From Thermoleophilia bacterium (GTDB lineage: Bacteria; Actinomycetota; Thermoleophilia; RBG-16-64-13), in the NCBI GenBank assembly GCA_050943595.1, contig JBMNPM010000001.1, positions 877-64,876 on the forward strand: a stretch of DNA of 64,000 bases, in the 5' to 3' direction. A program made the translations under genes and the position numbers. Shown one piece after another: positions 1-64,000 of the stretch. Each line of letters opens with the position of its first letter. Within the stretch, counting starts at the first letter, position 1. The notes under the pieces were generated by a model that worked only from the letters and a program-made list of their open reading frames with translations, had not been told where the DNA came from and did not search any database.

Positions 1-825
1 GGCGTGGTGAATATCGGCTTCGGGCCGGCGACACTCGCTGAACTGGTCGCCGGGACGGAGTACAGATGTACGTTTCTGATCTCGATGGGCGCAGATGCCG
101 TCGCCGACGCCTGGATTAAGGCGTTTTCCATAGAGGGCGCAAAGAATATCGTGTGCATCGGTGACCAGAACCCACTTCACCAGGATGCCCTCAGCCTCCT
201 GCCCGATCTGGCGAAGGTGGCCGGTATTGCTGTAACCATCGTGCCTGATGCTTGGTCGCCCCGCACTACCGACGACTACACCCCGTTCATCAAGAAGATC
301 GCGGCAGAAGCCGAGGAGACGACACCGGATGCGATTTTGGTGGCGGGTGATCCTATCGCCTCCTCCAACATATACGCTGGACTCCGGGCTCAGGGTGTCA
401 TCGTGCCTGTTATTGGCAGCCCCGCAGCTGCCGCCCCGGCCACCCTCCTGGCGGATTTGGAGAAGTCGGAAGGCTTTATGCCCATCGGCCCGGGTGTGGT
501 CGATCCTACAGTTCTGCCGGACGGTTACCCGGGTAGGGCGGCATATGTGGATTTTGCCACTCGCTATGGGACTGCGTATGGCAAGTCCCCCGCCGTGCAT
601 GCGGGCCTAGGACATGATGCTGTTCACGTTCTCGCTCTGGGGTTGAAGGCCGGTGGCGATGATCCGGCAAAGGTGGCGGCCGGTGTTGAAGCCATCAAGG
701 ACTTCCAGGGGATGCAGGGCGTTTTCACCTTCTCTGCTATCGATCACGTTGGCATCCATAAGGGCTTAGCGCTCTGGAAGGTCACGAGGGGCCTGTTTAC
801 GTTTGTGGCCTCTCTTAATCAGTAA
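1..825 (+). CDS. ABC-transporter solute-binding protein, Leu/Ile/Val-binding (LivK-like type-1 periplasmic binding fold); C-terminal part only, 5' end outside window
   Basis: Frame-1 ORF open from base 1 to TAA 823-825. Sequence looks like a two-lobe binding protein (ILVAGDPIASSNIYAGLRAQG, GLGHDAVHVLALGLKAGG, FQGMQGVFTFSAIDHVG). Family resemblance only. Confidence 0.7.
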   Translation, partial: GVVNIGFGPATLAELVAGTEYRCTFLISMGADAVADAWIKAFSIEGAKNIVCIGDQNPLHQDALSLLPDLAKVAGIAVTIVPDAWSPRTTDDYTPFIKKIAAEAEETTPDAILVAGDPIASSNIYAGLRAQGVIVPVIGSPAAAAPATLLADLEKSEGFMPIGPGVVDPTVLPDGYPGRAAYVDFATRYGTAYGKSPAVHAGLGHDAVHVLALGLKAGGDDPAKVAAGVEAIKDFQGMQGVFTFSAIDHVGIHKGLALWKVTRGLFTFVASLNQ

Positions 826-940
826 GCTCGGCCTGCTGCCCCTTGTCCCTCTGTGCCCGCCGTCCGGCGGTCGCGTTTTTCGCTTTCGTTCAGCTGATTC
901 GGGCGCCTACTCTCAAACCCGTGCTGCTGAGAGTATATTA

Positions 941-968
941 TTGATATAGAGTAATTGATATAGAGTAA
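941..968. repeat. Perfect tandem direct repeat, 2 x 14 bp (TTGATATAGAGTAA), in an AT-rich patch upstream of the acyl-CoA synthetase/iorAB operon; probable promoter/operator
   Basis: 941-954 and 955-968 are identical. Flanked by inverted GCTGCTG (923-929) and CAGCAG (973-978). TTGATA could act as a -35 box. Confidence 0.6.
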
Positions 969-1111
969 TCACCAGCAGTATTCGGCATATCAAGGCCGAA
1001 AGGCGAGAACAACCGATACATCACGGGGTCTTTGACCGGGCTGAAGCCGGCCTCGATGCAGGGTAAGCACCGATGGTGCCGGGCACCGGCGACAAGGGGA
1101 GCGGACTAATT

Positions 1112-3295
1112 ATGGGGGAAGAAGCCACGAGAGCGGACATGGGTACGGCTACGATGATGCTGGAGGCGGCCATTCGTTCCGGCCGTTCTGCTCTGAACGA
1201 ATGGGAAGCGAAGACGCTCTTCGCGGCGTATGGGATTCCTGTGCCGTCGGGAGCTTTGGTCACCACAGCCGTCGAGGCGGGCGAGGTGGCTGAGCGTATC
1301 GGCGGACGGTTGGCTATGAAGGCGATCGGGGCAGACATTCACCACAAGACTGAAGCCGGACTGGTGCTTCTTAATGTCGAGGGTGCCGAAGCGGCCGCCG
1401 AATCTTTCCATCTTCTTCAGCAACGTGCGGGCTCGGCACTGGAGGCCGTGCTGGTGGAGCAGATGATTGTCAGCAACCGGGAGTTCATGGTGGGGATGAA
1501 GCGCGATCCGGTCTTTGGGCCTGTGGTCGTGTTCGGTTTAGGCGGTGTGCTGACCGAAGCACTGGGTGATATCGCTATGGCCGTGGCGCCACTGAGTGAT
1601 CTGGACGCAGCGGAACTGCCCGGTCTTATTAAGGCGAAGCGGTTGCTGGAGGCCTTCCGTGGATATCCTCCTGTCGACCAGACGGCCCTGTCGACCATAC
1701 TGCAGACGGTCAGCCGGATGGCTATCGAGCACCCGGAGATCTCTGAGATCGACATGAATCCTCTCCTCATCGACGGCGACCAACCGGTGGCGGCCGACGC
1801 GCTCGTCATTCTCGGTCCCGTGCAGGAGCCGCTGAGCAGACCTGCTTTTCAACCCAACCTACGCGCGGTGCTGGCCCCCAGGTCAATTGCCGTCATAGGC
1901 GCCTCAGATGACGTGGGGAAATGGGGGGGGTCCGCTTTGCGCAACATCTTAGACGGCCACTTCAGGGGTCCGATCTATCCGGTGAACCCCAAAGGGGGCG
2001 TGTACTTTGGTCTCCAGGTCTATCCGAACATCGAAGCGCTTCCTGAGGCGCCCGATCTCGCTCTCTTGGCTGTGGGGGCCCGTCAGATAGCGCCTATGAT
2101 TGAGGCGTGTGGACGGCGGGGTATCCCGGCCGCAATAGCCATAGCGGCCGGCTTCTCTGAGATCGGCGAGGAGGGGGCAAAGGCGGAGAGAGAGCTGGCG
2201 CGGCTTGCCACTGAGAACAACGTAACTCTCATCGGGCCCAACTGCATGGGGATGCTTTCCAATGAGCAGAGTCTGCACGCGGTGGGGTACATCGTGCTCC
2301 ACCCGGCAAAGGGCAAAGTGAGCTTTATGTCGCAGTCGGGCAACCTTGGTACGGGGATAGTCGACGCTTGTGAGCGGCGAGGCATCGGTATCGACAAGTT
2401 CGTGAGTGTGGGTAATGAAGCTCAGGTGGGGGCGATCGATCTGATGGAGTGTCTCCGTGACGACCCTAACACCAGGAGCATCATGCTCTACCTTGAGGGC
2501 ATCAACGATGGCCAACACTTTCTCAAGGCCGCCCGCGAAACGACCACTGTGAAACCTGTGGTCGTGCTGCGTGGCGGACTGAGCGATCTGGGAAGCCAGG
2601 CGGCGGCATCTCACACCGGTGCTATGGCAGGATCCGGCCCCGTCTACCACGCGGCTGCCCGTCAGACGGGTGTGGTCACCTGTACCAGCCCGGATGAAGC
2701 CGTGGATATCGCCACCTGTCTCGCGTATCTGCCCATGCCTAAGGGGCCGAGGGTCGGCATCGTGACTAACGGCGGTGGCGCGGGCGTCCTTATGGCTGAT
2801 GAAGTAGCTCGGAATGGGCTCACGCTGCCTGAATGTCCGCCGGATCTTCTAGAGGGATTGGATCAGATTCTGCCCCCGTTCTGGAGTCGACGCAATCCGA
2901 TTGACACGGTCGCTTCCGCCGTTGGAGACATGGGTCCACGGGTTCTCGATCTCGTGGCCCGCTGTGACGCTTTCGATGCCATCGTCATTCTTTCAGTACT
3001 CGGGGCACCCACTGCGGCAGATGACGGGCGACCGACCTGCAATGACGGGGTGTACCAGGGTCTTAGCCCTTGGGAGGCGGCTTTCATGGCACAGGTCAAC
3101 CGCCTGATAGAGCTCACGGAAAAACCCATTATCAGCGTTCCCGACACACCCATTCCGCATTCTCTGCTTGATTCGGGCGGCCGCTACGCTCCAATCGTCC
3201 TGCCGTCGGCGGCAGCGACGGGCCGGGCGCTGCGACGCATGGTCTGGTACGGGTCCTATCTTCGTAGTCATGGTCTCCGGGGGGAGAGAAAATGA
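1112..3295 (+). CDS. ADP-forming (NDP-forming) acyl-CoA synthetase, single polypeptide with the ATP-grasp (beta) domain first and the CoA-binding/phosphohistidine (alpha) domain second
   Basis: ATP-grasp segment (EWEAKTLFAAYGIPVP...MVGMKRDPVFGPVVVFGLGG) precedes the CoA-binding Rossmann fold (PRSIAVIGASDDVGKWGG, LIGPNCMGM) and the His loop (AASHTGAMAG). ATG 1112 follows AAGGGGA; ORF-track start 1073 is an alternative. The stop overlaps the iorA start (ATGA). Confidence 0.85.
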   Translation: MGEEATRADMGTATMMLEAAIRSGRSALNEWEAKTLFAAYGIPVPSGALVTTAVEAGEVAERIGGRLAMKAIGADIHHKTEAGLVLLNVEGAEAAAESFHLLQQRAGSALEAVLVEQMIVSNREFMVGMKRDPVFGPVVVFGLGGVLTEALGDIAMAVAPLSDLDAAELPGLIKAKRLLEAFRGYPPVDQTALSTILQTVSRMAIEHPEISEIDMNPLLIDGDQPVAADALVILGPVQEPLSRPAFQPNLRAVLAPRSIAVIGASDDVGKWGGSALRNILDGHFRGPIYPVNPKGGVYFGLQVYPNIEALPEAPDLALLAVGARQIAPMIEACGRRGIPAAIAIAAGFSEIGEEGAKAERELARLATENNVTLIGPNCMGMLSNEQSLHAVGYIVLHPAKGKVSFMSQSGNLGTGIVDACERRGIGIDKFVSVGNEAQVGAIDLMECLRDDPNTRSIMLYLEGINDGQHFLKAARETTTVKPVVVLRGGLSDLGSQAAASHTGAMAGSGPVYHAAARQTGVVTCTSPDEAVDIATCLAYLPMPKGPRVGIVTNGGGAGVLMADEVARNGLTLPECPPDLLEGLDQILPPFWSRRNPIDTVASAVGDMGPRVLDLVARCDAFDAIVILSVLGAPTAADDGRPTCNDGVYQGLSPWEAAFMAQVNRLIELTEKPIISVPDTPIPHSLLDSGGRYAPIVLPSAAATGRALRRMVWYGSYLRSHGLRGERK

Positions 3296-5124
3296 ACGAG
3301 ATCCTGTCCGGCAACGAAGCAATCGCGCGAGGAGCGTGGGAAGCCGGGGTGCGGCTGGCTGCCGCCTATCCGGGCACACCGAGCACCGAGATACTCGAGG
3401 CCTTTGCTACCTACGAGGGGGTCTACGCGGAATGGGCGCCTAACGAGAAGGTGGCCCTGGAGGTGGCTACGGGTGCTTCCTGGGCGGGAGCAAGGGCGCT
3501 GGTCTGCATGAAACATGTGGGTCTTAACGTGGCTGCAGATCCCTTCTTCTCCATAGCCGTTACCGGTGTGGAGGGAGGCGTGGTGATTGTGTCGGCCGAC
3601 GATCCGGGGCAGCATAGCTCCCAGGATGAACAGGACAATCGTAACTACGCCAAATTCGTCAAGATTCCGCTGATTGAACCCTCCGACAGCAGTGAAGCCA
3701 AGGAATACGTCAAACTGGCCTACGACCTCTCGGAACGCTTCGATACTCCGGTGCTCTTTCGAACCACCACTCGCACGTCGCATTCGAAGAGCCTGGTCGA
3801 ACTTGCTGAACGACCTGAGCTCGACCCTCTGGTCCGTATGGACAGGAACTGGAGCTGGACCAAGTACACGATGATGCCCGCGAATGCCATCGTCCGGCAT
3901 CCGGTCATGGAGCAGCGCCTACTTGACCTGGCCGAGTACGCTGAGACCAGCCCCCTGAACAGAGTGGAGATGGGGGATCCTCGTGTGGGGATCCTTGCGT
4001 CGGGCGCAGCTTACGTTTATGCACGCGAAGCGTTTCCCGGGGCCAGTTTCTTGAAACTCGGCATGACCTATCCCGTTCCACGGCGTATGATTGCCGATTT
4101 TCGCGCCCAGGTGGAGAATCTCTATGTCGTTGAGGAGTTGGATCCTTTCTTGGAAGAGATTCTGCGCGTGCAGGGGGTCGAGGTAGACGGCGGCAAGAAC
4201 CTCATCCCCATCTGCGGGGAGCTCAGTCCGGGGCTGATAGCCCGGACCCTTCATGCCGCCGGAGTACCTGGCGTCAATGACGATCTATTGGCGATGCCCA
4301 GCTCCGTGGCGGAGGACTTGGTCGGGCGGCCGCCGACCCTCTGCCCCGGTTGTTCACATCGTGGCATCTACATGATGCTCAAGAAGCTGCGTGTGTTTGT
4401 GAGCGGGGACATCGGCTGTTATTCTCTAGGTGCTCTTCCGCCGTTCGACGCCATGCACTGCAGCACGTGTATGGGGGCGAGTATCAGCATGGCGCACGGC
4501 ATGGCGCAGGTGCTGGAGCCGCCCGCGAACCCGCGGGACAAGTTGGTGGTCACCCTGGGCGACAGTACGTTCTTTCATACCGGTATCAATTCACTCATGG
4601 ATGTCGCCTACAATAAGAGCAACATCCTTGTTCTCATACTCGACAATCGCACCACGGCGATGACGGGTGGGCAGGAGAACCCTGGAACCGGCAAGACTCT
4701 GCTCAGAGAACCGGCGGCCATGGTCGATATCGCCGGGCTCTGTCGGGACATGGGGATCGAGCGGGTGACCCAGGTCGATCCATATGACCTAGAGGGGATC
4801 GAAAAGGTGTTGCGCGAGGAACTGGCCGCCGAAGGTCCCTCGGTAGTCATAGCCCAGGCTCCCTGTGTTCTGCAGTTCAAAGTCAGGCGTCCCACCTATC
4901 GTGTGGATGCTCAGCTCTGCAGTGGCTGCAAACGATGTTTGCAGGCAGGATGCACGGCGCTCAATCTCCTGCTTGATGCCGACGGAGACAGCAAGGTCGA
5001 GATCCAGTCCGATCAATGCGTGGGCTGCGGGGTCTGCAGCCAGATGTGCAATACGGGCGCCATCCTCCCGCCGTCTCCTGGTGAGGAGGGTCTGAAGGGC
5101 GTGTATATAAAGGGGGCTTCATGA
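3292..5124 (+). CDS. iorA: Indolepyruvate:ferredoxin oxidoreductase, alpha subunit
   Basis: 610 aa. N-terminus GNEAIARGAWEAGVRLAAAYPGTPSTEI is typical of IorA. C-terminal ferredoxin-type Cys motifs (CSGCKRCLQAGC, CVGCGVCSQMC). ATGA overlaps with both neighbouring genes. Confidence 0.9.
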   Translation: MNEILSGNEAIARGAWEAGVRLAAAYPGTPSTEILEAFATYEGVYAEWAPNEKVALEVATGASWAGARALVCMKHVGLNVAADPFFSIAVTGVEGGVVIVSADDPGQHSSQDEQDNRNYAKFVKIPLIEPSDSSEAKEYVKLAYDLSERFDTPVLFRTTTRTSHSKSLVELAERPELDPLVRMDRNWSWTKYTMMPANAIVRHPVMEQRLLDLAEYAETSPLNRVEMGDPRVGILASGAAYVYAREAFPGASFLKLGMTYPVPRRMIADFRAQVENLYVVEELDPFLEEILRVQGVEVDGGKNLIPICGELSPGLIARTLHAAGVPGVNDDLLAMPSSVAEDLVGRPPTLCPGCSHRGIYMMLKKLRVFVSGDIGCYSLGALPPFDAMHCSTCMGASISMAHGMAQVLEPPANPRDKLVVTLGDSTFFHTGINSLMDVAYNKSNILVLILDNRTTAMTGGQENPGTGKTLLREPAAMVDIAGLCRDMGIERVTQVDPYDLEGIEKVLREELAAEGPSVVIAQAPCVLQFKVRRPTYRVDAQLCSGCKRCLQAGCTALNLLLDADGDSKVEIQSDQCVGCGVCSQMCNTGAILPPSPGEEGLKGVYIKGAS

Positions 5125-5756
5125 CAACACCACAGGTAGGCCCGCAGACGGCTACCGGACCGGCCATCGGTCTGGCCACCTTCAACATGCTTCTCTCTGG
5201 AGTCGGTGGCCAGGGGGTTGTGCTGGCCAGCTATGTGCTCTCCCAAGTAGCCATGGCTGAGGGGTACGATGTGAAGCAGAGTGAGGTTCACGGCATGAGC
5301 CAGCGCGGCGGCAGTGTAACCAGCCACTTCCGGTTTGGTGAGAAGGTGTGGGCTCCGTTGGTAACCCCGGGTACCGCCGACGTCCTGCTTGCATTCGAGG
5401 CTCTTGAGGCACTGCGTTACATACACTGGTTGCGGCCAAAAGGACTGCTCGTCTACAGCACCCTGCAGATCAACCCGAGCCCGGTCTCCGCCGGACTCGC
5501 CGAATATCCCAGCGATATCGACACACGTATCGCGACGGTCTGGCCGCGTGTACATTCGGTGGATGCGAACCGTCTGGCGCAACAGGCGGGTACCGTCAAG
5601 GCTGCTAACGTGGTGATGTTGGGTGCCGTTTCCGGCGCCCTCCCCTTTGCCGCGAGGACGTGGGAAGCGGTGATCCGTAGGGCGGTGCCACCGAAGACGG
5701 TCGATGTTAATCTGGAGGCCTTTCGTCTCGGCAAGGAGGCAGCTTCTGTTGAGTAA
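5121..5756 (+). CDS. iorB: Indolepyruvate:ferredoxin oxidoreductase, beta subunit
   Basis: 211 aa. GVGGQGVVLAS loop and the 2-oxoacid:ferredoxin oxidoreductase gamma-type domain. Start overlaps the iorA stop (ATGA 5121-5124). Confidence 0.88.
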   Translation: MTTPQVGPQTATGPAIGLATFNMLLSGVGGQGVVLASYVLSQVAMAEGYDVKQSEVHGMSQRGGSVTSHFRFGEKVWAPLVTPGTADVLLAFEALEALRYIHWLRPKGLLVYSTLQINPSPVSAGLAEYPSDIDTRIATVWPRVHSVDANRLAQQAGTVKAANVVMLGAVSGALPFAARTWEAVIRRAVPPKTVDVNLEAFRLGKEAASVE

Positions 5757-5950
5757 AGGTCGGGCAACGTCGGTTGCCACCAGGTAACCGGGGCCATATT
5801 GGTCGAGATGCGCAGGATTCAGTTGTCGTGGATGTGGCCATCGACCAAGGAGGATGCGTGAAAGGTGCTGCAGGGTCGACTCGTCTGTGGGCTGCTTGAT
5901 ACGCAGTGACTCCCACCGGTATAATGGCGGCCATTATACCCCAGGAGGTT

Positions 5951-6496
5951 ATGATGAAATTCAGATGTACCGTATGCGGCTATGTCTATGAAGGCGATGA
6001 GCCACCTGCAAATTGTCCACAGTGCAGCGCGCCGGCTTCTAAGTTCGTCGTGGTGACGGGCGAGAAGATGGAGTGGGCCGCCGAACACGTCATCGGAGTG
6101 GCGAAAGACGCAGACGAACGGGTCATCGAAGGTCTTAGGAACAACTTCAATGGCGAGTGCACAGAGGTTGGGATGTACCTGGCCATGTCGCGGGCTGCCG
6201 ACAGACAGGGATATCCCGAAGTGGCGGAAGCCTACAAACGCATCGCCTTTGAAGAAGCCGATCACGCTGCACGGTTTGCCGAATTGCTCGGCGAGATTGT
6301 TTCTGCCGACAGCAAGGTCAATCTGCAGATGCGGATGGAGGCTGAATACGGTGCCACCGAGGGAAAAGTGGAGTTGGCCAACTTGGCCAAGGAGTTGGGC
6401 TACGACGCCATCCACGACACCGTGCACGAGATGGCCAAAGACGAGGCTCGTCACGGCAAGGCGTTCCAGGGTCTTCTAGAGCGCTACTTCGCCTGA
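5951..6496 (+). CDS. rbr: Rubrerythrin with N-terminal rubredoxin-like domain (reverse rubrerythrin architecture)
   Basis: ATG 5951 lies just after AGGAGG. CxxC...CxxC (CTVCGYVY...CPQCSAP) is followed by a ferritin-like domain with two ExxH motifs ([18 protein letters not shown]). ORF-track start 5906 has no RBS. Confidence 0.88.
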
Positions 6497-6523
6497 TCGT
6501 TTAACAGTCTGTTTTGGGACGAA

Positions 6524-6557
6524 AGAGGCCCCGGCGTCCTCCGGAGCCGGGGCCTCT
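6524..6557 (+). terminator. Stem-loop after rubrerythrin (12-bp perfect stem, 10-nt loop); weak U-tract
   Basis: AGAGGCCCCGGC (6524-6535) pairs with GCCGGGGCCTCT (6546-6557), 28 nt after the stop codon. Confidence 0.5.
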
Positions 6558-6656
6558 CTTAGGGGCGTATGGGGTTCAATGCTGGGAATAGTCTGATGTG
6601 CAGGACATATCGGCCGGGGCTGGTCCCAGGATGGACGTCACAGTCATCCCCGGTCA

Positions 6657-6665
6657 TGTTAGAAT
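6657..6665 (+). promoter_or_regulatory. Candidate extended -10 promoter element (TGtTAGAAT) for the FeS/NrfD/molybdopterin operon
   Basis: TGTTAGAAT lies about 75 bp upstream of ATG 6740. Only a poor -35 (GTCACA) sits 17 nt upstream. Confidence 0.35.
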
Positions 6666-6739
6666 GTTTCCTGCGATAACCGTCTCCGCGTTGTCGCCAC
6701 GCCGACGTACACCAGCGAATAGGGAGAGAAGCACATAAC

Positions 6740-7513
6740 ATGAGATGGGGAATGGTCATAAACCTGGCGAAGTGCACCCGCTGTCATGGGTGTATCAACG
6801 CGTGCAGGATCGAGCACTTCCTGCCACTTCGTATCACCTGGCCGCGGCTGGTGGCTCTGGAAGTCGACGAGGGTTTCAGCGTCGATGTCTCCACATATCC
6901 GGTGCGGTGTAATCAGTGTAAAGAGGCGCCGTGCGTCGACGCCTGCCCGACCAACGCTTCTTACAAGCGGGAGGACGGTATCGTAGCTGTCGATCGCGAC
7001 AAGTGCTTCGGCTGCCGGTACTGTGTTATTGCCTGTCCCTACCAGAATCGTACCTATCTGTCCCGCAAGCGTAATCCAGGTCTCTTCCCTGGATATCCCC
7101 AGACTTCGTTCGAGAAGATGGGCAAGAAGCTCTACCCACACAAGGTGGGCACTACCGAGAAGTGCAACTTTTGCTTGGAGAAAATCGACGAGGCTATGGC
7201 CAAGGGGCTCAAGGTTGGTATCGACCGCGATGCTACGCCGGCCTGTGTGAATACGTGTCAGGCAAGAGCCCTCACCTTCGGCGATCTCGACGATCCCGAG
7301 AGCAACGTGTCCAAGCTCATCAGGGAGCGAAACGGTTTTACCCTCCATCCCGAGTACGGCACTGAGCCTTCTGTGTACTACATCGATTACATGTTGGGCA
7401 ACAACCCGTCAAACGTGGCGCCGTGGGAAGACCAGACCGGTACTCATATCCAGCACTTGAGTACCGTGTATGAGGAGTCTATACCGAAACTCGCTAAGAA
7501 GAACTTCAAGTAA
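6740..7513 (+). CDS. 4Fe-4S ferredoxin-type electron-transfer subunit (PsrB/DmsB/NrfC-like)
   Basis: 257 aa with four Cys groups (CTRCHGCINAC, CNQCKEAPCVDACP, CFGCRYCVIACP, CNFC...CVNTC). No twin-arginine leader. Confidence 0.88.
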   Translation: MRWGMVINLAKCTRCHGCINACRIEHFLPLRITWPRLVALEVDEGFSVDVSTYPVRCNQCKEAPCVDACPTNASYKREDGIVAVDRDKCFGCRYCVIACPYQNRTYLSRKRNPGLFPGYPQTSFEKMGKKLYPHKVGTTEKCNFCLEKIDEAMAKGLKVGIDRDATPACVNTCQARALTFGDLDDPESNVSKLIRERNGFTLHPEYGTEPSVYYIDYMLGNNPSNVAPWEDQTGTHIQHLSTVYEESIPKLAKKNFK

Positions 7514-7530
7514 GAAAGGAGGAGAGTAGT

Positions 7531-8499
7531 ATGGCAAGAATATCTCGCCAGTGGATGGTCACCCATGAGTGGATGGTCAAGCCCATGTCCCAGGCTGAGT
7601 GGATCGAGGGCAAAGGTCTACTCGTTTGGTTGGCGGAGGTCTTCTCGGCTCTCGGCACGGGCCTATATATCGTCGCTCTCTTCTTTGGACTTAGCGATGA
7701 CTTTGCTATGACTGCCTTCTGGGCCGGTGTGTGTGGTTGGATTGGCATCGCCATTTTCAAGTTACCTCTACACTTGGCATACCTTGGGCAACCCTTGCGC
7801 TTCTGGCGCGCCTTCCCGCCCTTTAGTACCGCGTGGAGGACTTCTTGGTTCGCCCGTGGCATTGTCCTTACGATGATCTTTCTCGCCTTTGGTGTTGTCC
7901 AGTTGGTCATGCAGGGGCTTATTGCCTATGACGTAAACACCGGCGGTGGGGTTCACGCGGCTAACTACGTCTTCATGGTGCTTGCCGGTATCTTTGCCGT
8001 CGCTACGGCTATCTACTGTGGCTTCGCCATGAGCTACTGCAAGAGCGTGCCCTTCTGGAACACGGGTCTGCTGCCCGTCATCTTCCTGTTCATGGGTGTA
8101 GCCGACGGTCTGGCGCTTACCATGGGAGTAGGCATGGTCGCGGGTGAAGAGGTCGTCCACACCGCGGAAGCTGCGACCCGGATCATGCTTATCCTCAACT
8201 CACTACTCATCCTGAGCTACTTGGTCAACGCAAGCTACCAGTCTGAGACGGCTGAGTTGTCTGTAAAGAAGCTCATCCGCGGACACGTGGCCTGGGTCTT
8301 CTGGCTCGGTATTATCGTCTTGGGTATTATCGTGCCGTTTGTTATCTCTGTCAGCAGCTACTTCACCGGCGAAGATGCCACCACGTGGTTGCTGATTGTC
8401 GCCATCGTTAGCCACACCATCGGGGCCTTCTCTCTGAAGTATGGTGTGCTCAAGGTTGGCTACTATCGGCCCATCTTCCCCAGAGCTAAAGCCTACTAG
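7531..8499 (+). CDS. Integral membrane anchor subunit, NrfD/PsrC/DmsC family
   Basis: 322 aa, hydrophobic throughout (about 8 helices by eye). Located between the FeS and catalytic subunit genes. Confidence 0.75.
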   Translation: MARISRQWMVTHEWMVKPMSQAEWIEGKGLLVWLAEVFSALGTGLYIVALFFGLSDDFAMTAFWAGVCGWIGIAIFKLPLHLAYLGQPLRFWRAFPPFSTAWRTSWFARGIVLTMIFLAFGVVQLVMQGLIAYDVNTGGGVHAANYVFMVLAGIFAVATAIYCGFAMSYCKSVPFWNTGLLPVIFLFMGVADGLALTMGVGMVAGEEVVHTAEAATRIMLILNSLLILSYLVNASYQSETAELSVKKLIRGHVAWVFWLGIIVLGIIVPFVISVSSYFTGEDATTWLLIVAIVSHTIGAFSLKYGVLKVGYYRPIFPRAKAY

Positions 8500-8537
8500 A
8501 GGCTGCGACACTAGGTACGTGTTGAGGAGACACTTTT

Positions 8538-10751
8538 ATGGCTAAGAGAGAAGTTAAATACACCACGTGTAAGGCCTGTCATGGCGGCTGCGGTGTAAAG
8601 GTCCACCTCGAAGACGGCAAGATCATCAAGGTCGAGGGTAATTACGACACCCTCACTAAGGGCACCATGTGCGCCAAGGGGTTGGCGGCCTTCCAGCATA
8701 TCGACAACCCGTATCGCATCAAGTACCCCATGAAGCAGGTCGGCAAGAAAGGCGAAGGCAAGTGGAAGCGCATCTCCTGGGAGGAAGCGCTTGACACCAT
8801 CGAAGCCAAGATGAAGGCTGCAATCCGGGATTACGGTGGGCACTCCATCGCCGTGAGCCAGGGTACCGGTCGCGGGTATAACCGGTACACCATGCGTATG
8901 GCGCGTTCTCTCGGTAGCGGTAACGCCATTACGCCGGGCTATGTGTGTCACAGCCCGCGCCTGGGCCTGTACGGTCTCGTGGTCGGCTACGGCCGTCTGT
9001 ACTGTGACTACCACGGCTGGGGCGGCGTCTTTCCCAAGACGTCGATCATGTGGGCCAAGCAGCTTGAGATCAGTAGTGCCGACTCCGAGATGTGCTACTG
9101 GTACATGCGTTCGCTCGACTACATCAAGAACCTCATCATTATCGATCCCCGTGCCAGCGCCTACGCCACCCGGGCCAACCTGTGGATCCAGCCCCGGCCG
9201 GGTACGGACTGTGCTCTGGCTATGGGCATGATGAACGTCATCATCGAGGAAGGGCTCTGGGATAAGGAGTTCGTGGAGAATTGGACCTTTGGGTTCGATG
9301 GACTACGCGAGCGTGTCAAGGAGTTCACCCCCACCAAGGTCTCCGAGATCTGCTGGATTCCGAAGGAAGACGTCATAACGGCGGCGCGTATGTTCGCCAT
9401 CGATACCCCAGGCACCATCCAGGTTGGTAGCTCCCTTGAGCGCCAGGCCAACTGCGGCCATACGCTCCGGGCCATCACATGTCTCATGGGTCTCACCGGC
9501 AATATCGAAGCTCCCGGCAGCATGTGCAGCTGGGTGCTGCCCGACACGGGCCTCATTGAGGAGTTCAACCTCGAGTTGCCCATCACCGATGAGATGAAGA
9601 AGCATATCTACGGTGGCGATCGCTTCAAGATGGGTGCCAGCCGTACGTGCAACCCTGATACCATCGTGCGGGCTATCAACTCCGGTGAGGAGCCTCTCCA
9701 GGTGTGGCTGAGCGTGGGCGGTCAGCAGATCGTGCATATGGCCAACACCAAAGAAGTTGTGGCGGCTCTCGAAAAGATCCCGTTCATGGTCCATGTGGAC
9801 CAGTTCATGCAGCCCATGTCCGAAGTGGCGGACATCGTGCTGCCGGCAGCCCACTACCTGGAGCTGGACGACATCTACGATATGCATCCGCGCTTCTTCA
9901 TCGCGGCGCACAACAAGGTGGTCGATCCTCCGGGCGAAGCCAGGTCGGATGCCTGGATCTTCAACGAGATCGGTAAGCGGGTTGTTCCCGATAAGTGGTT
10001 CGAGAACGTTGAGGACATGCTTGACTACCAGCTCAAGTACGGCAAGGGTAAGGACGGCGGCCCGCTGAAGTGGAAAGAGTTCAGTGACCGTTTGTTCAGC
10101 GGCTGTTGGGGTCCCGATCAGGTTTACTACAAGTATAAGACCGACTTCTGGGTCGAGGGCGGCGGTTTTCCGACTCCCAGCGGTAAGTTCGAATTCCACT
10201 CGAACTACCTTGAGGAGTTGGGCTACGATCCTCTGCCCGTGTTCCGGGAACCCGGTGAGAGCCCGTACTCGACGCCCGATCTGTACAAGCAGTATCCGGT
10301 CGTTATGACCAGTGGCTACAGGGCGCCGTTCTATTTCCTGGGCCAGTACAGAAATATCCCCTGGCTGCGGAGCTTCATGGAGTTCCCGACGTGCCAGATG
10401 CACCCTGAGACGTGCGCTCTGTACGGCGTCGAAGACGGTGACATCGTGTGGATCGAGTCGCCACGTGGTCGTGTCCGTCAGAAGCTGCGTGCCTTCCCGG
10501 GCATCAAGAAGGGCGTCATCATGTTGACGGCCAACGCCTTCTACCCCGAGGAACCGTCGAAGGGTTATCACGGTATCTTTATCTCCAACCCGAACGTTCT
10601 TACAAACAATAACCATCAGGATCCGATGTACGGCTCGCCGGATCTCACCTGCCTGCTGTGCAAGGTTTATAAGGCCAAGGACGAGGAGCTCGTAGAGAAC
10701 GTGTTCCACACTGAGGAATACGGCTTCGTCCCACCGCCGAACGAGGAGTAA
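8538..10751 (+). CDS. Molybdopterin (bis-MGD) oxidoreductase catalytic subunit, DMSO-reductase superfamily, no signal peptide
   Basis: 737 aa. N-terminal FeS motif C11-x2-C14-x3-C18-x26-C45 (CKACHGGCGV...MCAKG). Candidate Mo/W ligand is Cys137 (PGYVCHSP). An in-frame TGA 15 nt upstream of the ATG rules out a Tat leader. Confidence 0.88.
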   Translation: MAKREVKYTTCKACHGGCGVKVHLEDGKIIKVEGNYDTLTKGTMCAKGLAAFQHIDNPYRIKYPMKQVGKKGEGKWKRISWEEALDTIEAKMKAAIRDYGGHSIAVSQGTGRGYNRYTMRMARSLGSGNAITPGYVCHSPRLGLYGLVVGYGRLYCDYHGWGGVFPKTSIMWAKQLEISSADSEMCYWYMRSLDYIKNLIIIDPRASAYATRANLWIQPRPGTDCALAMGMMNVIIEEGLWDKEFVENWTFGFDGLRERVKEFTPTKVSEICWIPKEDVITAARMFAIDTPGTIQVGSSLERQANCGHTLRAITCLMGLTGNIEAPGSMCSWVLPDTGLIEEFNLELPITDEMKKHIYGGDRFKMGASRTCNPDTIVRAINSGEEPLQVWLSVGGQQIVHMANTKEVVAALEKIPFMVHVDQFMQPMSEVADIVLPAAHYLELDDIYDMHPRFFIAAHNKVVDPPGEARSDAWIFNEIGKRVVPDKWFENVEDMLDYQLKYGKGKDGGPLKWKEFSDRLFSGCWGPDQVYYKYKTDFWVEGGGFPTPSGKFEFHSNYLEELGYDPLPVFREPGESPYSTPDLYKQYPVVMTSGYRAPFYFLGQYRNIPWLRSFMEFPTCQMHPETCALYGVEDGDIVWIESPRGRVRQKLRAFPGIKKGVIMLTANAFYPEEPSKGYHGIFISNPNVLTNNNHQDPMYGSPDLTCLLCKVYKAKDEELVENVFHTEEYGFVPPPNEE

Positions 10752-10794
10752 CATACGCGCGCTTACGCCGTCCTGCTCGGTCGGCGAAGATGCG

Positions 10795-10843
10795 GAAACG
10801 GCCCAGGCCCTGGAGGCGATGCTTCCAGGGCCTGGGCCGTTTC
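10795..10843 (+). terminator. Long perfect hairpin (20-bp stem, 9-nt loop) after the molybdopterin subunit gene
   Basis: GAAACGGCCCAGGCCCTGGA (10795-10814) pairs with TCCAGGGCCTGGGCCGTTTC (10824-10843). No long U-tract. Confidence 0.6.
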
Positions 10844-11007
10844 TAGGACCGATCACCCGCCCCAGCATAGTAGATGCATCCTAGTAGATGTCATCCGACT
10901 GCAGTATTGATGGCGATCTGGTCGACTTGAACGGCATCCTGGGGAGTGCTAGCGTCCCCGGTGTAGCTCCAAGGAGAGGAGGCGGGTGTGTCTGGAGAGT
11001 GCATACG

Positions 11008-11823
11008 ATGACGCATACGGAGGATGGCAGTGCGGCTTCAGCCTCCTTTGATCTGACCGGTCGCGTGGTTGTCGTCACGGGCGGAGGTGGAGGGTTGGGC
11101 CGGGCGTTTTGCAGGGCAGTAGCCCGGCACGGTGCGGCCGTCGCCTGCGTGGATCGGGACCTGCGCGGAATCGAGGAGACCCTGGATGTGGTTGCCGGAT
11201 ATGGAGGCGAGTCCCTTGCCGTTGTTGCAGACATGACGGATTCAGTGCAGGTGGACGGTAGTGTGGAGCAGGTGCTGGCGGCCTTCGGCAGGATAGACAC
11301 ACTCATCGCCAATGCAGGGATAACATCGGACGCGGTTCCCCTCCACGAGACGAGTCCTACCGATTGGGAGCACATGATCAGGACCAATCTGACGAGCCAA
11401 TTTTTGGCCATGAGGGCCGTCCTGCCCACGATGATGAAGCAGTTGTCGGGCACCATCATCAACATCGCCTCCGTAGGTGCACTGGGGGGTAATCGGATTG
11501 CCCCTGCTGCATACGGTGCCTCCAAGGCCGCTGTCATTGCGCTTTGCAAGTACGCAGCCGTCCAGTACGGCGCATACGGGATACGGGCGAATTGCATACT
11601 GCCCGGCATCCACATTACCGATTTCGGTATGCCCGAAGGCGAGAGCGCGAAAGTGGAAAGGGTAACCTTTCTCGAGGAGTTCGCAGCCAGAAGTCTCCCG
11701 TTGGGCCGCGTCGCGTATCCACATGAACTCGAGGGTCTGGTGGTGCTGCTGGCCTCTGACGCCTCCAGCTATATCACCGGAGCCACTTTCATCCAGGATG
11801 GTGGCGGTACGGCTCAGGTTTAA
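11008..11823 (+). CDS. Short-chain dehydrogenase/reductase (classical SDR)
   Basis: TGGGGGLGRAF cofactor loop, NAG, catalytic Ser and YxxxK (IASVG...YGASKAAV). Start is uncertain: the ORF opens at 10888 and ATG 11008 was chosen. Confidence 0.8.
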   Translation: MTHTEDGSAASASFDLTGRVVVVTGGGGGLGRAFCRAVARHGAAVACVDRDLRGIEETLDVVAGYGGESLAVVADMTDSVQVDGSVEQVLAAFGRIDTLIANAGITSDAVPLHETSPTDWEHMIRTNLTSQFLAMRAVLPTMMKQLSGTIINIASVGALGGNRIAPAAYGASKAAVIALCKYAAVQYGAYGIRANCILPGIHITDFGMPEGESAKVERVTFLEEFAARSLPLGRVAYPHELEGLVVLLASDASSYITGATFIQDGGGTAQV

Positions 11824-11987
11824 GTAGCCTTCCAGGAGATCGCGAAATGCTGCCGGCGCAAACGGGCGTTGTTGACCTGGTGGCGAGGTGGAGAAGGCTG
11901 GACAACTGGGATGGATGCTGCCCAGACTTTTGTTTGGGTCGAGCTTTCTTGAATTCCCACGAGGACTATACTAGGATAGTCAAAACA

Positions 11988-12024
11988 TGGTATCATATGT
12001 CTATCCACTGGTATATCCATACCA
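11988..12024. promoter_or_regulatory. Candidate operator: TGGTAT half-site plus palindrome TGGTAT-ATCC-ATACCA in an AT-rich patch
   Basis: TGGTAT at 11988-11993. Perfect 6-bp inverted arms at 12009-12014 and 12019-12024. Lies 45-80 bp upstream of the start at 12069. Confidence 0.45.
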
Positions 12025-12068
12025 ACCAATCGGCAGGGTAGCGCAGACCCACAAGAGCGAGGCTGCCT

Positions 12069-13028
12069 GTGACCTGTGAGGATGTGAAGAAGATAGCTGT
12101 CTGCGGGGCCGGTACCATGGGGCCCGGATTGGCCCAGGTCTTTGCCACCAGAGGCTACGACGTCGCCCTATGCGATCTCAGGGCTGCGGCTTTGGAGAAG
12201 GGCTTGTCTGTGGTGAGGGCTAATATGACCACTTTTGTCGCCCATGGGATGCTCAGCCAAAGCGATATGGACGCGGCTCTGCAGCGTATCTGTTCGACCC
12301 GGTCGGTCATTGAGGCTGCTGCAGATGCCGATCTCATCATCGAGAGCATCACTGAGGACATGGATACTAAGAAGGCCTTGTTCGACGAACTTGACGAGGT
12401 GTGTCGTGAAGACGTCCTCTTTACCAGCAACACGTCGTACCTGAACATCTATGAGCTGGTTCCCTCTCGACGGCTGCCACGGACCATCATCGCGCATTGG
12501 TTCGCACCCCCTCACATCGTTCCCCTTGTCGAATTGGTCAAGGGTCCGCAGACGAGTCCGGAGACGGTAGATCTGATGCTCGGACTGCTCAAGAAGGTTG
12601 AGCATGTGCCGGTGGTGATGGAGAAGTTCGTACCGGGTTTTTGCGTCAACCGCCTTCTGCGCATCATCGGCCGGGAGCTCTTCTTTTTACTCGATAACGG
12701 CTATATGACTGCGGATCAGATCGACATGGCCGTCAAAGCCAGCATTATCCCCCGGGCCATGGTTCTTGGGTTTGTGCAGCGTTATGACTTCACGGGACTT
12801 GATCTCAGTTACGGCAACCTCCAGAACGAGGATTTTCTCGAGCCCCCTATCGACAACCAGCCTCGAAGCCTGCGCGAACGGGTGCAGCGGGGAGAGCTGG
12901 GGGTCAAGAGCGGCAAAGGCTTCTTTGATTACTCCGACCGTTCTCTCGAAGAGGTGCTTAGGGCTCGGGACGAAGCTCTTATTGAAGTATTCACCGACAC
13001 CAAGGACCTCATATCAAGGCGTATCTAG
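12069..13028 (+). CDS. 3-hydroxyacyl-CoA dehydrogenase (Hbd/FadB-type, NAD-binding)
   Basis: 319 aa. N-terminal Rossmann fold KIAVCGAGTMGPGLAQVFA. The length and two-domain layout match 3-hydroxybutyryl-CoA dehydrogenases. Confidence 0.82.
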   Translation: MTCEDVKKIAVCGAGTMGPGLAQVFATRGYDVALCDLRAAALEKGLSVVRANMTTFVAHGMLSQSDMDAALQRICSTRSVIEAAADADLIIESITEDMDTKKALFDELDEVCREDVLFTSNTSYLNIYELVPSRRLPRTIIAHWFAPPHIVPLVELVKGPQTSPETVDLMLGLLKKVEHVPVVMEKFVPGFCVNRLLRIIGRELFFLLDNGYMTADQIDMAVKASIIPRAMVLGFVQRYDFTGLDLSYGNLQNEDFLEPPIDNQPRSLRERVQRGELGVKSGKGFFDYSDRSLEEVLRARDEALIEVFTDTKDLISRRI

Positions 13029-13159
13029 TTGCGATGCGGTTCAAGCGACCAGGCGTGATAGTGCCTGGTGAAGTGTGAAAGGAGGGGTATGAAGCTGCCC
13101 GCAGACGAGATCATCGCAACGGACGCTCTTGATAGGACTTTTATCATTGAGGAGACACA

Positions 13160-13936
13160 ATGGTAGGCGACCTTTTTTCTCTCGAAGGTAAGAACGCCGT
13201 TATCATGGGCGGGGCAGGGGGCATAGGCACCGCAGTGGCAAAGGGCTTTCTCGCCTATGGGGCCGACGTTGCGCTGTGTGACATTGCGGCCCACAGTCTC
13301 CAAAAGGCCGTCGTTTATCTGGAGGAGGAGACTGGAAAAAAGGCCAGGCAATATGTAGTCACCGCTACAGAGGAAGAGGACGTTGAGCAGTTGGTGAGGG
13401 ACGTCGTTCGTGACATGGGCTCGGTCGACATCCTGGTGAATGCCCAGGGCTATAATGTCAAGTGTGAGGCCACCCATTTTCCCATGGACGAGTGGGAAAA
13501 GTTGTTCGCTGTGAATGTTGGTAGCGTGATGGTCTGCTGTAAGCATTTCGGGGCCGAGATGGTAAAGCAGGGTTATGGAAAGATCATCAACTTCTCCTCC
13601 ATCCGTGGTCAACGGGGCGCTCTGGGTGGTAATGCAGGATACTGTGCCACCAAAGGTGCGGTGGATATGCTCACCCGGCAGTTGGCCTGCGAGCTGGGAC
13701 CTAAGAACGTCCTTGTGAATGCGGTGGGGCCTATCATAACCAAGACGTCTATGACGACCGAGCTGATCGAAGCAGAGGCTTCGCGTTACGCTCGTTTTCT
13801 CCAGAACGTTCCGTTGGGGCGGCTGGGTACTACGGAGGACATCATTGGGCCCTGCGTCTTCCTGGCATCGGCGGCGTCAGATTTTGTCACTGGCACCATC
13901 CTTTATCCTGACGGTGGTGCAATGGCGTTCATCTAG
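13160..13936 (+). CDS. Short-chain dehydrogenase/reductase (classical SDR)
   Basis: IMGGAGGIGTAVA loop, catalytic S...YCATKGAV (YxxxK), C-terminal PDGG. RBS GAGGAG lies 6 nt upstream. Confidence 0.85.
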   Translation: MVGDLFSLEGKNAVIMGGAGGIGTAVAKGFLAYGADVALCDIAAHSLQKAVVYLEEETGKKARQYVVTATEEEDVEQLVRDVVRDMGSVDILVNAQGYNVKCEATHFPMDEWEKLFAVNVGSVMVCCKHFGAEMVKQGYGKIINFSSIRGQRGALGGNAGYCATKGAVDMLTRQLACELGPKNVLVNAVGPIITKTSMTTELIEAEASRYARFLQNVPLGRLGTTEDIIGPCVFLASAASDFVTGTILYPDGGAMAFI

Positions 13937-14007
13937 CCGCGTCGGCGATTGCAGAACTGCCTACATATCCACGTGTCCACACTTGACCAGATGAGGTAGC
14001 TGGAACC

Positions 14008-14838
14008 ATGGCAAGACCGCGGAATAAGGAAGCAGAACCGGATAAGCAGGGCGATACGGGCGGTGGCGCCTTTCTGGTGCGGGCCTTGGCTAAAGGTCTG
14101 ACCGTGCTCGGACTATTCGATGCCGAGAACCGTGAGTGGACACTTGATGAGATAGCCGAGGGGACCGGTCTTCCGCGTATGACCGCCTATCGGATGATAC
14201 GAACTATGGAGGCCGCCAGTTATCTGGTAAGGAATCCGGTCACCAGCCGGTATCACCTCGGCCCCGCTCTCCTGGCTGCTACCTATCTGTCGGAATCTTA
14301 TTCTGACTTGGTCAAGATCGCACGACCCTATTTGGAGGAATTGACGGCCAAGACCGGAGAGTCTGCCACTTTGGCGGTTGAGGTTGACGGGGTGGCCGTA
14401 AGTGTTTATACGGTTGATACTTCTCGACCTCTCAAGCGTGAAGTGGCCGTAGGACGGATCATAGGCGACACTGCCAATGCCAGTGGCAAGATACTGTCGG
14501 CCTTCAAGACCAAGGAAGAGCGGGCTGAACTTCTGATGAAGCCTCATATCGAACTCACTCCTTTTACCATCACGGATCCGGAGGAGTTGGATAAGGAGTT
14601 GGATAAGGTGCAGAGGGAGGGTATCGCCTTTGACAACGAGGAGCGCAACATCGGCACCTGCGCGGTAGCAGCGCCGGTCAGAGACCAGGTGGGTAAGGTC
14701 ATTGCCGCGGTATCGCTTGTCGTACCCACCGGTCGTTTTCAGGCAGCTGAGCGACAACGCTTCGCCGAGGCCGTTCAGGAGGCCGCCGCCTCGCTGTCCG
14801 CGTTTCTTGGCTACTCCGGTCGAGCCAGGGTGGAGTAA
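14008..14838 (+). CDS. IclR-family transcriptional regulator
   Basis: N-terminal winged HTH (VRALAKGLTVLGLF...WTLDEIAEGTGLPRMTAYRMIRTME) and a C-terminal effector domain (NEERNIGTCAVAAPV). Confidence 0.88.
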   Translation: MARPRNKEAEPDKQGDTGGGAFLVRALAKGLTVLGLFDAENREWTLDEIAEGTGLPRMTAYRMIRTMEAASYLVRNPVTSRYHLGPALLAATYLSESYSDLVKIARPYLEELTAKTGESATLAVEVDGVAVSVYTVDTSRPLKREVAVGRIIGDTANASGKILSAFKTKEERAELLMKPHIELTPFTITDPEELDKELDKVQREGIAFDNEERNIGTCAVAAPVRDQVGKVIAAVSLVVPTGRFQAAERQRFAEAVQEAAASLSAFLGYSGRARVE

Positions 14839-14886
14839 TGTGTAGGGGCGACGAACTCTACGATTCTTGAGGACGCCGGTCTGGTG

Positions 14887-15783
14887 CTATGAGCGCTCCT
14901 CAGTAGAGGCTGGCCCCACTTCGGATCGTGGTTCCTGCTCCCGCAACCCGGGATCCCATCCCAAATAGGCCGACAGAGACTGAGCGGCCTCCTTCACCGC
15001 CCGGGTGCAGTGCTCGCACTCCACGACCCCGAAGCGTCCCGTGGGTACTACTACGGCTATGGCTGCCATGACTCGGCCCAATTGGTCGCGCACCGGGGCA
15101 GCGACTGCGCAGAGATTCATGTGTAGGCCCTCAAGGTCGTAGGCTACGCCCTCCTCTACTATCCGATCCAGTTCGGCTGCGATCGCCTCTCGGTCTATGA
15201 CGGTGTGGGGGGTGAGTTGGGGTCGATCGAGGGACAATATGCGTTCCCGCTCTTCTGGGGACTTGAAGGCGGCAAATATTTTACCCTGCACTGATGCCAG
15301 GTTCCCGATAATACGTCCGGGTGCGGTCTGCCGCTGGAAGGGCCGGGTGGTGTTTATCATATCTATACAGACAGGGATACCATCCACCTCTTTGGCCAGA
15401 GTCACGGACTCTCCTGTTTCCTCCAGCAGATTGGTGAGAAAGGGCCTCGCTTGGGCCACGAGGTCGGAGTTGTCTTCGGAGAGATAGGCCATGGCCAAGG
15501 TGGCGGGGCCGAGCCGGTAGCGATTGGCAGTGGGGTCGCGGACCAGGAACGCCATCGATTCGAGTGTGCGCACCATGCGATAGACGGTCATGCGCAGGAG
15601 GCCCGTCCGCTCGGCTATCTCGTCGATGGTCCAGGCGCGATGATCGACGTCGAAAAGACCCAAGATCGACAGGCCACGCACCAGTGCTCGTACTATGAGC
15701 GGGTCGCCTTCCGCTGGAGTGGTTTTCTTCTGTCTCCCCGTGGCCGCTGCGCCGGTGGTGGTCGCCCTCTTACTGTCCGACAT
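14887..15783 (-). CDS. IclR-family transcriptional regulator (paralog, convergent with the previous gene)
   Basis: Same architecture (VRALVRGLSILGLF...WTIDEIAERTGLLRMTVYRMVRTLE; LEGLHMNLCAVAAPV). ATG 15783 chosen because GGAGGA lies 8 nt upstream. The ORF opens at 15849 without an RBS. Confidence 0.85.
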   Translation of the reverse strand: MSDSKRATTTGAAATGRQKKTTPAEGDPLIVRALVRGLSILGLFDVDHRAWTIDEIAERTGLLRMTVYRMVRTLESMAFLVRDPTANRYRLGPATLAMAYLSEDNSDLVAQARPFLTNLLEETGESVTLAKEVDGIPVCIDMINTTRPFQRQTAPGRIIGNLASVQGKIFAAFKSPEERERILSLDRPQLTPHTVIDREAIAAELDRIVEEGVAYDLEGLHMNLCAVAAPVRDQLGRVMAAIAVVVPTGRFGVVECEHCTRAVKEAAQSLSAYLGWDPGLREQEPRSEVGPASTEERS

Positions 15784-15866
15784 GCCTATTCCTCCAGGCG
15801 TATACTCGGCATGGAATACGCGTGGCTGCTTGTCCGCGAGGTCCTTCATATTCTATGGCACCGCGC

Positions 15867-15913
15867 ATGCTATCAGACGATATCATTGTAGTGTAGAGAC
15901 TATTGTAGAGACT
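15867..15913. promoter_or_regulatory. Candidate operator/promoter block in the IclR / Mo-enzyme divergent spacer: imperfect inverted repeat plus tandem TGTAGAGACT repeats
   Basis: ATGCTATC (15867-15874) and GATATCAT (15879-15886) match 7/8 as inverted arms. TGTAGAGACT occurs at 15892-15901 and 15904-13. Confidence 0.45.
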
Positions 15914-15990
15914 GCTGAGCGGGCCGCACACGTGGTTCACCCCGGTGCTCGCCGGCGGTCACCCATCTTCATCTAGGGAGCCGATGCCCT

Positions 15991-18510
15991 ATGCCGGAAC
16001 AGGTCTTCACGAATCTGACGAACAGCGGGCCCGTGACCGTGTACGTGACAGATGGCGAAATCAAGCGGGTTCGTCCTCTAGTCGCGGACGAGAGCGATTA
16101 CAGGCCGTGGACTATAGAGACGCCGGGCAGGAGCTTCTCACCGCCTAAGAAACCCACCCTCTCTCCCTATGTTCACGCCGAGCGGCGTCGTATCTATTCG
16201 GATGAGCGCATAAAGTACCCGATGAAACGGGTCGACTTCGACCCCCATGGTGAGCGCAACCCCCAGAATCGGGGTAAGTCTGGATACGAGCGTATCTCAT
16301 GGGATGAAGCTTTGGCGCTGGTGGCGGGTGAACTCAAGCGGGTGAAGGACACCTATGGTGGTTCGGCGATCAGCGGTATGACCTCCTCGCACCACAACTG
16401 GGGCATCGTAGGTTACAAGATGGGGCCTTTTACGCGCTTTATGAACTTGTTGGAGTTCACCCCCGTGCTCGACAATCCGGATAGCTGGGAGGGCTGGCAT
16501 TGGGGTGCCACCCACTGCTACGGTTTCTTTTGGCGATTGGGGATGCCGGAACCGTATGACATGCTGGAGGATGCCCTCCAGAACGCTGAGATGATCGTTT
16601 TTTGGTCGAATGATCCCGACTCCACCCGGGGTACGTACTCCGGCCAGGAGTCCTCTCTGTGGCGGCAGTGGTTGAAGGAGAAGGGCGTGAAAATGGTCTT
16701 CATCGACCCATTTCACAACTACACCAACGCTGTGATGGGCGGCAAGTGGATAGCTCCCCGCCCGGGGACCGATACGGCTATCGCCATGGCCATAGCCTTT
16801 GTGTGGATTACGGAAGGTACCTATAACCAGGACTACATCGAGCGTTGTACCATTGGTTTTGATGCTTTTAAGAAATACGTAATGGGTGAGAGCGACGGCG
16901 TACCGAAGACCCCGGAATGGGCCGGGGCTGAAGCGGATGTGGAAGCCCGCTTTATCCGTGCTCTGGCCCGCGAATGGGCCGCCAAACGCACTGTCCTATC
17001 AGGCGGGTCGCGTGGCGGCGAGGGTGGAGCCTGCCGGGAGGCGTACGGTACCGAATGGGCTCGGATGATGGTCCTCCTGCAGGCTATGCAGGGTCTCGGG
17101 GCTCCTGGGCGCAGCATCTGGGGCACCACGATGGGGGCACCGTCGGAGACTTCGATCTGGTTTCCTTGCTACGGCGAGCCTGAGGGCAGGATCTCTAGTT
17201 CCACCAAGGCCGCCACGTTCATTCCGACCAACCCGACGAAGCAGCGTCTCTGGCGACTGACCCTCCCCGACGCAATCTTGGATCCGCCGGTGAGTTGGTA
17301 TGGCGAGGGTTTCTGCGGCCAGAGCTTGGAGCAACAGTTCACCCATTTCGAATATCCCATGGAGGGATATTCGGAGATCAAACTGTTCTATCGCTACGGT
17401 GGATCGTTCATGGGCACCATGAGCGATGCCACCAAGTGGGTGCGCATGTATCAGAGCCCCAAGCTGGAGTTCGTCGTGAACCAAGACATCTGGTACAGCA
17501 GCGAAACGCGCATGGCAGACGTGATCCTGCCGGCGTGCACCAACTTCGAACGCGATGACATAGGTGAATGGGCGGGGGTTAATGGCTACACCGTCCATGC
17601 GAGCAACGGCTGTAACTATCGCTACGTGGTACGGGAGAAGAAGTGCATCGAGCCGCTGTGGGAATCGAAGTCCGACTACGAGATCTTCACGCTGCTTGCC
17701 GAACGGTTGGGATTCGAGGAGGAATTCACCGACGGCAAGACGGAGTTGGAATGGGTCAAGGCCTTCTTCGATGTCTCCGATCTCTCCCGGGAGGTCAGTT
17801 GGGAGGAGTTCGATCGCAAGGGTTATCACATCATCAACATTGAGGACGACTACAAACCTACCCCGGGTCTCCGCTGGTTCTATGAGGGGCGCTCCTGTGA
17901 TACCCCTGATCTGGGCAACCCGAAGCGTCTGGGCGAAAAATGCAAGGAGCTGGGTACCTTCAGCGGTAAGATCGAGTTCGAATCGGTGAGCCTCGGGCAG
18001 TACTTCCCGGATGACATGGAACGGCCGGTCGTGCCGCGTTATATCCCCAGTTGGGAAGGCCATGCCGGCGGGCCGGTGCATAAATACCCGCTACAACTCA
18101 TATCGCCTCATCCGCGGTTCTCCTTCCACTGTCACTACGATAAGCACACGGACTGGCTGGACGACATCCCCGTGCATCGTCTCATCAAGGACGGCTACAG
18201 TTGGTGGCCCGCCCGCATCCATCCTAAAGATGCGGCTCGGCGGGGCATTGCCAACAACGATCTAGTGCGGCTATACAACGATCGCGCCTCTGTGATATGC
18301 ATCGCCGTGGTTACCGGGAGGGTTCGCCCGGGAGTCGTCCATTCCTACTGTTCGTCGGCTAAATATGATCCACTGCTGCCCGGCAGGGCAGATTCGCCCG
18401 ACAAAGGTGGGTGTGTGGCTATGCTGACTTCGAGCCGCATGATGTCGGAGAATGCGCCGGGCATGACCCCGAATTCCTGTCTCATCGAGATCGAGAAATG
18501 GGAGGGCTGA
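15991..18510 (+). CDS. Pyrogallol-phloroglucinol transhydroxylase-like molybdopterin enzyme, large (alpha) subunit, paralog 1
   Basis: 839 aa, no N-terminal Cys cluster and no Tat leader. Motifs TSSHHNWG, NPDSWEGWHWG, ILPACTNFER and SPHPRFSFH are shared with paralogs 2/3 and with the Pelobacter AthL sequence as I recall it. Confidence 0.82.
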   Translation: MPEQVFTNLTNSGPVTVYVTDGEIKRVRPLVADESDYRPWTIETPGRSFSPPKKPTLSPYVHAERRRIYSDERIKYPMKRVDFDPHGERNPQNRGKSGYERISWDEALALVAGELKRVKDTYGGSAISGMTSSHHNWGIVGYKMGPFTRFMNLLEFTPVLDNPDSWEGWHWGATHCYGFFWRLGMPEPYDMLEDALQNAEMIVFWSNDPDSTRGTYSGQESSLWRQWLKEKGVKMVFIDPFHNYTNAVMGGKWIAPRPGTDTAIAMAIAFVWITEGTYNQDYIERCTIGFDAFKKYVMGESDGVPKTPEWAGAEADVEARFIRALAREWAAKRTVLSGGSRGGEGGACREAYGTEWARMMVLLQAMQGLGAPGRSIWGTTMGAPSETSIWFPCYGEPEGRISSSTKAATFIPTNPTKQRLWRLTLPDAILDPPVSWYGEGFCGQSLEQQFTHFEYPMEGYSEIKLFYRYGGSFMGTMSDATKWVRMYQSPKLEFVVNQDIWYSSETRMADVILPACTNFERDDIGEWAGVNGYTVHASNGCNYRYVVREKKCIEPLWESKSDYEIFTLLAERLGFEEEFTDGKTELEWVKAFFDVSDLSREVSWEEFDRKGYHIINIEDDYKPTPGLRWFYEGRSCDTPDLGNPKRLGEKCKELGTFSGKIEFESVSLGQYFPDDMERPVVPRYIPSWEGHAGGPVHKYPLQLISPHPRFSFHCHYDKHTDWLDDIPVHRLIKDGYSWWPARIHPKDAARRGIANNDLVRLYNDRASVICIAVVTGRVRPGVVHSYCSSAKYDPLLPGRADSPDKGGCVAMLTSSRMMSENAPGMTPNSCLIEIEKWEG

Positions 18511-18514
18511 CGGT

Positions 18515-19354
18515 ATGCCCCGGTATGGTTGGCTGATTGATGTCACCAAGTGCAGCGGGTGTTACAACTGCTTCCTCGCCTGCCGTGACGAATATTATGG
18601 GAACGACTACGGCTCGTATTCCGCACCGCAGCCGTTGAACGGCCAGCACTGGATGCAGGTCAAGGAGATCGAGCGGGGCACATATCCCAAGCCCAAACTG
18701 GACTACATCCCGGTGCCGTGCATGCATTGCCAGGATCCCCCCTGCATGGTGCCGGCGCAGGACGGTGCCGTGTACCGTAGGGAGGACGGCATTGTCCTGA
18801 TCGATCCCGTGAAGGCCAAGGGGCAGAAGGACATTGTAGGCGCATGTCCGTATCGGGTGATCTTCTGGAACGACGAACTGCAGATACCTCAGAAGTGCAC
18901 CATGTGCGCTCATCGGCTCGACGAGGGTGATAAAGAGCCACGCTGTGTGGAGGCCTGTCCCACCGGAGCTCTCGTGTTTGGTGATCTTGACGATCCGGAG
19001 AGTGACATTGTTGCCGCGCTGGCGGCCGTCCGGGCTGAGGACTACCATCCGGAGTACGAGACGTCGCCCACGGTCAAGTACGTGGGGATCCCCAAGCGTT
19101 TCATCGTGGGAGAGGTGGTTCGTGCAGATGTCCGGGGGGAATGCGTACAGGGAGCTGTGGTCACGGTGGAAGGTGAGGGGGGTGCGCAGGAGACTCGTAC
19201 GGACATCTTTGGTGATTTTGAATTCGAAGGCCTCGAAAAAAATTCTACCTATACGGTTCGTGTGGAGCTTGCCGGCTATGCGACTCACGTCATGGAAGTC
19301 GTGACGCGACGCGATGTAGATCTAGGCGAGATCGTTCTTGAGCCGCAGGGTTGA
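18515..19354 (+). CDS. Transhydroxylase-like small (beta) subunit, 3x[4Fe-4S] ferredoxin domain plus C-terminal beta-barrel domain, paralog 1
   Basis: 279 aa, 4 nt after alpha1. Twelve cluster Cys (CSGCYNCFLAC, PCMHCQDPPC, ACP, CTMCAHR...RCVEACP). C-terminal GDFEFEGL...YTVRVELAGY domain. Confidence 0.85.
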   Translation: MPRYGWLIDVTKCSGCYNCFLACRDEYYGNDYGSYSAPQPLNGQHWMQVKEIERGTYPKPKLDYIPVPCMHCQDPPCMVPAQDGAVYRREDGIVLIDPVKAKGQKDIVGACPYRVIFWNDELQIPQKCTMCAHRLDEGDKEPRCVEACPTGALVFGDLDDPESDIVAALAAVRAEDYHPEYETSPTVKYVGIPKRFIVGEVVRADVRGECVQGAVVTVEGEGGAQETRTDIFGDFEFEGLEKNSTYTVRVELAGYATHVMEVVTRRDVDLGEIVLEPQG

Positions 19355-19376
19355 TCAGCGCCGGTCGAGCTGAGAG

Positions 19377-20582
19377 GTGACGATGCGCGAAGCGGTGATC
19401 ATCAGTGCCGTCAGGACTGCCGGCGGGAGGATGGGGGGAGGGTTGCGGGCCATTCAGCCTGAGGACCTCTCCCAGGTGGTCATCAAGGCGGTTCTTGAGC
19501 GTGCCCAGGTGGAGCCGGATGCTGTAAGCGAGGTCATCTTCGGCCAGGCGAAGCAGAGCACCGATGCCGCGAATCTGGCCCGCGTGGCGGCTTTGAAGGC
19601 CGGTCTCCCCGTCGAAGTGCCAGCTTATACCGTCATGCGCCAGTGTGGCTCGGGGCTTCAGGCCGTCAACAACGCTGTTCAAGCGATCGCACTCGGCCTT
19701 GCTGAGATAGTCGTTGCCGGCGGTGTGGAGAGTATGAGCAATGCGCCCTACTACCTTCGGGGTGCCCGCTACGGCTACGGCGTTGGTAACGCCGTCCTGG
19801 TCGACTCGAACACAGAGAGCCAACCGCGTTCGCAGCCTATCGAGGTCTACGGCAATCTCTCTATGGGGCTCACGGCCGAGAATCTGGCCACGAAGTACCG
19901 CATTAGCCGGGAAGAGCAGGACGCCTTCGCGCTGCAGAGCCACACTAGGGCTTTGGCGGCGATGGCGGCCGGTACGTTCTGTGACGAGATCGTGCCCGTC
20001 TCTGTGCCGCAGCGGAAGGGCGATCCGCTCATCTTCGACACGGACGAGCATCCTCGTCGCACGAGTATGGAGGCTTTGTCCAGGTTGACTCCCGCTTTTA
20101 GGGAGAATGGTACGGTTACGGCCGGCAACTCGTCCGGCCGGAACGATGGCGCTGCCTGCTGTCTGGTCATGTCGGCTGCGGAAGCGGGCAGGAGGGGTCT
20201 GCATCCTATGGCGATCGTGCGGAGCCAGGCTGTGGTCGGAGTGTCCCCCGACATCATGGGGATCGGTCCGGCGCCGGCCAGTCGCAAAGCGCTCGCTTTT
20301 GCGGGTCTAACTTTTGACGATCTGGGTCTGATAGAAGTGAACGAGGCCTTTGCGGCTCAGAGTCTCGCGGTTATCAAGGAACTGGACCTACAGGATCGTA
20401 TGTCCGACATAAATCCCAATGGCGGCGCCATCGCGCTCGGTCATCCACTGGGGTGCTCGGGGGCCAGGATACTCTGCAGTCTTCTGCATGAGATGGGGCG
20501 GCGCAAGGTCCGCTACGGCCTGGCCACACTCTGCATCGCCGGAGGGCAGGGCATAGCGACGGTGGTGGAGGCCGCATGGTAG
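19377..20582 (+). CDS. Acetyl-CoA C-acetyltransferase (thiolase II family)
   Basis: RQCGSGLQAV (nucleophile Cys), NEAFAAQ, GHPLGCSGARI, CIAGGQG. Starts 22 nt after beta1. Confidence 0.92.
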   Translation: MTMREAVIISAVRTAGGRMGGGLRAIQPEDLSQVVIKAVLERAQVEPDAVSEVIFGQAKQSTDAANLARVAALKAGLPVEVPAYTVMRQCGSGLQAVNNAVQAIALGLAEIVVAGGVESMSNAPYYLRGARYGYGVGNAVLVDSNTESQPRSQPIEVYGNLSMGLTAENLATKYRISREEQDAFALQSHTRALAAMAAGTFCDEIVPVSVPQRKGDPLIFDTDEHPRRTSMEALSRLTPAFRENGTVTAGNSSGRNDGAACCLVMSAAEAGRRGLHPMAIVRSQAVVGVSPDIMGIGPAPASRKALAFAGLTFDDLGLIEVNEAFAAQSLAVIKELDLQDRMSDINPNGGAIALGHPLGCSGARILCSLLHEMGRRKVRYGLATLCIAGGQGIATVVEAAW

Positions 20583-20744
20583 GGGTGCGCAGGCTTTGCA
20601 GGCACAAGGTCTGAGGGCCGGTGATCCCCCGGGTGGATGGCCGTCCCGCGCCGGTCGCTACCCTCGTCTGTTGTGCCGCGGAGGGGCCGGTAGTATCCTG
20701 CGCACTGCGGTTTTCACGGTAGACTGAATGTCTGGAGTCAGAGC

Positions 20745-22034
20745 ATGCGCATTGATGTTCCCTGGGGTACAGGTATAAGGACCGTTGAGATCGATGACGA
20801 GCGGGTGGCCGGCATCCTCGGTGCGCAGGTGGAGTCGGCCTCAAATCCGGAGGCGATTCTGCGCGAAGCGCTGCGCAGACCGGGTGCAGGCTTCGATGAT
20901 TTCCTTCAGAAGGCTCCGTCGCCTCTTCTGGTGGTGGTCAACGACGGCACCCGGCCGACGCCGTCGGCGGACGTTCTGCAGGTCATGCAGGATGCTCTGG
21001 AAGACTGGCTCGACCGGCCCGGCCGGGAGCTCTGGTTCGCCGTCGCCACCGGCACGCATCGGGTGGCTCTGCCGGAGGAGATAACGCGCATCTTCGGGGC
21101 GGAGATGGCCCGTAAGCACAGGGAGCGCATTGTGTCTCATGATGCCAAGGCGGAGGAGGAGATGGTGTGGCTGGGACGGACCAGCCGTGGCATCGATATC
21201 AAGGTGAATCGCCTGCTTGCGGAGGCGGGAAGCGTTATCCTCATCAACTCGGTGGAACCCCACTACTTCGCGGGCTATACGGGCGGCCGCAAATCGCTCT
21301 TTCCCGGGTTGGCTGCGTATGAGACCGTCTGGGCCAACCACAAGCTCTCCATGGAAGCGGGGTCGGAGAGTCTGATGCTGGCGGGAAACCCGGTCCACGA
21401 AGATATGGAAGAGGCCTTGGCGGTCGGAATAGCCGGGAAGGAGGTGTTTTCCGTCCAGTTGGTGCTCGACAAGGATCATCGTATCGGGTTCGCAGCAGCA
21501 GGGCCTCTTGATGATACGTTCCGCGAGGCGGTTCGTGTGGCCGACCGGCAATTTGTGTTGGACATAGACCAGCGCTGTGACGTGGTGGTGGCGGTGGCTC
21601 CTCACCCCATGGACTGCAATCTCTATCAGACCAACAAAGCCATCCAAAGTGGCGCTGCTGCCGTTAAGGATGGGGGTGTGCTCATCGTAGTGTCGGAATG
21701 TCCTTTCGGGCTGGGAGAAAACCAGACACTCTTCGACATGTTGGCGTCGGTCGATTCGCCCAGGGCGGCGATTGAGCGGGCCAATCGTGAGGAATACAAG
21801 TTGGGGGTGCAGCAGGCCACCCGTATCGCCTCCATCTTGGAACGGGCCGAGATCTGGATCGTCAGTACTCTCGATGACGATGATGTGAACGCCATGTTCA
21901 TGACCCCGTTCTCAGATATACAGGTGGCTCTGGACCGTGCCCTTCTCCACCAGGGTCCGGAAGCCCGGGTTCTCTTTCTCCAAGAAGCGAGTATCACCGT
22001 GCCCCGCGTCGAAGCTCACAACCGGCCGGGATAG
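20745..22034 (+). CDS. LarA-like (lactate racemase family, nickel-pincer cofactor dependent) protein
   Basis: 429 aa. LLVVVNDGTRPTP, ATGTHR and HYFAGYTGGRKSLFPG...NHK resemble the LarA N-terminal domain and its Lys/His cofactor site, as I recall them. Confidence 0.7.
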   Translation: MRIDVPWGTGIRTVEIDDERVAGILGAQVESASNPEAILREALRRPGAGFDDFLQKAPSPLLVVVNDGTRPTPSADVLQVMQDALEDWLDRPGRELWFAVATGTHRVALPEEITRIFGAEMARKHRERIVSHDAKAEEEMVWLGRTSRGIDIKVNRLLAEAGSVILINSVEPHYFAGYTGGRKSLFPGLAAYETVWANHKLSMEAGSESLMLAGNPVHEDMEEALAVGIAGKEVFSVQLVLDKDHRIGFAAAGPLDDTFREAVRVADRQFVLDIDQRCDVVVAVAPHPMDCNLYQTNKAIQSGAAAVKDGGVLIVVSECPFGLGENQTLFDMLASVDSPRAAIERANREEYKLGVQQATRIASILERAEIWIVSTLDDDDVNAMFMTPFSDIQVALDRALLHQGPEARVLFLQEASITVPRVEAHNRPG

Positions 22035-22082
22035 GCTCTGCCGGCTGCAGGTGAGCGCGGAAGAGTGGTGGAAGAGTGGTTC

Positions 22083-22111
22083 TTGAAATGGGTCTCTGCT
22101 TTGGGTATTAT
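22083..22111 (+). promoter_or_regulatory. Near-consensus sigma-70-type promoter upstream of the tRNA cluster
   Basis: TTGAAA (22083-22088), 17-nt spacer, TATTAT (22106-22111), about 35 nt upstream of tRNA-Tyr. Preceded by direct repeat GAAGAGTGGT x2. Confidence 0.6.
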
Positions 22112-22144
22112 CCGTGCTCGCCTCCGCGTGGGGTTCTTGCGTGT

Positions 22145-22229
<85 letters not shown>

Positions 22230-22302
22230 TATTGATTCGCGGGTGGCCGTTGCCCGGTACAGGTATCTGCACGGGGCGAGCTGCACGGGGCGAGTTTGTC
22301 GG

Positions 22303-22377
22303 GCCTCCATAGCTCAGTGGCAGAGCACTTCCATGGTAAGGAAGGGGTCCTCGGTTCAAATCCGAGTGGGGGCTCCA
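22303..22377 (+). tRNA. tRNA-Thr (anticodon GGT), CCA encoded
   Basis: Acceptor GCCTCCA/TGGGGGC, TAGCTCAGTGG D-arm, anticodon stem CTTCC/GGAAG with loop ATGGTAA, T-loop GGTTCAAATCC. Confidence 0.9.
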
Positions 22378-22384
22378 TAAATGG

Positions 22385-22458
22385 GGCGGCGTAGCTCAGT
22401 CGGTCAGAGCAGCGGAATCATAATCCGCGTGTCAGAGGTTCGAGTCCTCTCGCCGCTA
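22385..22458 (+). tRNA. tRNA-Met (anticodon CAT; elongator-type anticodon stem, Ile2/lysidine identity not excluded), CCA not encoded
   Basis: Acceptor GGCGGCG/CGCCGCT, TAGCTCAGTCGG D-arm, anticodon loop ATCATAA, T-loop GGTTCGAGTCC. Confidence 0.85.
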
Positions 22459-22511
22459 TCTCAGTTTGTGGTAGCATGCACCGGTGTTTATGACTAGGGA
22501 GCGGTGAAGTA

Positions 22512-22661
22512 ATGCGGACAAGGGTAACGATGGCCTGTCAAGAGTGCAAGCGCCGTAACTACAACACCATGAAGAATAAGCGTAACGATCCTGAGCGGAT
22601 TGAGTTGCGCAAGTATTGTAAGTGGTGCGACACGGTGACGGTCCACAAAGAGACCAAATAG
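22512..22661 (+). CDS. rpmG: 50S ribosomal protein L33 (Zn-ribbon form)
   Basis: 49-aa ORF below the track cutoff: [49 protein letters not shown], with CxxC...CxxC. Conserved position between the tRNAs and secE. Confidence 0.9.
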
Positions 22662-22689
22662 TCCCATATAGCGGGCGTTGGGTAGGCAT

Positions 22690-22765
22690 AGGGCAGTAGC
22701 TCCAACGGTAGAGCGCCGGTCTCCAAAACCGGAAGTTGGGGGTTCGAATCCCTCCTGCCCTGCCA
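22690..22765 (+). tRNA. tRNA-Trp (anticodon CCA), CCA end encoded
   Basis: Acceptor AGGGCAG/CTGCCCT, anticodon stem CCGGT/ACCGG with loop CTCCAAA, T-loop GGTTCGAATCC. Confidence 0.9.
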
Positions 22766-22792
22766 ATTCTCCCTGGGGATCGAATAGAGGCG

Positions 22793-23125
22793 ATGGCAAA
22801 GAGCGTAGGTGATAAGACGGCAGATAAGGCCCGGGCCAAACAGGCCGGGGGTTTCAAGAGCGCCCTATCCCGTTCCGGCTCGCGCGTAGCGGCGAGCCGT
22901 CCCACACCCAACCCCAAGGGGACGGTGAGCACTAAGCCTCATGGTCGTGTCCGCACGTTCCTGCGCGAAGTCCGCATAGAGATGACTAAGGTCACCTGGC
23001 CCGCGCGCAAAGATTTGATACAGGCGACCGGTGTGGTCATCGTTGCTGTCGTGATCGCCGGCATATACATCGGCGTGCTCGACTTCATCTGGAACATCAT
23101 CATGCGCTCGGTCGGTCTCGGCTGA
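22793..23125 (+). CDS. secE: Preprotein translocase subunit SecE
   Basis: Start moved to ATG 22793 (MAKSVGDK...) because the upstream ORF part overlaps tRNA-Trp. REVRIEMTKVTWP motif and one C-terminal TM helix. Sits directly before nusG. Confidence 0.85.
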   Translation: MAKSVGDKTADKARAKQAGGFKSALSRSGSRVAASRPTPNPKGTVSTKPHGRVRTFLREVRIEMTKVTWPARKDLIQATGVVIVAVVIAGIYIGVLDFIWNIIMRSVGLG

Positions 23126-23171
23126 GCGGCGCACCTCGATTCTAGGCAAGCCGAGCAGGAGTCTTCCATTC

Positions 23172-23696
23172 ATGGATTCGAAGTGGTACGTCATCAACAC
23201 GTATTCCGGTCACGAGAACAAGGCCCGGACGAATCTGGAGAACCGCATCCAGTCTATGAACCAAGCCGAGCTGTTCGACGAGATCGTCGTACCTACAGAA
23301 CAGGTGGTCGAGACCAAGAACGGCGAGAAGGTGCAGGTTGAGAGGCGCATCTTCCCCGGCTATCTGTTGGTGAAAATGATCCTCACCGATGATTCTTGGT
23401 CACTGGTCAAGAACACTCCGGGCGTGACCGGGTTCGTGGGCTCGGAGAACAAGCCGACTCCTCTCATGCCTTCTGAGGTCGATCGGATTCTCCATACGTC
23501 GACCGTGGAAAAACCGAAGGCTACGGCCGAGTTCTCGGTGGGTGACCAGGTGCGTGTGATCAATGGACCTCTCACCGACTTCACCGGCGAGGTGTCTGAA
23601 GTCAACATAGAACAGAGCAAGCTTAAGGTGATGGTTTCCATCTTCGGCCGGGATACACCCACCGAACTGGGTTTTGAGCAGGTCAAGAAGATCTAG
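23172..23696 (+). CDS. nusG: Transcription termination/antitermination factor NusG
   Basis: KWYVINTYSGHENKA NGN domain and C-terminal KOW (GDQVRVINGPLTDFTGEV). Confidence 0.95.
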   Translation: MDSKWYVINTYSGHENKARTNLENRIQSMNQAELFDEIVVPTEQVVETKNGEKVQVERRIFPGYLLVKMILTDDSWSLVKNTPGVTGFVGSENKPTPLMPSEVDRILHTSTVEKPKATAEFSVGDQVRVINGPLTDFTGEVSEVNIEQSKLKVMVSIFGRDTPTELGFEQVKKI

Positions 23697-23739
23697 GCCG
23701 GCTGGGTCCTGGGTCCTGGGATAGAGACGGAGAATCAAG

Positions 23740-24165
23740 GTGGCAAAGAAAGTACGGGCGATAGTCAAACTGCAGATTGTGGGGGGCAAGGCGAGTCCGG
23801 CTCCTCCTGTCGGTCCTGCGTTGGGCCAGCACGGTGTGAATATCATGGAGTTCTGCAAGGCCTACAACGCGGCTACGCAGGATCGCATCGACCAGGTTGT
23901 CCCGGTGGAACTGACGGTGTTTGAGGACCGTTCGTTCACGTTTATCCTCAAGACCGCTCCGGCGGCCGTCCTCATCCGTAGTGCGGCAGGTATCGACAAG
24001 GGAGCCGCAAATCCGCGGAAGGACAAAGTGGGCAAGATCACCCAAGAGCAACTGCGCCAGATCGCCGAGGCGAAGATGCCGGACCTCAACGCACTCGATG
24101 TCGAGGCGGCCATGCGTATCCTGGCCGGTACGGCTCGGAGCATGGGTGTCACGGTAGTGGAATAG
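23740..24165 (+). CDS. rplK: 50S ribosomal protein L11
   Basis: [34 protein letters not shown]. Confidence 0.97.
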
Positions 24166-24233
24166 ACCCGCGTCACCGCGGGCCGGGAAGGTGGAAGGGC
24201 CGGACGCCCGTCTGACCACCAGGAGGTGTCATA

Positions 24234-24947
24234 GTGAGTAAGGATTCCAGGCGATACAAGGAGGCGAAACGCCTCATTGAGCCGGACAGGTTCTATACGC
24301 CGCTCGAGGCCGTGAGGTTGGTCAAGTCCATGGAGACGGCCAACTTCGATGAGACCGTCGAGGTCCATATCAAGTTAGGTGTCAATCCGCGTCACGCCGA
24401 CCAGCAGGTGCGGGGCACCGTGATGCTTCCTCACGGCACGGGCAAGACCGTCCGCGTGGCCGTGTTCGCCAAGGGTGAGAAGGCTACTGAGGCCGAAGCG
24501 GCCGGCGCCGATCTGGTGGGTGCTGAAGACCTGGCAGCGCAGGTTGAGGGCGGGATGCTCGATTTTGATGCCGCCATCGCTACTCCAGACATGATGGGCG
24601 TAGTGGGCAAGTTGGGTCGAGTACTCGGTCCTCGGGGCCTGATGCCGAATCCCAAGGCCGGCACGGTCACGTTCGACGTTGGAAAGGCAGTCACCGACAT
24701 GAAGGCCGGCAAGGTGGAGTATCGGACCGACAAGTTCGGTGTGATCCATCTGATAGTGGGTAAAAAGTCCTTCGATCCGGAACAGCTCGTAGCCAACTAC
24801 AGCGAAGTATTGGACGAGATCATCCGGGCGAAGCCGGCTGCGGCCAAGGGCAAGTATCTGCGCAGCATCAGCATGGCCAGCACGATGGGTCCCGGCGTTC
24901 CCGTGGATTCATCGAAGACGCGGGCGCTGCTGGAGGAAGAAGCTTAA
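24234..24947 (+). CDS. rplA: 50S ribosomal protein L1
   Basis: [34 protein letters not shown]; GTG start. Confidence 0.97.
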
Positions 24948-25013
24948 GAGGCTTCGTTTTTAGCAGCCGCCTGTTAGGAAGTGAGGGCTCGGCGATAGAG
25001 CCGGGTCTGATGA

Positions 25014-25049
25014 GGGGCCGGGGCGAACCGCCTCGGCCCCTTCTTTCTC
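25014..25049 (+). terminator. Intrinsic terminator after rplA
   Basis: 11-bp stem GGGGCCGGGGC/GCCTCGGCCCC (one G-U pair), 5-nt loop, followed by TTCTTTCTC. Confidence 0.65.
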
Positions 25050-25277
25050 AGCCGCTATGTGAGATCTCAGTGGCAGATGTTTGTCACTGAGGTGCGACGT
25101 GATTGCAGCGGCTCCATCGCCGGGTAGTCAGCGGGTGGCAGCATTGGTATACTTCCCGCGCTATCCGCCAGAGACAGCTGGTGCCGCCTGGTGCGGCATA
25201 AGCGGTGGAGGTTTTTGCACCAACCCGCCAGCCGAGGTAGAGAGACAGATACGGCCGCTTTTGCAGCTTGTATACAG

Positions 25278-25315
25278 TCGCCCGCCTCTGCTATCGGAGG
25301 TGGGCGATTTTTTTT
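25278..25315 (+). terminator. Canonical intrinsic terminator/attenuator inside the rplJ (L10) leader, ending 16 nt before the rplJ ATG
   Basis: 11-bp stem TCGCCCGCCTC/GAGGTGGGCGA (one G-U pair), 8-nt loop, then a run of 8 T (25308-25315). The RBS GAGGGAGG follows directly. Confidence 0.75.
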
Positions 25316-25331
25316 GAGGGAGGTGAGATAT

Positions 25332-25856
25332 ATGCCGAAACCAGCCAAGGTCGAAGCGGTTAAACGGATCGCCGATGACCTCAAGTCGTGCGATGTGTAT
25401 TACTTTCTAGATTATCGGGGGCTCACGTTCTCGGAGGCGACGGAGCTACGGGCTCGTTTGGCCAAAGCCGATGCCAGTCTAAAAGTAGTGAAGAACACCC
25501 TCGCCAAGATCGCGGCCAAGGATGCCGGAGTGGATGGGCTCGAGGACATGCTTGCCGGACCCACGGCCATAGCTTATTGCCATGGGGACCCCGTGAACGC
25601 GGCCAAGACCATCCAGGACTTTATCAAGGAAAAGAAGAAGGCCGCGGTTCGAGGCGGCAGGCTTCAGCGGTCTATGCTGGATCCTGCCGGTGTGGCGAGT
25701 GTGGCCTCGTTGCCCACCCGCGAAGTCCTTATCGCCCAGATGGTGGGCGCTGTTGCCGCACCGCTGACGGGTCTGGCCAACGTGTTGAACGGGCCTATCC
25801 GCGGATTGGTGATGACCCTGGGGCAAGTGAGGGACCAGAAGGCGGGCGCCGCCTGA
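25332..25856 (+). CDS. rplJ: 50S ribosomal protein L10
   Basis: MPKPAKVEAVKRIADDLKS... with RBS GAGGGAGG upstream. The ORF-track start 25191 would run through the leader terminator. Confidence 0.93.
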   Translation: MPKPAKVEAVKRIADDLKSCDVYYFLDYRGLTFSEATELRARLAKADASLKVVKNTLAKIAAKDAGVDGLEDMLAGPTAIAYCHGDPVNAAKTIQDFIKEKKKAAVRGGRLQRSMLDPAGVASVASLPTREVLIAQMVGAVAAPLTGLANVLNGPIRGLVMTLGQVRDQKAGAA

Positions 25857-25956
25857 GGGGCGCCTACCGGAACCGGTCGTAGCCTGCTCTGGGTAGAGTC
25901 AGGATCCGATGTGGTCGAAGATCGTTGTGAACCGAACATGAAGGAATGGAACTAAG

Positions 25957-26334
25957 GTGAATGCTCAAGAGCTCATAGAAGAGATCAAGAAGATGTCCGT
26001 TCTCGAGCTGTCTGAAGTGGTGAAGGCTCTAGAAGAAGAATTCGGTGTCAGCGCCGCGATGCCCATGGCGGTTGCTGCTCCTGCAGCTGCGGGTGCTGCC
26101 GCGGCGCCCGAAGAGGAAGAAAAGACTGAGTTCGACGTTATCCTCAAGGCTGCGGGCGAGAAGAAGATCAACGTCATCAAAGTAGTCCGTTCGGTCACCG
26201 GCCTCGGACTCAAGGAGGCGAAGGACCTGGTCGACGGAGCTCCGAATCCTGTCAAGCAGGGCGTGAACAAGGATGAGGCTGAAGATCTGCGCAAGCAACT
26301 CGAGGAAGTCGGGGCCGACGTCGAGGTCAAATAG
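25957..26334 (+). CDS. rplL: 50S ribosomal protein L7/L12
   Basis: Ala-rich hinge and C-terminal domain [27 protein letters not shown]. Confidence 0.97.
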
Positions 26335-26380
26335 TCATCCAATCATCGCGGCGCCTACGTCGAGTAGGCGCTCGAGGCGC

Positions 26381-26427
26381 GAGCCCAGCAGCACCTGTTT
26401 CGGAAGAGACGAGGTGCTGCTGGGCTC
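26381..26427 (+). terminator. Hairpin between rplL and rpoB (16-bp perfect stem), likely partial terminator/attenuator
   Basis: GAGCCCAGCAGCACCT (26381-26396) pairs with AGGTGCTGCTGGGCTC (26412-26427), followed by GTTGTTCTTCC. Confidence 0.6.
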
Positions 26428-26510
26428 GTTGTTCTTCCGCAAACGTGCTAGCATGCAAGTTTGCGCGTTATGCGCTGTGCAAAAAAACTTGATGCGAGGA
26501 GTGATCCCCT

Positions 26511-29500
26511 TTGGCCGAAAGGAAGACTCCAAGACCGCGTACGTCCTTCTCTAAACTACCGCAAATCTTACAACTTCCCAACCTTATCGCCGTTCAGACA
26601 GATTCGTTCGAGTGGTTCAAGGCCAAAGGCCTAAGAGAGACCATCGACGACATCACACCTATTGAAGACTATACCGGCAACTACGCAGTCGAGTTCGGGG
26701 ATTACCAGTTTAACGATCCGCCTTTGTCCCTCAAGGAATGTCGCGATAAAGACATGACCTACGCGGCGCCCCTGTTTGTGACCATCCGCTTCGTCAACAG
26801 AGAGAGCGGTGAAATCCGCGAGCAGAACGTGTTCATGGGCGACTTCCCCATGATGACCGAACAGGGCACCTTCATCATTAACGGCACTGAGCGGGTGATT
26901 GTCACGCAGTTGGTCCGTTCTCCGGGCGCGTACGTAATGGCTGCCAAGGACCCGACGAAGCAGGTGCTCATCGCCAACCTTATGCCGGCTCGTGGCTCCT
27001 GGTTGGAGTTCGAGATCGACAAGAGGGGGGGCGTCTCCGTACGCATCGACAGGAAGCGTAAACTGCCGGCCACCGTCTTTCTGCGCGCACTGGCCGGGAT
27101 CGACTCGGCGAAGACCAAGGACGACCCCGATCTTCTGTCCAAGGGCACGGACGAGGAGATCCTTGATCTCTTCGACGGCAACCCGTTCATAGCCGCGACA
27201 CTGGAAAGGGATTCGGTTCGCTCGGTGGAAGAGGCTCTGGTCGAACTCTTCAAGAAGCAGCGCCCGGGAGAGCCGCCTACGCTGGAGGCCAGCCGTAATC
27301 TACTCTGGAACATCTGTTTCGACCCCAAACGTTATGATCTTACCCGAGTGGGGCGTCACAAGCTCAATGCCCGGCTCAACCTCGATACAGATTTGGACGT
27401 TCGTACCCTTACCAAGGCCGACATCGTGGCGCTGCTGAGGGAGTTGGTCCAAGTACCATTGGTCATCGATCACGACCATCTGCTCGAAGAGGCCCGTGAT
27501 CTGGCTGAAGTGGCCCCGAGCCTGCCCTGGGATGAAGTCGCCAACCGGCTTGATGAGTACGAGCACTTCGGAAATCGCCGGCTCCGCATGGTTGGCGAGT
27601 TGGTGCAGGAGGCCTTCAGGGTGGGACTCTACCGCATGGAGCGCGTCGTACGGGAGCGCATGACCACGGAAGACGTCGACACCATTACTCCGCAGTCCAT
27701 CATAAATATCCGTCCGGTGGTAGCGGCACTCAAAGAGTTCTTTGGTAGCTCGCAGTTGTCCCAATTCATGGACCAGACCAACTCATTGGCTGGACTTACC
27801 CATCGTCGACGGCTTTCCGCCCTGGGTGCCGGGGGCCTGACCCGCGAGCGGGCCCCTATCGAAGTGCGCGACGTGCATCCTACCCACTACGGCCGTATGT
27901 GTCCTATCGAGACGCCGGAGGGGCCCAACATCGGCCTCATCGGCTCCCTGGCCAGTTATGCCACCGTGAACGAGTTTGGGTTCATCCAGAGCCCGTACCG
28001 CAAAGTCGTCGACGGCAAGGTTACCGACGAGATCCAGTGGCTGACCGCCTATGCGGAAGAGAAGCACACCATCGCTCAGGCCAACGCCCCTATCAATCTT
28101 GAGACCCGGGACTTCTTGGAAGATACCGTCTTGGCACGGGCACCGGGAGGTGAGTACGTCAGTGCGCGCCGGCAGGATATCGACTACATGGATATCTCGC
28201 CGCAGCAGATTGTCTCTGTGGCTACGGCCTTGGTGCCCTTCCTCGAACACAACGATGCCAACCGGGCCCTCATGGGGTCGAATATGCAGCGTCAGGCGGT
28301 GCCCCTGTTGCGATCCGAGGCGCCGTTGATTGGCACGGGTATGGAATACCGTTCCGCGGTGGATACAGGCGACGTTCTGCTGTCGAAAAAGGCAGGTCGG
28401 GTCCGGGGTGTCTCGGCCGATCGCATCTTGATCGAGACCGACCAGGGCGACATCGAATCGTATGATCTGCTCAAGTTCGAGCGCTCGAACCAGGGTACCT
28501 TCATCCACCAGAAGCCGGTTGTGGACGTGGGTGATGAGGTGGTGCCGGGGTCGGTCTTGGCCGACGGGGCCTCTACAGCCCGGGGAGAACTTGCCTTGGG
28601 CCGCAATCTCCTGGTGGCTTTCATGAGTTGGGAGGGTTACAACTTCGAGGACTCTATCGTCATCAGCGAGCGGGTCGTCAAGGACGACATCCTGACGTCG
28701 GTTCACATCGAGGAGTACGAGGTCGAAGCGCGTTCCACCAAGCTGGGTGATGAGGAAATAACCCGCGACATCCCTAATCGTTCGGAGGAATCGCTGGCCG
28801 ATCTCGACGAGTTCGGGATTGTGCGTATAGGTGCTGAGGTGTCGTCTGGGGACCTCCTGGTGGGCAAGATCACGCCCAAGGGGGAGACCGAGCTCACAGC
28901 GGAGGAGAAGCTTATCCGGGCTATTTTCAAAGAGAAGGCCCGCGAGGTACGCGATACGTCGCTCAAGGTCCCGCATGGTGAGAAAGGCGTCGTCATCGAC
29001 GTCAAGGAGTTCTCGCGCGAAGACGGTGACGATCTCTCTCCCGGCGTCAATCGCCTGGTGCGGGTATATGTAGCCAAGAAGCGCAAAATCGCCGAGGGCG
29101 ACAAGCTGGCCGGCCGGCACGGCAACAAGGGGGTTGTCTCTAAGATCGTGCCGGAGGAGGATATGCCCTTCCTGCAGGATGGTACGCCGGTCGATATCGT
29201 GCTCAACCCTCTGGGTGTGCCTTCACGTATGAACATCGGACAGGTGATGGAGACCCACCTGGGCTGGGCCGCGCACCACGGCTTCTGCCGGATCAAGCGT
29301 AATGCATTGGAGATGGACGCAGCTGAGGTCGCCGACAGCGACTGCCTGAGCACGGCGGAGCAAATCGAGTTGGTGCGCAGGTACTACGATGTTTTTGATG
29401 CGGATACGGCCGAAGGTCCTCAGCCCGTCTCCACCCCGGTTTTTGATGGCGCCAGCCAGGTCGAAGTCGATGAAGCTTTGATGGGCTGGGTTCTCGCGCA

Positions 29501-30269
29501 TCCAGAGTTGGCGCAGGACCCTCTGGCGGTGAAGATGCCTATCAGCCTTGATAATAATCCGGGCACGCGTGTGGCCGGCAAGGTCAAGCTGTTTAATGGC
29601 CGCACCGGAGAGCCGTATGATCACAACATCACCGTCGGCTACATGTACATGCTCAAACTGCACCATCTCGTCGATGACAAGATCCATGCCCGCTCGACCG
29701 GTCCGTATTCGCTTGTGACCCAGCAGCCGTTGGGCGGCAAAGCCCAGTTCGGCGGCCAGCGCTTCGGGGAGATGGAAGTGTGGGCTCTCGAAGCATATGG
29801 AGCGGCCTACACGCTGCAGGAGATGCTCACCATCAAGTCCGACGATACCCAGGGACGGGTCAAGGCTTACGAGGCCATCGTCAAGGGCGAGAACATCGCA
29901 AAGCCTGGTGTGCCGGAGTCCTTCAAAGTGCTGCTCAAGGAGATGCAGTCTCTGGCTCTCGACATCCAGGTGATGAGTGAGGAGGGTAGCTCTCTCGAGG
30001 TGGCCGAGGAGGAGGATGATCTGCTTCGGGCGGCCGAGGAGTTGGGTATCGACCTATCCGCTCGGTATCGGACTGAGGAGCGGGCCATAGAGACGGAGGC
30101 CGCCATTGTCCCCACGTATACCGGTTCGGAACTCGATGAGCAGCCGGACGATGAGGAAGAATCCGACGAGTTCGAAGGCGCACCTGAAATCGAGACACAC
30201 GAGATCGATCTGGGCGCCGCTCCCACAGGTCCCTTGTTCTCCTCTCCTCTTGCCGATGAAGCTGAATAG
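26511..30269 (+). CDS. rpoB: DNA-directed RNA polymerase subunit beta
   Basis: 1252 aa; [67 protein letters not shown] start. Acidic C-terminal tail. Confidence 0.98.
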
Positions 30270-30278
30270 GAGCCATTC

Positions 30279-34622
<4,344 letters not shown>

Positions 34623-34785
34623 CCGGGGTTGCTGCAGGTAGCGAGGCTGCGTCCGTGCGGCTTCCCGGGCCATGACGTCGTGATGGGTCGGATGCTGATC
34701 ATCCGGCTCATCACGCTGGGCGGCTGCTGAAATAAAGCCCCGGCCGCCGGAACGCACTGAGCGGCACGATAGTACGTCATCGGTC

Positions 34786-34826
34786 GCGCGAATAGCGCTG
34801 CTATTCGCGCCTCCTCTATTTTTCTC
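34786..34826 (+). terminator. Intrinsic terminator downstream of rpoC
   Basis: GCGCGAATAG (34786-34795) pairs with CTATTCGCGC (34801-34810), 5-nt loop, then CTCCTCTATTTTTCTCTT. Confidence 0.7.
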
Positions 34827-35045
34827 TTGCACGTGCTGACCCGCGTTCCGGCGGCGAAGTGTCATAGTTCAGCAGCCTTGTAGCGACCGCAGCCGACTTC
34901 GCCCGGTCGATTGACTGCACGTGCGTTCTGGTGAGGTAGGAGCCTGTGTCTTACTTTCGATCGCGCTCGGGGAATCCGGCCTGTCAATAGTCGATTCTGG
35001 GCAGTCATGTCCCTCTAGAAGGCTCCCGGTATCGATAGGTCGTCC

Positions 35046-35074
35046 TTGCAGGGCGGAGTGGGCTTTGTTATACT
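35046..35074 (+). promoter_or_regulatory. Candidate promoter of the str operon (rpsL-rpsG-fusA-tuf)
   Basis: TTGCAG (35046-35051), 17-nt spacer, TATACT (35069-35074), about 105 nt upstream of the rpsL start. Confidence 0.5.
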
Positions 35075-35179
35075 TCGCCGCCGCCGCGCGTTCAAGTGCG
35101 TGATATACCCTTGCGTACGCGGCCTTTTATATCAGCGATATCAATATCAGCGCTTAGCGATAACAGATGAGGAGCATTT

Positions 35180-35551
35180 GTGCCAACAATCAACCAGCTA
35201 ATCCGCAAGGGCAGGCAGGAAGAGTCCAAGAGGACCAAGACCCCAGCTCTTAAGGGTGCACCCCAGAAGAGGGGCGTTTGCACGCGTGTATACACCACTA
35301 CGCCCAAGAAGCCCAACTCGGCCCTGAGGAAAGTGGCACGTGTGCGGCTGGTCAACGGCATGGAAGTTACGGCCTACATCCCCGGGATCGGCCATAATCT
35401 CCAGGAGCACTCCGTAGTCTTGATTAGAGGCGGCAGGGTTAAAGACCTCCCAGGCGTCCGTTACAAGATCGTCCGTGCGGCCCTTGACGCGGCCGGAGTG
35501 GCCAATCGCAAGCAGGGGCGCTCCAAGTACGGCGTCAAGCTGAACAGCTAG
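35180..35551 (+). CDS. rpsL: 30S ribosomal protein S12
   Basis: [11 protein letters not shown]...[16 protein letters not shown]; GTG start. Confidence 0.98.
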
Positions 35552-35570
35552 GACAGGAAGGCAACGCAGT

Positions 35571-36041
35571 ATGGCTAGAAGAGCTAGGGCACCCAAGAGG
35601 GAAATCCAGCCCGACCCTATTTATCGCAGCCGTCTGGTGACCCAGATGGTCAATCGTATGATGCTCGACGGCAAGAAGTCGACATCCGAGCGCATCATGT
35701 ACGATGCGATGAACCTTCTGCGCGAACGTACGGGCAGCGATCCCGCTACAGTACTCAAGGACGCGGTTGAGAACGTACGGCCGGCCCTCGAAGTGCGCTC
35801 CCGGCGGGTCGGCGGCGCCAACTACCAGGTACCTGTCGAGGTGCCTACACGTCGCTCGTATACGTTGGCGATCCGTTGGATCATCATACATAGTCGGGCG
35901 CGTCGCGAGCACAGCATGGCTGAGAGATTGGCCGGCGAACTGCTCGATGGTTTCAATCGTAGCGGCGCGACCATGAAGAAGAAGGAAGATCTCCTGCGGA
36001 TGGCCGAAGCCAACAAGGCATTCGCCCATTATCGCTGGTAG
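35571..36041 (+). CDS. rpsG: 30S ribosomal protein S7
   Basis: [24 protein letters not shown]...[10 protein letters not shown]. Confidence 0.98.
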
Positions 36042-36079
36042 CGGACGCGCGAAAGAGCGCGAGTTTAGGAACAGCATAC

Positions 36080-38209
36080 GTGACACAGGTAGCGGCACAT
36101 AAATCCGATACAAAGGCGGCTCGCAAGTATCCGCTGGAGATGGTCCGGAACATAGGCATTATGGCGCACATCGATGCCGGCAAAACCACTACGACCGAGC
36201 GCATACTTTACTACACGGGCCGTACGTACAAGCTCGGCGAAGTACACGACGGCGCGGCGGTGATGGACTGGATGGCTCAGGAGCAGGAGCGGGGTATCAC
36301 CATCACCTCAGCCGCCACTACGTGTATGTGGCGCGACCATCGAGTGAACATTATAGATACACCCGGGCACGTGGACTTCACCATGGAAGTCGAGCGATCC
36401 CTGCGGGTTCTTGATGGAGCCATCGCACTGTTCTGCTCGGTGTCGGGGGTGGAGCCCCAATCGGAGACCGTATGGCGGCAGGCTGACAAGTATCACGTAC
36501 CCCGCATCGCCTTCATCAATAAGATGGACCGGGTAGGGGCGGATTTCATGCACAGCATGCAGATGATGGTTGATCGCCTCCATGCCCGGCCTCTTGCGAT
36601 TCAATTGCCGGTCGGCCGGGAAGACACCTTCCGGGGCGTTGTTGATCTGGTCCGTATGGTGGCCTACATCTACGATGATGAGATGGGTGTCCACTGGCAG
36701 GAAACTGCTATTCCGGAAGATATGGACTCGCTCGCTCAGGCTGAGCGCACACATATGATCGAGATGTTGGCTGAGTCCGACGACGAACTCATGATGGACT
36801 ACTTAGAGGGCGCGACTATTACGGAGGAGCGTCTCAAGGCCGTGATCCGCAAGGCGACCCTCAACATGGACCTCATCCCAGTTCTGTGCGGGTCCTCGTT
36901 CAAGAACAAGGGCATCCAGATGCTCGTTGATGCCGTGATCGACTATCTTCCTTCCCCCGCGGACATCCCGGCGGTGGAAGGTACCAATCCTGTCAATGGT
37001 GAGCTTATGGTGCGGCATGCGGATGACGGGGAGCCTTTTTCGGCCATCGCCTTCAAGATCATGTCCGATCCTTTCGTGGGCAAACTCACCTACTTCCGGG
37101 TCTACTCCGGCACCCTCAAGGCGGGCTCATACGTCTACAACGTGAGCAAGCAGAGGAAGGAGCGTATCGGACGTATCCTGCAGATGCACGCCAATCACCG
37201 TGAGGACATCACGCAGGTATTTGCCGGCGACATTGCGGCTGCGGTTGGACTCAAGAACACCACCACCGGTGACACTCTGTGTGATGCCGGCGGAGGCATC
37301 CTGCTCGAAGCCATCGAGTTCCCAGAGCCCGTTATCCACGTTGCCATTGAGCCAAAGACCAAGGCGGATCAGGACCGGCTCTCCGAGAGTCTCATGAAGT
37401 TGTCCGAGGAGGACCCCACGTTCCGTGTGCGGATCGACGAGGAGACGGGTCAGACCATTATCGCCGGCATGGGAGAACTTCACCTTGAGATCATCGTCGA
37501 TCGACTGTTGCGGGAGTTTAAGGTCGATGCCGACGTCGGGCGGCCTCAGGTTGCCTATCGGGAAGGTATTACCAAGGCGGTTCCCAAGGCCGAGGCACGC
37601 TTCGTCCGGCAGACGGGTGGTCGTGGACAATACGGCCACGTGGTCATCAGCATGGAGCCCAATGAGTATGGGGCCGGCCTGACATTCGAGAACAAGATCG
37701 TCGGCGGAGCAGTACCCAAGGAGTACATACCGGCCATCCAAGCCGGTATCGCCGAAGCTGTGGAGACCGGCGTCTTGGCTGGGTTCCCGGTGGAGGATGT
37801 CAAGGTGGAATTGATAGACGGGTCGTATCACGAGGTGGACTCCTCGGAGATGGCCTTTAAGATTGCCGGATCAATGGCGTTCAGGGAAGCGGCCAAGAAG
37901 GCGCATCCGGTGTTGCTCGAACCGGTGGAGGATGTCGAGGTAGTGGTGCCTGAGGAATACATGGGCGACGTTATGGGCGACCTAAACGGACGTCGTGGGC
38001 ATATCTCGGGCATGGAGCCGAGGGCTGGAGCGCAGGTCATCAGTTCCACGGTGCCTCTGGCCCAGATGTTCGGGTACGCTACCGACCTCCGGTCGCTGAC
38101 CCAGGGGCGGGCTACGTATACCATGCAGTTCAGTCACTACGCGGAAGTGCCCAGTGGCCTCGCGCAAGAGATAATCGCCCAGCAGGGCGGCAGTAAACTG
38201 ATCGACTGA
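36080..38209 (+). CDS. fusA: Elongation factor G
   Basis: [36 protein letters not shown], 709 aa. Confidence 0.98.
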
Positions 38210-38274
38210 TTAAGGAAATCGGTCGCCTGGGTGCGGCGACCGCCCGAGTAATCGGGCAGAAAGGGAGGATCAAA

Positions 38275-39480
38275 GTGGCGAAGCAGAAATTCGAGCGGAA
38301 CAAGACTCACGTCAACGTAGGCACCATCGGCCACGTCGACCATGGGAAGACCACCCTCACGGCCGCCATTAGTAGATGTTTGGCAGTGAATAACCCCAAT
38401 ATTCAGTCCCGGAGCTTCGACTCCATCGACAATGCCCCCGAAGAGCGCGAGCGCGGTATCACCATAGCCACCTCCCATGTGGAGTACGAGACCGAGAGCC
38501 GGCACTATGCGCACGTCGACTGCCCCGGTCATGCCGACTACATCAAGAACATGATCACGGGTGCGGCGCAGATGGACGGCGCCATCCTAGTGGTTTCGGC
38601 TGCTGATGGGCCCATGCCGCAGACTCGTGAGCATATTCTGCTCGCCCGACAGGTCGGCGTGCCGTACATCGTCGTCTTCCTCAATAAGGCCGACATGGTG
38701 GACGATCCCGAACTGCTTGAGCTGGTGGAGATGGAAGTCCGGGAACTGCTGAGCGAATACGAGTTTCCCGGCGACGACATCCCCATCATTATTGGATCGG
38801 CTCTTGCAGCTTTGGAGCACGGCTGCGGCGACCGCAGTTGCCCCCAGTGCAAGCCCATCTGGGACTTGGCCGCCGCGTTGGACAGCTATATCCCGGATCC
38901 TGAGCGGGCCATCGACAAGCCGTTCCTCATGCCTATCGAGGACGTGTTTAGCATCCAGGGGCGCGGTACTGTGGTCACCGGCCGGGTTGAGCGCGGTATG
39001 GTCAAAGTCGGCGATAACGTGGAGATGGTCGGCCTGAAGCCGGAGAGCACCAAGACGGTGGCCACCGGGGTGGAGATGTTCCGCAAGCTGCTCGATGAGG
39101 GTCGTGCCGGTGACAACGTGGGTGTCCTCCTTCGTGGTATCAAGCGCGAAGATGTCGAGCGCGGTATGGTCCTCGCCCAGCCGGGCAGCATCACTCCGCA
39201 CACTGAGTTCCAGGCTCAGGTCTACGTGTTGTCCCGCGAAGAAGGCGGTCGTCACACCCCGTTCTTCAATGGTTATCGTCCGCAGTTCTACTTCCGCACT
39301 ACCGACGTGACGGGCGACGTGACCCTGGACGAGGGTGTCGAGATGGTCATGCCGGGCGACAACGCTTCTGTCACGGCCAAGCTCATCACCCCCATTGCCA
39401 TGGAAGAAGGTCTCCGCTTCGCCATCCGTGAGGGTGGACGTACGGTGGGGGCCGGCGCCGTCACCAAGATCTTCAAGTAG
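38275..39480 (+). CDS. tuf: Elongation factor Tu
   Basis: [53 protein letters not shown] Cys-rich insert sits in domain 1 (see findings). Confidence 0.98.
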
Positions 39481-39491
39481 GAGTCGATTCG

Positions 39492-39800
39492 GTGGCACAA
39501 CAGAAGATACGTATCAGGCTCAAGGCCTACGACCACGAGCTGGTCGACAAGAGCGCTCGGAGCATCGTCGAGACGGCTGAGCGCACCGGTGCCACCATTT
39601 CCGGCCCGGTCCCTCTGCCGACGGAGAAGAACGTGTACTGCGTCATCCGCGGCCCGTTCAAAGACAAGGACGCTCGTGAGCATTTCGAGATCAGGACGCA
39701 TAAGCGCCTGATCGACATCCATCAGCCTACCCCTAAGACGGTGGATTCGTTGATGCGCATGGATCTGCCTGCCGGCGTAGACATTGAGATTAAACTGTGA
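39492..39800 (+). CDS. rpsJ: 30S ribosomal protein S10
   Basis: [30 protein letters not shown]. Confidence 0.98.
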
Positions 39801-40408
39801 TGAAGACACTGCTAGGAACAAAACTGGGCATGACCCAGTTCTTCGAAGACGACGGCACGGTCGTCCGCTGCACGGTCATACAGGCCGGCCCCTGCGTTGT
39901 CACGCAGAGGAAGACGGTGGAGACCGATGGCTACGCCGCGACCCAAATCGCCTACGGCGATACCAAGGCAAAGCGGCTCAACAAGCCCCTGCTCGGCCAC
40001 CTGAAGAAGGCGGGCGTCGGCCCGAAGCGCCATCTTGTCGAGGTGCGCGGAGAGCATGAGTTGAACGTGGGTGATGCGGTTACCGTGGACACGTTCGCGG
40101 CTGGCGACAAAGTAAAGGTCACCGGTGTGAGTAAGGGGAAAGGCTTCCAGGGTGTGATGAAGCGGCACGGGTTCGCCGGGGGGCCTGCCTATCACGGCAC
40201 TCACTTCCATCGTGCTCCGGGCTCCATCAGCGCCTCCGCCGATCCGGCCCGCGTGTATCCAGGAACCAAACTCCCTGGACAGATGGGGAATGTGCGGGTC
40301 ACGCAAACGGGCCTCACTGTGGTAGCGACAGATTCCGACAAGAACTTGGTGTTTGTCAAAGGCGCCGTCCCAGGGAGCAAGGGTTCCCTGGTCGTGATCA
40401 GAGGTTAG
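39797..40408 (+). CDS. rplC: 50S ribosomal protein L3
   Basis: [12 protein letters not shown]...[18 protein letters not shown]; start is GTG 39797 or ATG 39800. Confidence 0.97.
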
Positions 40409-40412
40409 GCCT

Positions 40413-41051
40413 ATGCCATCTATCGACAGAATCGACGAGAATGGAGTGGTCGTCGGCCAACGTGAACTTGCGGCCGGCCTGCTGCAGGACCGGATTGACA
40501 TCGGTCTCCTACATCAGGTGGTCACCGCAGAGCTTGCTGCGCACCGTCAAGGAACGAGCGCTGCCAAGACCAGAGGTGAGGTGGCCGGTAGCGGCGCCAA
40601 GGAATGGCGACAGAAAGGTACCGGACGGGCGCGCGCAGGTTCGGGGAAGGTGGCCCATTTCACCGGCGGCGGTGTGGCTTTCCCGCCGAACCCGCGCAGC
40701 TACGCGGTCAAGATCAATAAGAAGGTCCGGTCCCAGGCTTTTCGTATGGCACTGACCGACCTAGTGGCCGGAGGTACGGTTCGGGTGATACCCGGGGCCA
40801 TTTTCAATGAACCCTCAACGAAGTCCGCGGCCGGATTTCTCAAGAAGTCTTCGGTGGACGCCCCACTGCTCGTGCTTGTGGGGACAGACGAGATCGCGGC
40901 GCTGAAGAGCTTTCGCAACCTTCCCAACACGCGGGCGCTGCCGGTTGGTGAGGCGGAAGTCCAAGATTACGTCTGGGCGAAGAGCCTCGTGTTCACGGAG
41001 GCGGCACTGGCCTTCCTGGAACGTGGTCTCAGTGAAGGCGGTGAGGTGTGA
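40413..41051 (+). CDS. rplD: 50S ribosomal protein L4
   Basis: KTRGEVAGSGAKEWRQKGTGRARAGS. Confidence 0.96.
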   Translation: MPSIDRIDENGVVVGQRELAAGLLQDRIDIGLLHQVVTAELAAHRQGTSAAKTRGEVAGSGAKEWRQKGTGRARAGSGKVAHFTGGGVAFPPNPRSYAVKINKKVRSQAFRMALTDLVAGGTVRVIPGAIFNEPSTKSAAGFLKKSSVDAPLLVLVGTDEIAALKSFRNLPNTRALPVGEAEVQDYVWAKSLVFTEAALAFLERGLSEGGEV

Positions 41052-41335
41052 TGGACGCTCGTCAGATTATCGTGCGCCCTGTTGTCTCTGAGAAGAGCTA
41101 CCGGGCTATCGAGAGCAATCGCTATTCGTTTGAGGTGAACCACCGGGCCAGTAAGCACCATATCCGGGCGGCCGTGGAGGAGATCTTCAAGGTCAAGGTC
41201 ATCGGTGTACAAACGATCAACGTCAAGCCGAAGCCCAAGCGTCGCGGTGCCCACGCGGGGACCACGCGCCGGTGGAAGAAGGCTGTGGTCGAGCTTGCTC
41301 CGGGCAATCGGATCGAGTTCTTCGGCGCCACGTAG
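41048..41335 (+). CDS. rplW: 50S ribosomal protein L23
   Basis: IIVRPVVSEKSYRAIESNRYSFEV; overlaps the rplD stop. Confidence 0.96.
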   Translation: MMDARQIIVRPVVSEKSYRAIESNRYSFEVNHRASKHHIRAAVEEIFKVKVIGVQTINVKPKPKRRGAHAGTTRRWKKAVVELAPGNRIEFFGAT

Positions 41336-41358
41336 TAGAGAGGAAGCGGTAAGAGGAA

Positions 41359-42192
41359 ATGGCGATAAAGAACTACAAGCCGACATCCCCTGGACGCAGA
41401 TTCGCGGCCACGCCGGCCTTCAGGGAGATTACGAAGAGCAGGCCGGAAAAGGCGCTCACACGTCCGGTCAAGCGCAAGGGGGGTCGTAACAATAACGGCC
41501 GTATCACCACGCGGCACCAAGGGGGCGGCCACAAACGGCGCTATCGTGTCATAGATTTCAAGCGCGACAAGGATGGCGTTCCCGGTCGTGTGGCGTCTAT
41601 CGAGTATGACCCGAACCGCAGTTGCCGCATTGCCCTCATTGTGTATCGAGATGGCGAAAAGCGGTATATCCTGGCACCGAACAAGCTGAACGTTGGTGAT
41701 GTTGTTGAAGCCGGTCCGACTGCCGACATCCGGGTTGGATGTGCTCTGCCGATTAGGAATATCCCGGTGGGTACCGTTGTGCACAATATCGAGTTGCACA
41801 AGGGTCGCGGGGGGCAGATTGCTCGGTCGGCGGGTGCTTCAGCTCAGGTGATGGCTAAGGAGAACGATTACGCCATCGTGCGTCTGCCGTCGGGTGAGAT
41901 GAGGATGATTCATCTTGGATGCCGGGCTACGGTGGGCGAGATCGGCAACGCGGAACACGAGAACCTGGCCACCGGGAAGGCGGGGCGTAGGCGCTGGATG
42001 GGCGCACGCCCGGCTGTCCGAGGCACGACGATGAACCCGGTGGACCACCCACACGGTGGTGGCGAGGGTTCCACGCCTCCCGGCCGTAACCCGGTTACCC
42101 CGTGGGGTGTCCCGACTCTGGGGCACAAGACCAGAAAAGCAAAGAATCCTTCGAACAAATACATCGTCAGGCGACGGGGCAAAGGGAGGTAG
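41359..42192 (+). CDS. rplB: 50S ribosomal protein L2
   Basis: YKPTSPGRR...[15 protein letters not shown]...[12 protein letters not shown]. Confidence 0.98.
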
Positions 42193-42201
42193 TAGAGCAT
42201 C

Positions 42202-42486
42202 GTGGCACGTTCTAGCAAGAAAGCTCCCTTCGTCGAAGAGCGGCTTATGCAGCGGGTTGAGGCTATGAATGAGACCGGTGAGAAGCGTATGCTGAAGACC
42301 TGGTCGCGGGCCTCCACGATCTATCCGGAGATGATCGGGCATACCATCGCGGTGCATGACGGCCGTAAACATGTGCCCGTGTATGTCACTGAGAGCATGG
42401 TGGGGCATCGACTGGGGGAATTCGCGTTGACCCGCACCTATCGCGGTCACGGCGGCAACAAAGAACGCCGCATGAGGAGGAAGTAG
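42202..42486 (+). CDS. rpsS: 30S ribosomal protein S19
   Basis: RSSKKAPFV...[30 protein letters not shown]. Confidence 0.98.
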
Positions 42487-42489
42487 GGG

Positions 42490-42828
42490 ATGGTCAACGC
42501 TACTGCAAAGTTTGTCCGGGTCTCTCCCCGCAAGGCAAGGGATGTGACGGCACTCATCCGCGGTAAGCAGGTGGCTGAGGCCAAGGCCATCTTGATGCTC
42601 AGTCCTCGGGCTGCGGCTAAGTTGGTGGGGAAGGTTCTGGATTCTGCTGTTGCCAATGCGGAGAACAACAACAGCCTTGACGCCGAGGATCTGTATGTCA
42701 TGCAGGCGTACGTGAATCCCGGCCCGATCATCAAGCGTTTCCGGCCGCGGGCGATGGGGCGTGCGAGTCGCATACGGAAGCGGACTAGCCACATCACCGT
42801 TAGTGTCGGCGAAAAGAAGGAGTCGTAG
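42490..42828 (+). CDS. rplV: 50S ribosomal protein L22
   Basis: [21 protein letters not shown]...[27 protein letters not shown]. Confidence 0.97.
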
Positions 42829-42831
42829 CAG

Positions 42832-43506
42832 GTGGGTCAGAAAGTTCATCCGGGAGGCATGCGCCTCGGCATCATCCATGACTGGAAGGCTCACTGGTAT
42901 ACCGAGAAGCAGTTCGCGGACTTCTTGCGTGAGGATTTGGACATCCGCAGGCATATCCAGAACAAGATGGGCCATGCTGGCCTCTCCGATATCGTTATCC
43001 GCAAGGACACGAATAAGGTAGTCATCGACATCCACACGGCCCGTCCGGGTATCGTTATCGGCAAGTCCGGTTCGGAGGTGGATGCGCTGCGGCGTGAGCT
43101 CCATGACATGACCGGCAAGACCGTGCATGTGAACATCGTCGAGATCAAGAGGCCGGAACTCGATGCGAGTCTGGTGGCGCAGTCGATCGCCGAACAGTTG
43201 GCGAATCGGGTCAGTTTTCGCCGGGCTATGAAGAGAGCCATAACGTCCGCCATGCGCTCTGGTGCTGTTGGCATCAGGGTTCGATCGGGGGGGCGTCTGG
43301 GCGGCGCTGAGATGGCCCGCACCGAGGGCTACAGTGAGGGCCGGGTACCGTTGCACACCCTGCGGGCCGATATCGACTACGGTTTCTGGGAAGCCAAGAC
43401 CACATTCGGCAAGATTGGCGTGAAGGTGTGGATAAACAAGGGCGAGATTATGCCCGAGGGGTTCGATCAGGGTTCTCGTTCGCAGGCGGAGACTCGTTCA
43501 AGCTGA
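42832..43506 (+). CDS. rpsC: 30S ribosomal protein S3
   Basis: [23 protein letters not shown]...KH domain...[10 protein letters not shown]. Confidence 0.98.
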
Positions 43507-43591
43507 TGTGTTGCCGGCCATGGGCTGCGGTCGGAGGGTGAGAGAAACGCCCGGGACCGTGGACTGAGCCGGAGAAAACGAAGGATGAAAG

Positions 43592-44002
43592 ATGCTACTA
43601 CCAAAACGGGTTAAGCACCGGAAAGAGCACCGGGGGCGTATGGCCGGTATATCGAAGGGCCAGACCACGGTCCAGTTCGGTGAGTACGGCCTGCAGGCTA
43701 TGCAGCCTGGGTGGGTGACCAGTCGGCAGATAGAGGCAGCGCGTATCGCGATGACCCGGAAGATCAAGCGCGGTGGGAAGGTGTGGATCAATATCTTCCC
43801 GCAAAAGCCGATCACCAAGAAGCCGGCTGAGACCCGCATGGGCTCCGGCAAGGGCTCCCCCGACCAGTGGGTTGCAGTGATCAAGCCGGGATGTGTGATG
43901 TTTGAATTGGCGGGCGTACCCGAGGACCTGGCCAAGGAGGCCCTCCGGTTGGCGGCGCACAAACTTCCTGTCAAATGTAGATTCGCGACAAGGGAGGATT
44001 GA
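43592..44002 (+). CDS. rplP: 50S ribosomal protein L16
   Basis: [17 protein letters not shown]...[21 protein letters not shown]. Confidence 0.98.
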
Positions 44003-44006
44003 GGCA

Positions 44007-44207
44007 TTGAAGGCTAAGGACTTGGTCGAACTCGCCGATGAGGAATTGGCTACGAGGCTCAAACAGTCCCGTGAGGAGCTGTTCAACCTACGGTTCCAGC
44101 ACGCCGCGGGTCAGCTGGAGAACACCAGCCGTCTGCGCCAGGTGCGCCAGGATATCGCCAGGATCATGACGGTGCAGTCCGCGAGAGAACGGGCGAGGGA
44201 GTTTTGA
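44007..44207 (+). CDS. rpmC: 50S ribosomal protein L29
   Basis: TTG start at 44007, 4 nt after rplP: [39 protein letters not shown]. The upstream part of ORF 43902 overlaps rplP. Confidence 0.9.
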
Positions 44208-44470
44208 TGGGTGAACAGCGAGAGATGAGACAGCGGGAGCGACTGGGCGTGGTCGTCTCTGACAAGATGGACAAGACTGTCGTAGTCGAGGTCAACGCTC
44301 TGAAGCCGCATCCCGAATACAAGAAAGTGGTGCGTCGGACCACCCGTCTCAAGGCTCATGACGAGCTCAATGACGCCCATACGGGTGACACCGTACTGGT
44401 GCGGGAGTGTCGGCCCCTTTCCCGGGATAAGACGTGGCGCCTTATCAAGGTGCTCGAGCGGGCTGAGTAG
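44204..44470 (+). CDS. rpsQ: 30S ribosomal protein S17
   Basis: [20 protein letters not shown]...[18 protein letters not shown]. Confidence 0.97.
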
Positions 44471-44498
44471 TACCGCCGACAGGAGTGGGTGGAAAACG

Positions 44499-44867
44499 AT
44501 GATTCAAGTGGAAACTATGCTGAGAGTGGCCGACAACACCGGTGCGCGGGAGTTGTTGTGCATCCGCATCAAGGGCGGGTCACGCCGGCGCTACGCCGGG
44601 GTCGGTGACATCATTGTCGGGACGGTCAAAGAGGCCACCCCTGGCGGTACGGTAAAGAAAGGCGATGTGGTGGAGGCAGTCGTGGTCAGGGTCAAGAAGA
44701 TGTATGGGCGCCGTGACGGGACATACATCGGTTTTGATGAGAACGCGGCTGTAATCATCGACCGGCAGAACAATCCCCGCGGTACTCGTATCTTCGGTCC
44801 GGTGGGGCGGGAGTTGCGTGACAGGAACTTCGCCAAGATAGTCTCGCTGGCGCCGGAGGTACTCTGA
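44499..44867 (+). CDS. rplN: 50S ribosomal protein L14
   Basis: ATG 44499: [27 protein letters not shown]. The ORF-track start 44358 overlaps rpsQ. Confidence 0.97.
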
Positions 44868-45211
44868 TGGCTAAGACCGCGACTCAGAACAAGAAGTTTC
44901 GTATCAAGAAGGGTGACACAGTTGAGGTCATCCAGGGTAAAGAAGCCGGTAAACGTGGCAAAGTGCTGCGGCTGGTGGCGGACGATGAGCGCGTGGTGGT
45001 GGAAAGAGTCAACTTCGTCAAGCGGCACGTTCGTCCCTCGCAGAAGACTCCCCAAGGTGGGGTCATTGAGCGGGAAGCCAGCATGCACATCAGTACTGTC
45101 CAGCTGGTATGCCCCGGCTGTGGTCGGCCCGCCCGAGTGGGCGTGCGCATGGAGGGCCAGGACAAGGTCCGTTACTGCAAAAAGTGCAATGTCCAGGTGG
45201 ATAAAGGTTAG
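44867..45211 (+). CDS. rplX: 50S ribosomal protein L24
   Basis: KOW motif [22 protein letters not shown]. The C-terminus has CPGC...CKKC. Confidence 0.96.
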
Positions 45212-45213
45212 CG

Positions 45214-45762
45214 ATGGCAGTTCCTAGACTGAAAGAGAAGTACAGCACGCAGATCCTGCCGGCCATGCGCGAGCAGTTCGGCTACGTGAACGTGATGCAG
45301 GTTCCGCGCGTCACCAAGGTGACCATAAACATGGGCGTGGGTGAGGGTATCCACGATGCCAAGGCATTGGAAGAGGCGGCCACGCAACTGGGCCAAATCG
45401 CCGGACAGAAGGCTCAAGTCCGGCGTGCGCGTAAGTCGGTTGCCAATTTCAAGCTGCGCACTGGTATGCCGGTGGGGCTGCGGGTCACCCTGCGGGGCGA
45501 TCGCATGTATGAGATGTTGGATCGCTTGATGAGCATCGCCCTGCCGCGTATTCGCGACTTTCGTGGCGTGGCGCCGGGCAGCTTCGACGGCCGGGGCAAC
45601 TACAATCTGGGTGTGAAGGAGCAGATCATCTTCCCCGAGATTCAGTACGACAAGATCGATCGGCTACGGGGGATGGATATTGCCATTACCACCACGGCCA
45701 AGACGGACGCCGAAGGGCGGGCGCTGCTGAAGCTGCTGGGCATGCCCTTCCGCGAGAGTTGA
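45214..45762 (+). CDS. rplE: 50S ribosomal protein L5
   Basis: [21 protein letters not shown]...[13 protein letters not shown]. Confidence 0.98.
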
Positions 45763-45780
45763 AGATAGGAGCATCAGCGC

Positions 45781-45966
45781 ATGGCAAAAAAATCGATGAT
45801 CGCTAAGGCACGGCGCCCGCAGAAGTACGCCGTCCGGAGCCATAACCGTTGCTTCCGTTGTGGTAGGCCTCGGGGTTATGTCCGTCGCTTTGGCTTGTGC
45901 CGTATCTGTTTCCGGGAGTTGGCCCACGCGGGAGTCATCCCCGGTGTCACCAAGTCGAGCTGGTAG
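45781..45966 (+). CDS. rpsN: 30S ribosomal protein S14, type Z (Zn-binding, 61 aa)
   Basis: [12 protein letters not shown]...[23 protein letters not shown] (CxxC-x12-CxxC). Confidence 0.96.
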
Positions 45967-45974
45967 GAGGGGGC

Positions 45975-46373
45975 ATGTCGCACACAGATTCTATCGCCGA
46001 CATGCTGACCCGCGTACGCAACGCGAATAAGGCGCTGCACGCTCAGGTCGCTATGCCGGCTTCCGGACAGAGGGTGGAGTTGGCCCGCGTTCTCAAGGAT
46101 GAGGGGTACATCACCGACTACTCCGTGGTCAAAGAAGGTAGTTTCGATACTCTTGTTATCGAGCTCAAGTACACTGACGGTCGCCACCGCGTAATCGCGC
46201 AGTTGAAGAGAGTCAGTAAGCCGGGTCGCCGCATCTATGCCAAGAAAGATAACCTCCCCAAGGTCCTTGGAGGCCTGGGTACTGCGGTCATCTCCACCTC
46301 GCGTGGGTTGATGACGGCGCGCGAGGCACAACGGCAGGGTGTAGGCGGCGAAGTCGTCTGCTTCGTCTGGTAA
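45975..46373 (+). CDS. rpsH: 30S ribosomal protein S8
   Basis: ATG 45975: [17 protein letters not shown]... The ORF-track start 45897 overlaps rpsN. Confidence 0.97.
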
Positions 46374-46377
46374 GGCT

Positions 46378-46911
46378 ATGTCAAGAATAGGTAGAGCACC
46401 CATAACAGTTCCCGCCGGTGTCGATGTGACAATCGCGGGTCAGAATGTCGCTGTGAAAGGTCCCAAGGGCCAGATGGCGGTGGACGTTCACCCTGGCATG
46501 CGCGTCTCGATGGATGAGGGCGTCATGACGGTACAACGTCCGGACGATACTGCGCCCAATCGCTCCCTCCATGGGCTGACGCGCACCCTGCTCTCCAATA
46601 TGGTGACAGGAGTGACCACCGGCTTCGAGAAGAGGCTGGAGATCGTAGGTGTTGGCTATCGTGCGTCGAAAAAGGGTGACGATCTCGAGATATTGGTCGG
46701 TTATTCACACCCGGTGGTCGTACAGCCGCCGGAGAACATCGAGTTCGACGTTCCTGCCCCCACCCAGATCGTGGTACGGGGTATCGACAAGCAGCGCGTG
46801 GGCCAAGTAGCCGCTGAGATCCGGTCTATCCGTAAGCCTGAGCCGTACAAGGGTAAAGGCATTCGCTACGAGGGTGAGCCGGTGCGGCGCAAGGTCGGCA
46901 AGCGGGCGTAG
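46378..46911 (+). CDS. rplF: 50S ribosomal protein L6
   Basis: [17 protein letters not shown]...[14 protein letters not shown]. Confidence 0.98.
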
Positions 46912-46926
46912 CAAGAAGAGGAGAGC

Positions 46927-47283
46927 ATGAGTATTCAAGAGAACATCAAGCGGACCCGGGACAAGCGCGCCCTCCGGGTGCACAGCCGGGTTCGCGGTAC
47001 GACCGAGCGTCCGCGACTTTCCGTCTTCCGATCAAACCGTGCCATCTGGGTTCAGGTCATCGATGACAGTGTGGGTCGCACTCTGGCGAGCGCGAGCAGC
47101 CAGAATTTGACCGAGCAGGGTCTGTCGAAGACGGATCAGGCGACGAAGGTGGGCGAGTTGGTGGCCGAGAGGGCCAAGGCGGCGGGGGTGGAGCGCGTCG
47201 TCTTCGATAGAGGATCGTATTTGTATCACGGCCGGGTCAAAGCTCTGGCGGATGGTGCTCGCCAGGGCGGCCTGGATTTCTGA
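46927..47283 (+). CDS. rplR: 50S ribosomal protein L18
   Basis: [20 protein letters not shown]...[20 protein letters not shown]. Confidence 0.97.
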
Positions 47284-47300
47284 GGGAGAGAGGTAGGACT

Positions 47301-47882
47301 TTGGCGCAGATCAAGGCAGATTCGCTCAACCTTCAGGAGAGCGTGATCCATATCAACCGCGTGGCCAAGGTGGTCAAGGGCGGCCGGCGCTTCTCGTTCA
47401 CGGCTCTTGTAGCGGTGGGCGATGGAGAGAGCACGGTCGGCCTGGGCTACGGGAAGGCCAAGGAAGTCCCGCTGGCCATCCAGAAGGCCATCGAGGATGC
47501 ACGAAAGAACTTGTTCGTGGTCCCCAAGCACGGCACCACCATCACGCATGAGGTGTTGGGGCGCTATGGCGCAGGCCGGGTCATGTTGCGGCCTGCTTCA
47601 GCCGGTACCGGTGTTATTGCAGGTGGCGGTGTACGCGCCTTGCTCGAACTGGGCGGGGTGCAAGATGTCCTGACAAAATGCCTGGGCACTACGAATCCGA
47701 TCAACATGGTACGGGCCGCCGAGGCTGGTCTCCGCTCGTTGCGGCGTCCTGAGGACATTGCGCGCCAGAGAGGCAAGACCGTCCGTGAGATCCTCGGTTT
47801 CCCCGCTGAGGCGGCGGAACCGGTGACAGAATCGGCGGAAGAGCCGGCGGAGGCGCTTACCCCCGCGGTAACGGGAGAGTGA
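47301..47882 (+). CDS. rpsE: 30S ribosomal protein S5 (with short acidic C-terminal extension)
   Basis: [27 protein letters not shown]...[12 protein letters not shown]. Confidence 0.97.
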
Positions 47883-47886
47883 CACG

Positions 47887-48078
47887 ATGATTAAGATCAC
47901 TCAGGTTAGAAGCAGGATTAATCGCAAGAAAGACCACAAGGCCACGCTTGACGCATTGGGCATCAGTCGTATGGGCCAGACCGTCTACCACGAAGATACT
48001 CCGGCCATCCGGGGCATGGTGCACAAGATCTCGTACATGCTCGAAGTGACCGAAGTCGACATCAAGGATGAAGGATAA
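47887..48078 (+). CDS. rpmD: 50S ribosomal protein L30
   Basis: [25 protein letters not shown]. Confidence 0.96.
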
Positions 48079-48080
48079 CG

Positions 48081-48554
48081 ATGGGAGACATCTTCCTGCA
48101 CAACCTCCGGCCGGATCCGGGCTCTAGGCACAGCAAGAAGCGCGTTGGACGCGGTGAGGGTTCCGGATTAGGCAAGACCTCCGGGCGGGGGCACAAAGGC
48201 TCGAAGCAGCGTTCGGGTGGTCAGATCTCGGCCCGCTACGAGGGCGGCCAGATGCCGTTGCACATGCGCACTCCCAAGCTGCGGGGTTCGTATGCCAAGA
48301 CGGCTATGTCTATAGGCCCCTTCCGGACCTACATGACTCCTGTCAACCTGTCGCGCCTAGCCGTTTTTGCCGCCGGCGAGGTCGTCTCACCGGAGACGTT
48401 GGCCCTTAAGGGCATCATTAAGAAGGCGGATGAACGGGTCAAGATCCTGGGCGACGGAGAAGTGGTCTCAGCACTCACCATCAAAGCGCAAGGATTCAGC
48501 GCTGCAGCAAAAGCCAAGATCGAAGCGGCCGGTGGTACGGCAGAAGTGATCTGA
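48081..48554 (+). CDS. rplO: 50S ribosomal protein L15
   Basis: [27 protein letters not shown]. Confidence 0.97.
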
Positions 48555-48600
48555 CCAGGGTGCTGAACGAAGCGCTGCGGACCATAGGGGTGAGAACCTG

Positions 48601-49851
48601 ATGTTGGAATCCTTGCTCAATGCATGGAGGCTACCCGATCTTCGGAAGAAGCTGCTGTTCACGGCCCTGATGATCGCCATCTACAGACTGGGATGCTTCA
48701 TCCCGGTGCCCGGCGTTGATGTGAACGCCGTGGCGGAGATGTTCAATACCGGTGGCGTGTTCGATTTTTATAACCTCTTCAGTGGAGGAGGCTTGCAGCG
48801 TATTGCCATCTTCGCTATGGGGATCATGCCGTACATCACGGCTTCGATCATCATGCAGCTTGTGACTATGGCGATACCCCGTCTGGCTGCACTCATGAAG
48901 GAGGGTGAGTCCGGGCAGAAGAAAGTCAACCAATACACCCGCTATTTCACAGGCGTGCTGGCCTTCATAGAGGCGGTTGGCTTTGTATTCCTCTTCCGTA
49001 GCTACGGGGCATTCCCTGCAGACGCGCCGTTGAACGCCATGCGCTTTTGGCTCATCGTCTTGGCTCTCACTGTGGGAGCCGTGCTCGTCATGTGGATGGG
49101 CGAGTTGGTCACCCAGCGCGGCATCGGGAACGGCATATCCTTGATGATCTTCGCCAGCATTGTATCCGGGCTCCCCGGTGGACTGCAGAAGTTGTTCTCG
49201 CTGAATCCGGCCTACTGGGTGCTCATGGCCATCGTCGCGGTCTTGGTGGTGGCGGCGATCGTGTACATCACGGAGGGTCAGCGCCGGATTCCGGTGCAGT
49301 ACGCGAAGAGGGTGGTGGGACGGAAGGTGTACGGAGGACAGAGCACGTATCTGCCGCTTCGTATAAACATGGCGGGCGTGATCCCGGTCATCTTCGCCTC
49401 GTCGGTGTTGCTGTTCCCGGTCACGCTGGCGCAGATGACACCGTGGGGTTGGGCCAAGAGCCTCTCGAACGCCATCGGTCCGGCGACGTGGTGGTACATC
49501 GTCGCCGAAGTCATACTCATCGTCCTGTTCACGTATTTCTACACGGCGGTGCAGTTCAACCCCATCGATCAGGCCGATAATCTGAAGAAGTACGGTGGGT
49601 TCGTGCCCGGCATCCGTCCTGGACGGCCAACGGCGGCCTATCTCGACCGGGTACTGACCAGAATCACGTTTCCGGGGGCGCTGTTCTTGGCGGCGATAGT
49701 GCTTCTGCCTACCGCCCTCATCAAGGGCTTCGACATACCGTTCTACTTCGGGGGGACCTCCTTGCTGATCGTTGTGGGTGTGGCGCTCGACACGATGAAG
49801 CAGATGGAAGCCCAGTTGTTGATGCGCCATTATGAGGGATTCCTCAAGTAG
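48601..49851 (+). CDS. secY: Preprotein translocase subunit SecY
   Basis: 416 aa multi-TM protein; LRKKLLFTALMIAIYRLG, IFAMGIMPYITASIIMQL. Confidence 0.98.
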   Translation: MLESLLNAWRLPDLRKKLLFTALMIAIYRLGCFIPVPGVDVNAVAEMFNTGGVFDFYNLFSGGGLQRIAIFAMGIMPYITASIIMQLVTMAIPRLAALMKEGESGQKKVNQYTRYFTGVLAFIEAVGFVFLFRSYGAFPADAPLNAMRFWLIVLALTVGAVLVMWMGELVTQRGIGNGISLMIFASIVSGLPGGLQKLFSLNPAYWVLMAIVAVLVVAAIVYITEGQRRIPVQYAKRVVGRKVYGGQSTYLPLRINMAGVIPVIFASSVLLFPVTLAQMTPWGWAKSLSNAIGPATWWYIVAEVILIVLFTYFYTAVQFNPIDQADNLKKYGGFVPGIRPGRPTAAYLDRVLTRITFPGALFLAAIVLLPTALIKGFDIPFYFGGTSLLIVVGVALDTMKQMEAQLLMRHYEGFLK

Positions 49852-49881
49852 CGCGCCCAAGGCTAAGGGAGTGATGAGACA

Positions 49882-50574
49882 GTGAGTCAGTTCAATCTCA
49901 TATTGCTAGGCCCGCCCGGTGCGGGAAAGGGCACCCAGGCCGGTCGCATTGTGGCTGATTATGGTATCCCCCATATCTCTACGGGTGACATATTGCGTTC
50001 CGCGGTCAAGAATCAGACGCGGATGGGGCTGGAAGCCAAGAGGTACATGGATGCCGGTGAATTGGTGCCCGATAGCGTGGTCATCGGTATCGTTGAGGAC
50101 CGTCTCCAGGAGGCGGACACCGCGCAGGGTTTTCTCATGGATGGTTTTCCACGCACAATCCCCCAAGCGGAGGCTCTCGATGCAGCCCTTGAGCGGCTCG
50201 ATCGGTCCGTCGGCAAGACGATCGCTATCTTGGTGGATGAAGAGGATCTGGTTAAGCGCCTCACTGGACGGCGCATTTGCCGTGACTGTCAGGCGCCGTT
50301 CCATGTCATCTTCAATGCTCCTAAAGTCGAGGATGTGTGCGATCAGTGTGGGGGCGAGCTCTACCAGCGCGACGATGACAGTGAGGCGACGGTTCGTAAT
50401 CGGCTGGAGGTCTATCACAGCCAGACGGAGCCGCTTGTTGCCTACTACGATGCAGCAGGTATAGTCGTTCGCATCGATGGGGCGAAGGCGCCGGACGAGG
50501 TGTATGAAGACATCCGCGAAGCCTTGGGACCCGCTCCGGACGAACACGTCAACGACGTGAGAGCGGACCAGTGA
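49882..50574 (+). CDS. adk: Adenylate kinase (Zn-lid type, about 25-aa C-terminal extension)
   Basis: LLGPPGAGKGTQ P-loop. The lid carries CRDC...CDQC. Confidence 0.97.
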   Translation: MSQFNLILLGPPGAGKGTQAGRIVADYGIPHISTGDILRSAVKNQTRMGLEAKRYMDAGELVPDSVVIGIVEDRLQEADTAQGFLMDGFPRTIPQAEALDAALERLDRSVGKTIAILVDEEDLVKRLTGRRICRDCQAPFHVIFNAPKVEDVCDQCGGELYQRDDDSEATVRNRLEVYHSQTEPLVAYYDAAGIVVRIDGAKAPDEVYEDIREALGPAPDEHVNDVRADQ

Positions 50575-51332
50575 TCATACGAAAGTCAGAGGCTGAGATT
50601 GCCAAGATGGCCCGTGCAGGTGCGATACTTAGAGGCTGTTTGGATATGCTGGCGGATGAGGTCAGGGTCGGCATTACCACGAAGGAGCTCGATCTCCAGG
50701 CGGAAAAGTACATACGCGAGCACGGGGGTATTCCCACCTTCAAGGGATACCGTGGCTTCCCCGGGTCTATCTGCGCATCGCCAAACGACATGGTTGTGCA
50801 CGGCATTCCGGACAAGACGCGCTTGGAGGACGGCGATATCTTGGGTGTCGACGTGGGTGTGACACTGGAGGGCTACGTGGCTGACGGTGCCGTGACGTAT
50901 CCGGTAGGCTCCATTGAGGACGTCGCTAAGCGTCTGCTCGCGGTCACCGAGGAATCCCTGCGCAAGGGCATTGAGCAGTGCCGCGTCGGCAATCGCGTGG
51001 GTGATATATCGCATGCTGTTCAGACGTACGTAGAGGCCAACGGTTTCTCGGTAGTTCGGAGTATGGTCGGCCACGGCGTGGGCCGGGAGATGCATGAGGA
51101 CCCGCAGGTCCCGAATTTTGGACCCGCCGGTGTGGGGCCCCAGTTACGTGCGGGCATGGTCTTGGCCATCGAACCGATGGTCAACGTCGGCGGCCACGAA
51201 GTGGAGGTGGGTGGCGATTCGTGGGCCATCTACACTAAAGACGGTAGTCTGTCGGCACATTTTGAGCATACGGTGGCTGTCACTGAGCGGGGCCCACGAG
51301 TCCTGACTGTGTTGCCACAGGGCAGGGGGTAG
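50571..51332 (+). CDS. map: Methionine aminopeptidase, type I
   Basis: VVHGIPD...DVGV...HGVGREMHE...EPM metal-ligand pattern. Overlaps the adk stop. Confidence 0.96.
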   Translation: MIIRKSEAEIAKMARAGAILRGCLDMLADEVRVGITTKELDLQAEKYIREHGGIPTFKGYRGFPGSICASPNDMVVHGIPDKTRLEDGDILGVDVGVTLEGYVADGAVTYPVGSIEDVAKRLLAVTEESLRKGIEQCRVGNRVGDISHAVQTYVEANGFSVVRSMVGHGVGREMHEDPQVPNFGPAGVGPQLRAGMVLAIEPMVNVGGHEVEVGGDSWAIYTKDGSLSAHFEHTVAVTERGPRVLTVLPQGRG

Positions 51333-51379
51333 TTGAGTGAGGCCTTATGGTATGATGGACGGCCGGTGTTTGGGCAAGT

Positions 51380-51619
51380 ATGGAATGGTGGCCGATCGTG
51401 TGTCCTAAAGAAGAGGCAATAGAGCTGGAAGGCGAGATCGTCGAAGCTTTGCCGAACACTATGTTCAGGGTCAAGTTGGATAACGAACTCGAGATCCTGG
51501 CCCATATCTCCGGGAAGATGCGTATGAACTATATCCGCATCCTGCCCGGCGACAGAGTCAAGGTCGAGTTGTCGCCCTACGATCTGACCCGTGGTCGGAT
51601 CACATATCGCTTCAAGTAG
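51380..51619 (+). CDS. infA: Translation initiation factor IF-1
   Basis: [66 protein letters not shown]. The true start may be GTG 51398 (73 aa). Confidence 0.93.
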
Positions 51620-51633
51620 AGAAAGGGCAACGG

Positions 51634-51747
51634 ATGAAAGTCAGAGCGTCGGTGAAACCGATGTGTGAGAAATGCAAAATAGTGCGGCGGCGCGGTGTGG
51701 TGGTGGTCATCTGTCAGAACCCGCGCCACAAGCAGCGGCAAGGCTAG
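51634..51747 (+). CDS. rpmJ: 50S ribosomal protein L36 (Zn form)
   Basis: 37-aa ORF below the track cutoff: [37 protein letters not shown]. Confidence 0.93.
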
Positions 51748-51761
51748 GTAGGAGTAGCTAA

Positions 51762-52139
51762 ATGGCTCGAATCGCTGGTGTCACGCTCCCACGGGAGAAG
51801 CGGATAGAGATCGGTCTGACGTACGTCTATGGGATAGGCCGCTCAATGTCCAACAAAATCCTATCTGCCGTCGACATTGATCCCAACACGCATGTCAAAG
51901 ACCTCACTGAGGATGAAGAGATCCGGCTGCGTGGGTACATAGAGGACCACGTCCTCGTTGAGGGCGATCTACGCAGAGAGCGCAGTCAAAACATCAAACG
52001 GTTGATGGAAATCGGCTGCTATAGGGGCATCAGACACCGGCGGGGCATGCCGGTCCGCGGCCAGCGCACGAAGACGAACGCCCGGGTGCGCAAAGGACAC
52101 AAACCGACGGTGGGCGTCAAGAAGAAGGTGCGGGTCTAG
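51762..52139 (+). CDS. rpsM: 30S ribosomal protein S13
   Basis: [26 protein letters not shown]...[22 protein letters not shown]. Confidence 0.98.
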
Positions 52140-52185
52140 CCGGGCGGCTGTCTCGCAGGATATATACGGACGGAGATAAAGGAAG

Positions 52186-52593
52186 ATGCCGAAACCGAAA
52201 CGCACTACCGCCGGTCCGCGCGGGCGGCGCCGCAAGACGCGGAAGAGCATAGCCGTGGGTAATGCTTACATCAAGACGTCGTTCAACAATACCTTGGTGA
52301 CCCTCACAGATAAAGAGGGCAACGTGATCGCGTGGGCGAGCGCCGGTTCGGCGGGCTTCAAGGGTTCACGTAAGTCCACTCCATTTGCCGCACAGGTTAC
52401 GGCGGAGCGGGCGGCACGGGTGGCCATGGAGCACGGTATGCAGAAGGTGGACTGCTACGTGAAGGGACCGGGCAGCGGTCGCGAGACGGCCATCCGCTCT
52501 CTACAGGCCACCGGTCTGGACGTTGCGAGTGTCAAAGACGTTACCCCCATCCCTCACAATGGCTGCCGTCCCAAGAAGCGGCGTCGGGTCTAA
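52186..52593 (+). CDS. rpsK: 30S ribosomal protein S11
   Basis: [20 protein letters not shown]...[14 protein letters not shown]...[13 protein letters not shown]. Confidence 0.98.
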
Positions 52594-52611
52594 GGCGGAG
52601 TAGGAACAAGA

Positions 52612-53238
52612 ATGGCGAGAGACAGATCTCCACAGTGCAAGCAGTGCCGCAGAGAAGGCGAAAAACTCTTCTTGAAAGGCGAGCGTTGTCTAACCGATAA
52701 GTGCGGTGTCGACCGGCGTGCATATCCCCCAGGGGAACACGGTCGCGGTCGCAGGCGCAAGCAGTCCGAATATCTAAACCAGTTGCGAGAGAAGCAGAAG
52801 GCCCGCAGATACTACGGGGTCCTCGAAGGGCAGTTCCGCAATTATTACTTCATGGCGGCTCGTCAGAGCGGTATTACGGGTGAGAACCTGTTGTGTCTGC
52901 TGGAATCGCGACTTGACAACGTGGTGTACCGGCTCGGCTTTGGCGCCTCCCGGCGACAGGCGAGGCAGTTGATCCGGCATGGTCACTTCACGGTGAACGG
53001 TCGCCGGGTAAACATCCCCTCGTACCGGGTCAAGACCGAGGATGTGATCGCCGCTGTACTCAAGAGCGAAGGCCTAAAGACCGTTATAGAAGGCGCGACG
53101 GATCTTACGGCCTCTGTACCGGCTTGGCTACAGGCCGACCACGACAACATGGTGGGTAAGGTGCTTCGTCCGCCCGCTCGGACCGACATTGACATCCCCA
53201 TCCAAGAGTCGCTCATCGTTGAGTTGTACTCCAAGTAG
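52612..53238 (+). CDS. rpsD: 30S ribosomal protein S4
   Basis: [18 protein letters not shown]...S4 domain [34 protein letters not shown]. Confidence 0.98.
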
Positions 53239-53288
53239 TGCTCGGGCTAGATTCCGGCGCCACAGGCGCGTAGAGATAGGAGGGCCGA

Positions 53289-54251
53289 TTGCTAGATTCT
53301 GCGACCCCGCATAGTACCTATGAACCGGTTGGTGAGAACCGAGGCCGTTTCATAGTTGAGCCGCTGGCCCGCGGCTTCGGGTATACCTTTGGCAACTCAC
53401 TCCGGCGGGTGTTGCTGTCCTCGCTGGAGGGGGTAGCAATCTCGGCGGTCAAGGTCACAGGTGTCGAGCACGAGTTCTCGACCGTCCCGCACGTAAAGGA
53501 GGATGTGGCAGATATCATCCTCAACTTGAAGAAAATTGTGTTTGTCCTGCATGGAGAGGCCGACGAGCACGAGATCGAGTTGGTCGGTGAGGGTCCGCGG
53601 GTCGTGACCGCCGGCGACATCCGACTTCCCGGCAATGTGGAAGTGGTCAATCCGGACGCCTATATCGCCAGCCTCGAAGACGGTGGACGGCTGGAGATGC
53701 GTCTCACGGTTCGCCGTGGTCGCGGCTACGCTTCCGGAGATGAGAACAAGAGATCGGAGACGGTCCTGGGTGTCATTCCAACTGACTCCATCTTCTCACC
53801 AGTCACCAGGGTGGCCTACAGTGTCGAGGCGGCCCGCGTAGGCCAGCGCACTGATTTCGATAAGCTGACGCTTGAAGTGGAGACCGATGGTTCGATCGAG
53901 CCGTCGGTAGCCGTCAGCAGGGCGGCTGCTCTACTTCGCGACGAACTGGCCATCTTCATTACGGAGGAGTCTTGTGATGATAGCCACTCACTCGATCGGC
54001 TCGACGAAGACATCGTAGAGGTGCACTCCGATGAGGACGACGACTACGGCCGGGACGACACTCCTATCGAGGAGCTGGAGTTGGGGGTGCGGTCGTACAA
54101 TTGTCTCAAGCGGGAGGGTGTCGACACTGTCGGTGACCTGCTGCGCAAGTCCGACCAGGAGCTCATGTGTATTCCGAATTTTGGACGGAAGAGCATAGAA
54201 GAGGTACGTGAGCGCCTGGCTTTGAACAACCTGAAGCTAAGGGGAGAATAG
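53289..54251 (+). CDS. rpoA: DNA-directed RNA polymerase subunit alpha
   Basis: GRFIVEPLARGFGYTFGNSLRRVLLSS. Acidic linker. C-terminal domain LELGVRSYNCLKREGVDTVGDLL...IPNFGRKSIEEV. TTG start. Confidence 0.97.
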   Translation: MLDSATPHSTYEPVGENRGRFIVEPLARGFGYTFGNSLRRVLLSSLEGVAISAVKVTGVEHEFSTVPHVKEDVADIILNLKKIVFVLHGEADEHEIELVGEGPRVVTAGDIRLPGNVEVVNPDAYIASLEDGGRLEMRLTVRRGRGYASGDENKRSETVLGVIPTDSIFSPVTRVAYSVEAARVGQRTDFDKLTLEVETDGSIEPSVAVSRAAALLRDELAIFITEESCDDSHSLDRLDEDIVEVHSDEDDDYGRDDTPIEELELGVRSYNCLKREGVDTVGDLLRKSDQELMCIPNFGRKSIEEVRERLALNNLKLRGE

Positions 54252-54252
54252 A

Positions 54253-54603
54253 GTGAGGCATCGGAGAAAAGGAAGACGGCTCGGCATGCAGCCGGATCAT
54301 CGCCGGCAGATGCTGGCTAATCTTGCCTGCTCGGTGCTTGAGCATGGACGCATCAAGACGACCGAGGCGCGGGCGAAAGAGGTTAAGCCCTTGGTCGAGA
54401 AGGTCATCACTATGGGTAAAGCGGGAGATCTCAATTCGCGGCGTATTGCTATCAGCCAACTGCGCAACAAGCAGATCACATACAAGCTGTTCAATGAGAT
54501 CGGACCGAAGTACGCGGACCGCCCCGGGGGGTATACACGTATTACGCGTTTGGGCCCCCGCCAGGGCGACGCTGCTGAGATGGTCTACCTGGAATTGGTA
54601 TAG
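54253..54603 (+). CDS. rplQ: 50S ribosomal protein L17
   Basis: MRHRRKGRRLGMQPDHRRQMLANL...IKTTEARAKEV. Confidence 0.97.
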   Translation: MRHRRKGRRLGMQPDHRRQMLANLACSVLEHGRIKTTEARAKEVKPLVEKVITMGKAGDLNSRRIAISQLRNKQITYKLFNEIGPKYADRPGGYTRITRLGPRQGDAAEMVYLELV

Positions 54604-54666
54604 ATTGCCAGGGCCGCCGGGGCGGGTCTGCCGGGGCGGCGGTGCTGTATAGGGCTGTGGATGGAG

Positions 54667-54707
54667 AGGCCGGGAGGCTGATATCGCTCCCGGCCTTTCT
54701 CTTCTCT
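54667..54707 (+). terminator. Intrinsic terminator after rplQ (end of alpha operon)
   Basis: AGGCCGGGAG (54667-54676) pairs with CTCCCGGCCT (54687-54696), 10-nt loop, then TTCTCTTCTCT. Confidence 0.7.
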
Positions 54708-54712
54708 GAAGA

Positions 54713-55480
54713 ATGATGGACGAGCACACATACTGTTTGGAGCTGCAATACGACGGGACCGGTCTGCATGGTTGGGCTAAGCAACCGGGCCGTCTCACCG
54801 TCGAGGGTAGTCTGGAGAAGGCGTTTGCTACGATTTTGGGGAGCGCACCCCTCCTGCGTGTGGCGGGGCGCACCGATGCCGGGGTCCACGCACGAAGGCA
54901 GGTGGCCAGTCTCTCTCTCCCGGCCGACACGGATGCGGGCCGGGTGCTGCGGTCTCTCAATGCGCTTACGCCGGCAGGGATCGCAGTCACCCGGCTGGAC
55001 CGGACATGGACGGGTTTCGATGCACGCAGGGACGCCGATAGCCGCAGCTATCGCTACTTCCTTCAGGTTGGTGGGGTGGAGTCACCGTTCACATCACGCT
55101 ACTCTTGGCATGTGAAGGCCCCTTTGCACCTGGACTTGATGCGTCGGGCGGCTGCGTTGACGGAAGGCCGTCACGACTTCACAGCTTTTACACCTGCGGA
55201 GACCGAGCACGTGTTCTTCCATCGAATGGTGCTGCGCTGCAGGTGGGGCCGGTGGGGCTCGGATCGGCTCGTCCTTCATATCGAAGCCGACACCTTCCTG
55301 CGCCATATGGTGCGGAGCTTGGTGGGCACTATGGTGGAGATAGGCTTGGGCCGTAGGACGTTGGCCGACTGGGAGCGCCTGCTGACGGGAGGCTTTCGGC
55401 ATGAGGCGGGGCGCTCTGCGCCGCCACGAGGTCTGTTTCTGTGGGATGTGCGGTATCCGCAGCGTGAGGTAGGGCACTAG
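54713..55480 (+). CDS. truA: tRNA pseudouridine(38-40) synthase TruA
   Basis: CLELQYDGTGLHGWAKQPG...VAGRTDAGVHARRQV (catalytic Asp). Conserved position after rplQ. Confidence 0.93.
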   Translation: MMDEHTYCLELQYDGTGLHGWAKQPGRLTVEGSLEKAFATILGSAPLLRVAGRTDAGVHARRQVASLSLPADTDAGRVLRSLNALTPAGIAVTRLDRTWTGFDARRDADSRSYRYFLQVGGVESPFTSRYSWHVKAPLHLDLMRRAAALTEGRHDFTAFTPAETEHVFFHRMVLRCRWGRWGSDRLVLHIEADTFLRHMVRSLVGTMVEIGLGRRTLADWERLLTGGFRHEAGRSAPPRGLFLWDVRYPQREVGH

Positions 55481-55560
55481 TGTGACTAGCGCGGTAAAGC
55501 AGCACGATGCGCCGCAGTTCTTGAACGGGATCGTCCGTTCGATCGGGTGAGGGGGTCGAA

Positions 55561-55942
55561 GTGATGGGAAGATTTTCAAAGCCGACACGTGATGAGTGGG
55601 TTGCTCTGGCGGCCAAGGAGCTCAAAGGTGGGTCATTTAAGGAGCTGGGCTGACAGACCTCGGAAGGGATCGACTTACAGATCTTCTATACCGCAGCAGA
55701 CTGCGTGGGTCTAGGATACGTGGACTCCCTTTCGGGGCTGCCGCTGTATGTGCGCGGTCCTCGGGCCACCATGTACGCCGGTGGATTTCGAGGTGGACGA
55801 TATCGAGGCCGCCGTGCAAAAGCTTAGTGCGGAGGGGGCTCGTATCCTGGGGAAGGCCAAGACCGGTGCTCACGGCAAACCGGTTGTATTTGTGCATCCG
55901 TTGGACTTCCTGGGGACGCTCATAGGGCTCGAGCAGGTTTGA
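55561..55942 (+). pseudogene. Relic: N-terminal fragment of a methylmalonyl-CoA mutase-type gene (with in-frame TGA) fused by deletion to the C-terminal fragment of a methylmalonyl-CoA epimerase (glyoxalase-fold) gene
   Basis: Frame A reads RDEWVALAAKELKGGSFKELG*QTSEGIDLQIFYTAAD...GLPLYVRGPRATMYA, with TGA at 55651-55653. From about 55778, in the +1 frame, it reads VDFEVDDIEAAVQKLSAEGARILGKAKTGAHGKPVVFVHPLDFLGTLIGLEQV*. Confidence 0.65.
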
Positions 55943-56049
55943 GGAGTACCGGGTTGACGGCTTATGGTCTCCTATGGAGAAGGGCCGCCGGGATCTACAC
56001 AGATCCCGGCGGCCCTCGTGCCGTCCGCGGCTATGAACTGCAGCAGGGT

Positions 56050-56865
56050 CTACTTTTGGAGGAAGATCACACCAAGGTTGATGCTTTCCTTTAAGTCGAC
56101 TTTCTGTACCAGGTCCTTGTAGCCGCCGGCCGTCACGGTCACCTCATATGCGCCCGGATCCAGCTTGTCGAACCTGAAGTCACCGTAGTTGGTCGTCTTC
56201 GCTTCGGCTATCTTCGTGCCGTTCTGAGACAGAGTGACGGCTGCACCCTCCGCGCATTCATCGGTGTCCTTGTAGGCGACAGTGCCGGCGATGAACGACT
56301 TGGTCCACTTGTAGAGGTTCTTGTACAGCACACGGGGCTTGGTGCCTAGCTCAGGTAGATAGGCCTCCAGGCCCTCCTCGGCCACGTTGCCGTCATCGGT
56401 GAGGACCAGCTTGATGGCGCCGGTGGGGCACACCTGCGAGCAGCGGGTCTCCGTCCAACCTTCGTCGATGAGGTGGGCGCAGCCGGTGCACTTCTGTGCG
56501 ACCTGTCTCTCCTCGTTCCAATAGATGACACCGTAGGGACAGCTATCCAAGATCTCCTTCTTGCCCTTGGCCTTTTCGGGGTCGATGATGACCAGGCCGT
56601 CATCCCGCTTGTAGACGGCGCCATCGGCGGTGAGACAGGGGGCTTCGTCACAGTGCATGCAGGGCGTGGGAAGATAGGCCACGTCGATAAGCGGGTACTG
56701 GCCGCGCTCCTTGCGCTCGATGTTCATCCAGCGGGCGCCTTCCCACGGCTGAGCAACAGAGTATGGGAGGAAGTCGTTGCCCGTGAACTCGTCCTTGTCG
56801 GACAAGAAACAGTTATTGCAGTCGTTGCACAGGGCAACGTCGATCACCAGGTTCCATTTCTTCAT
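56050..56865 (-). CDS. Transhydroxylase-like small (beta) FeS subunit, paralog 2
   Basis: MKKWNLVIDVALCNDCNNCFLSD... Close to paralog 3 and to the Pelobacter BthL sequence as I recall it. ATG 56865-56863 overlaps the alpha2 stop (ATGA). The ORF-track start 56880 lies inside alpha2. Confidence 0.88.
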   Translation of the reverse strand: MKKWNLVIDVALCNDCNNCFLSDKDEFTGNDFLPYSVAQPWEGARWMNIERKERGQYPLIDVAYLPTPCMHCDEAPCLTADGAVYKRDDGLVIIDPEKAKGKKEILDSCPYGVIYWNEERQVAQKCTGCAHLIDEGWTETRCSQVCPTGAIKLVLTDDGNVAEEGLEAYLPELGTKPRVLYKNLYKWTKSFIAGTVAYKDTDECAEGAAVTLSQNGTKIAEAKTTNYGDFRFDKLDPGAYEVTVTAGGYKDLVQKVDLKESINLGVIFLQK

Positions 56866-59492
56866 TTGGCACCATCCCATTTCTCAACCTGTAGTAAGCA
56901 CGAGCCGTTGGACATCCCCTGAGAGGTGGGAGTTATGTACCGGATGTTGGTTAGGATATTGATGCATCCGCCTTGGTCGGGTGATTCACCCGGTGTGCCG
57001 ATCGGATCGTACTCTGCACAAGACTCGTAGCTGTGCACCGTGCCTTGGGGGAGGCGCTCCGTCAACTGGGCGGCTAAGATAACAGATCCCCGGTCGTTGT
57101 AGGCACGGATGAGGTCATTGTTCTTGATGCCGCGTTCTTCCGCGTCTTTCGTGTTGAGGCGCATGACCCAGTAGTAGTGACCGCCCACGAGAACGCGGTG
57201 ATCCTTGACCTGGTTCATCCAGCTTTCCTTGCCGTCACCCATGGTGTGGAAGCTGAAGCGCGGATGTGGGGAGACCATGGCCAGCGGGTACTTCTCGAAG
57301 AGCTCTGTGGTGTGGTGACCCTCCCAGCTGGGGATATAGGTCGGGCCGAGCGGCGGGCGCTCGGGGTCCTCTTTGCCTTCGGACGCATAGAAGTTCTTCA
57401 GGCTATTGGACACGAACTCAATCTTACCTGACTGGGTTTGCAGGCCCTTGAGGCCGATCTGCTCGTTGGGGGCCGGACCCCAGTCCGGTGTGTCGCGCAC
57501 CCGGTCTTCAGCAAACCAGCGCAGGGCAGTAGTGTTGTAGAGATCATCACTCGTTTTGTTCTTCGGAGGGGGAATCACGAAGTAGCCCTTCTCGAAGAAC
57601 TCATCCCACGTGATGAGCTCGGAGATGTCCGAGGCATGGAACACCTGCTTCACCCAATCCAGGTCGGTTTTACCTCCCTGCGTGAAGAGCTCGCCGATGC
57701 CCAGACGCTCGCAGATAGCAGCAAAGATATCGTAGTCGGACTTGCTCTCACCCAGCGGCTCGATGCACTTCTTCTGGAGCGAGACGATGCGGTTGTTGCA
57801 CTGGTCGAACGAGTCGGCGCCGTAGCCGCCCATGCTGGCGAACTCGCTGATGTCCCAGCGCTCGAAGTTCGTGCAGGCGGGTAGGATGATGTCGGCCAGT
57901 TGGGCTTCACCCTCGAACCAGATGACCTGGGAGACGGCAAACTCAAGTTTGGGCTGGCGATAAGCTTTGACGTACCGGTTGGTCTGAGTCATGGTGCCGA
58001 TGAACGACGCGCCGTAGCGCCACAGCATGCGGATGAAGCCATAACCGGGGGCCGGATACTCATACTTCTGGAACTGGCTCTGGATGGTGGCGGCGCAGAA
58101 GCCTTTGCCTCTGTGCTCGAAGCGCTCATGCATGAGCGCTTCCGGAAGGCGGAGACGCGGTACCATCTGGCCCTCAGTGGAGTCATGAGGGTTGCTGGTG
58201 GGGCCGGCGTTGGCCGTGGCACCTTCTTTACCCTGCCACATCTGGGCTCCCCAGCGGTAGAATGAACCGGATTTTGCCGGGTCACCGCTGATCGCGCCTT
58301 CACCGTAGCCGGGGAAGGTGATGTTGTAGTCGGCGGGGGACCCTTGGCAGGTTCCCCACAGGTTGATGCCCGGCTTACCAAGACCCTGCATGGTGATGAG
58401 GGCTATCATGGTGCGGGCCCACTCATTGCCGGTTGCGGAACGGCCTGCTCCACCCCATCCACCGAGAGAACCGGCCGCCAGCATAGTTTTCTTGGAGCCC
58501 CACTCGCGGGCGAACGCACGGATATCCCGGGCCGGGATGCGGCACTCATTCTCGGCCCACTCAGGTGTCTTGGGGACTCCATCGCTTTCGCCGAGCACGT
58601 AGGCTTTCCACTCACCAAAGCCGTGGGTACGGGTTTCTACATATTCCTTGTCGTACAGGTCTTCGGTGAGCCAGGTGTAGGCTATGCCCAAACCAAAGGC
58701 CACGTCTGTGCCCATACGGGGAGAGAACCACTTGTCGGCTATGAGACCGGCGGTGTGATTGTAGTACGGGTCGACAAAGACCATCTTGACACCCAGCTCT
58801 TTGAGCCAGAGACGACGCACTGTGCTCTCGAAGGCCGAGTAAATACCGCCGCCTGTGGTGTCGGGGTCGGCGGACCAGAAGACGATCATGTCGGTATGCT
58901 TGAGGGCGTCCTCGAGCAGACCGTACTGTTCGGGGATTCCGTTGCGGTGGCTAAAGCCCCACATGTGCATCCCGCCCCAGTGCCAACCTTCCCAGCTGTC
59001 AGGGTTGTGGGTGCCCCATACCATGCCAACCAGATTGGACCAGCGGACGTAGGCGCTGTGCCGGTAGCCAACGATCCCCCAAAGATGATGGGAGCCGCAG
59101 GTGGTGAGCATGGTACCCGGCCCGTAGGTTCGCTTGATGCGTTTGATCTCACTGCAACAGATGTCCAGAGCCTCGTCCCAGCTTATCGGCTCGTATCCGG
59201 ACGTACCGCGATTCTGGGGGTTGCGCTCCCCATTAGGATCGAAGTCCACTCGTTTGAGCGGAGTGAGGACCCTCTTCGGCGAATAGATCATCGACTTGTG
59301 ACCGGCCGTATAGGGTGCCACGGTCGTCCGTCGCGGGGGAGTGAACTTCTTCCCGCGCGCCTCAATACACCAAGACTCTGCGTCGTTGTTGTCTAGATCC
59401 ATGGGGTAGATTCGGATGATTTTCCCGTCTTTTATGTCGACAAAGACGGGCCCCCCGGTGGTGCTGTTGGTTAGTGTTTCGACTTTGCCCAT
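56862..59492 (-). CDS. Pyrogallol-phloroglucinol transhydroxylase-like molybdopterin enzyme, large (alpha) subunit, paralog 2
   Basis: 876 aa; MGKVETLTNSTTGGPVFVDIKDGKIIRIYPMD, GSHHLWG, NPDSWEGWHWGGMHMWGF, SPHPRFSFHT, IRAYNDRGSVILAAQ. No FeS Cys cluster and no Tat leader. RBS GAAGGAGG upstream. Confidence 0.9.
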   Translation of the reverse strand: MGKVETLTNSTTGGPVFVDIKDGKIIRIYPMDLDNNDAESWCIEARGKKFTPPRRTTVAPYTAGHKSMIYSPKRVLTPLKRVDFDPNGERNPQNRGTSGYEPISWDEALDICCSEIKRIKRTYGPGTMLTTCGSHHLWGIVGYRHSAYVRWSNLVGMVWGTHNPDSWEGWHWGGMHMWGFSHRNGIPEQYGLLEDALKHTDMIVFWSADPDTTGGGIYSAFESTVRRLWLKELGVKMVFVDPYYNHTAGLIADKWFSPRMGTDVAFGLGIAYTWLTEDLYDKEYVETRTHGFGEWKAYVLGESDGVPKTPEWAENECRIPARDIRAFAREWGSKKTMLAAGSLGGWGGAGRSATGNEWARTMIALITMQGLGKPGINLWGTCQGSPADYNITFPGYGEGAISGDPAKSGSFYRWGAQMWQGKEGATANAGPTSNPHDSTEGQMVPRLRLPEALMHERFEHRGKGFCAATIQSQFQKYEYPAPGYGFIRMLWRYGASFIGTMTQTNRYVKAYRQPKLEFAVSQVIWFEGEAQLADIILPACTNFERWDISEFASMGGYGADSFDQCNNRIVSLQKKCIEPLGESKSDYDIFAAICERLGIGELFTQGGKTDLDWVKQVFHASDISELITWDEFFEKGYFVIPPPKNKTSDDLYNTTALRWFAEDRVRDTPDWGPAPNEQIGLKGLQTQSGKIEFVSNSLKNFYASEGKEDPERPPLGPTYIPSWEGHHTTELFEKYPLAMVSPHPRFSFHTMGDGKESWMNQVKDHRVLVGGHYYWVMRLNTKDAEERGIKNNDLIRAYNDRGSVILAAQLTERLPQGTVHSYESCAEYDPIGTPGESPDQGGCINILTNIRYITPTSQGMSNGSCLLQVEKWDGAK

Positions 59493-59530
59493 TCGTAGAG
59501 CCTCCTTCTCAAATTTGGGCGTTATCCCAA

Positions 59531-59559
59531 AGTGTAGTACGGATAACTGGTGAGCGCAA
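59531..59559 (-). promoter_or_regulatory. Candidate promoter for the alpha2/beta2 operon
   Basis: On the minus strand: TTGCGC (59559-59554), 17-nt spacer, TACACT (59536-59531), about 40 nt upstream of the alpha2 ATG. Confidence 0.4.
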
Positions 59560-59606
59560 GGTAGGTTCCTCGACCCTGTGTTCTCGGTCGGCTGTGTTGA
59601 AAAGGG

Positions 59607-59635
59607 TTGACAAGTTGCCGGTTACCAGGTAAGTT
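59607..59635 (+). promoter_or_regulatory. Promoter-like 29-mer TTGACAA-N13-CAGGTAAGTT (copy A), plus-strand orientation
   Basis: TTGACA, 17-nt spacer, TAAGTT. 21/29 positions are identical to copy B at 60323-60351 by hand alignment. Confidence 0.4.
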
Positions 59636-59870
59636 AGCAGCGATTCCAGATGAGGCCCCGTGGCCCTCCTCGGGCAGTAGTAGCCATTGAAGGCCAATAC
59701 CCCCGCTTCTGCCGAGGCGATGTGTCGTGAGACGGACATTAGTCAGGCCAAAGGTGGTTGTCACAACGGGGCCCGGTTAGGTGTCAGGCGTATAGACGGT
59801 CTTATGGGTTAGCTGCGGCATCAGGTGCTTTCGCTCCCTTTCAGGCCTGAGGTCGATAAGATCCGTTCCG

Positions 59871-60007
59871 CACTGGCCGTGACCGTGATCGCGGCCAGTG
59901 GAAGCAACGAGGGTTCCCCCACCCTCGTTTGGGAATGATACCGGACCGGACACAAGCCGGCACCTTATGATCGCAGTCGCAGGCTCGTCGGTGCCTGCGA
60001 CTGCGAT
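59871..60007. other. Cluster of three perfect stem-loops in the spacer between the divergent operons (candidate structured RNA or operator set)
   Basis: 9-bp arms at 59871-59879 / 59892-59900. 9-bp arms at 59906-59914 / 59921-59929. 15-bp arms ATCGCAGTCGCAGGC (59970-59984) and GCCTGCGACTGCGAT (59993-60007). Confidence 0.5.
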
Positions 60008-60322
60008 TACTTCTTTTGGAGGTCGTAGAGCGTAGGGGGAGACTCTGGATCCCGCCGCGTGATCGCGTCGTGCCATAAGGGCGTGTCTCTTCTCTTCTAT
60101 CGCACCCTACGTGGAGGTTCATCCACCGAAGGCTCGTGATTTTAAGATCTTACGTAGGGACATGGGGTTCTGCTCACGTTACGCCGTCTCTCTCCCCAAG
60201 GTGTTTCGGGTGGGCGGTCCCATGTCCCGCGCATTTCTCCCGCGGCCACTCTCTTGTACTCATGGTCGATTGGCAGTGTTTGATGAGGGCATGTCCAGTT
60301 GATCGCGGGGACGGTACTTTGA

Positions 60323-60351
60323 TTGACAAACTGGTGTGCAGCAGGTAAGTT
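60323..60351 (+). promoter_or_regulatory. Candidate promoter of the alpha3/beta3 operon (copy B of the 29-mer)
   Basis: TTGACA (60323-60328), 17-nt spacer, TAAGTT (60346-60351), about 120 nt upstream of ATG 60473. Confidence 0.5.
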
Positions 60352-60472
60352 CGATACTATGCGGCTTTACCTTAGCTTGTGGTCACTTAGTGCCACAAAA
60401 TGCTTCACCTAGACCCCTGAGCGCCGCTGCAGGGATCGGGGGGAATCAAGACATGGATATGAGGAGGGACAT

Positions 60473-63061
60473 ATGCCAGAAACGCAACGGTTCACAAATC
60501 TCACCACCGGGGGACCTGTCTACGTCGATGTGGAAGATGGTGAGATAGTACGTATTATCCCGCTGCAGCTGGACGAGAGTGATGGCCCATCATGGACCAT
60601 CGATGCCCGAGGTCGTAAGTTCACGCCCCCCCGCACGACGACGCTGTCGCCCTGGATAGCGGCACACAAGTCCACCATCTACTCCCCCAAGCGTATTCTC
60701 ACCCCGCTCAAACGGGTGGACTTCGACATCAAGGGTGATCGTAACATCCAAAACAGGGGTATTTCCGGCTACGAGCCTATCAGCTGGGATGCTGCTCTGG
60801 ACATGATGGCCGAAGAGATGATCCGGCTAAAAAGAGAGGTCGGTCCGGCAGCCATCATGACCACGCCCTCCTCGCATCAGATGTGGGGCAACATCGGCTA
60901 TCGCTTTAGCGCCTACAACCGTTTTGTCAACCTGTGGGGTATGACCTACGTAGAGCATAACCCCGACAGCTGGGAAGGTTGGCAGTGGGGCGGCGACCAC
61001 ATGTGGGGTTTCGCTAACCGTCTGGGCCTGCCCGGCCAGTACGATCTTCTCGAGGATGCTCTTCAGAACACAGAGATGGTGGTGTTTTGGGCGTCTGATC
61101 CCGAGACCACCGGTGGTAACTACGGGGCCTTCGAGAGTACTCCCCGGCGCTTCTGGTTGAAGGAACTGGGCATCAAGATGGTCTTTATCGACCCGTACTA
61201 CAACCACACCGCCGGTCTCTTCTGTGACAAGTGGCTGGCGCCCCGTATGGGTACCGATGTCGCTCTGGCCCTGGGTATCGCCTTCGTCTGGCTCACCGAA
61301 GGTCTGTATGACAAGGAGTATGTAGAGACCCGCACCCACGGCTTCGATGAATGGAAGGCCTACGTGCTCGGCGAAAGCGACGGAGTCCCCAAGACGCCTG
61401 AGTGGGCGGCTGAGGAGTCGCTCGTACCCGCTCGTGAGATCCGCGCCCTAGCGCGTGAGTGGGGTACCAAAAAGACAATGCTCTCCGCCGGCGGCGTGGG
61501 CGGCTGGGGCGGTGCCTGTCGCGCGGCGCACGGTGCCGAGTACGCTCGGGCCATGATCGGCCTGGCGGCTATGCAGGGTCTGGGCAAACCGGGAAGCAAC
61601 ATCTGGTCAACCAGTGCCGGCGTCCCCGCCGACAAGACGTTCTGGTTCCCGGGTTACTCTGAGGGCGGCATCTCAGGTGATTCGGCCGGCACGGCCTCCG
61701 GCAAGTTCCTGCAAGCTCGGATGTGGCCTGAGGGTGGCTCTATCTCCAACCCTCAGCGCACGGCCGAAGGCCAGGTCGGCTACCGGTTGCGCATCCCGGA
61801 GATGATGAACCACGAGAAGCTGGAATGGTACAGCAGGGGCTTCTGCGGTGGTTCCATCGAGATGCAGTTCAAGAAGTTCAAATTCCCGGCTTCAGGTTAC
61901 CCGTACCCGCAGATGTACTATCGTCTGGGCGGGTCGTTCTTCGGCACCATGACCGAGACCAATCGTTTCGTCCGTGCCTATCGCGAGGGCAAGATCCCCT
62001 TCGTGGTCAACCAGGCCATCTGGTTCGAAGGCGAGACCAAGTTCGCCGACCTTATCCTGCCGTGCTGCACCAACTTCGAACGTTGGGATATCGGCGACTG
62101 GGCGCATCCCTCCGGCTACGGCCTGCACAAGTACGACCAGGTCAATCACCGGCTCATTGTCTTCCAGAAGAAGTGCATTGAGCCTCTGGGTGAGTCAAAA
62201 TCCGAATACGATATCTTTACGCTCCTGGCCGAACGACTCGGCTTCGCCGACATCTACACCGAAGGCGGCCATACCGATCTCGATTGGGTGAAGCGGTACT
62301 TCCACGCCACCGACGTGTCCAAGCGCATCAGCTGGGAAGAGTTCGAGCGCAAGGGCTACTACATGGTGCCTGTGCCTGAAGACCGGCCTCGTACGCCGGC
62401 TCTGCGCTGGTTTGCCGAAGACCGTCGCAAGGACACCCCAGACTGGGGACCGCCGCCGTGGGATCAGATCGGTGGTAAAGGTCTGCAGACCCAGTCGGGC
62501 AAGATCGAGTTCGTGTCCAACAGCCTAAAGCGCTTCTACGCGACCGACGGCGAAGATCCTGAGCGTCCGGTTATGGGTCCGCAGTATATAGAGAGCTGGG
62601 AGGGTCATCACACCACAGAGCTCTTCGAAAAGTACCCGTTGGCCATGGTCTCCCCGCATCCGCGCTTCAGCTTCCATACCCATGGAGACCTGAAGGAATC
62701 GTGGAGCAACGAGATCGAAGACCATCGCGTGCTGGTGGATGGCCACCACTACTGGATCATGCGCCTGCATCCCACGGATGCAGCTGCACGTGGTGTCGCC
62801 GACGGCGATCTCATCCGTGCCTATAACGACCGGGGATCTGTGATCCTAGCCGCCCAGGTGACGGAGCGCATCAGGCCCGGCACGGTCCATTCGTATGAGT
62901 CCTGCGGTGACTACCTGCCCCTGGGTGAGCCGGGCTACTCACCGGATACCGCTGGGTGCATCAACATCCTTACCTCCAAGCGCTTTCTCACGCCTACCTC
63001 ACCGGGACAGGCCCCCAATTCATGCTTGGTCCAGGTCGAGAAATGGGAGGGACAGGCCTAA
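60473..63061 (+). CDS. Pyrogallol-phloroglucinol transhydroxylase-like molybdopterin enzyme, large (alpha) subunit, paralog 3
   Basis: 862 aa; FTNLTTGGPVYVDVEDGEIVRIIP, PSSHQMWG, NPDSWEGWQWGGDHMWGF, SPHPRFSFHT, IRAYNDRGSVILAAQ. RBS GAGGAGGG upstream. Confidence 0.9.
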   Translation: MPETQRFTNLTTGGPVYVDVEDGEIVRIIPLQLDESDGPSWTIDARGRKFTPPRTTTLSPWIAAHKSTIYSPKRILTPLKRVDFDIKGDRNIQNRGISGYEPISWDAALDMMAEEMIRLKREVGPAAIMTTPSSHQMWGNIGYRFSAYNRFVNLWGMTYVEHNPDSWEGWQWGGDHMWGFANRLGLPGQYDLLEDALQNTEMVVFWASDPETTGGNYGAFESTPRRFWLKELGIKMVFIDPYYNHTAGLFCDKWLAPRMGTDVALALGIAFVWLTEGLYDKEYVETRTHGFDEWKAYVLGESDGVPKTPEWAAEESLVPAREIRALAREWGTKKTMLSAGGVGGWGGACRAAHGAEYARAMIGLAAMQGLGKPGSNIWSTSAGVPADKTFWFPGYSEGGISGDSAGTASGKFLQARMWPEGGSISNPQRTAEGQVGYRLRIPEMMNHEKLEWYSRGFCGGSIEMQFKKFKFPASGYPYPQMYYRLGGSFFGTMTETNRFVRAYREGKIPFVVNQAIWFEGETKFADLILPCCTNFERWDIGDWAHPSGYGLHKYDQVNHRLIVFQKKCIEPLGESKSEYDIFTLLAERLGFADIYTEGGHTDLDWVKRYFHATDVSKRISWEEFERKGYYMVPVPEDRPRTPALRWFAEDRRKDTPDWGPPPWDQIGGKGLQTQSGKIEFVSNSLKRFYATDGEDPERPVMGPQYIESWEGHHTTELFEKYPLAMVSPHPRFSFHTHGDLKESWSNEIEDHRVLVDGHHYWIMRLHPTDAAARGVADGDLIRAYNDRGSVILAAQVTERIRPGTVHSYESCGDYLPLGEPGYSPDTAGCINILTSKRFLTPTSPGQAPNSCLVQVEKWEGQA

Positions 63062-63891
63062 TGAAAAAGTGGAACCTGGTCATTGACGTAGCCCGTTGCC
63101 ACGATTGCAACAACTGCTTCATGTCCGACAAGGACGAGTTTGTCGGTAACGATTTCCCACCCTATTCGGCGGCTCAGCCCTGGAACGGCCATCGTTGGAT
63201 GAACATCCTGCGTACCGAGCGTGGCCAGTATCCCATCGTACAGGTGGGTTATCTGCCTATGCCCTGTATGCATTGCGACGAAGCCCCCTGCCTTACCGAT
63301 GACGGCGCCGTCTACAAGCGGGATGACGGCCTGGTCATCATCGATCCCGAGAAGGCCAAGGGCAAGAAGGAGATCCTGGATAGCTGTCCCTACGGTGTCA
63401 TCTACTGGAACGAGGAAGCGGCTCTTCCCCAGAAGTGCACCGGCTGCGCCCACCTTATCGACCAAGGGTGGACGGAGACCCGCTGCTCGCAGGTGTGTCC
63501 CACCCAGGCCATCCAGTTGGTCTTGGCCGAGGATGCGGACATGGCCAAGCAGGTGGCTGAAGGTGAGCTGCGCGCCTACAAAGACGAGCTGGGCACCAAG
63601 CCCCGCGTCTACTACAAGAATCTCTACAAGTTCGACAAGGTGTTCGTCGCCGCCGGCGTCGTTTTCGCCGACACTGATGAGTGTGCCGACGGGGTTCAGG
63701 TGACCGTGAGCGAGAAGGGGACCGTAGTAGGTACCGCTCAGACCAACAACTACGGCGAGTTCGTCGTCGACGGACTCGAGCAGACGACCTATGACGTCAC
63801 CATCCAGGCGGCCGGTTATAAACCCCACTCCGCCGCCGTCACCTTGGACAAGAGTCTCAACATGGGAGTGGTCATGCTGGAGAAAGCCTAG
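63061..63891 (+). CDS. Transhydroxylase-like small (beta) FeS subunit, paralog 3
   Basis: Start ATG 63061 (TAATG overlap with the alpha3 stop) gives MKKWNLVIDVARCHDCNNCFMSD..., colinear with beta2. The ORF-track start 62956 lies inside alpha3. Confidence 0.88.
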   Translation: MKKWNLVIDVARCHDCNNCFMSDKDEFVGNDFPPYSAAQPWNGHRWMNILRTERGQYPIVQVGYLPMPCMHCDEAPCLTDDGAVYKRDDGLVIIDPEKAKGKKEILDSCPYGVIYWNEEAALPQKCTGCAHLIDQGWTETRCSQVCPTQAIQLVLAEDADMAKQVAEGELRAYKDELGTKPRVYYKNLYKFDKVFVAAGVVFADTDECADGVQVTVSEKGTVVGTAQTNNYGEFVVDGLEQTTYDVTIQAAGYKPHSAAVTLDKSLNMGVVMLEKA

Positions 63892-63937
63892 TCGAGTCGT
63901 ACTGAGTCGTACTAGGTCTGTACCAGGTCGATCGTTG

Positions 63938-63966
63938 CGCCCCCGCCGGGTTTCCCGGCGGGGGCG
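63938..63966 (+). terminator. GC-rich hairpin after beta3 (13-bp stem, 3-nt loop), no U-tract
   Basis: CGCCCCCGCCGGG pairs with CCCGGCGGGGGCG, 47 nt after the stop. Confidence 0.45.
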
Positions 63967-64000
63967 GCGGGAAGGAGGTTCGTTCGATCTGGAGAGGGGA

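Follow-up and report, generated by a model that had tools for sequence, protein, structure and literature searches.

A putative trihydroxybenzene catabolic island, incomplete by itself, around a transhydroxylase-like molybdenum enzyme of an uncultured actinobacterium

Is the cluster of dehydrogenase, regulator, molybdenum-enzyme and thiolase genes in the window (the whole 64,000-nucleotide stretch of DNA analysed here) a compact route for degrading polyhydroxybenzenes, as the original prediction proposed, and is that route complete? The host is an uncultured actinobacterium whose closest relatives are recorded as Actinomycetes, Actinomycetota or Thermoleophilia, and the locus was compared with ~280 related loci. 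All nine genes listed in the prediction were confirmed at their coordinates and with their domain families (Table 1), and their clustering is indeed non-random, the same set recurring around alpha1 orthologues in many genomes. Complete operons in relatives contain orthologues of IclR1, SDR2, the TfD-like dehydrogenase, alpha1/beta1 and the thiolase, which bears out a trihydroxybenzene/phloroglucinol island around a transhydroxylase-like Mo enzyme and under IclR regulation. The genes are part of the known anaerobic route from plant-derived trihydroxybenzenes to acetyl units, and the locus is rather probably one part of a pyrogallol/phloroglucinol pathway spread over several loci in this lineage. 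The core of the compact-route reading stood; its CoA-ester dehydrogenase and its inclusion of SDR1 and the LarA-like gene did not.

Table 1. Features of the island and of the other transhydroxylase pairs in the window.
Feature	Position	Strand	Description
Hairpin	10795..10843	+	Strong; 23-nt arms, 96% complementary; 3' of upstream Mo-enzyme gene
SDR1	11008..11823	+	adh_short (Pfam); NAD-type short-chain dehydrogenase
TfD-like dehydrogenase (HCDH)	12069..13028	+	3HCDH_N + 3HCDH; 3-hydroxyacyl-CoA dehydrogenase fold
Stub	13089..13166	+	25 codons behind AGGAGG ribosome-binding site; position of the BKACE/TAL gene of relatives
SDR2	13160..13936	+	Phloroglucinol-reductase-type SDR by context; cofactor motif ALCDI
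IclR1	14008..14838	+	Regulator; co-occurs with TfD-(TAL)-SDR2 module
IclR2	14887..15783	-	Regulator; divergent from alpha1, arrangement conserved in actinobacterial relatives
Conserved block	15852..15899		IclR2/alpha1 divergent promoter region; GATATC core; kept among relatives
alpha1	15991..18510	+	AhtL-like_1st + Molybdopterin + Molydop_binding; Mo-bis-MGD catalytic subunit, AthL family
beta1	18515..19354	+	Fer4_11 + CarboxypepD_reg; BthL-type Fe-S subunit, C-terminal beta-barrel domain
Thiolase	19377..20582	+	TIGR01930, 463.7 vs cutoff 240.55
LarA-like	20745..22034	+	Lar_N + LarA_C; NPN-type racemase
beta2/alpha2	56050..59492	-	Second transhydroxylase pair; alpha2 62% identity to AthL
alpha3/beta3	60473..63891	+	Third transhydroxylase pair; AthL clade, 57% identity to AthL

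At least one SDR2-like, TfD-like, BKACE or cyclase gene lies within 10 kb of alpha in 40 of the 80 alpha1-clade loci, and in 25 of the 44 that span at least 15 kb. Complete operons occur in Acidobacteriaceae/Acidobacteriota MAGs (L230, L233, L243; alpha-beta-cyclase-cyclase-thiolase-TfD-BKACE-SDR) and in Thermoleophilia MAGs (L084/L204 and others; IclR-TfD-BKACE-SDR-thiolase-cyclase-cyclase), and the nearest relatives, L081 and L082, share the backbone of the window (FeS-NrfD-Mo-TfD-BKACE-SDR2-IclR ... IclR-alpha-beta-thiolase). The phloroglucinol cluster of Clostridium scatologenes consists of PGR, DPGC, TfD and TAL with a thiolase (PMC10470551), and the orthologous operons of relatives hold the same protein families, the cyclase belonging to the DPGC family and BKACE to the TAL family. 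Of these, the window retains the SDR, the thiolase and a TfD-like dehydrogenase that shows the signature residues of TfD, but it differs in having neither DPGC nor TAL and in the cofactor motif of its SDR; here the genes are instead fused to a transhydroxylase unit and IclR-regulated, and the cyclase genes of relatives come as tandem pairs. In Desulfobacterota operons, three genes (~347, 171 and 433 aa) lie directly upstream of alpha and have sizes that would suit a TRAP transporter; TRAP systems usually import carboxylates.

The enzyme that would open the pathway is the cytoplasmic Mo-bis-MGD/Fe-S pair alpha1/beta1, which may convert pyrogallol or a closely related hydroxybenzene to phloroglucinol. 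Both subunits align over their full length with the solved AthL/BthL of Pelobacter acidigallici (862 bits to 4v4c_A and 218 bits to 4v4c_B). Like AthL, alpha1 carries an AhtL-like first domain from which the FS0 cluster is absent, has no Tat signal and keeps the Ser ligand together with His144, Asp174 and Tyr404, while beta1 shares the Fe-S clusters and the C-terminal beta-barrel domain of BthL. Across 73 clade members His144, Asp174, Ser175 and Tyr404 (AthL numbering) are invariant, save one gap at Tyr404. By this comparison alpha1 is nevertheless not the AthL orthologue: at 48.6% identity to AthL it falls in a sister clade of its own, one that is strongly conserved (‘clade 3’), while AthL, alpha2 and alpha3 belong to the other, and the closest AthL relative in the window is alpha2. 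Mean identity is 74% within clade 3 and 51% to the AthL clade, and three changes are fixed in it, R153K, H154M and W354E, where the AthL clade has Arg, His/Phe and Trp. With this clade position, identity and set of fixed changes, the substrate of alpha1/beta1 may differ from that of AthL.

Carried further, these observations suggest a rather unlikely variant of the same pathway, in which alpha1/beta1 would not be an isoenzyme of pyrogallol transhydroxylase; it would form phloroglucinol from another substrate, for instance hydroxyhydroquinone, a tetrahydroxybenzene, resorcinol (by hydroxylation at C5) or a phenol with a carboxyl group, as in gallate, and alpha2 and alpha3 would act on pyrogallol in the classical way. 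Together, the three pairs would make up a multi-step isomerisation network resembling that of Pelobacter massiliensis, reportedly described biochemically by Brune and colleagues in 1992. The distinct, tightly conserved clade with its fixed Lys153, Met154 and Glu354 argues for this variant, as do the presence of two AthL-clade members in the same window and the TRAP-sized gene trio of the Desulfobacterota operons. On the other side, none of the four catalytic and ligand residues has been lost, and complete operons with a single Mo enzyme and the phloroglucinol genes suit the simple pyrogallol reading equally. Positions 153 and 354 are reported to line the pocket in the structure published in 2004. 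No characterised member of the alpha1 clade was found in the literature searched. Resorcinol hydroxylase RhLS and 3,5-dihydroxybenzoate hydroxylase DbhLS of nitrate reducers are Ser-coordinated bis-MGD enzymes of the RhL/PgtL family (PMC10100899). By family description they belong to the same group of Mo enzymes as alpha1. Their pathways proceed via hydroxyhydroquinone dehydrogenase, not phloroglucinol reductase; no genes of that pathway type were recognised near alpha1-clade genes.

On the pyrogallol/phloroglucinol reading, SDR2 would reduce phloroglucinol to dihydrophloroglucinol. Its orthologues (56–64% identity) are the sole SDR found in complete Thermoleophilia operons, and from this context we infer a phloroglucinol-reductase-type enzyme. 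Two features speak against this assignment. The TR(S/N) motif for NADPH, which phloroglucinol reductases of known activity carry, is absent from SDR2, and by similarity SDR2 matches PDB 5g4k, presumably a phloroglucinol reductase, at 127 bits (rank 9), no closer than it matches gluconate 5-dehydrogenases. The cofactor is probably NADH, the motif ALCDI containing an NADH-type Asp. The following step, ring opening to (S)-3-hydroxy-5-oxohexanoate, would fall, judging from relatives, to two hydrolases of the cyclase family whose genes lie beyond the window.

The original prediction took the next enzyme for a 3-hydroxyacyl-CoA dehydrogenase, a view that its residues contradict. Aligned with Clostridium butyricum HBD (4kug), it retains Ser117, His138 and Asn188, but the CoA-contact residues are missing: Lys56 is replaced by Met and Asn221 by Ala, and the NHPMGP motif is gone. 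These signature residues distinguish TfD from CoA-ester dehydrogenases (PMC10470551), and the orthologues in relatives adjoin BKACE. The gene is predicted to encode an (S)-3-hydroxy-5-oxohexanoate dehydrogenase that would oxidise the free acid to triacetate; the previously proposed thiolytic cleavage of triacetyl-CoA is therefore not favoured. The thiolase, which starts 22 nt 3' of beta1 as had been noted, retains Cys90, His354 and Cys386, has orthologues (68–72% identity) inside complete operons, and is a predicted acetoacetyl-CoA thiolase that would yield two acetyl-CoA.

Between triacetate and acetoacetyl-CoA, relatives have a BKACE-family TAL, which would split triacetate with acetyl-CoA. 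This lyase gene has been deleted in the present lineage between the TfD-like gene and SDR2, as comparison with L081 indicates: ~790 nt of L081 are missing from the window there. The stub is probably the deletion scar; its peptide (MKLPADEIIATDAL...) agrees with the N-terminal sequences of BKACE proteins, at 8/17 positions for MKLPAGKVIITASL and 7/17 for MKLPRGKVIITASL. The same TAL-less arrangement is found in L086, which is 91% identical to the window at the nucleotide level. The flanking genes are still under purifying selection (window vs L086, dN/dS 0.13 for the TfD-like gene and 0.06 for SDR2, at dS ~0.4). With TAL deleted, the triacetate step needs a gene elsewhere or another route.

One such route, which we consider quite improbable, is the CoA-dependent type of Pelobacter acidigallici: 3-hydroxy-5-oxohexanoate would become a CoA ester, the dehydrogenase would act on the ester and the thiolase would cleave triacetyl-CoA directly, so that TAL would be dispensable. 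The loss of TAL amid selected neighbours is consistent with this, as are the closeness of the thiolase to beta1, an ADP-forming acyl-CoA synthetase (ACS) at 1073-3295 and the replacement, in other lineages, of TfD-TAL by a CoA-type module (ACS, enoyl-CoA hydratase, DUF35/SCPx thiolase). However, the dehydrogenase lacks the residues that contact CoA in 3-hydroxybutyryl-CoA dehydrogenase and is orthologous to genes directly adjoining TAL; the window ACS is only 30–46% identical to pathway-linked ACS and adjoins indolepyruvate oxidoreductase genes, and the window has no DUF35/SCPx/ECH module.

The caveat that a ring-opening hydrolase, CoA-transferase and decarboxylase are missing from the window was upheld: tblastn searches of it for genes of the cyclase and BKACE families were negative, and Pfam scans of its larger ORFs revealed no CoA-transferase or decarboxylase. 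The gene set is incomplete, as suspected, because TAL is deleted here and relatives encode the cyclase pair at a remote locus in the same MAGs as the island (in CAVQME010000001.1, for example, the island lies at 159-182 kb and the cyclases at 522-535 kb). Since relatives too hold the cyclases remotely, a split layout is normal in the lineage. That normality weighs against a highly improbable reading, in which the island is a decaying remnant, growth on trihydroxybenzenes has been lost and at most detoxification persists. Losses relative to the closest relatives (TAL, the AOR/MBL-fold/EamA genes between the IclR pair and the B3_4 gene before LarA) would fit decay, but the remaining island genes are all intact ORFs, and dN/dS for genes of the deletion-bearing pair (window vs L086) ranges from 0.05 to 0.13.

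The two IclR genes are convergent, as described, with 48 nt between their stop codons, and the IclR2 start is backed by alignment. IclR2 would act at the divergent promoter, where the conserved block is a candidate operator, and so control alpha1-beta1-thiolase as one unit; IclR1 would belong to the TfD-SDR2 unit.

The island is bounded on the left by the hairpin, and the LarA-like gene and SDR1, both previously listed in the cluster, are judged to be bystanders outside the core. The LarA-like protein shares Lar_N, LarA_C and all aligning NPN-binding and catalytic motifs with nickel-pincer 2-hydroxyacid racemases, but scores under every curated equivalog threshold (best, the LarAH6 malate racemase model, 313 bits vs cutoff 500); in those window ORFs that the Pfam scans covered, no larB, larC or larE was found. 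The gene adjoins both the island and the tRNA/secE-nusG region, beside which it is kept, and is probably a lactate-type racemase neighbouring the island by chance. None of the 80 alpha1 loci holds an orthologue of SDR1, which by this distribution is lineage-specific, not a conserved pathway member. The only SDR1 orthologues found (64%), in L167 and L168, have as neighbours a further Mo enzyme and FAD/FeS genes of GlcD/GlcF type. Translation of SDR1 could alternatively start at the in-frame GTG 10987, which follows GGAGAGGAGG.

All nine reading frames that the original prediction assigned to the island, from SDR1 to the LarA-like gene, were recovered in Pfam and curated-model scans at the positions and with the domain content it had described (table below). 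Its spacing was likewise reproduced: the gap between alpha1 and beta1, the first of the window's three transhydroxylase-like Mo-enzyme pairs, is 4 nt, the thiolase gene starts 22 nt after beta1, and the stop codons of the two convergent IclR genes lie 48 nt apart. A hairpin with 23-nt arms marks the end of the upstream Mo-enzyme operon, and the right-hand bound is set by four tRNA genes, past which lie nusG, rplA and rplJ, then rpoBC and ribosomal operons. An exact-sequence look-up found no identical alpha1 protein on record. The nearest loci come from uncultured MAGs labelled Actinomycetes, Actinomycetota, Thermoleophilia or Gaiellales, which among the matches listed share 75–86% identity with the window in alpha1 and 89–94% in NusG; L086, a 2.7-kb Logan contig, has 91% DNA identity to the window.

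Features of the island and of related loci in the window
Feature	Coordinates	Strand	Remark
Fe-S protein gene	6740-7513		upstream operon, gene 1
NrfD-type membrane protein gene	7531-8499		upstream operon, gene 2
Mo enzyme with N-terminal Fe4S4 domain	8538-10751		upstream operon, gene 3
Hairpin	10795-10843		end of upstream Mo-enzyme operon
SDR1	11008-11823		
Dehydrogenase (TfD-like)	12069-13028		
25-codon ORF	13089-13166		behind AGGAGG ribosome-binding site; syntenic BKACE site
SDR2	13160-13936		
IclR1	14008-14838		
IclR2	14887-15783	-	
Alpha1	15991-18510		transhydroxylase-like
Beta1	18515-19354		transhydroxylase-like
Thiolase	19377-20582		
LarA-like gene	20745-22034		
Four tRNA genes	22145-22765		right-hand bound of island
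Beta2/alpha2 pair	56050-59492	-	transhydroxylase-like
Alpha3/beta3 pair	60473-63891	+	transhydroxylase-like

Alpha1 matches the large subunit of the Pelobacter acidigallici pyrogallol-phloroglucinol transhydroxylase (AthL/BthL, PDB 4v4c) over its full length, residues 6–839 aligning with 7–869 of 4v4c_A at 862 bits, and its first domain is of the cluster-less AhtL type (PF21423 at 65 bits). Beta1 residues 1–273 align with 1–272 of 4v4c_B at 218 bits and carry Fer4_11 and CarboxypepD_reg domains, corresponding to Fe-S clusters plus a C-terminal beta-barrel. The alpha1 N-terminus, MPEQVFTNLTNSGPV, has no twin-arginine motif and hence no Tat signal, which fits a cytoplasmic location. Ser175, which we take to be the Mo ligand, and His144, Asp174 and Tyr404, presumably catalytic (AthL numbering), are all present in alpha1 and invariant in 73 clade-3 members save for one Tyr404 gap; these roles were reportedly assigned by Messerschmidt et al. 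in 2004.

At least 586 relatives of alpha1 were confirmed, counting one genome per species. The best 80 of these, at 66–83% identity, were kept and derive from MAGs labelled Actinomycetota, Desulfobacterota, SAR324, Rhodospirillaceae, Betaproteobacteria, Bacillota and others; the alpha1 clade itself was found in Actinomycetota, Desulfobacterota, Acidobacteriota, SAR324, Rhodospirillaceae and Bacillota MAGs. When 101 large subunits were grouped by average linkage, with distances derived from identity, alpha1 fell with 72 others into clade 3 (members share 74% identity on average, against 51% with the AthL clade and 38% with clade 1), while AthL grouped with alpha2, alpha3 and one other sequence in clade 4; the remaining clusters are clade 1, a distant second pair, and two small groups. 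Identity to AthL is 48.6% for alpha1, 62.2% for alpha2 and 56.9% for alpha3. Fixed in clade 3 are Lys153, Met154 and Glu354; the corresponding residues of the AthL clade are Arg, His or Phe, and Trp, respectively. The residues are conserved but the placement is in clade 3, and alpha1 is therefore predicted to be a catalytically competent member of the family, not an AthL orthologue: the family assignment of the original prediction stands, and within the family alpha1 lies outside the AthL clade. The clade 1 pair (L002 6232-8928, L014 6350-8977 and 18 others) shares 36–38% identity with the other clades, lacks Tyr404, Tyr560 and Trp354, and carries Gly145 and Pro153; many actinobacterial relatives have it upstream of alpha1, in divergent orientation, and it is not found in the window.

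The alpha1 island is tied to the phloroglucinol pathway through its recurring gene context. Within 10 kb, 40 of the 80 alpha1-clade loci (25 of the 44 that span at least 15 kb) encode one or more of the following: an SDR2-like SDR, a cyclase (PF04199), a 3HCDH-fold dehydrogenase and a BKACE protein (PF05853); 21 loci encode a thiolase. In Clostridium scatologenes these families are represented by phloroglucinol reductase (PGR), dihydrophloroglucinol cyclohydrolase (DPGC), TfD and triacetate acetoacetate-lyase (TAL), in a cluster that contains a thiolase too (PMC10470551). Complete operons occur in Acidobacteriaceae/Acidobacteriota MAGs, in the order alpha-beta-cyclase-cyclase-thiolase-TfD-BKACE-SDR (L230, L233, L243), and in Thermoleophilia MAGs, in the order IclR-TfD-BKACE-SDR-thiolase-cyclase-cyclase (L084/L204, L205, L209-211, L216, L219, L222); the latter are 61–74% identical to the window's proteins in TfD, 56–64% in SDR2, 68–72% in the thiolase and 58–66% in IclR1. 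The closest long relatives, L081/L082, have the order FeS-NrfD-Mo-TfD-BKACE-SDR2-IclR-AOR-MBL-EamA-IclR(-)-alpha-beta-thiolase, which is the backbone of the window. The same set recurring with cyclase and BKACE genes supports the core of the original prediction, an island for polyhydroxybenzenes with a transhydroxylase-like enzyme at its centre. This recurrence, seen in dozens of loci, rules out the alternative of a chance grouping in which SDR, dehydrogenase and thiolase would be generic enzymes of sugar or fatty-acid metabolism.

Other lineages encode, instead of TfD-TAL, a module of ADP-forming acyl-CoA synthetase (ACS), enoyl-CoA hydratase and DUF35/SCPx-thiolase, for which tblastn found no counterpart in the window. 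An operon of this type is seen in mostly Desulfobacterota-labelled MAGs (L019 10001-19000; also L016, L020, L023, L025, L026, L032, L251, L260, L271 and L276). It starts with a divergent IclR gene, sometimes three transporter-sized genes, alpha-beta, a 111-aa cupin and an NADPH-type SDR, and continues with an optional cyclase-cyclase pair, a split ADP-forming ACS, an enoyl-CoA hydratase, a DUF35 protein with an OB fold, and a thiolase of the SCPx type. This operon looks like a CoA-dependent alternative to TfD plus TAL.

The dehydrogenase had been called a 3-hydroxyacyl-CoA dehydrogenase, a name that its residues do not bear out. In an alignment with 4kug, the 3-hydroxybutyryl-CoA dehydrogenase of C. 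butyricum, it retains Ser117, His138 and Asn188, but the CoA-contact residues are altered: Lys56 is replaced by Met and Asn221 by Ala, and the NHPMGP motif is gone. The C. scatologenes study separates the free-acid enzyme TfD from CoA-ester dehydrogenases by this residue pattern (PMC10470551), and the window's protein fits TfD, an (S)-3-hydroxy-5-oxohexanoate dehydrogenase. The call of thiolase was confirmed, with a TIGR01930 score of 463.7 against a cutoff of 240.55 and the catalytic residues Cys90, His354 and Cys386 in place.

SDR2 matches adh_short and adh_short_C2 and has the catalytic Ser and YxxxK (...FSSIRG...GYCATKGA...). Characterised PGRs bind the NADPH 2'-phosphate through a TR(S/N) motif (PMC10470551); SDR2 lacks it and has ALCDI at that position. 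The Asp at this cofactor motif is common to the actinobacterial versions and two others, and the SDRs in Desulfobacterota, SAR324 and Bacillota clusters carry SSRN, ASRS or ASRN there. From these motifs we infer that SDR2 would prefer NADH. Its match to PDB 5g4k, which we take to be a phloroglucinol reductase, ranks ninth at 127 bits, behind gluconate 5-dehydrogenases at 154 bits, and among its 120 closest database relatives listed none bears the PGR name, the labels being generic SDR or gluconate dehydrogenase. SDR2 orthologues are encoded with DPGC, TfD and TAL genes at 56–64% identity (L084, L204-L222) and with TfD and TAL at 73% identity in L081/L082; in the window only TfD adjoins. Sequence alone ties SDR2 to no known reductase, and it is predicted to be the phloroglucinol reductase because it is the only SDR found in complete operons.

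The original prediction had cautioned that the window holds no ring-opening gene, and tblastn indeed gave no match to PF04199 cyclase genes anywhere in the 64 kb, nor to BKACE (PF05853) genes. The interval between TfD and SDR2, which accommodates the BKACE gene in relatives, is 131 nt in the window, about 790 nt fewer than in L081. It includes a 25-codon frame whose peptide, MKLPADEIIATDAL..., equals the BKACE N-termini MKLPAGKVIITASL and MKLPRGKVIITASL at 8 and 7 of 17 positions, respectively; this short match is suggestive of a deletion scar of the BKACE/TAL gene. L086 shares the deletion. Between the window and L086, dN/dS is 0.13 for TfD, 0.06 for SDR2 and 0.05 for IclR1 (dS ~0.34–0.40), and the flanking genes have therefore been under purifying selection since the loss of TAL. 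In close relatives the tandem cyclase genes are not near the island; they occur elsewhere in those MAGs, either on the island's contig or on another one (CAVQME010000001.1, island at 159–182 kb and cyclases at 522–535 kb; CAVPLM010000003.1, island at 650–672 kb and cyclases at 337–349 kb). A split pathway is thus normal in this lineage, and, to judge from these relatives, the ring-opening step is probably encoded elsewhere in the window's genome. The DPGC-like cyclase genes form a tandem pair in nearly all of the 80 loci L204-L283 (e.g. L204 6001-7640), and the paired paralogues, ~40% identical to each other, suggest a heteromeric enzyme or two activities.

Two genes predicted as island members are better placed outside the pathway. 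SDR1 has no orthologue at the 80 alpha1 loci; its orthologues were found only at L167 and L168 (64%), where GlcD/GlcF-like FAD/Fe-S genes and a further Mo enzyme are the neighbours, and it is a lineage-specific addition. The LarA-like protein has Lar_N and LarA_C domains, and its motifs GTRPTP, GTHR, EPHYFAGYTGGRK, NH and NLYQTNK align with Mar2; these presumably provide the Lys to which NPN is attached, the His that binds Ni, two catalytic His, and the Arg and Tyr-Gln-x-x-Lys that bind the carboxylate. It scores under every curated subfamily cutoff (best LarAH6, 313 against 500 bits; LarA model, 262 against 460). Orthologues (56–82% identity) are confined to this actinobacterial lineage, where they immediately precede the tRNA/nusG/rplA region, and the next homologues are at ~40%. 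At L091, L098 and L112 the orthologue keeps its place at the secE-nusG-rplKA region though no alpha, beta or thiolase gene lies within 8 kb upstream. In nearly all relatives a divergent B3_4-domain gene (~245 aa) immediately precedes it; tblastn found no match to this gene in the window, from which it has been lost, leaving a 162-nt spacer (20583-20744). A MIP channel gene follows the orthologue in six loci, an order that resembles larA-larD of Lactobacillus plantarum. Fused FAD/Fe-S/CCG 2-hydroxyacid dehydrogenases adjoin the 56–62% orthologues at L107, L111 and L115, and also many homologues at ~40% from other phyla. The limited lineage, the transhydroxylase-free loci and the B3_4, MIP and 2-hydroxyacid-dehydrogenase partners rule out the LarA-like gene as the source of the missing step, whether ring opening or isomerisation. 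It is most simply read as a predicted lactate-type racemase that is a mere neighbour of the island; the predicted gene itself holds by domains and motifs, its pathway membership does not.

Both IclR proteins have HTH_IclR and IclR_C domains. IclR2 is divergent from alpha1 in actinobacterial relatives, and between IclR2 and alpha1 lies a conserved block (15852-15899) whose core is GATATC, a candidate operator. The IclR1 orthologue lies after SDR2 in L081/L082 and before TfD in the complete Thermoleophilia operons. IclR1 and IclR2 are adjacent in the window because the AOR, MBL and EamA genes of L081/L082 are absent. In L081 (11927-16001), L001, L004 and L082 the IclR genes are separated by a gene of the aldehyde:ferredoxin oxidoreductase family and one for an MBL-fold protein, and in L081 and L082 also by an EamA transporter gene. 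A promoter/terminator consensus scan of 10600-22600 gave counts no higher than shuffled controls, so that transcription units are drawn solely on the basis of gaps and synteny.

Breakdown of tannin- and flavonoid-derived trihydroxybenzenes without oxygen governs the survival of phenolic carbon in peat, sediments and guts. To our knowledge, characterisation has so far reached a single transhydroxylase, AthL/BthL, and a single phloroglucinol gene cluster. What is new here relative to the known system is a distinct transhydroxylase clade, a putative NADH-type reductase, an apparently lost TAL gene and a pathway spread over several loci. We entertain, with considerable doubt, a reading in which the alpha1 clade would be a distinct hydroxyl-transferase or hydroxylase that converts a non-pyrogallol substrate to phloroglucinol, in this genome within a network of several hydroxyl-shuffling enzymes that includes the two AthL-clade paralogues, the lineage's downstream pathway perhaps being TAL-independent and NADH-linked. 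The substrate in that reading may be hydroxyhydroquinone, tetrahydroxybenzene, resorcinol or a carboxylated phenol; a literature search for hydroxyhydroquinone and tetrahydroxybenzene genes yielded nothing useful. The strongly conserved non-AthL clade is the branch linked in this survey to phloroglucinol genes in at least six bacterial groups, the reductase appears to exist in NADH-type and NADPH-type forms, and the steps after ring opening come in at least two gene versions, TfD plus TAL or the ACS/hydratase/DUF35-SCPx module. Metagenome labels of the "pgthAB" kind merge these clades; if they were kept apart, polyphenol turnover would be predicted more sharply. For enzymology the alpha1 clade stands out as a target, its substrate being the main question.

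Several other loci in the window deserve mention. The upstream Mo enzyme has acetylene hydratase as its top solved relative (292 bits), and its Fe-S/NrfD/Mo operon lies upstream of TfD in L081/L082 too. Gut catechol dehydroxylases are Mo enzymes with Fe-S and membrane-anchor partners (PMC7028382); the upstream operon has the same layout, but its Mo enzyme, unlike theirs, has no Tat signal. In Bacillota and other loci, related Mo genes (33–34% identity in the majority of these loci) adjoin alpha, with a small ferredoxin-like gene behind them. The alpha2/beta2 and alpha3/beta3 pairs are divergent around a ~1-kb spacer, beyond the ribosomal gene block. At 1073-5756, an ADP-forming acyl-CoA synthetase gene is followed by indolepyruvate:ferredoxin oxidoreductase alpha and beta genes, a combination typical of the fermentation of aromatic amino acids to arylacetates with ATP gain. 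This synthetase is ruled out as an island member: it is no orthologue of the pathway-linked ACS, to which it is 30–46% identical, and it adjoins the indolepyruvate oxidoreductase genes. Finally, the RNA polymerase beta' gene (30279-34622) encodes 1447 aa with a C-terminal extension, of which residues 1345–1399 score 46 bits (cutoff 23.8) with PF03118, the model for the C-terminal domain of the RNA polymerase alpha subunit.
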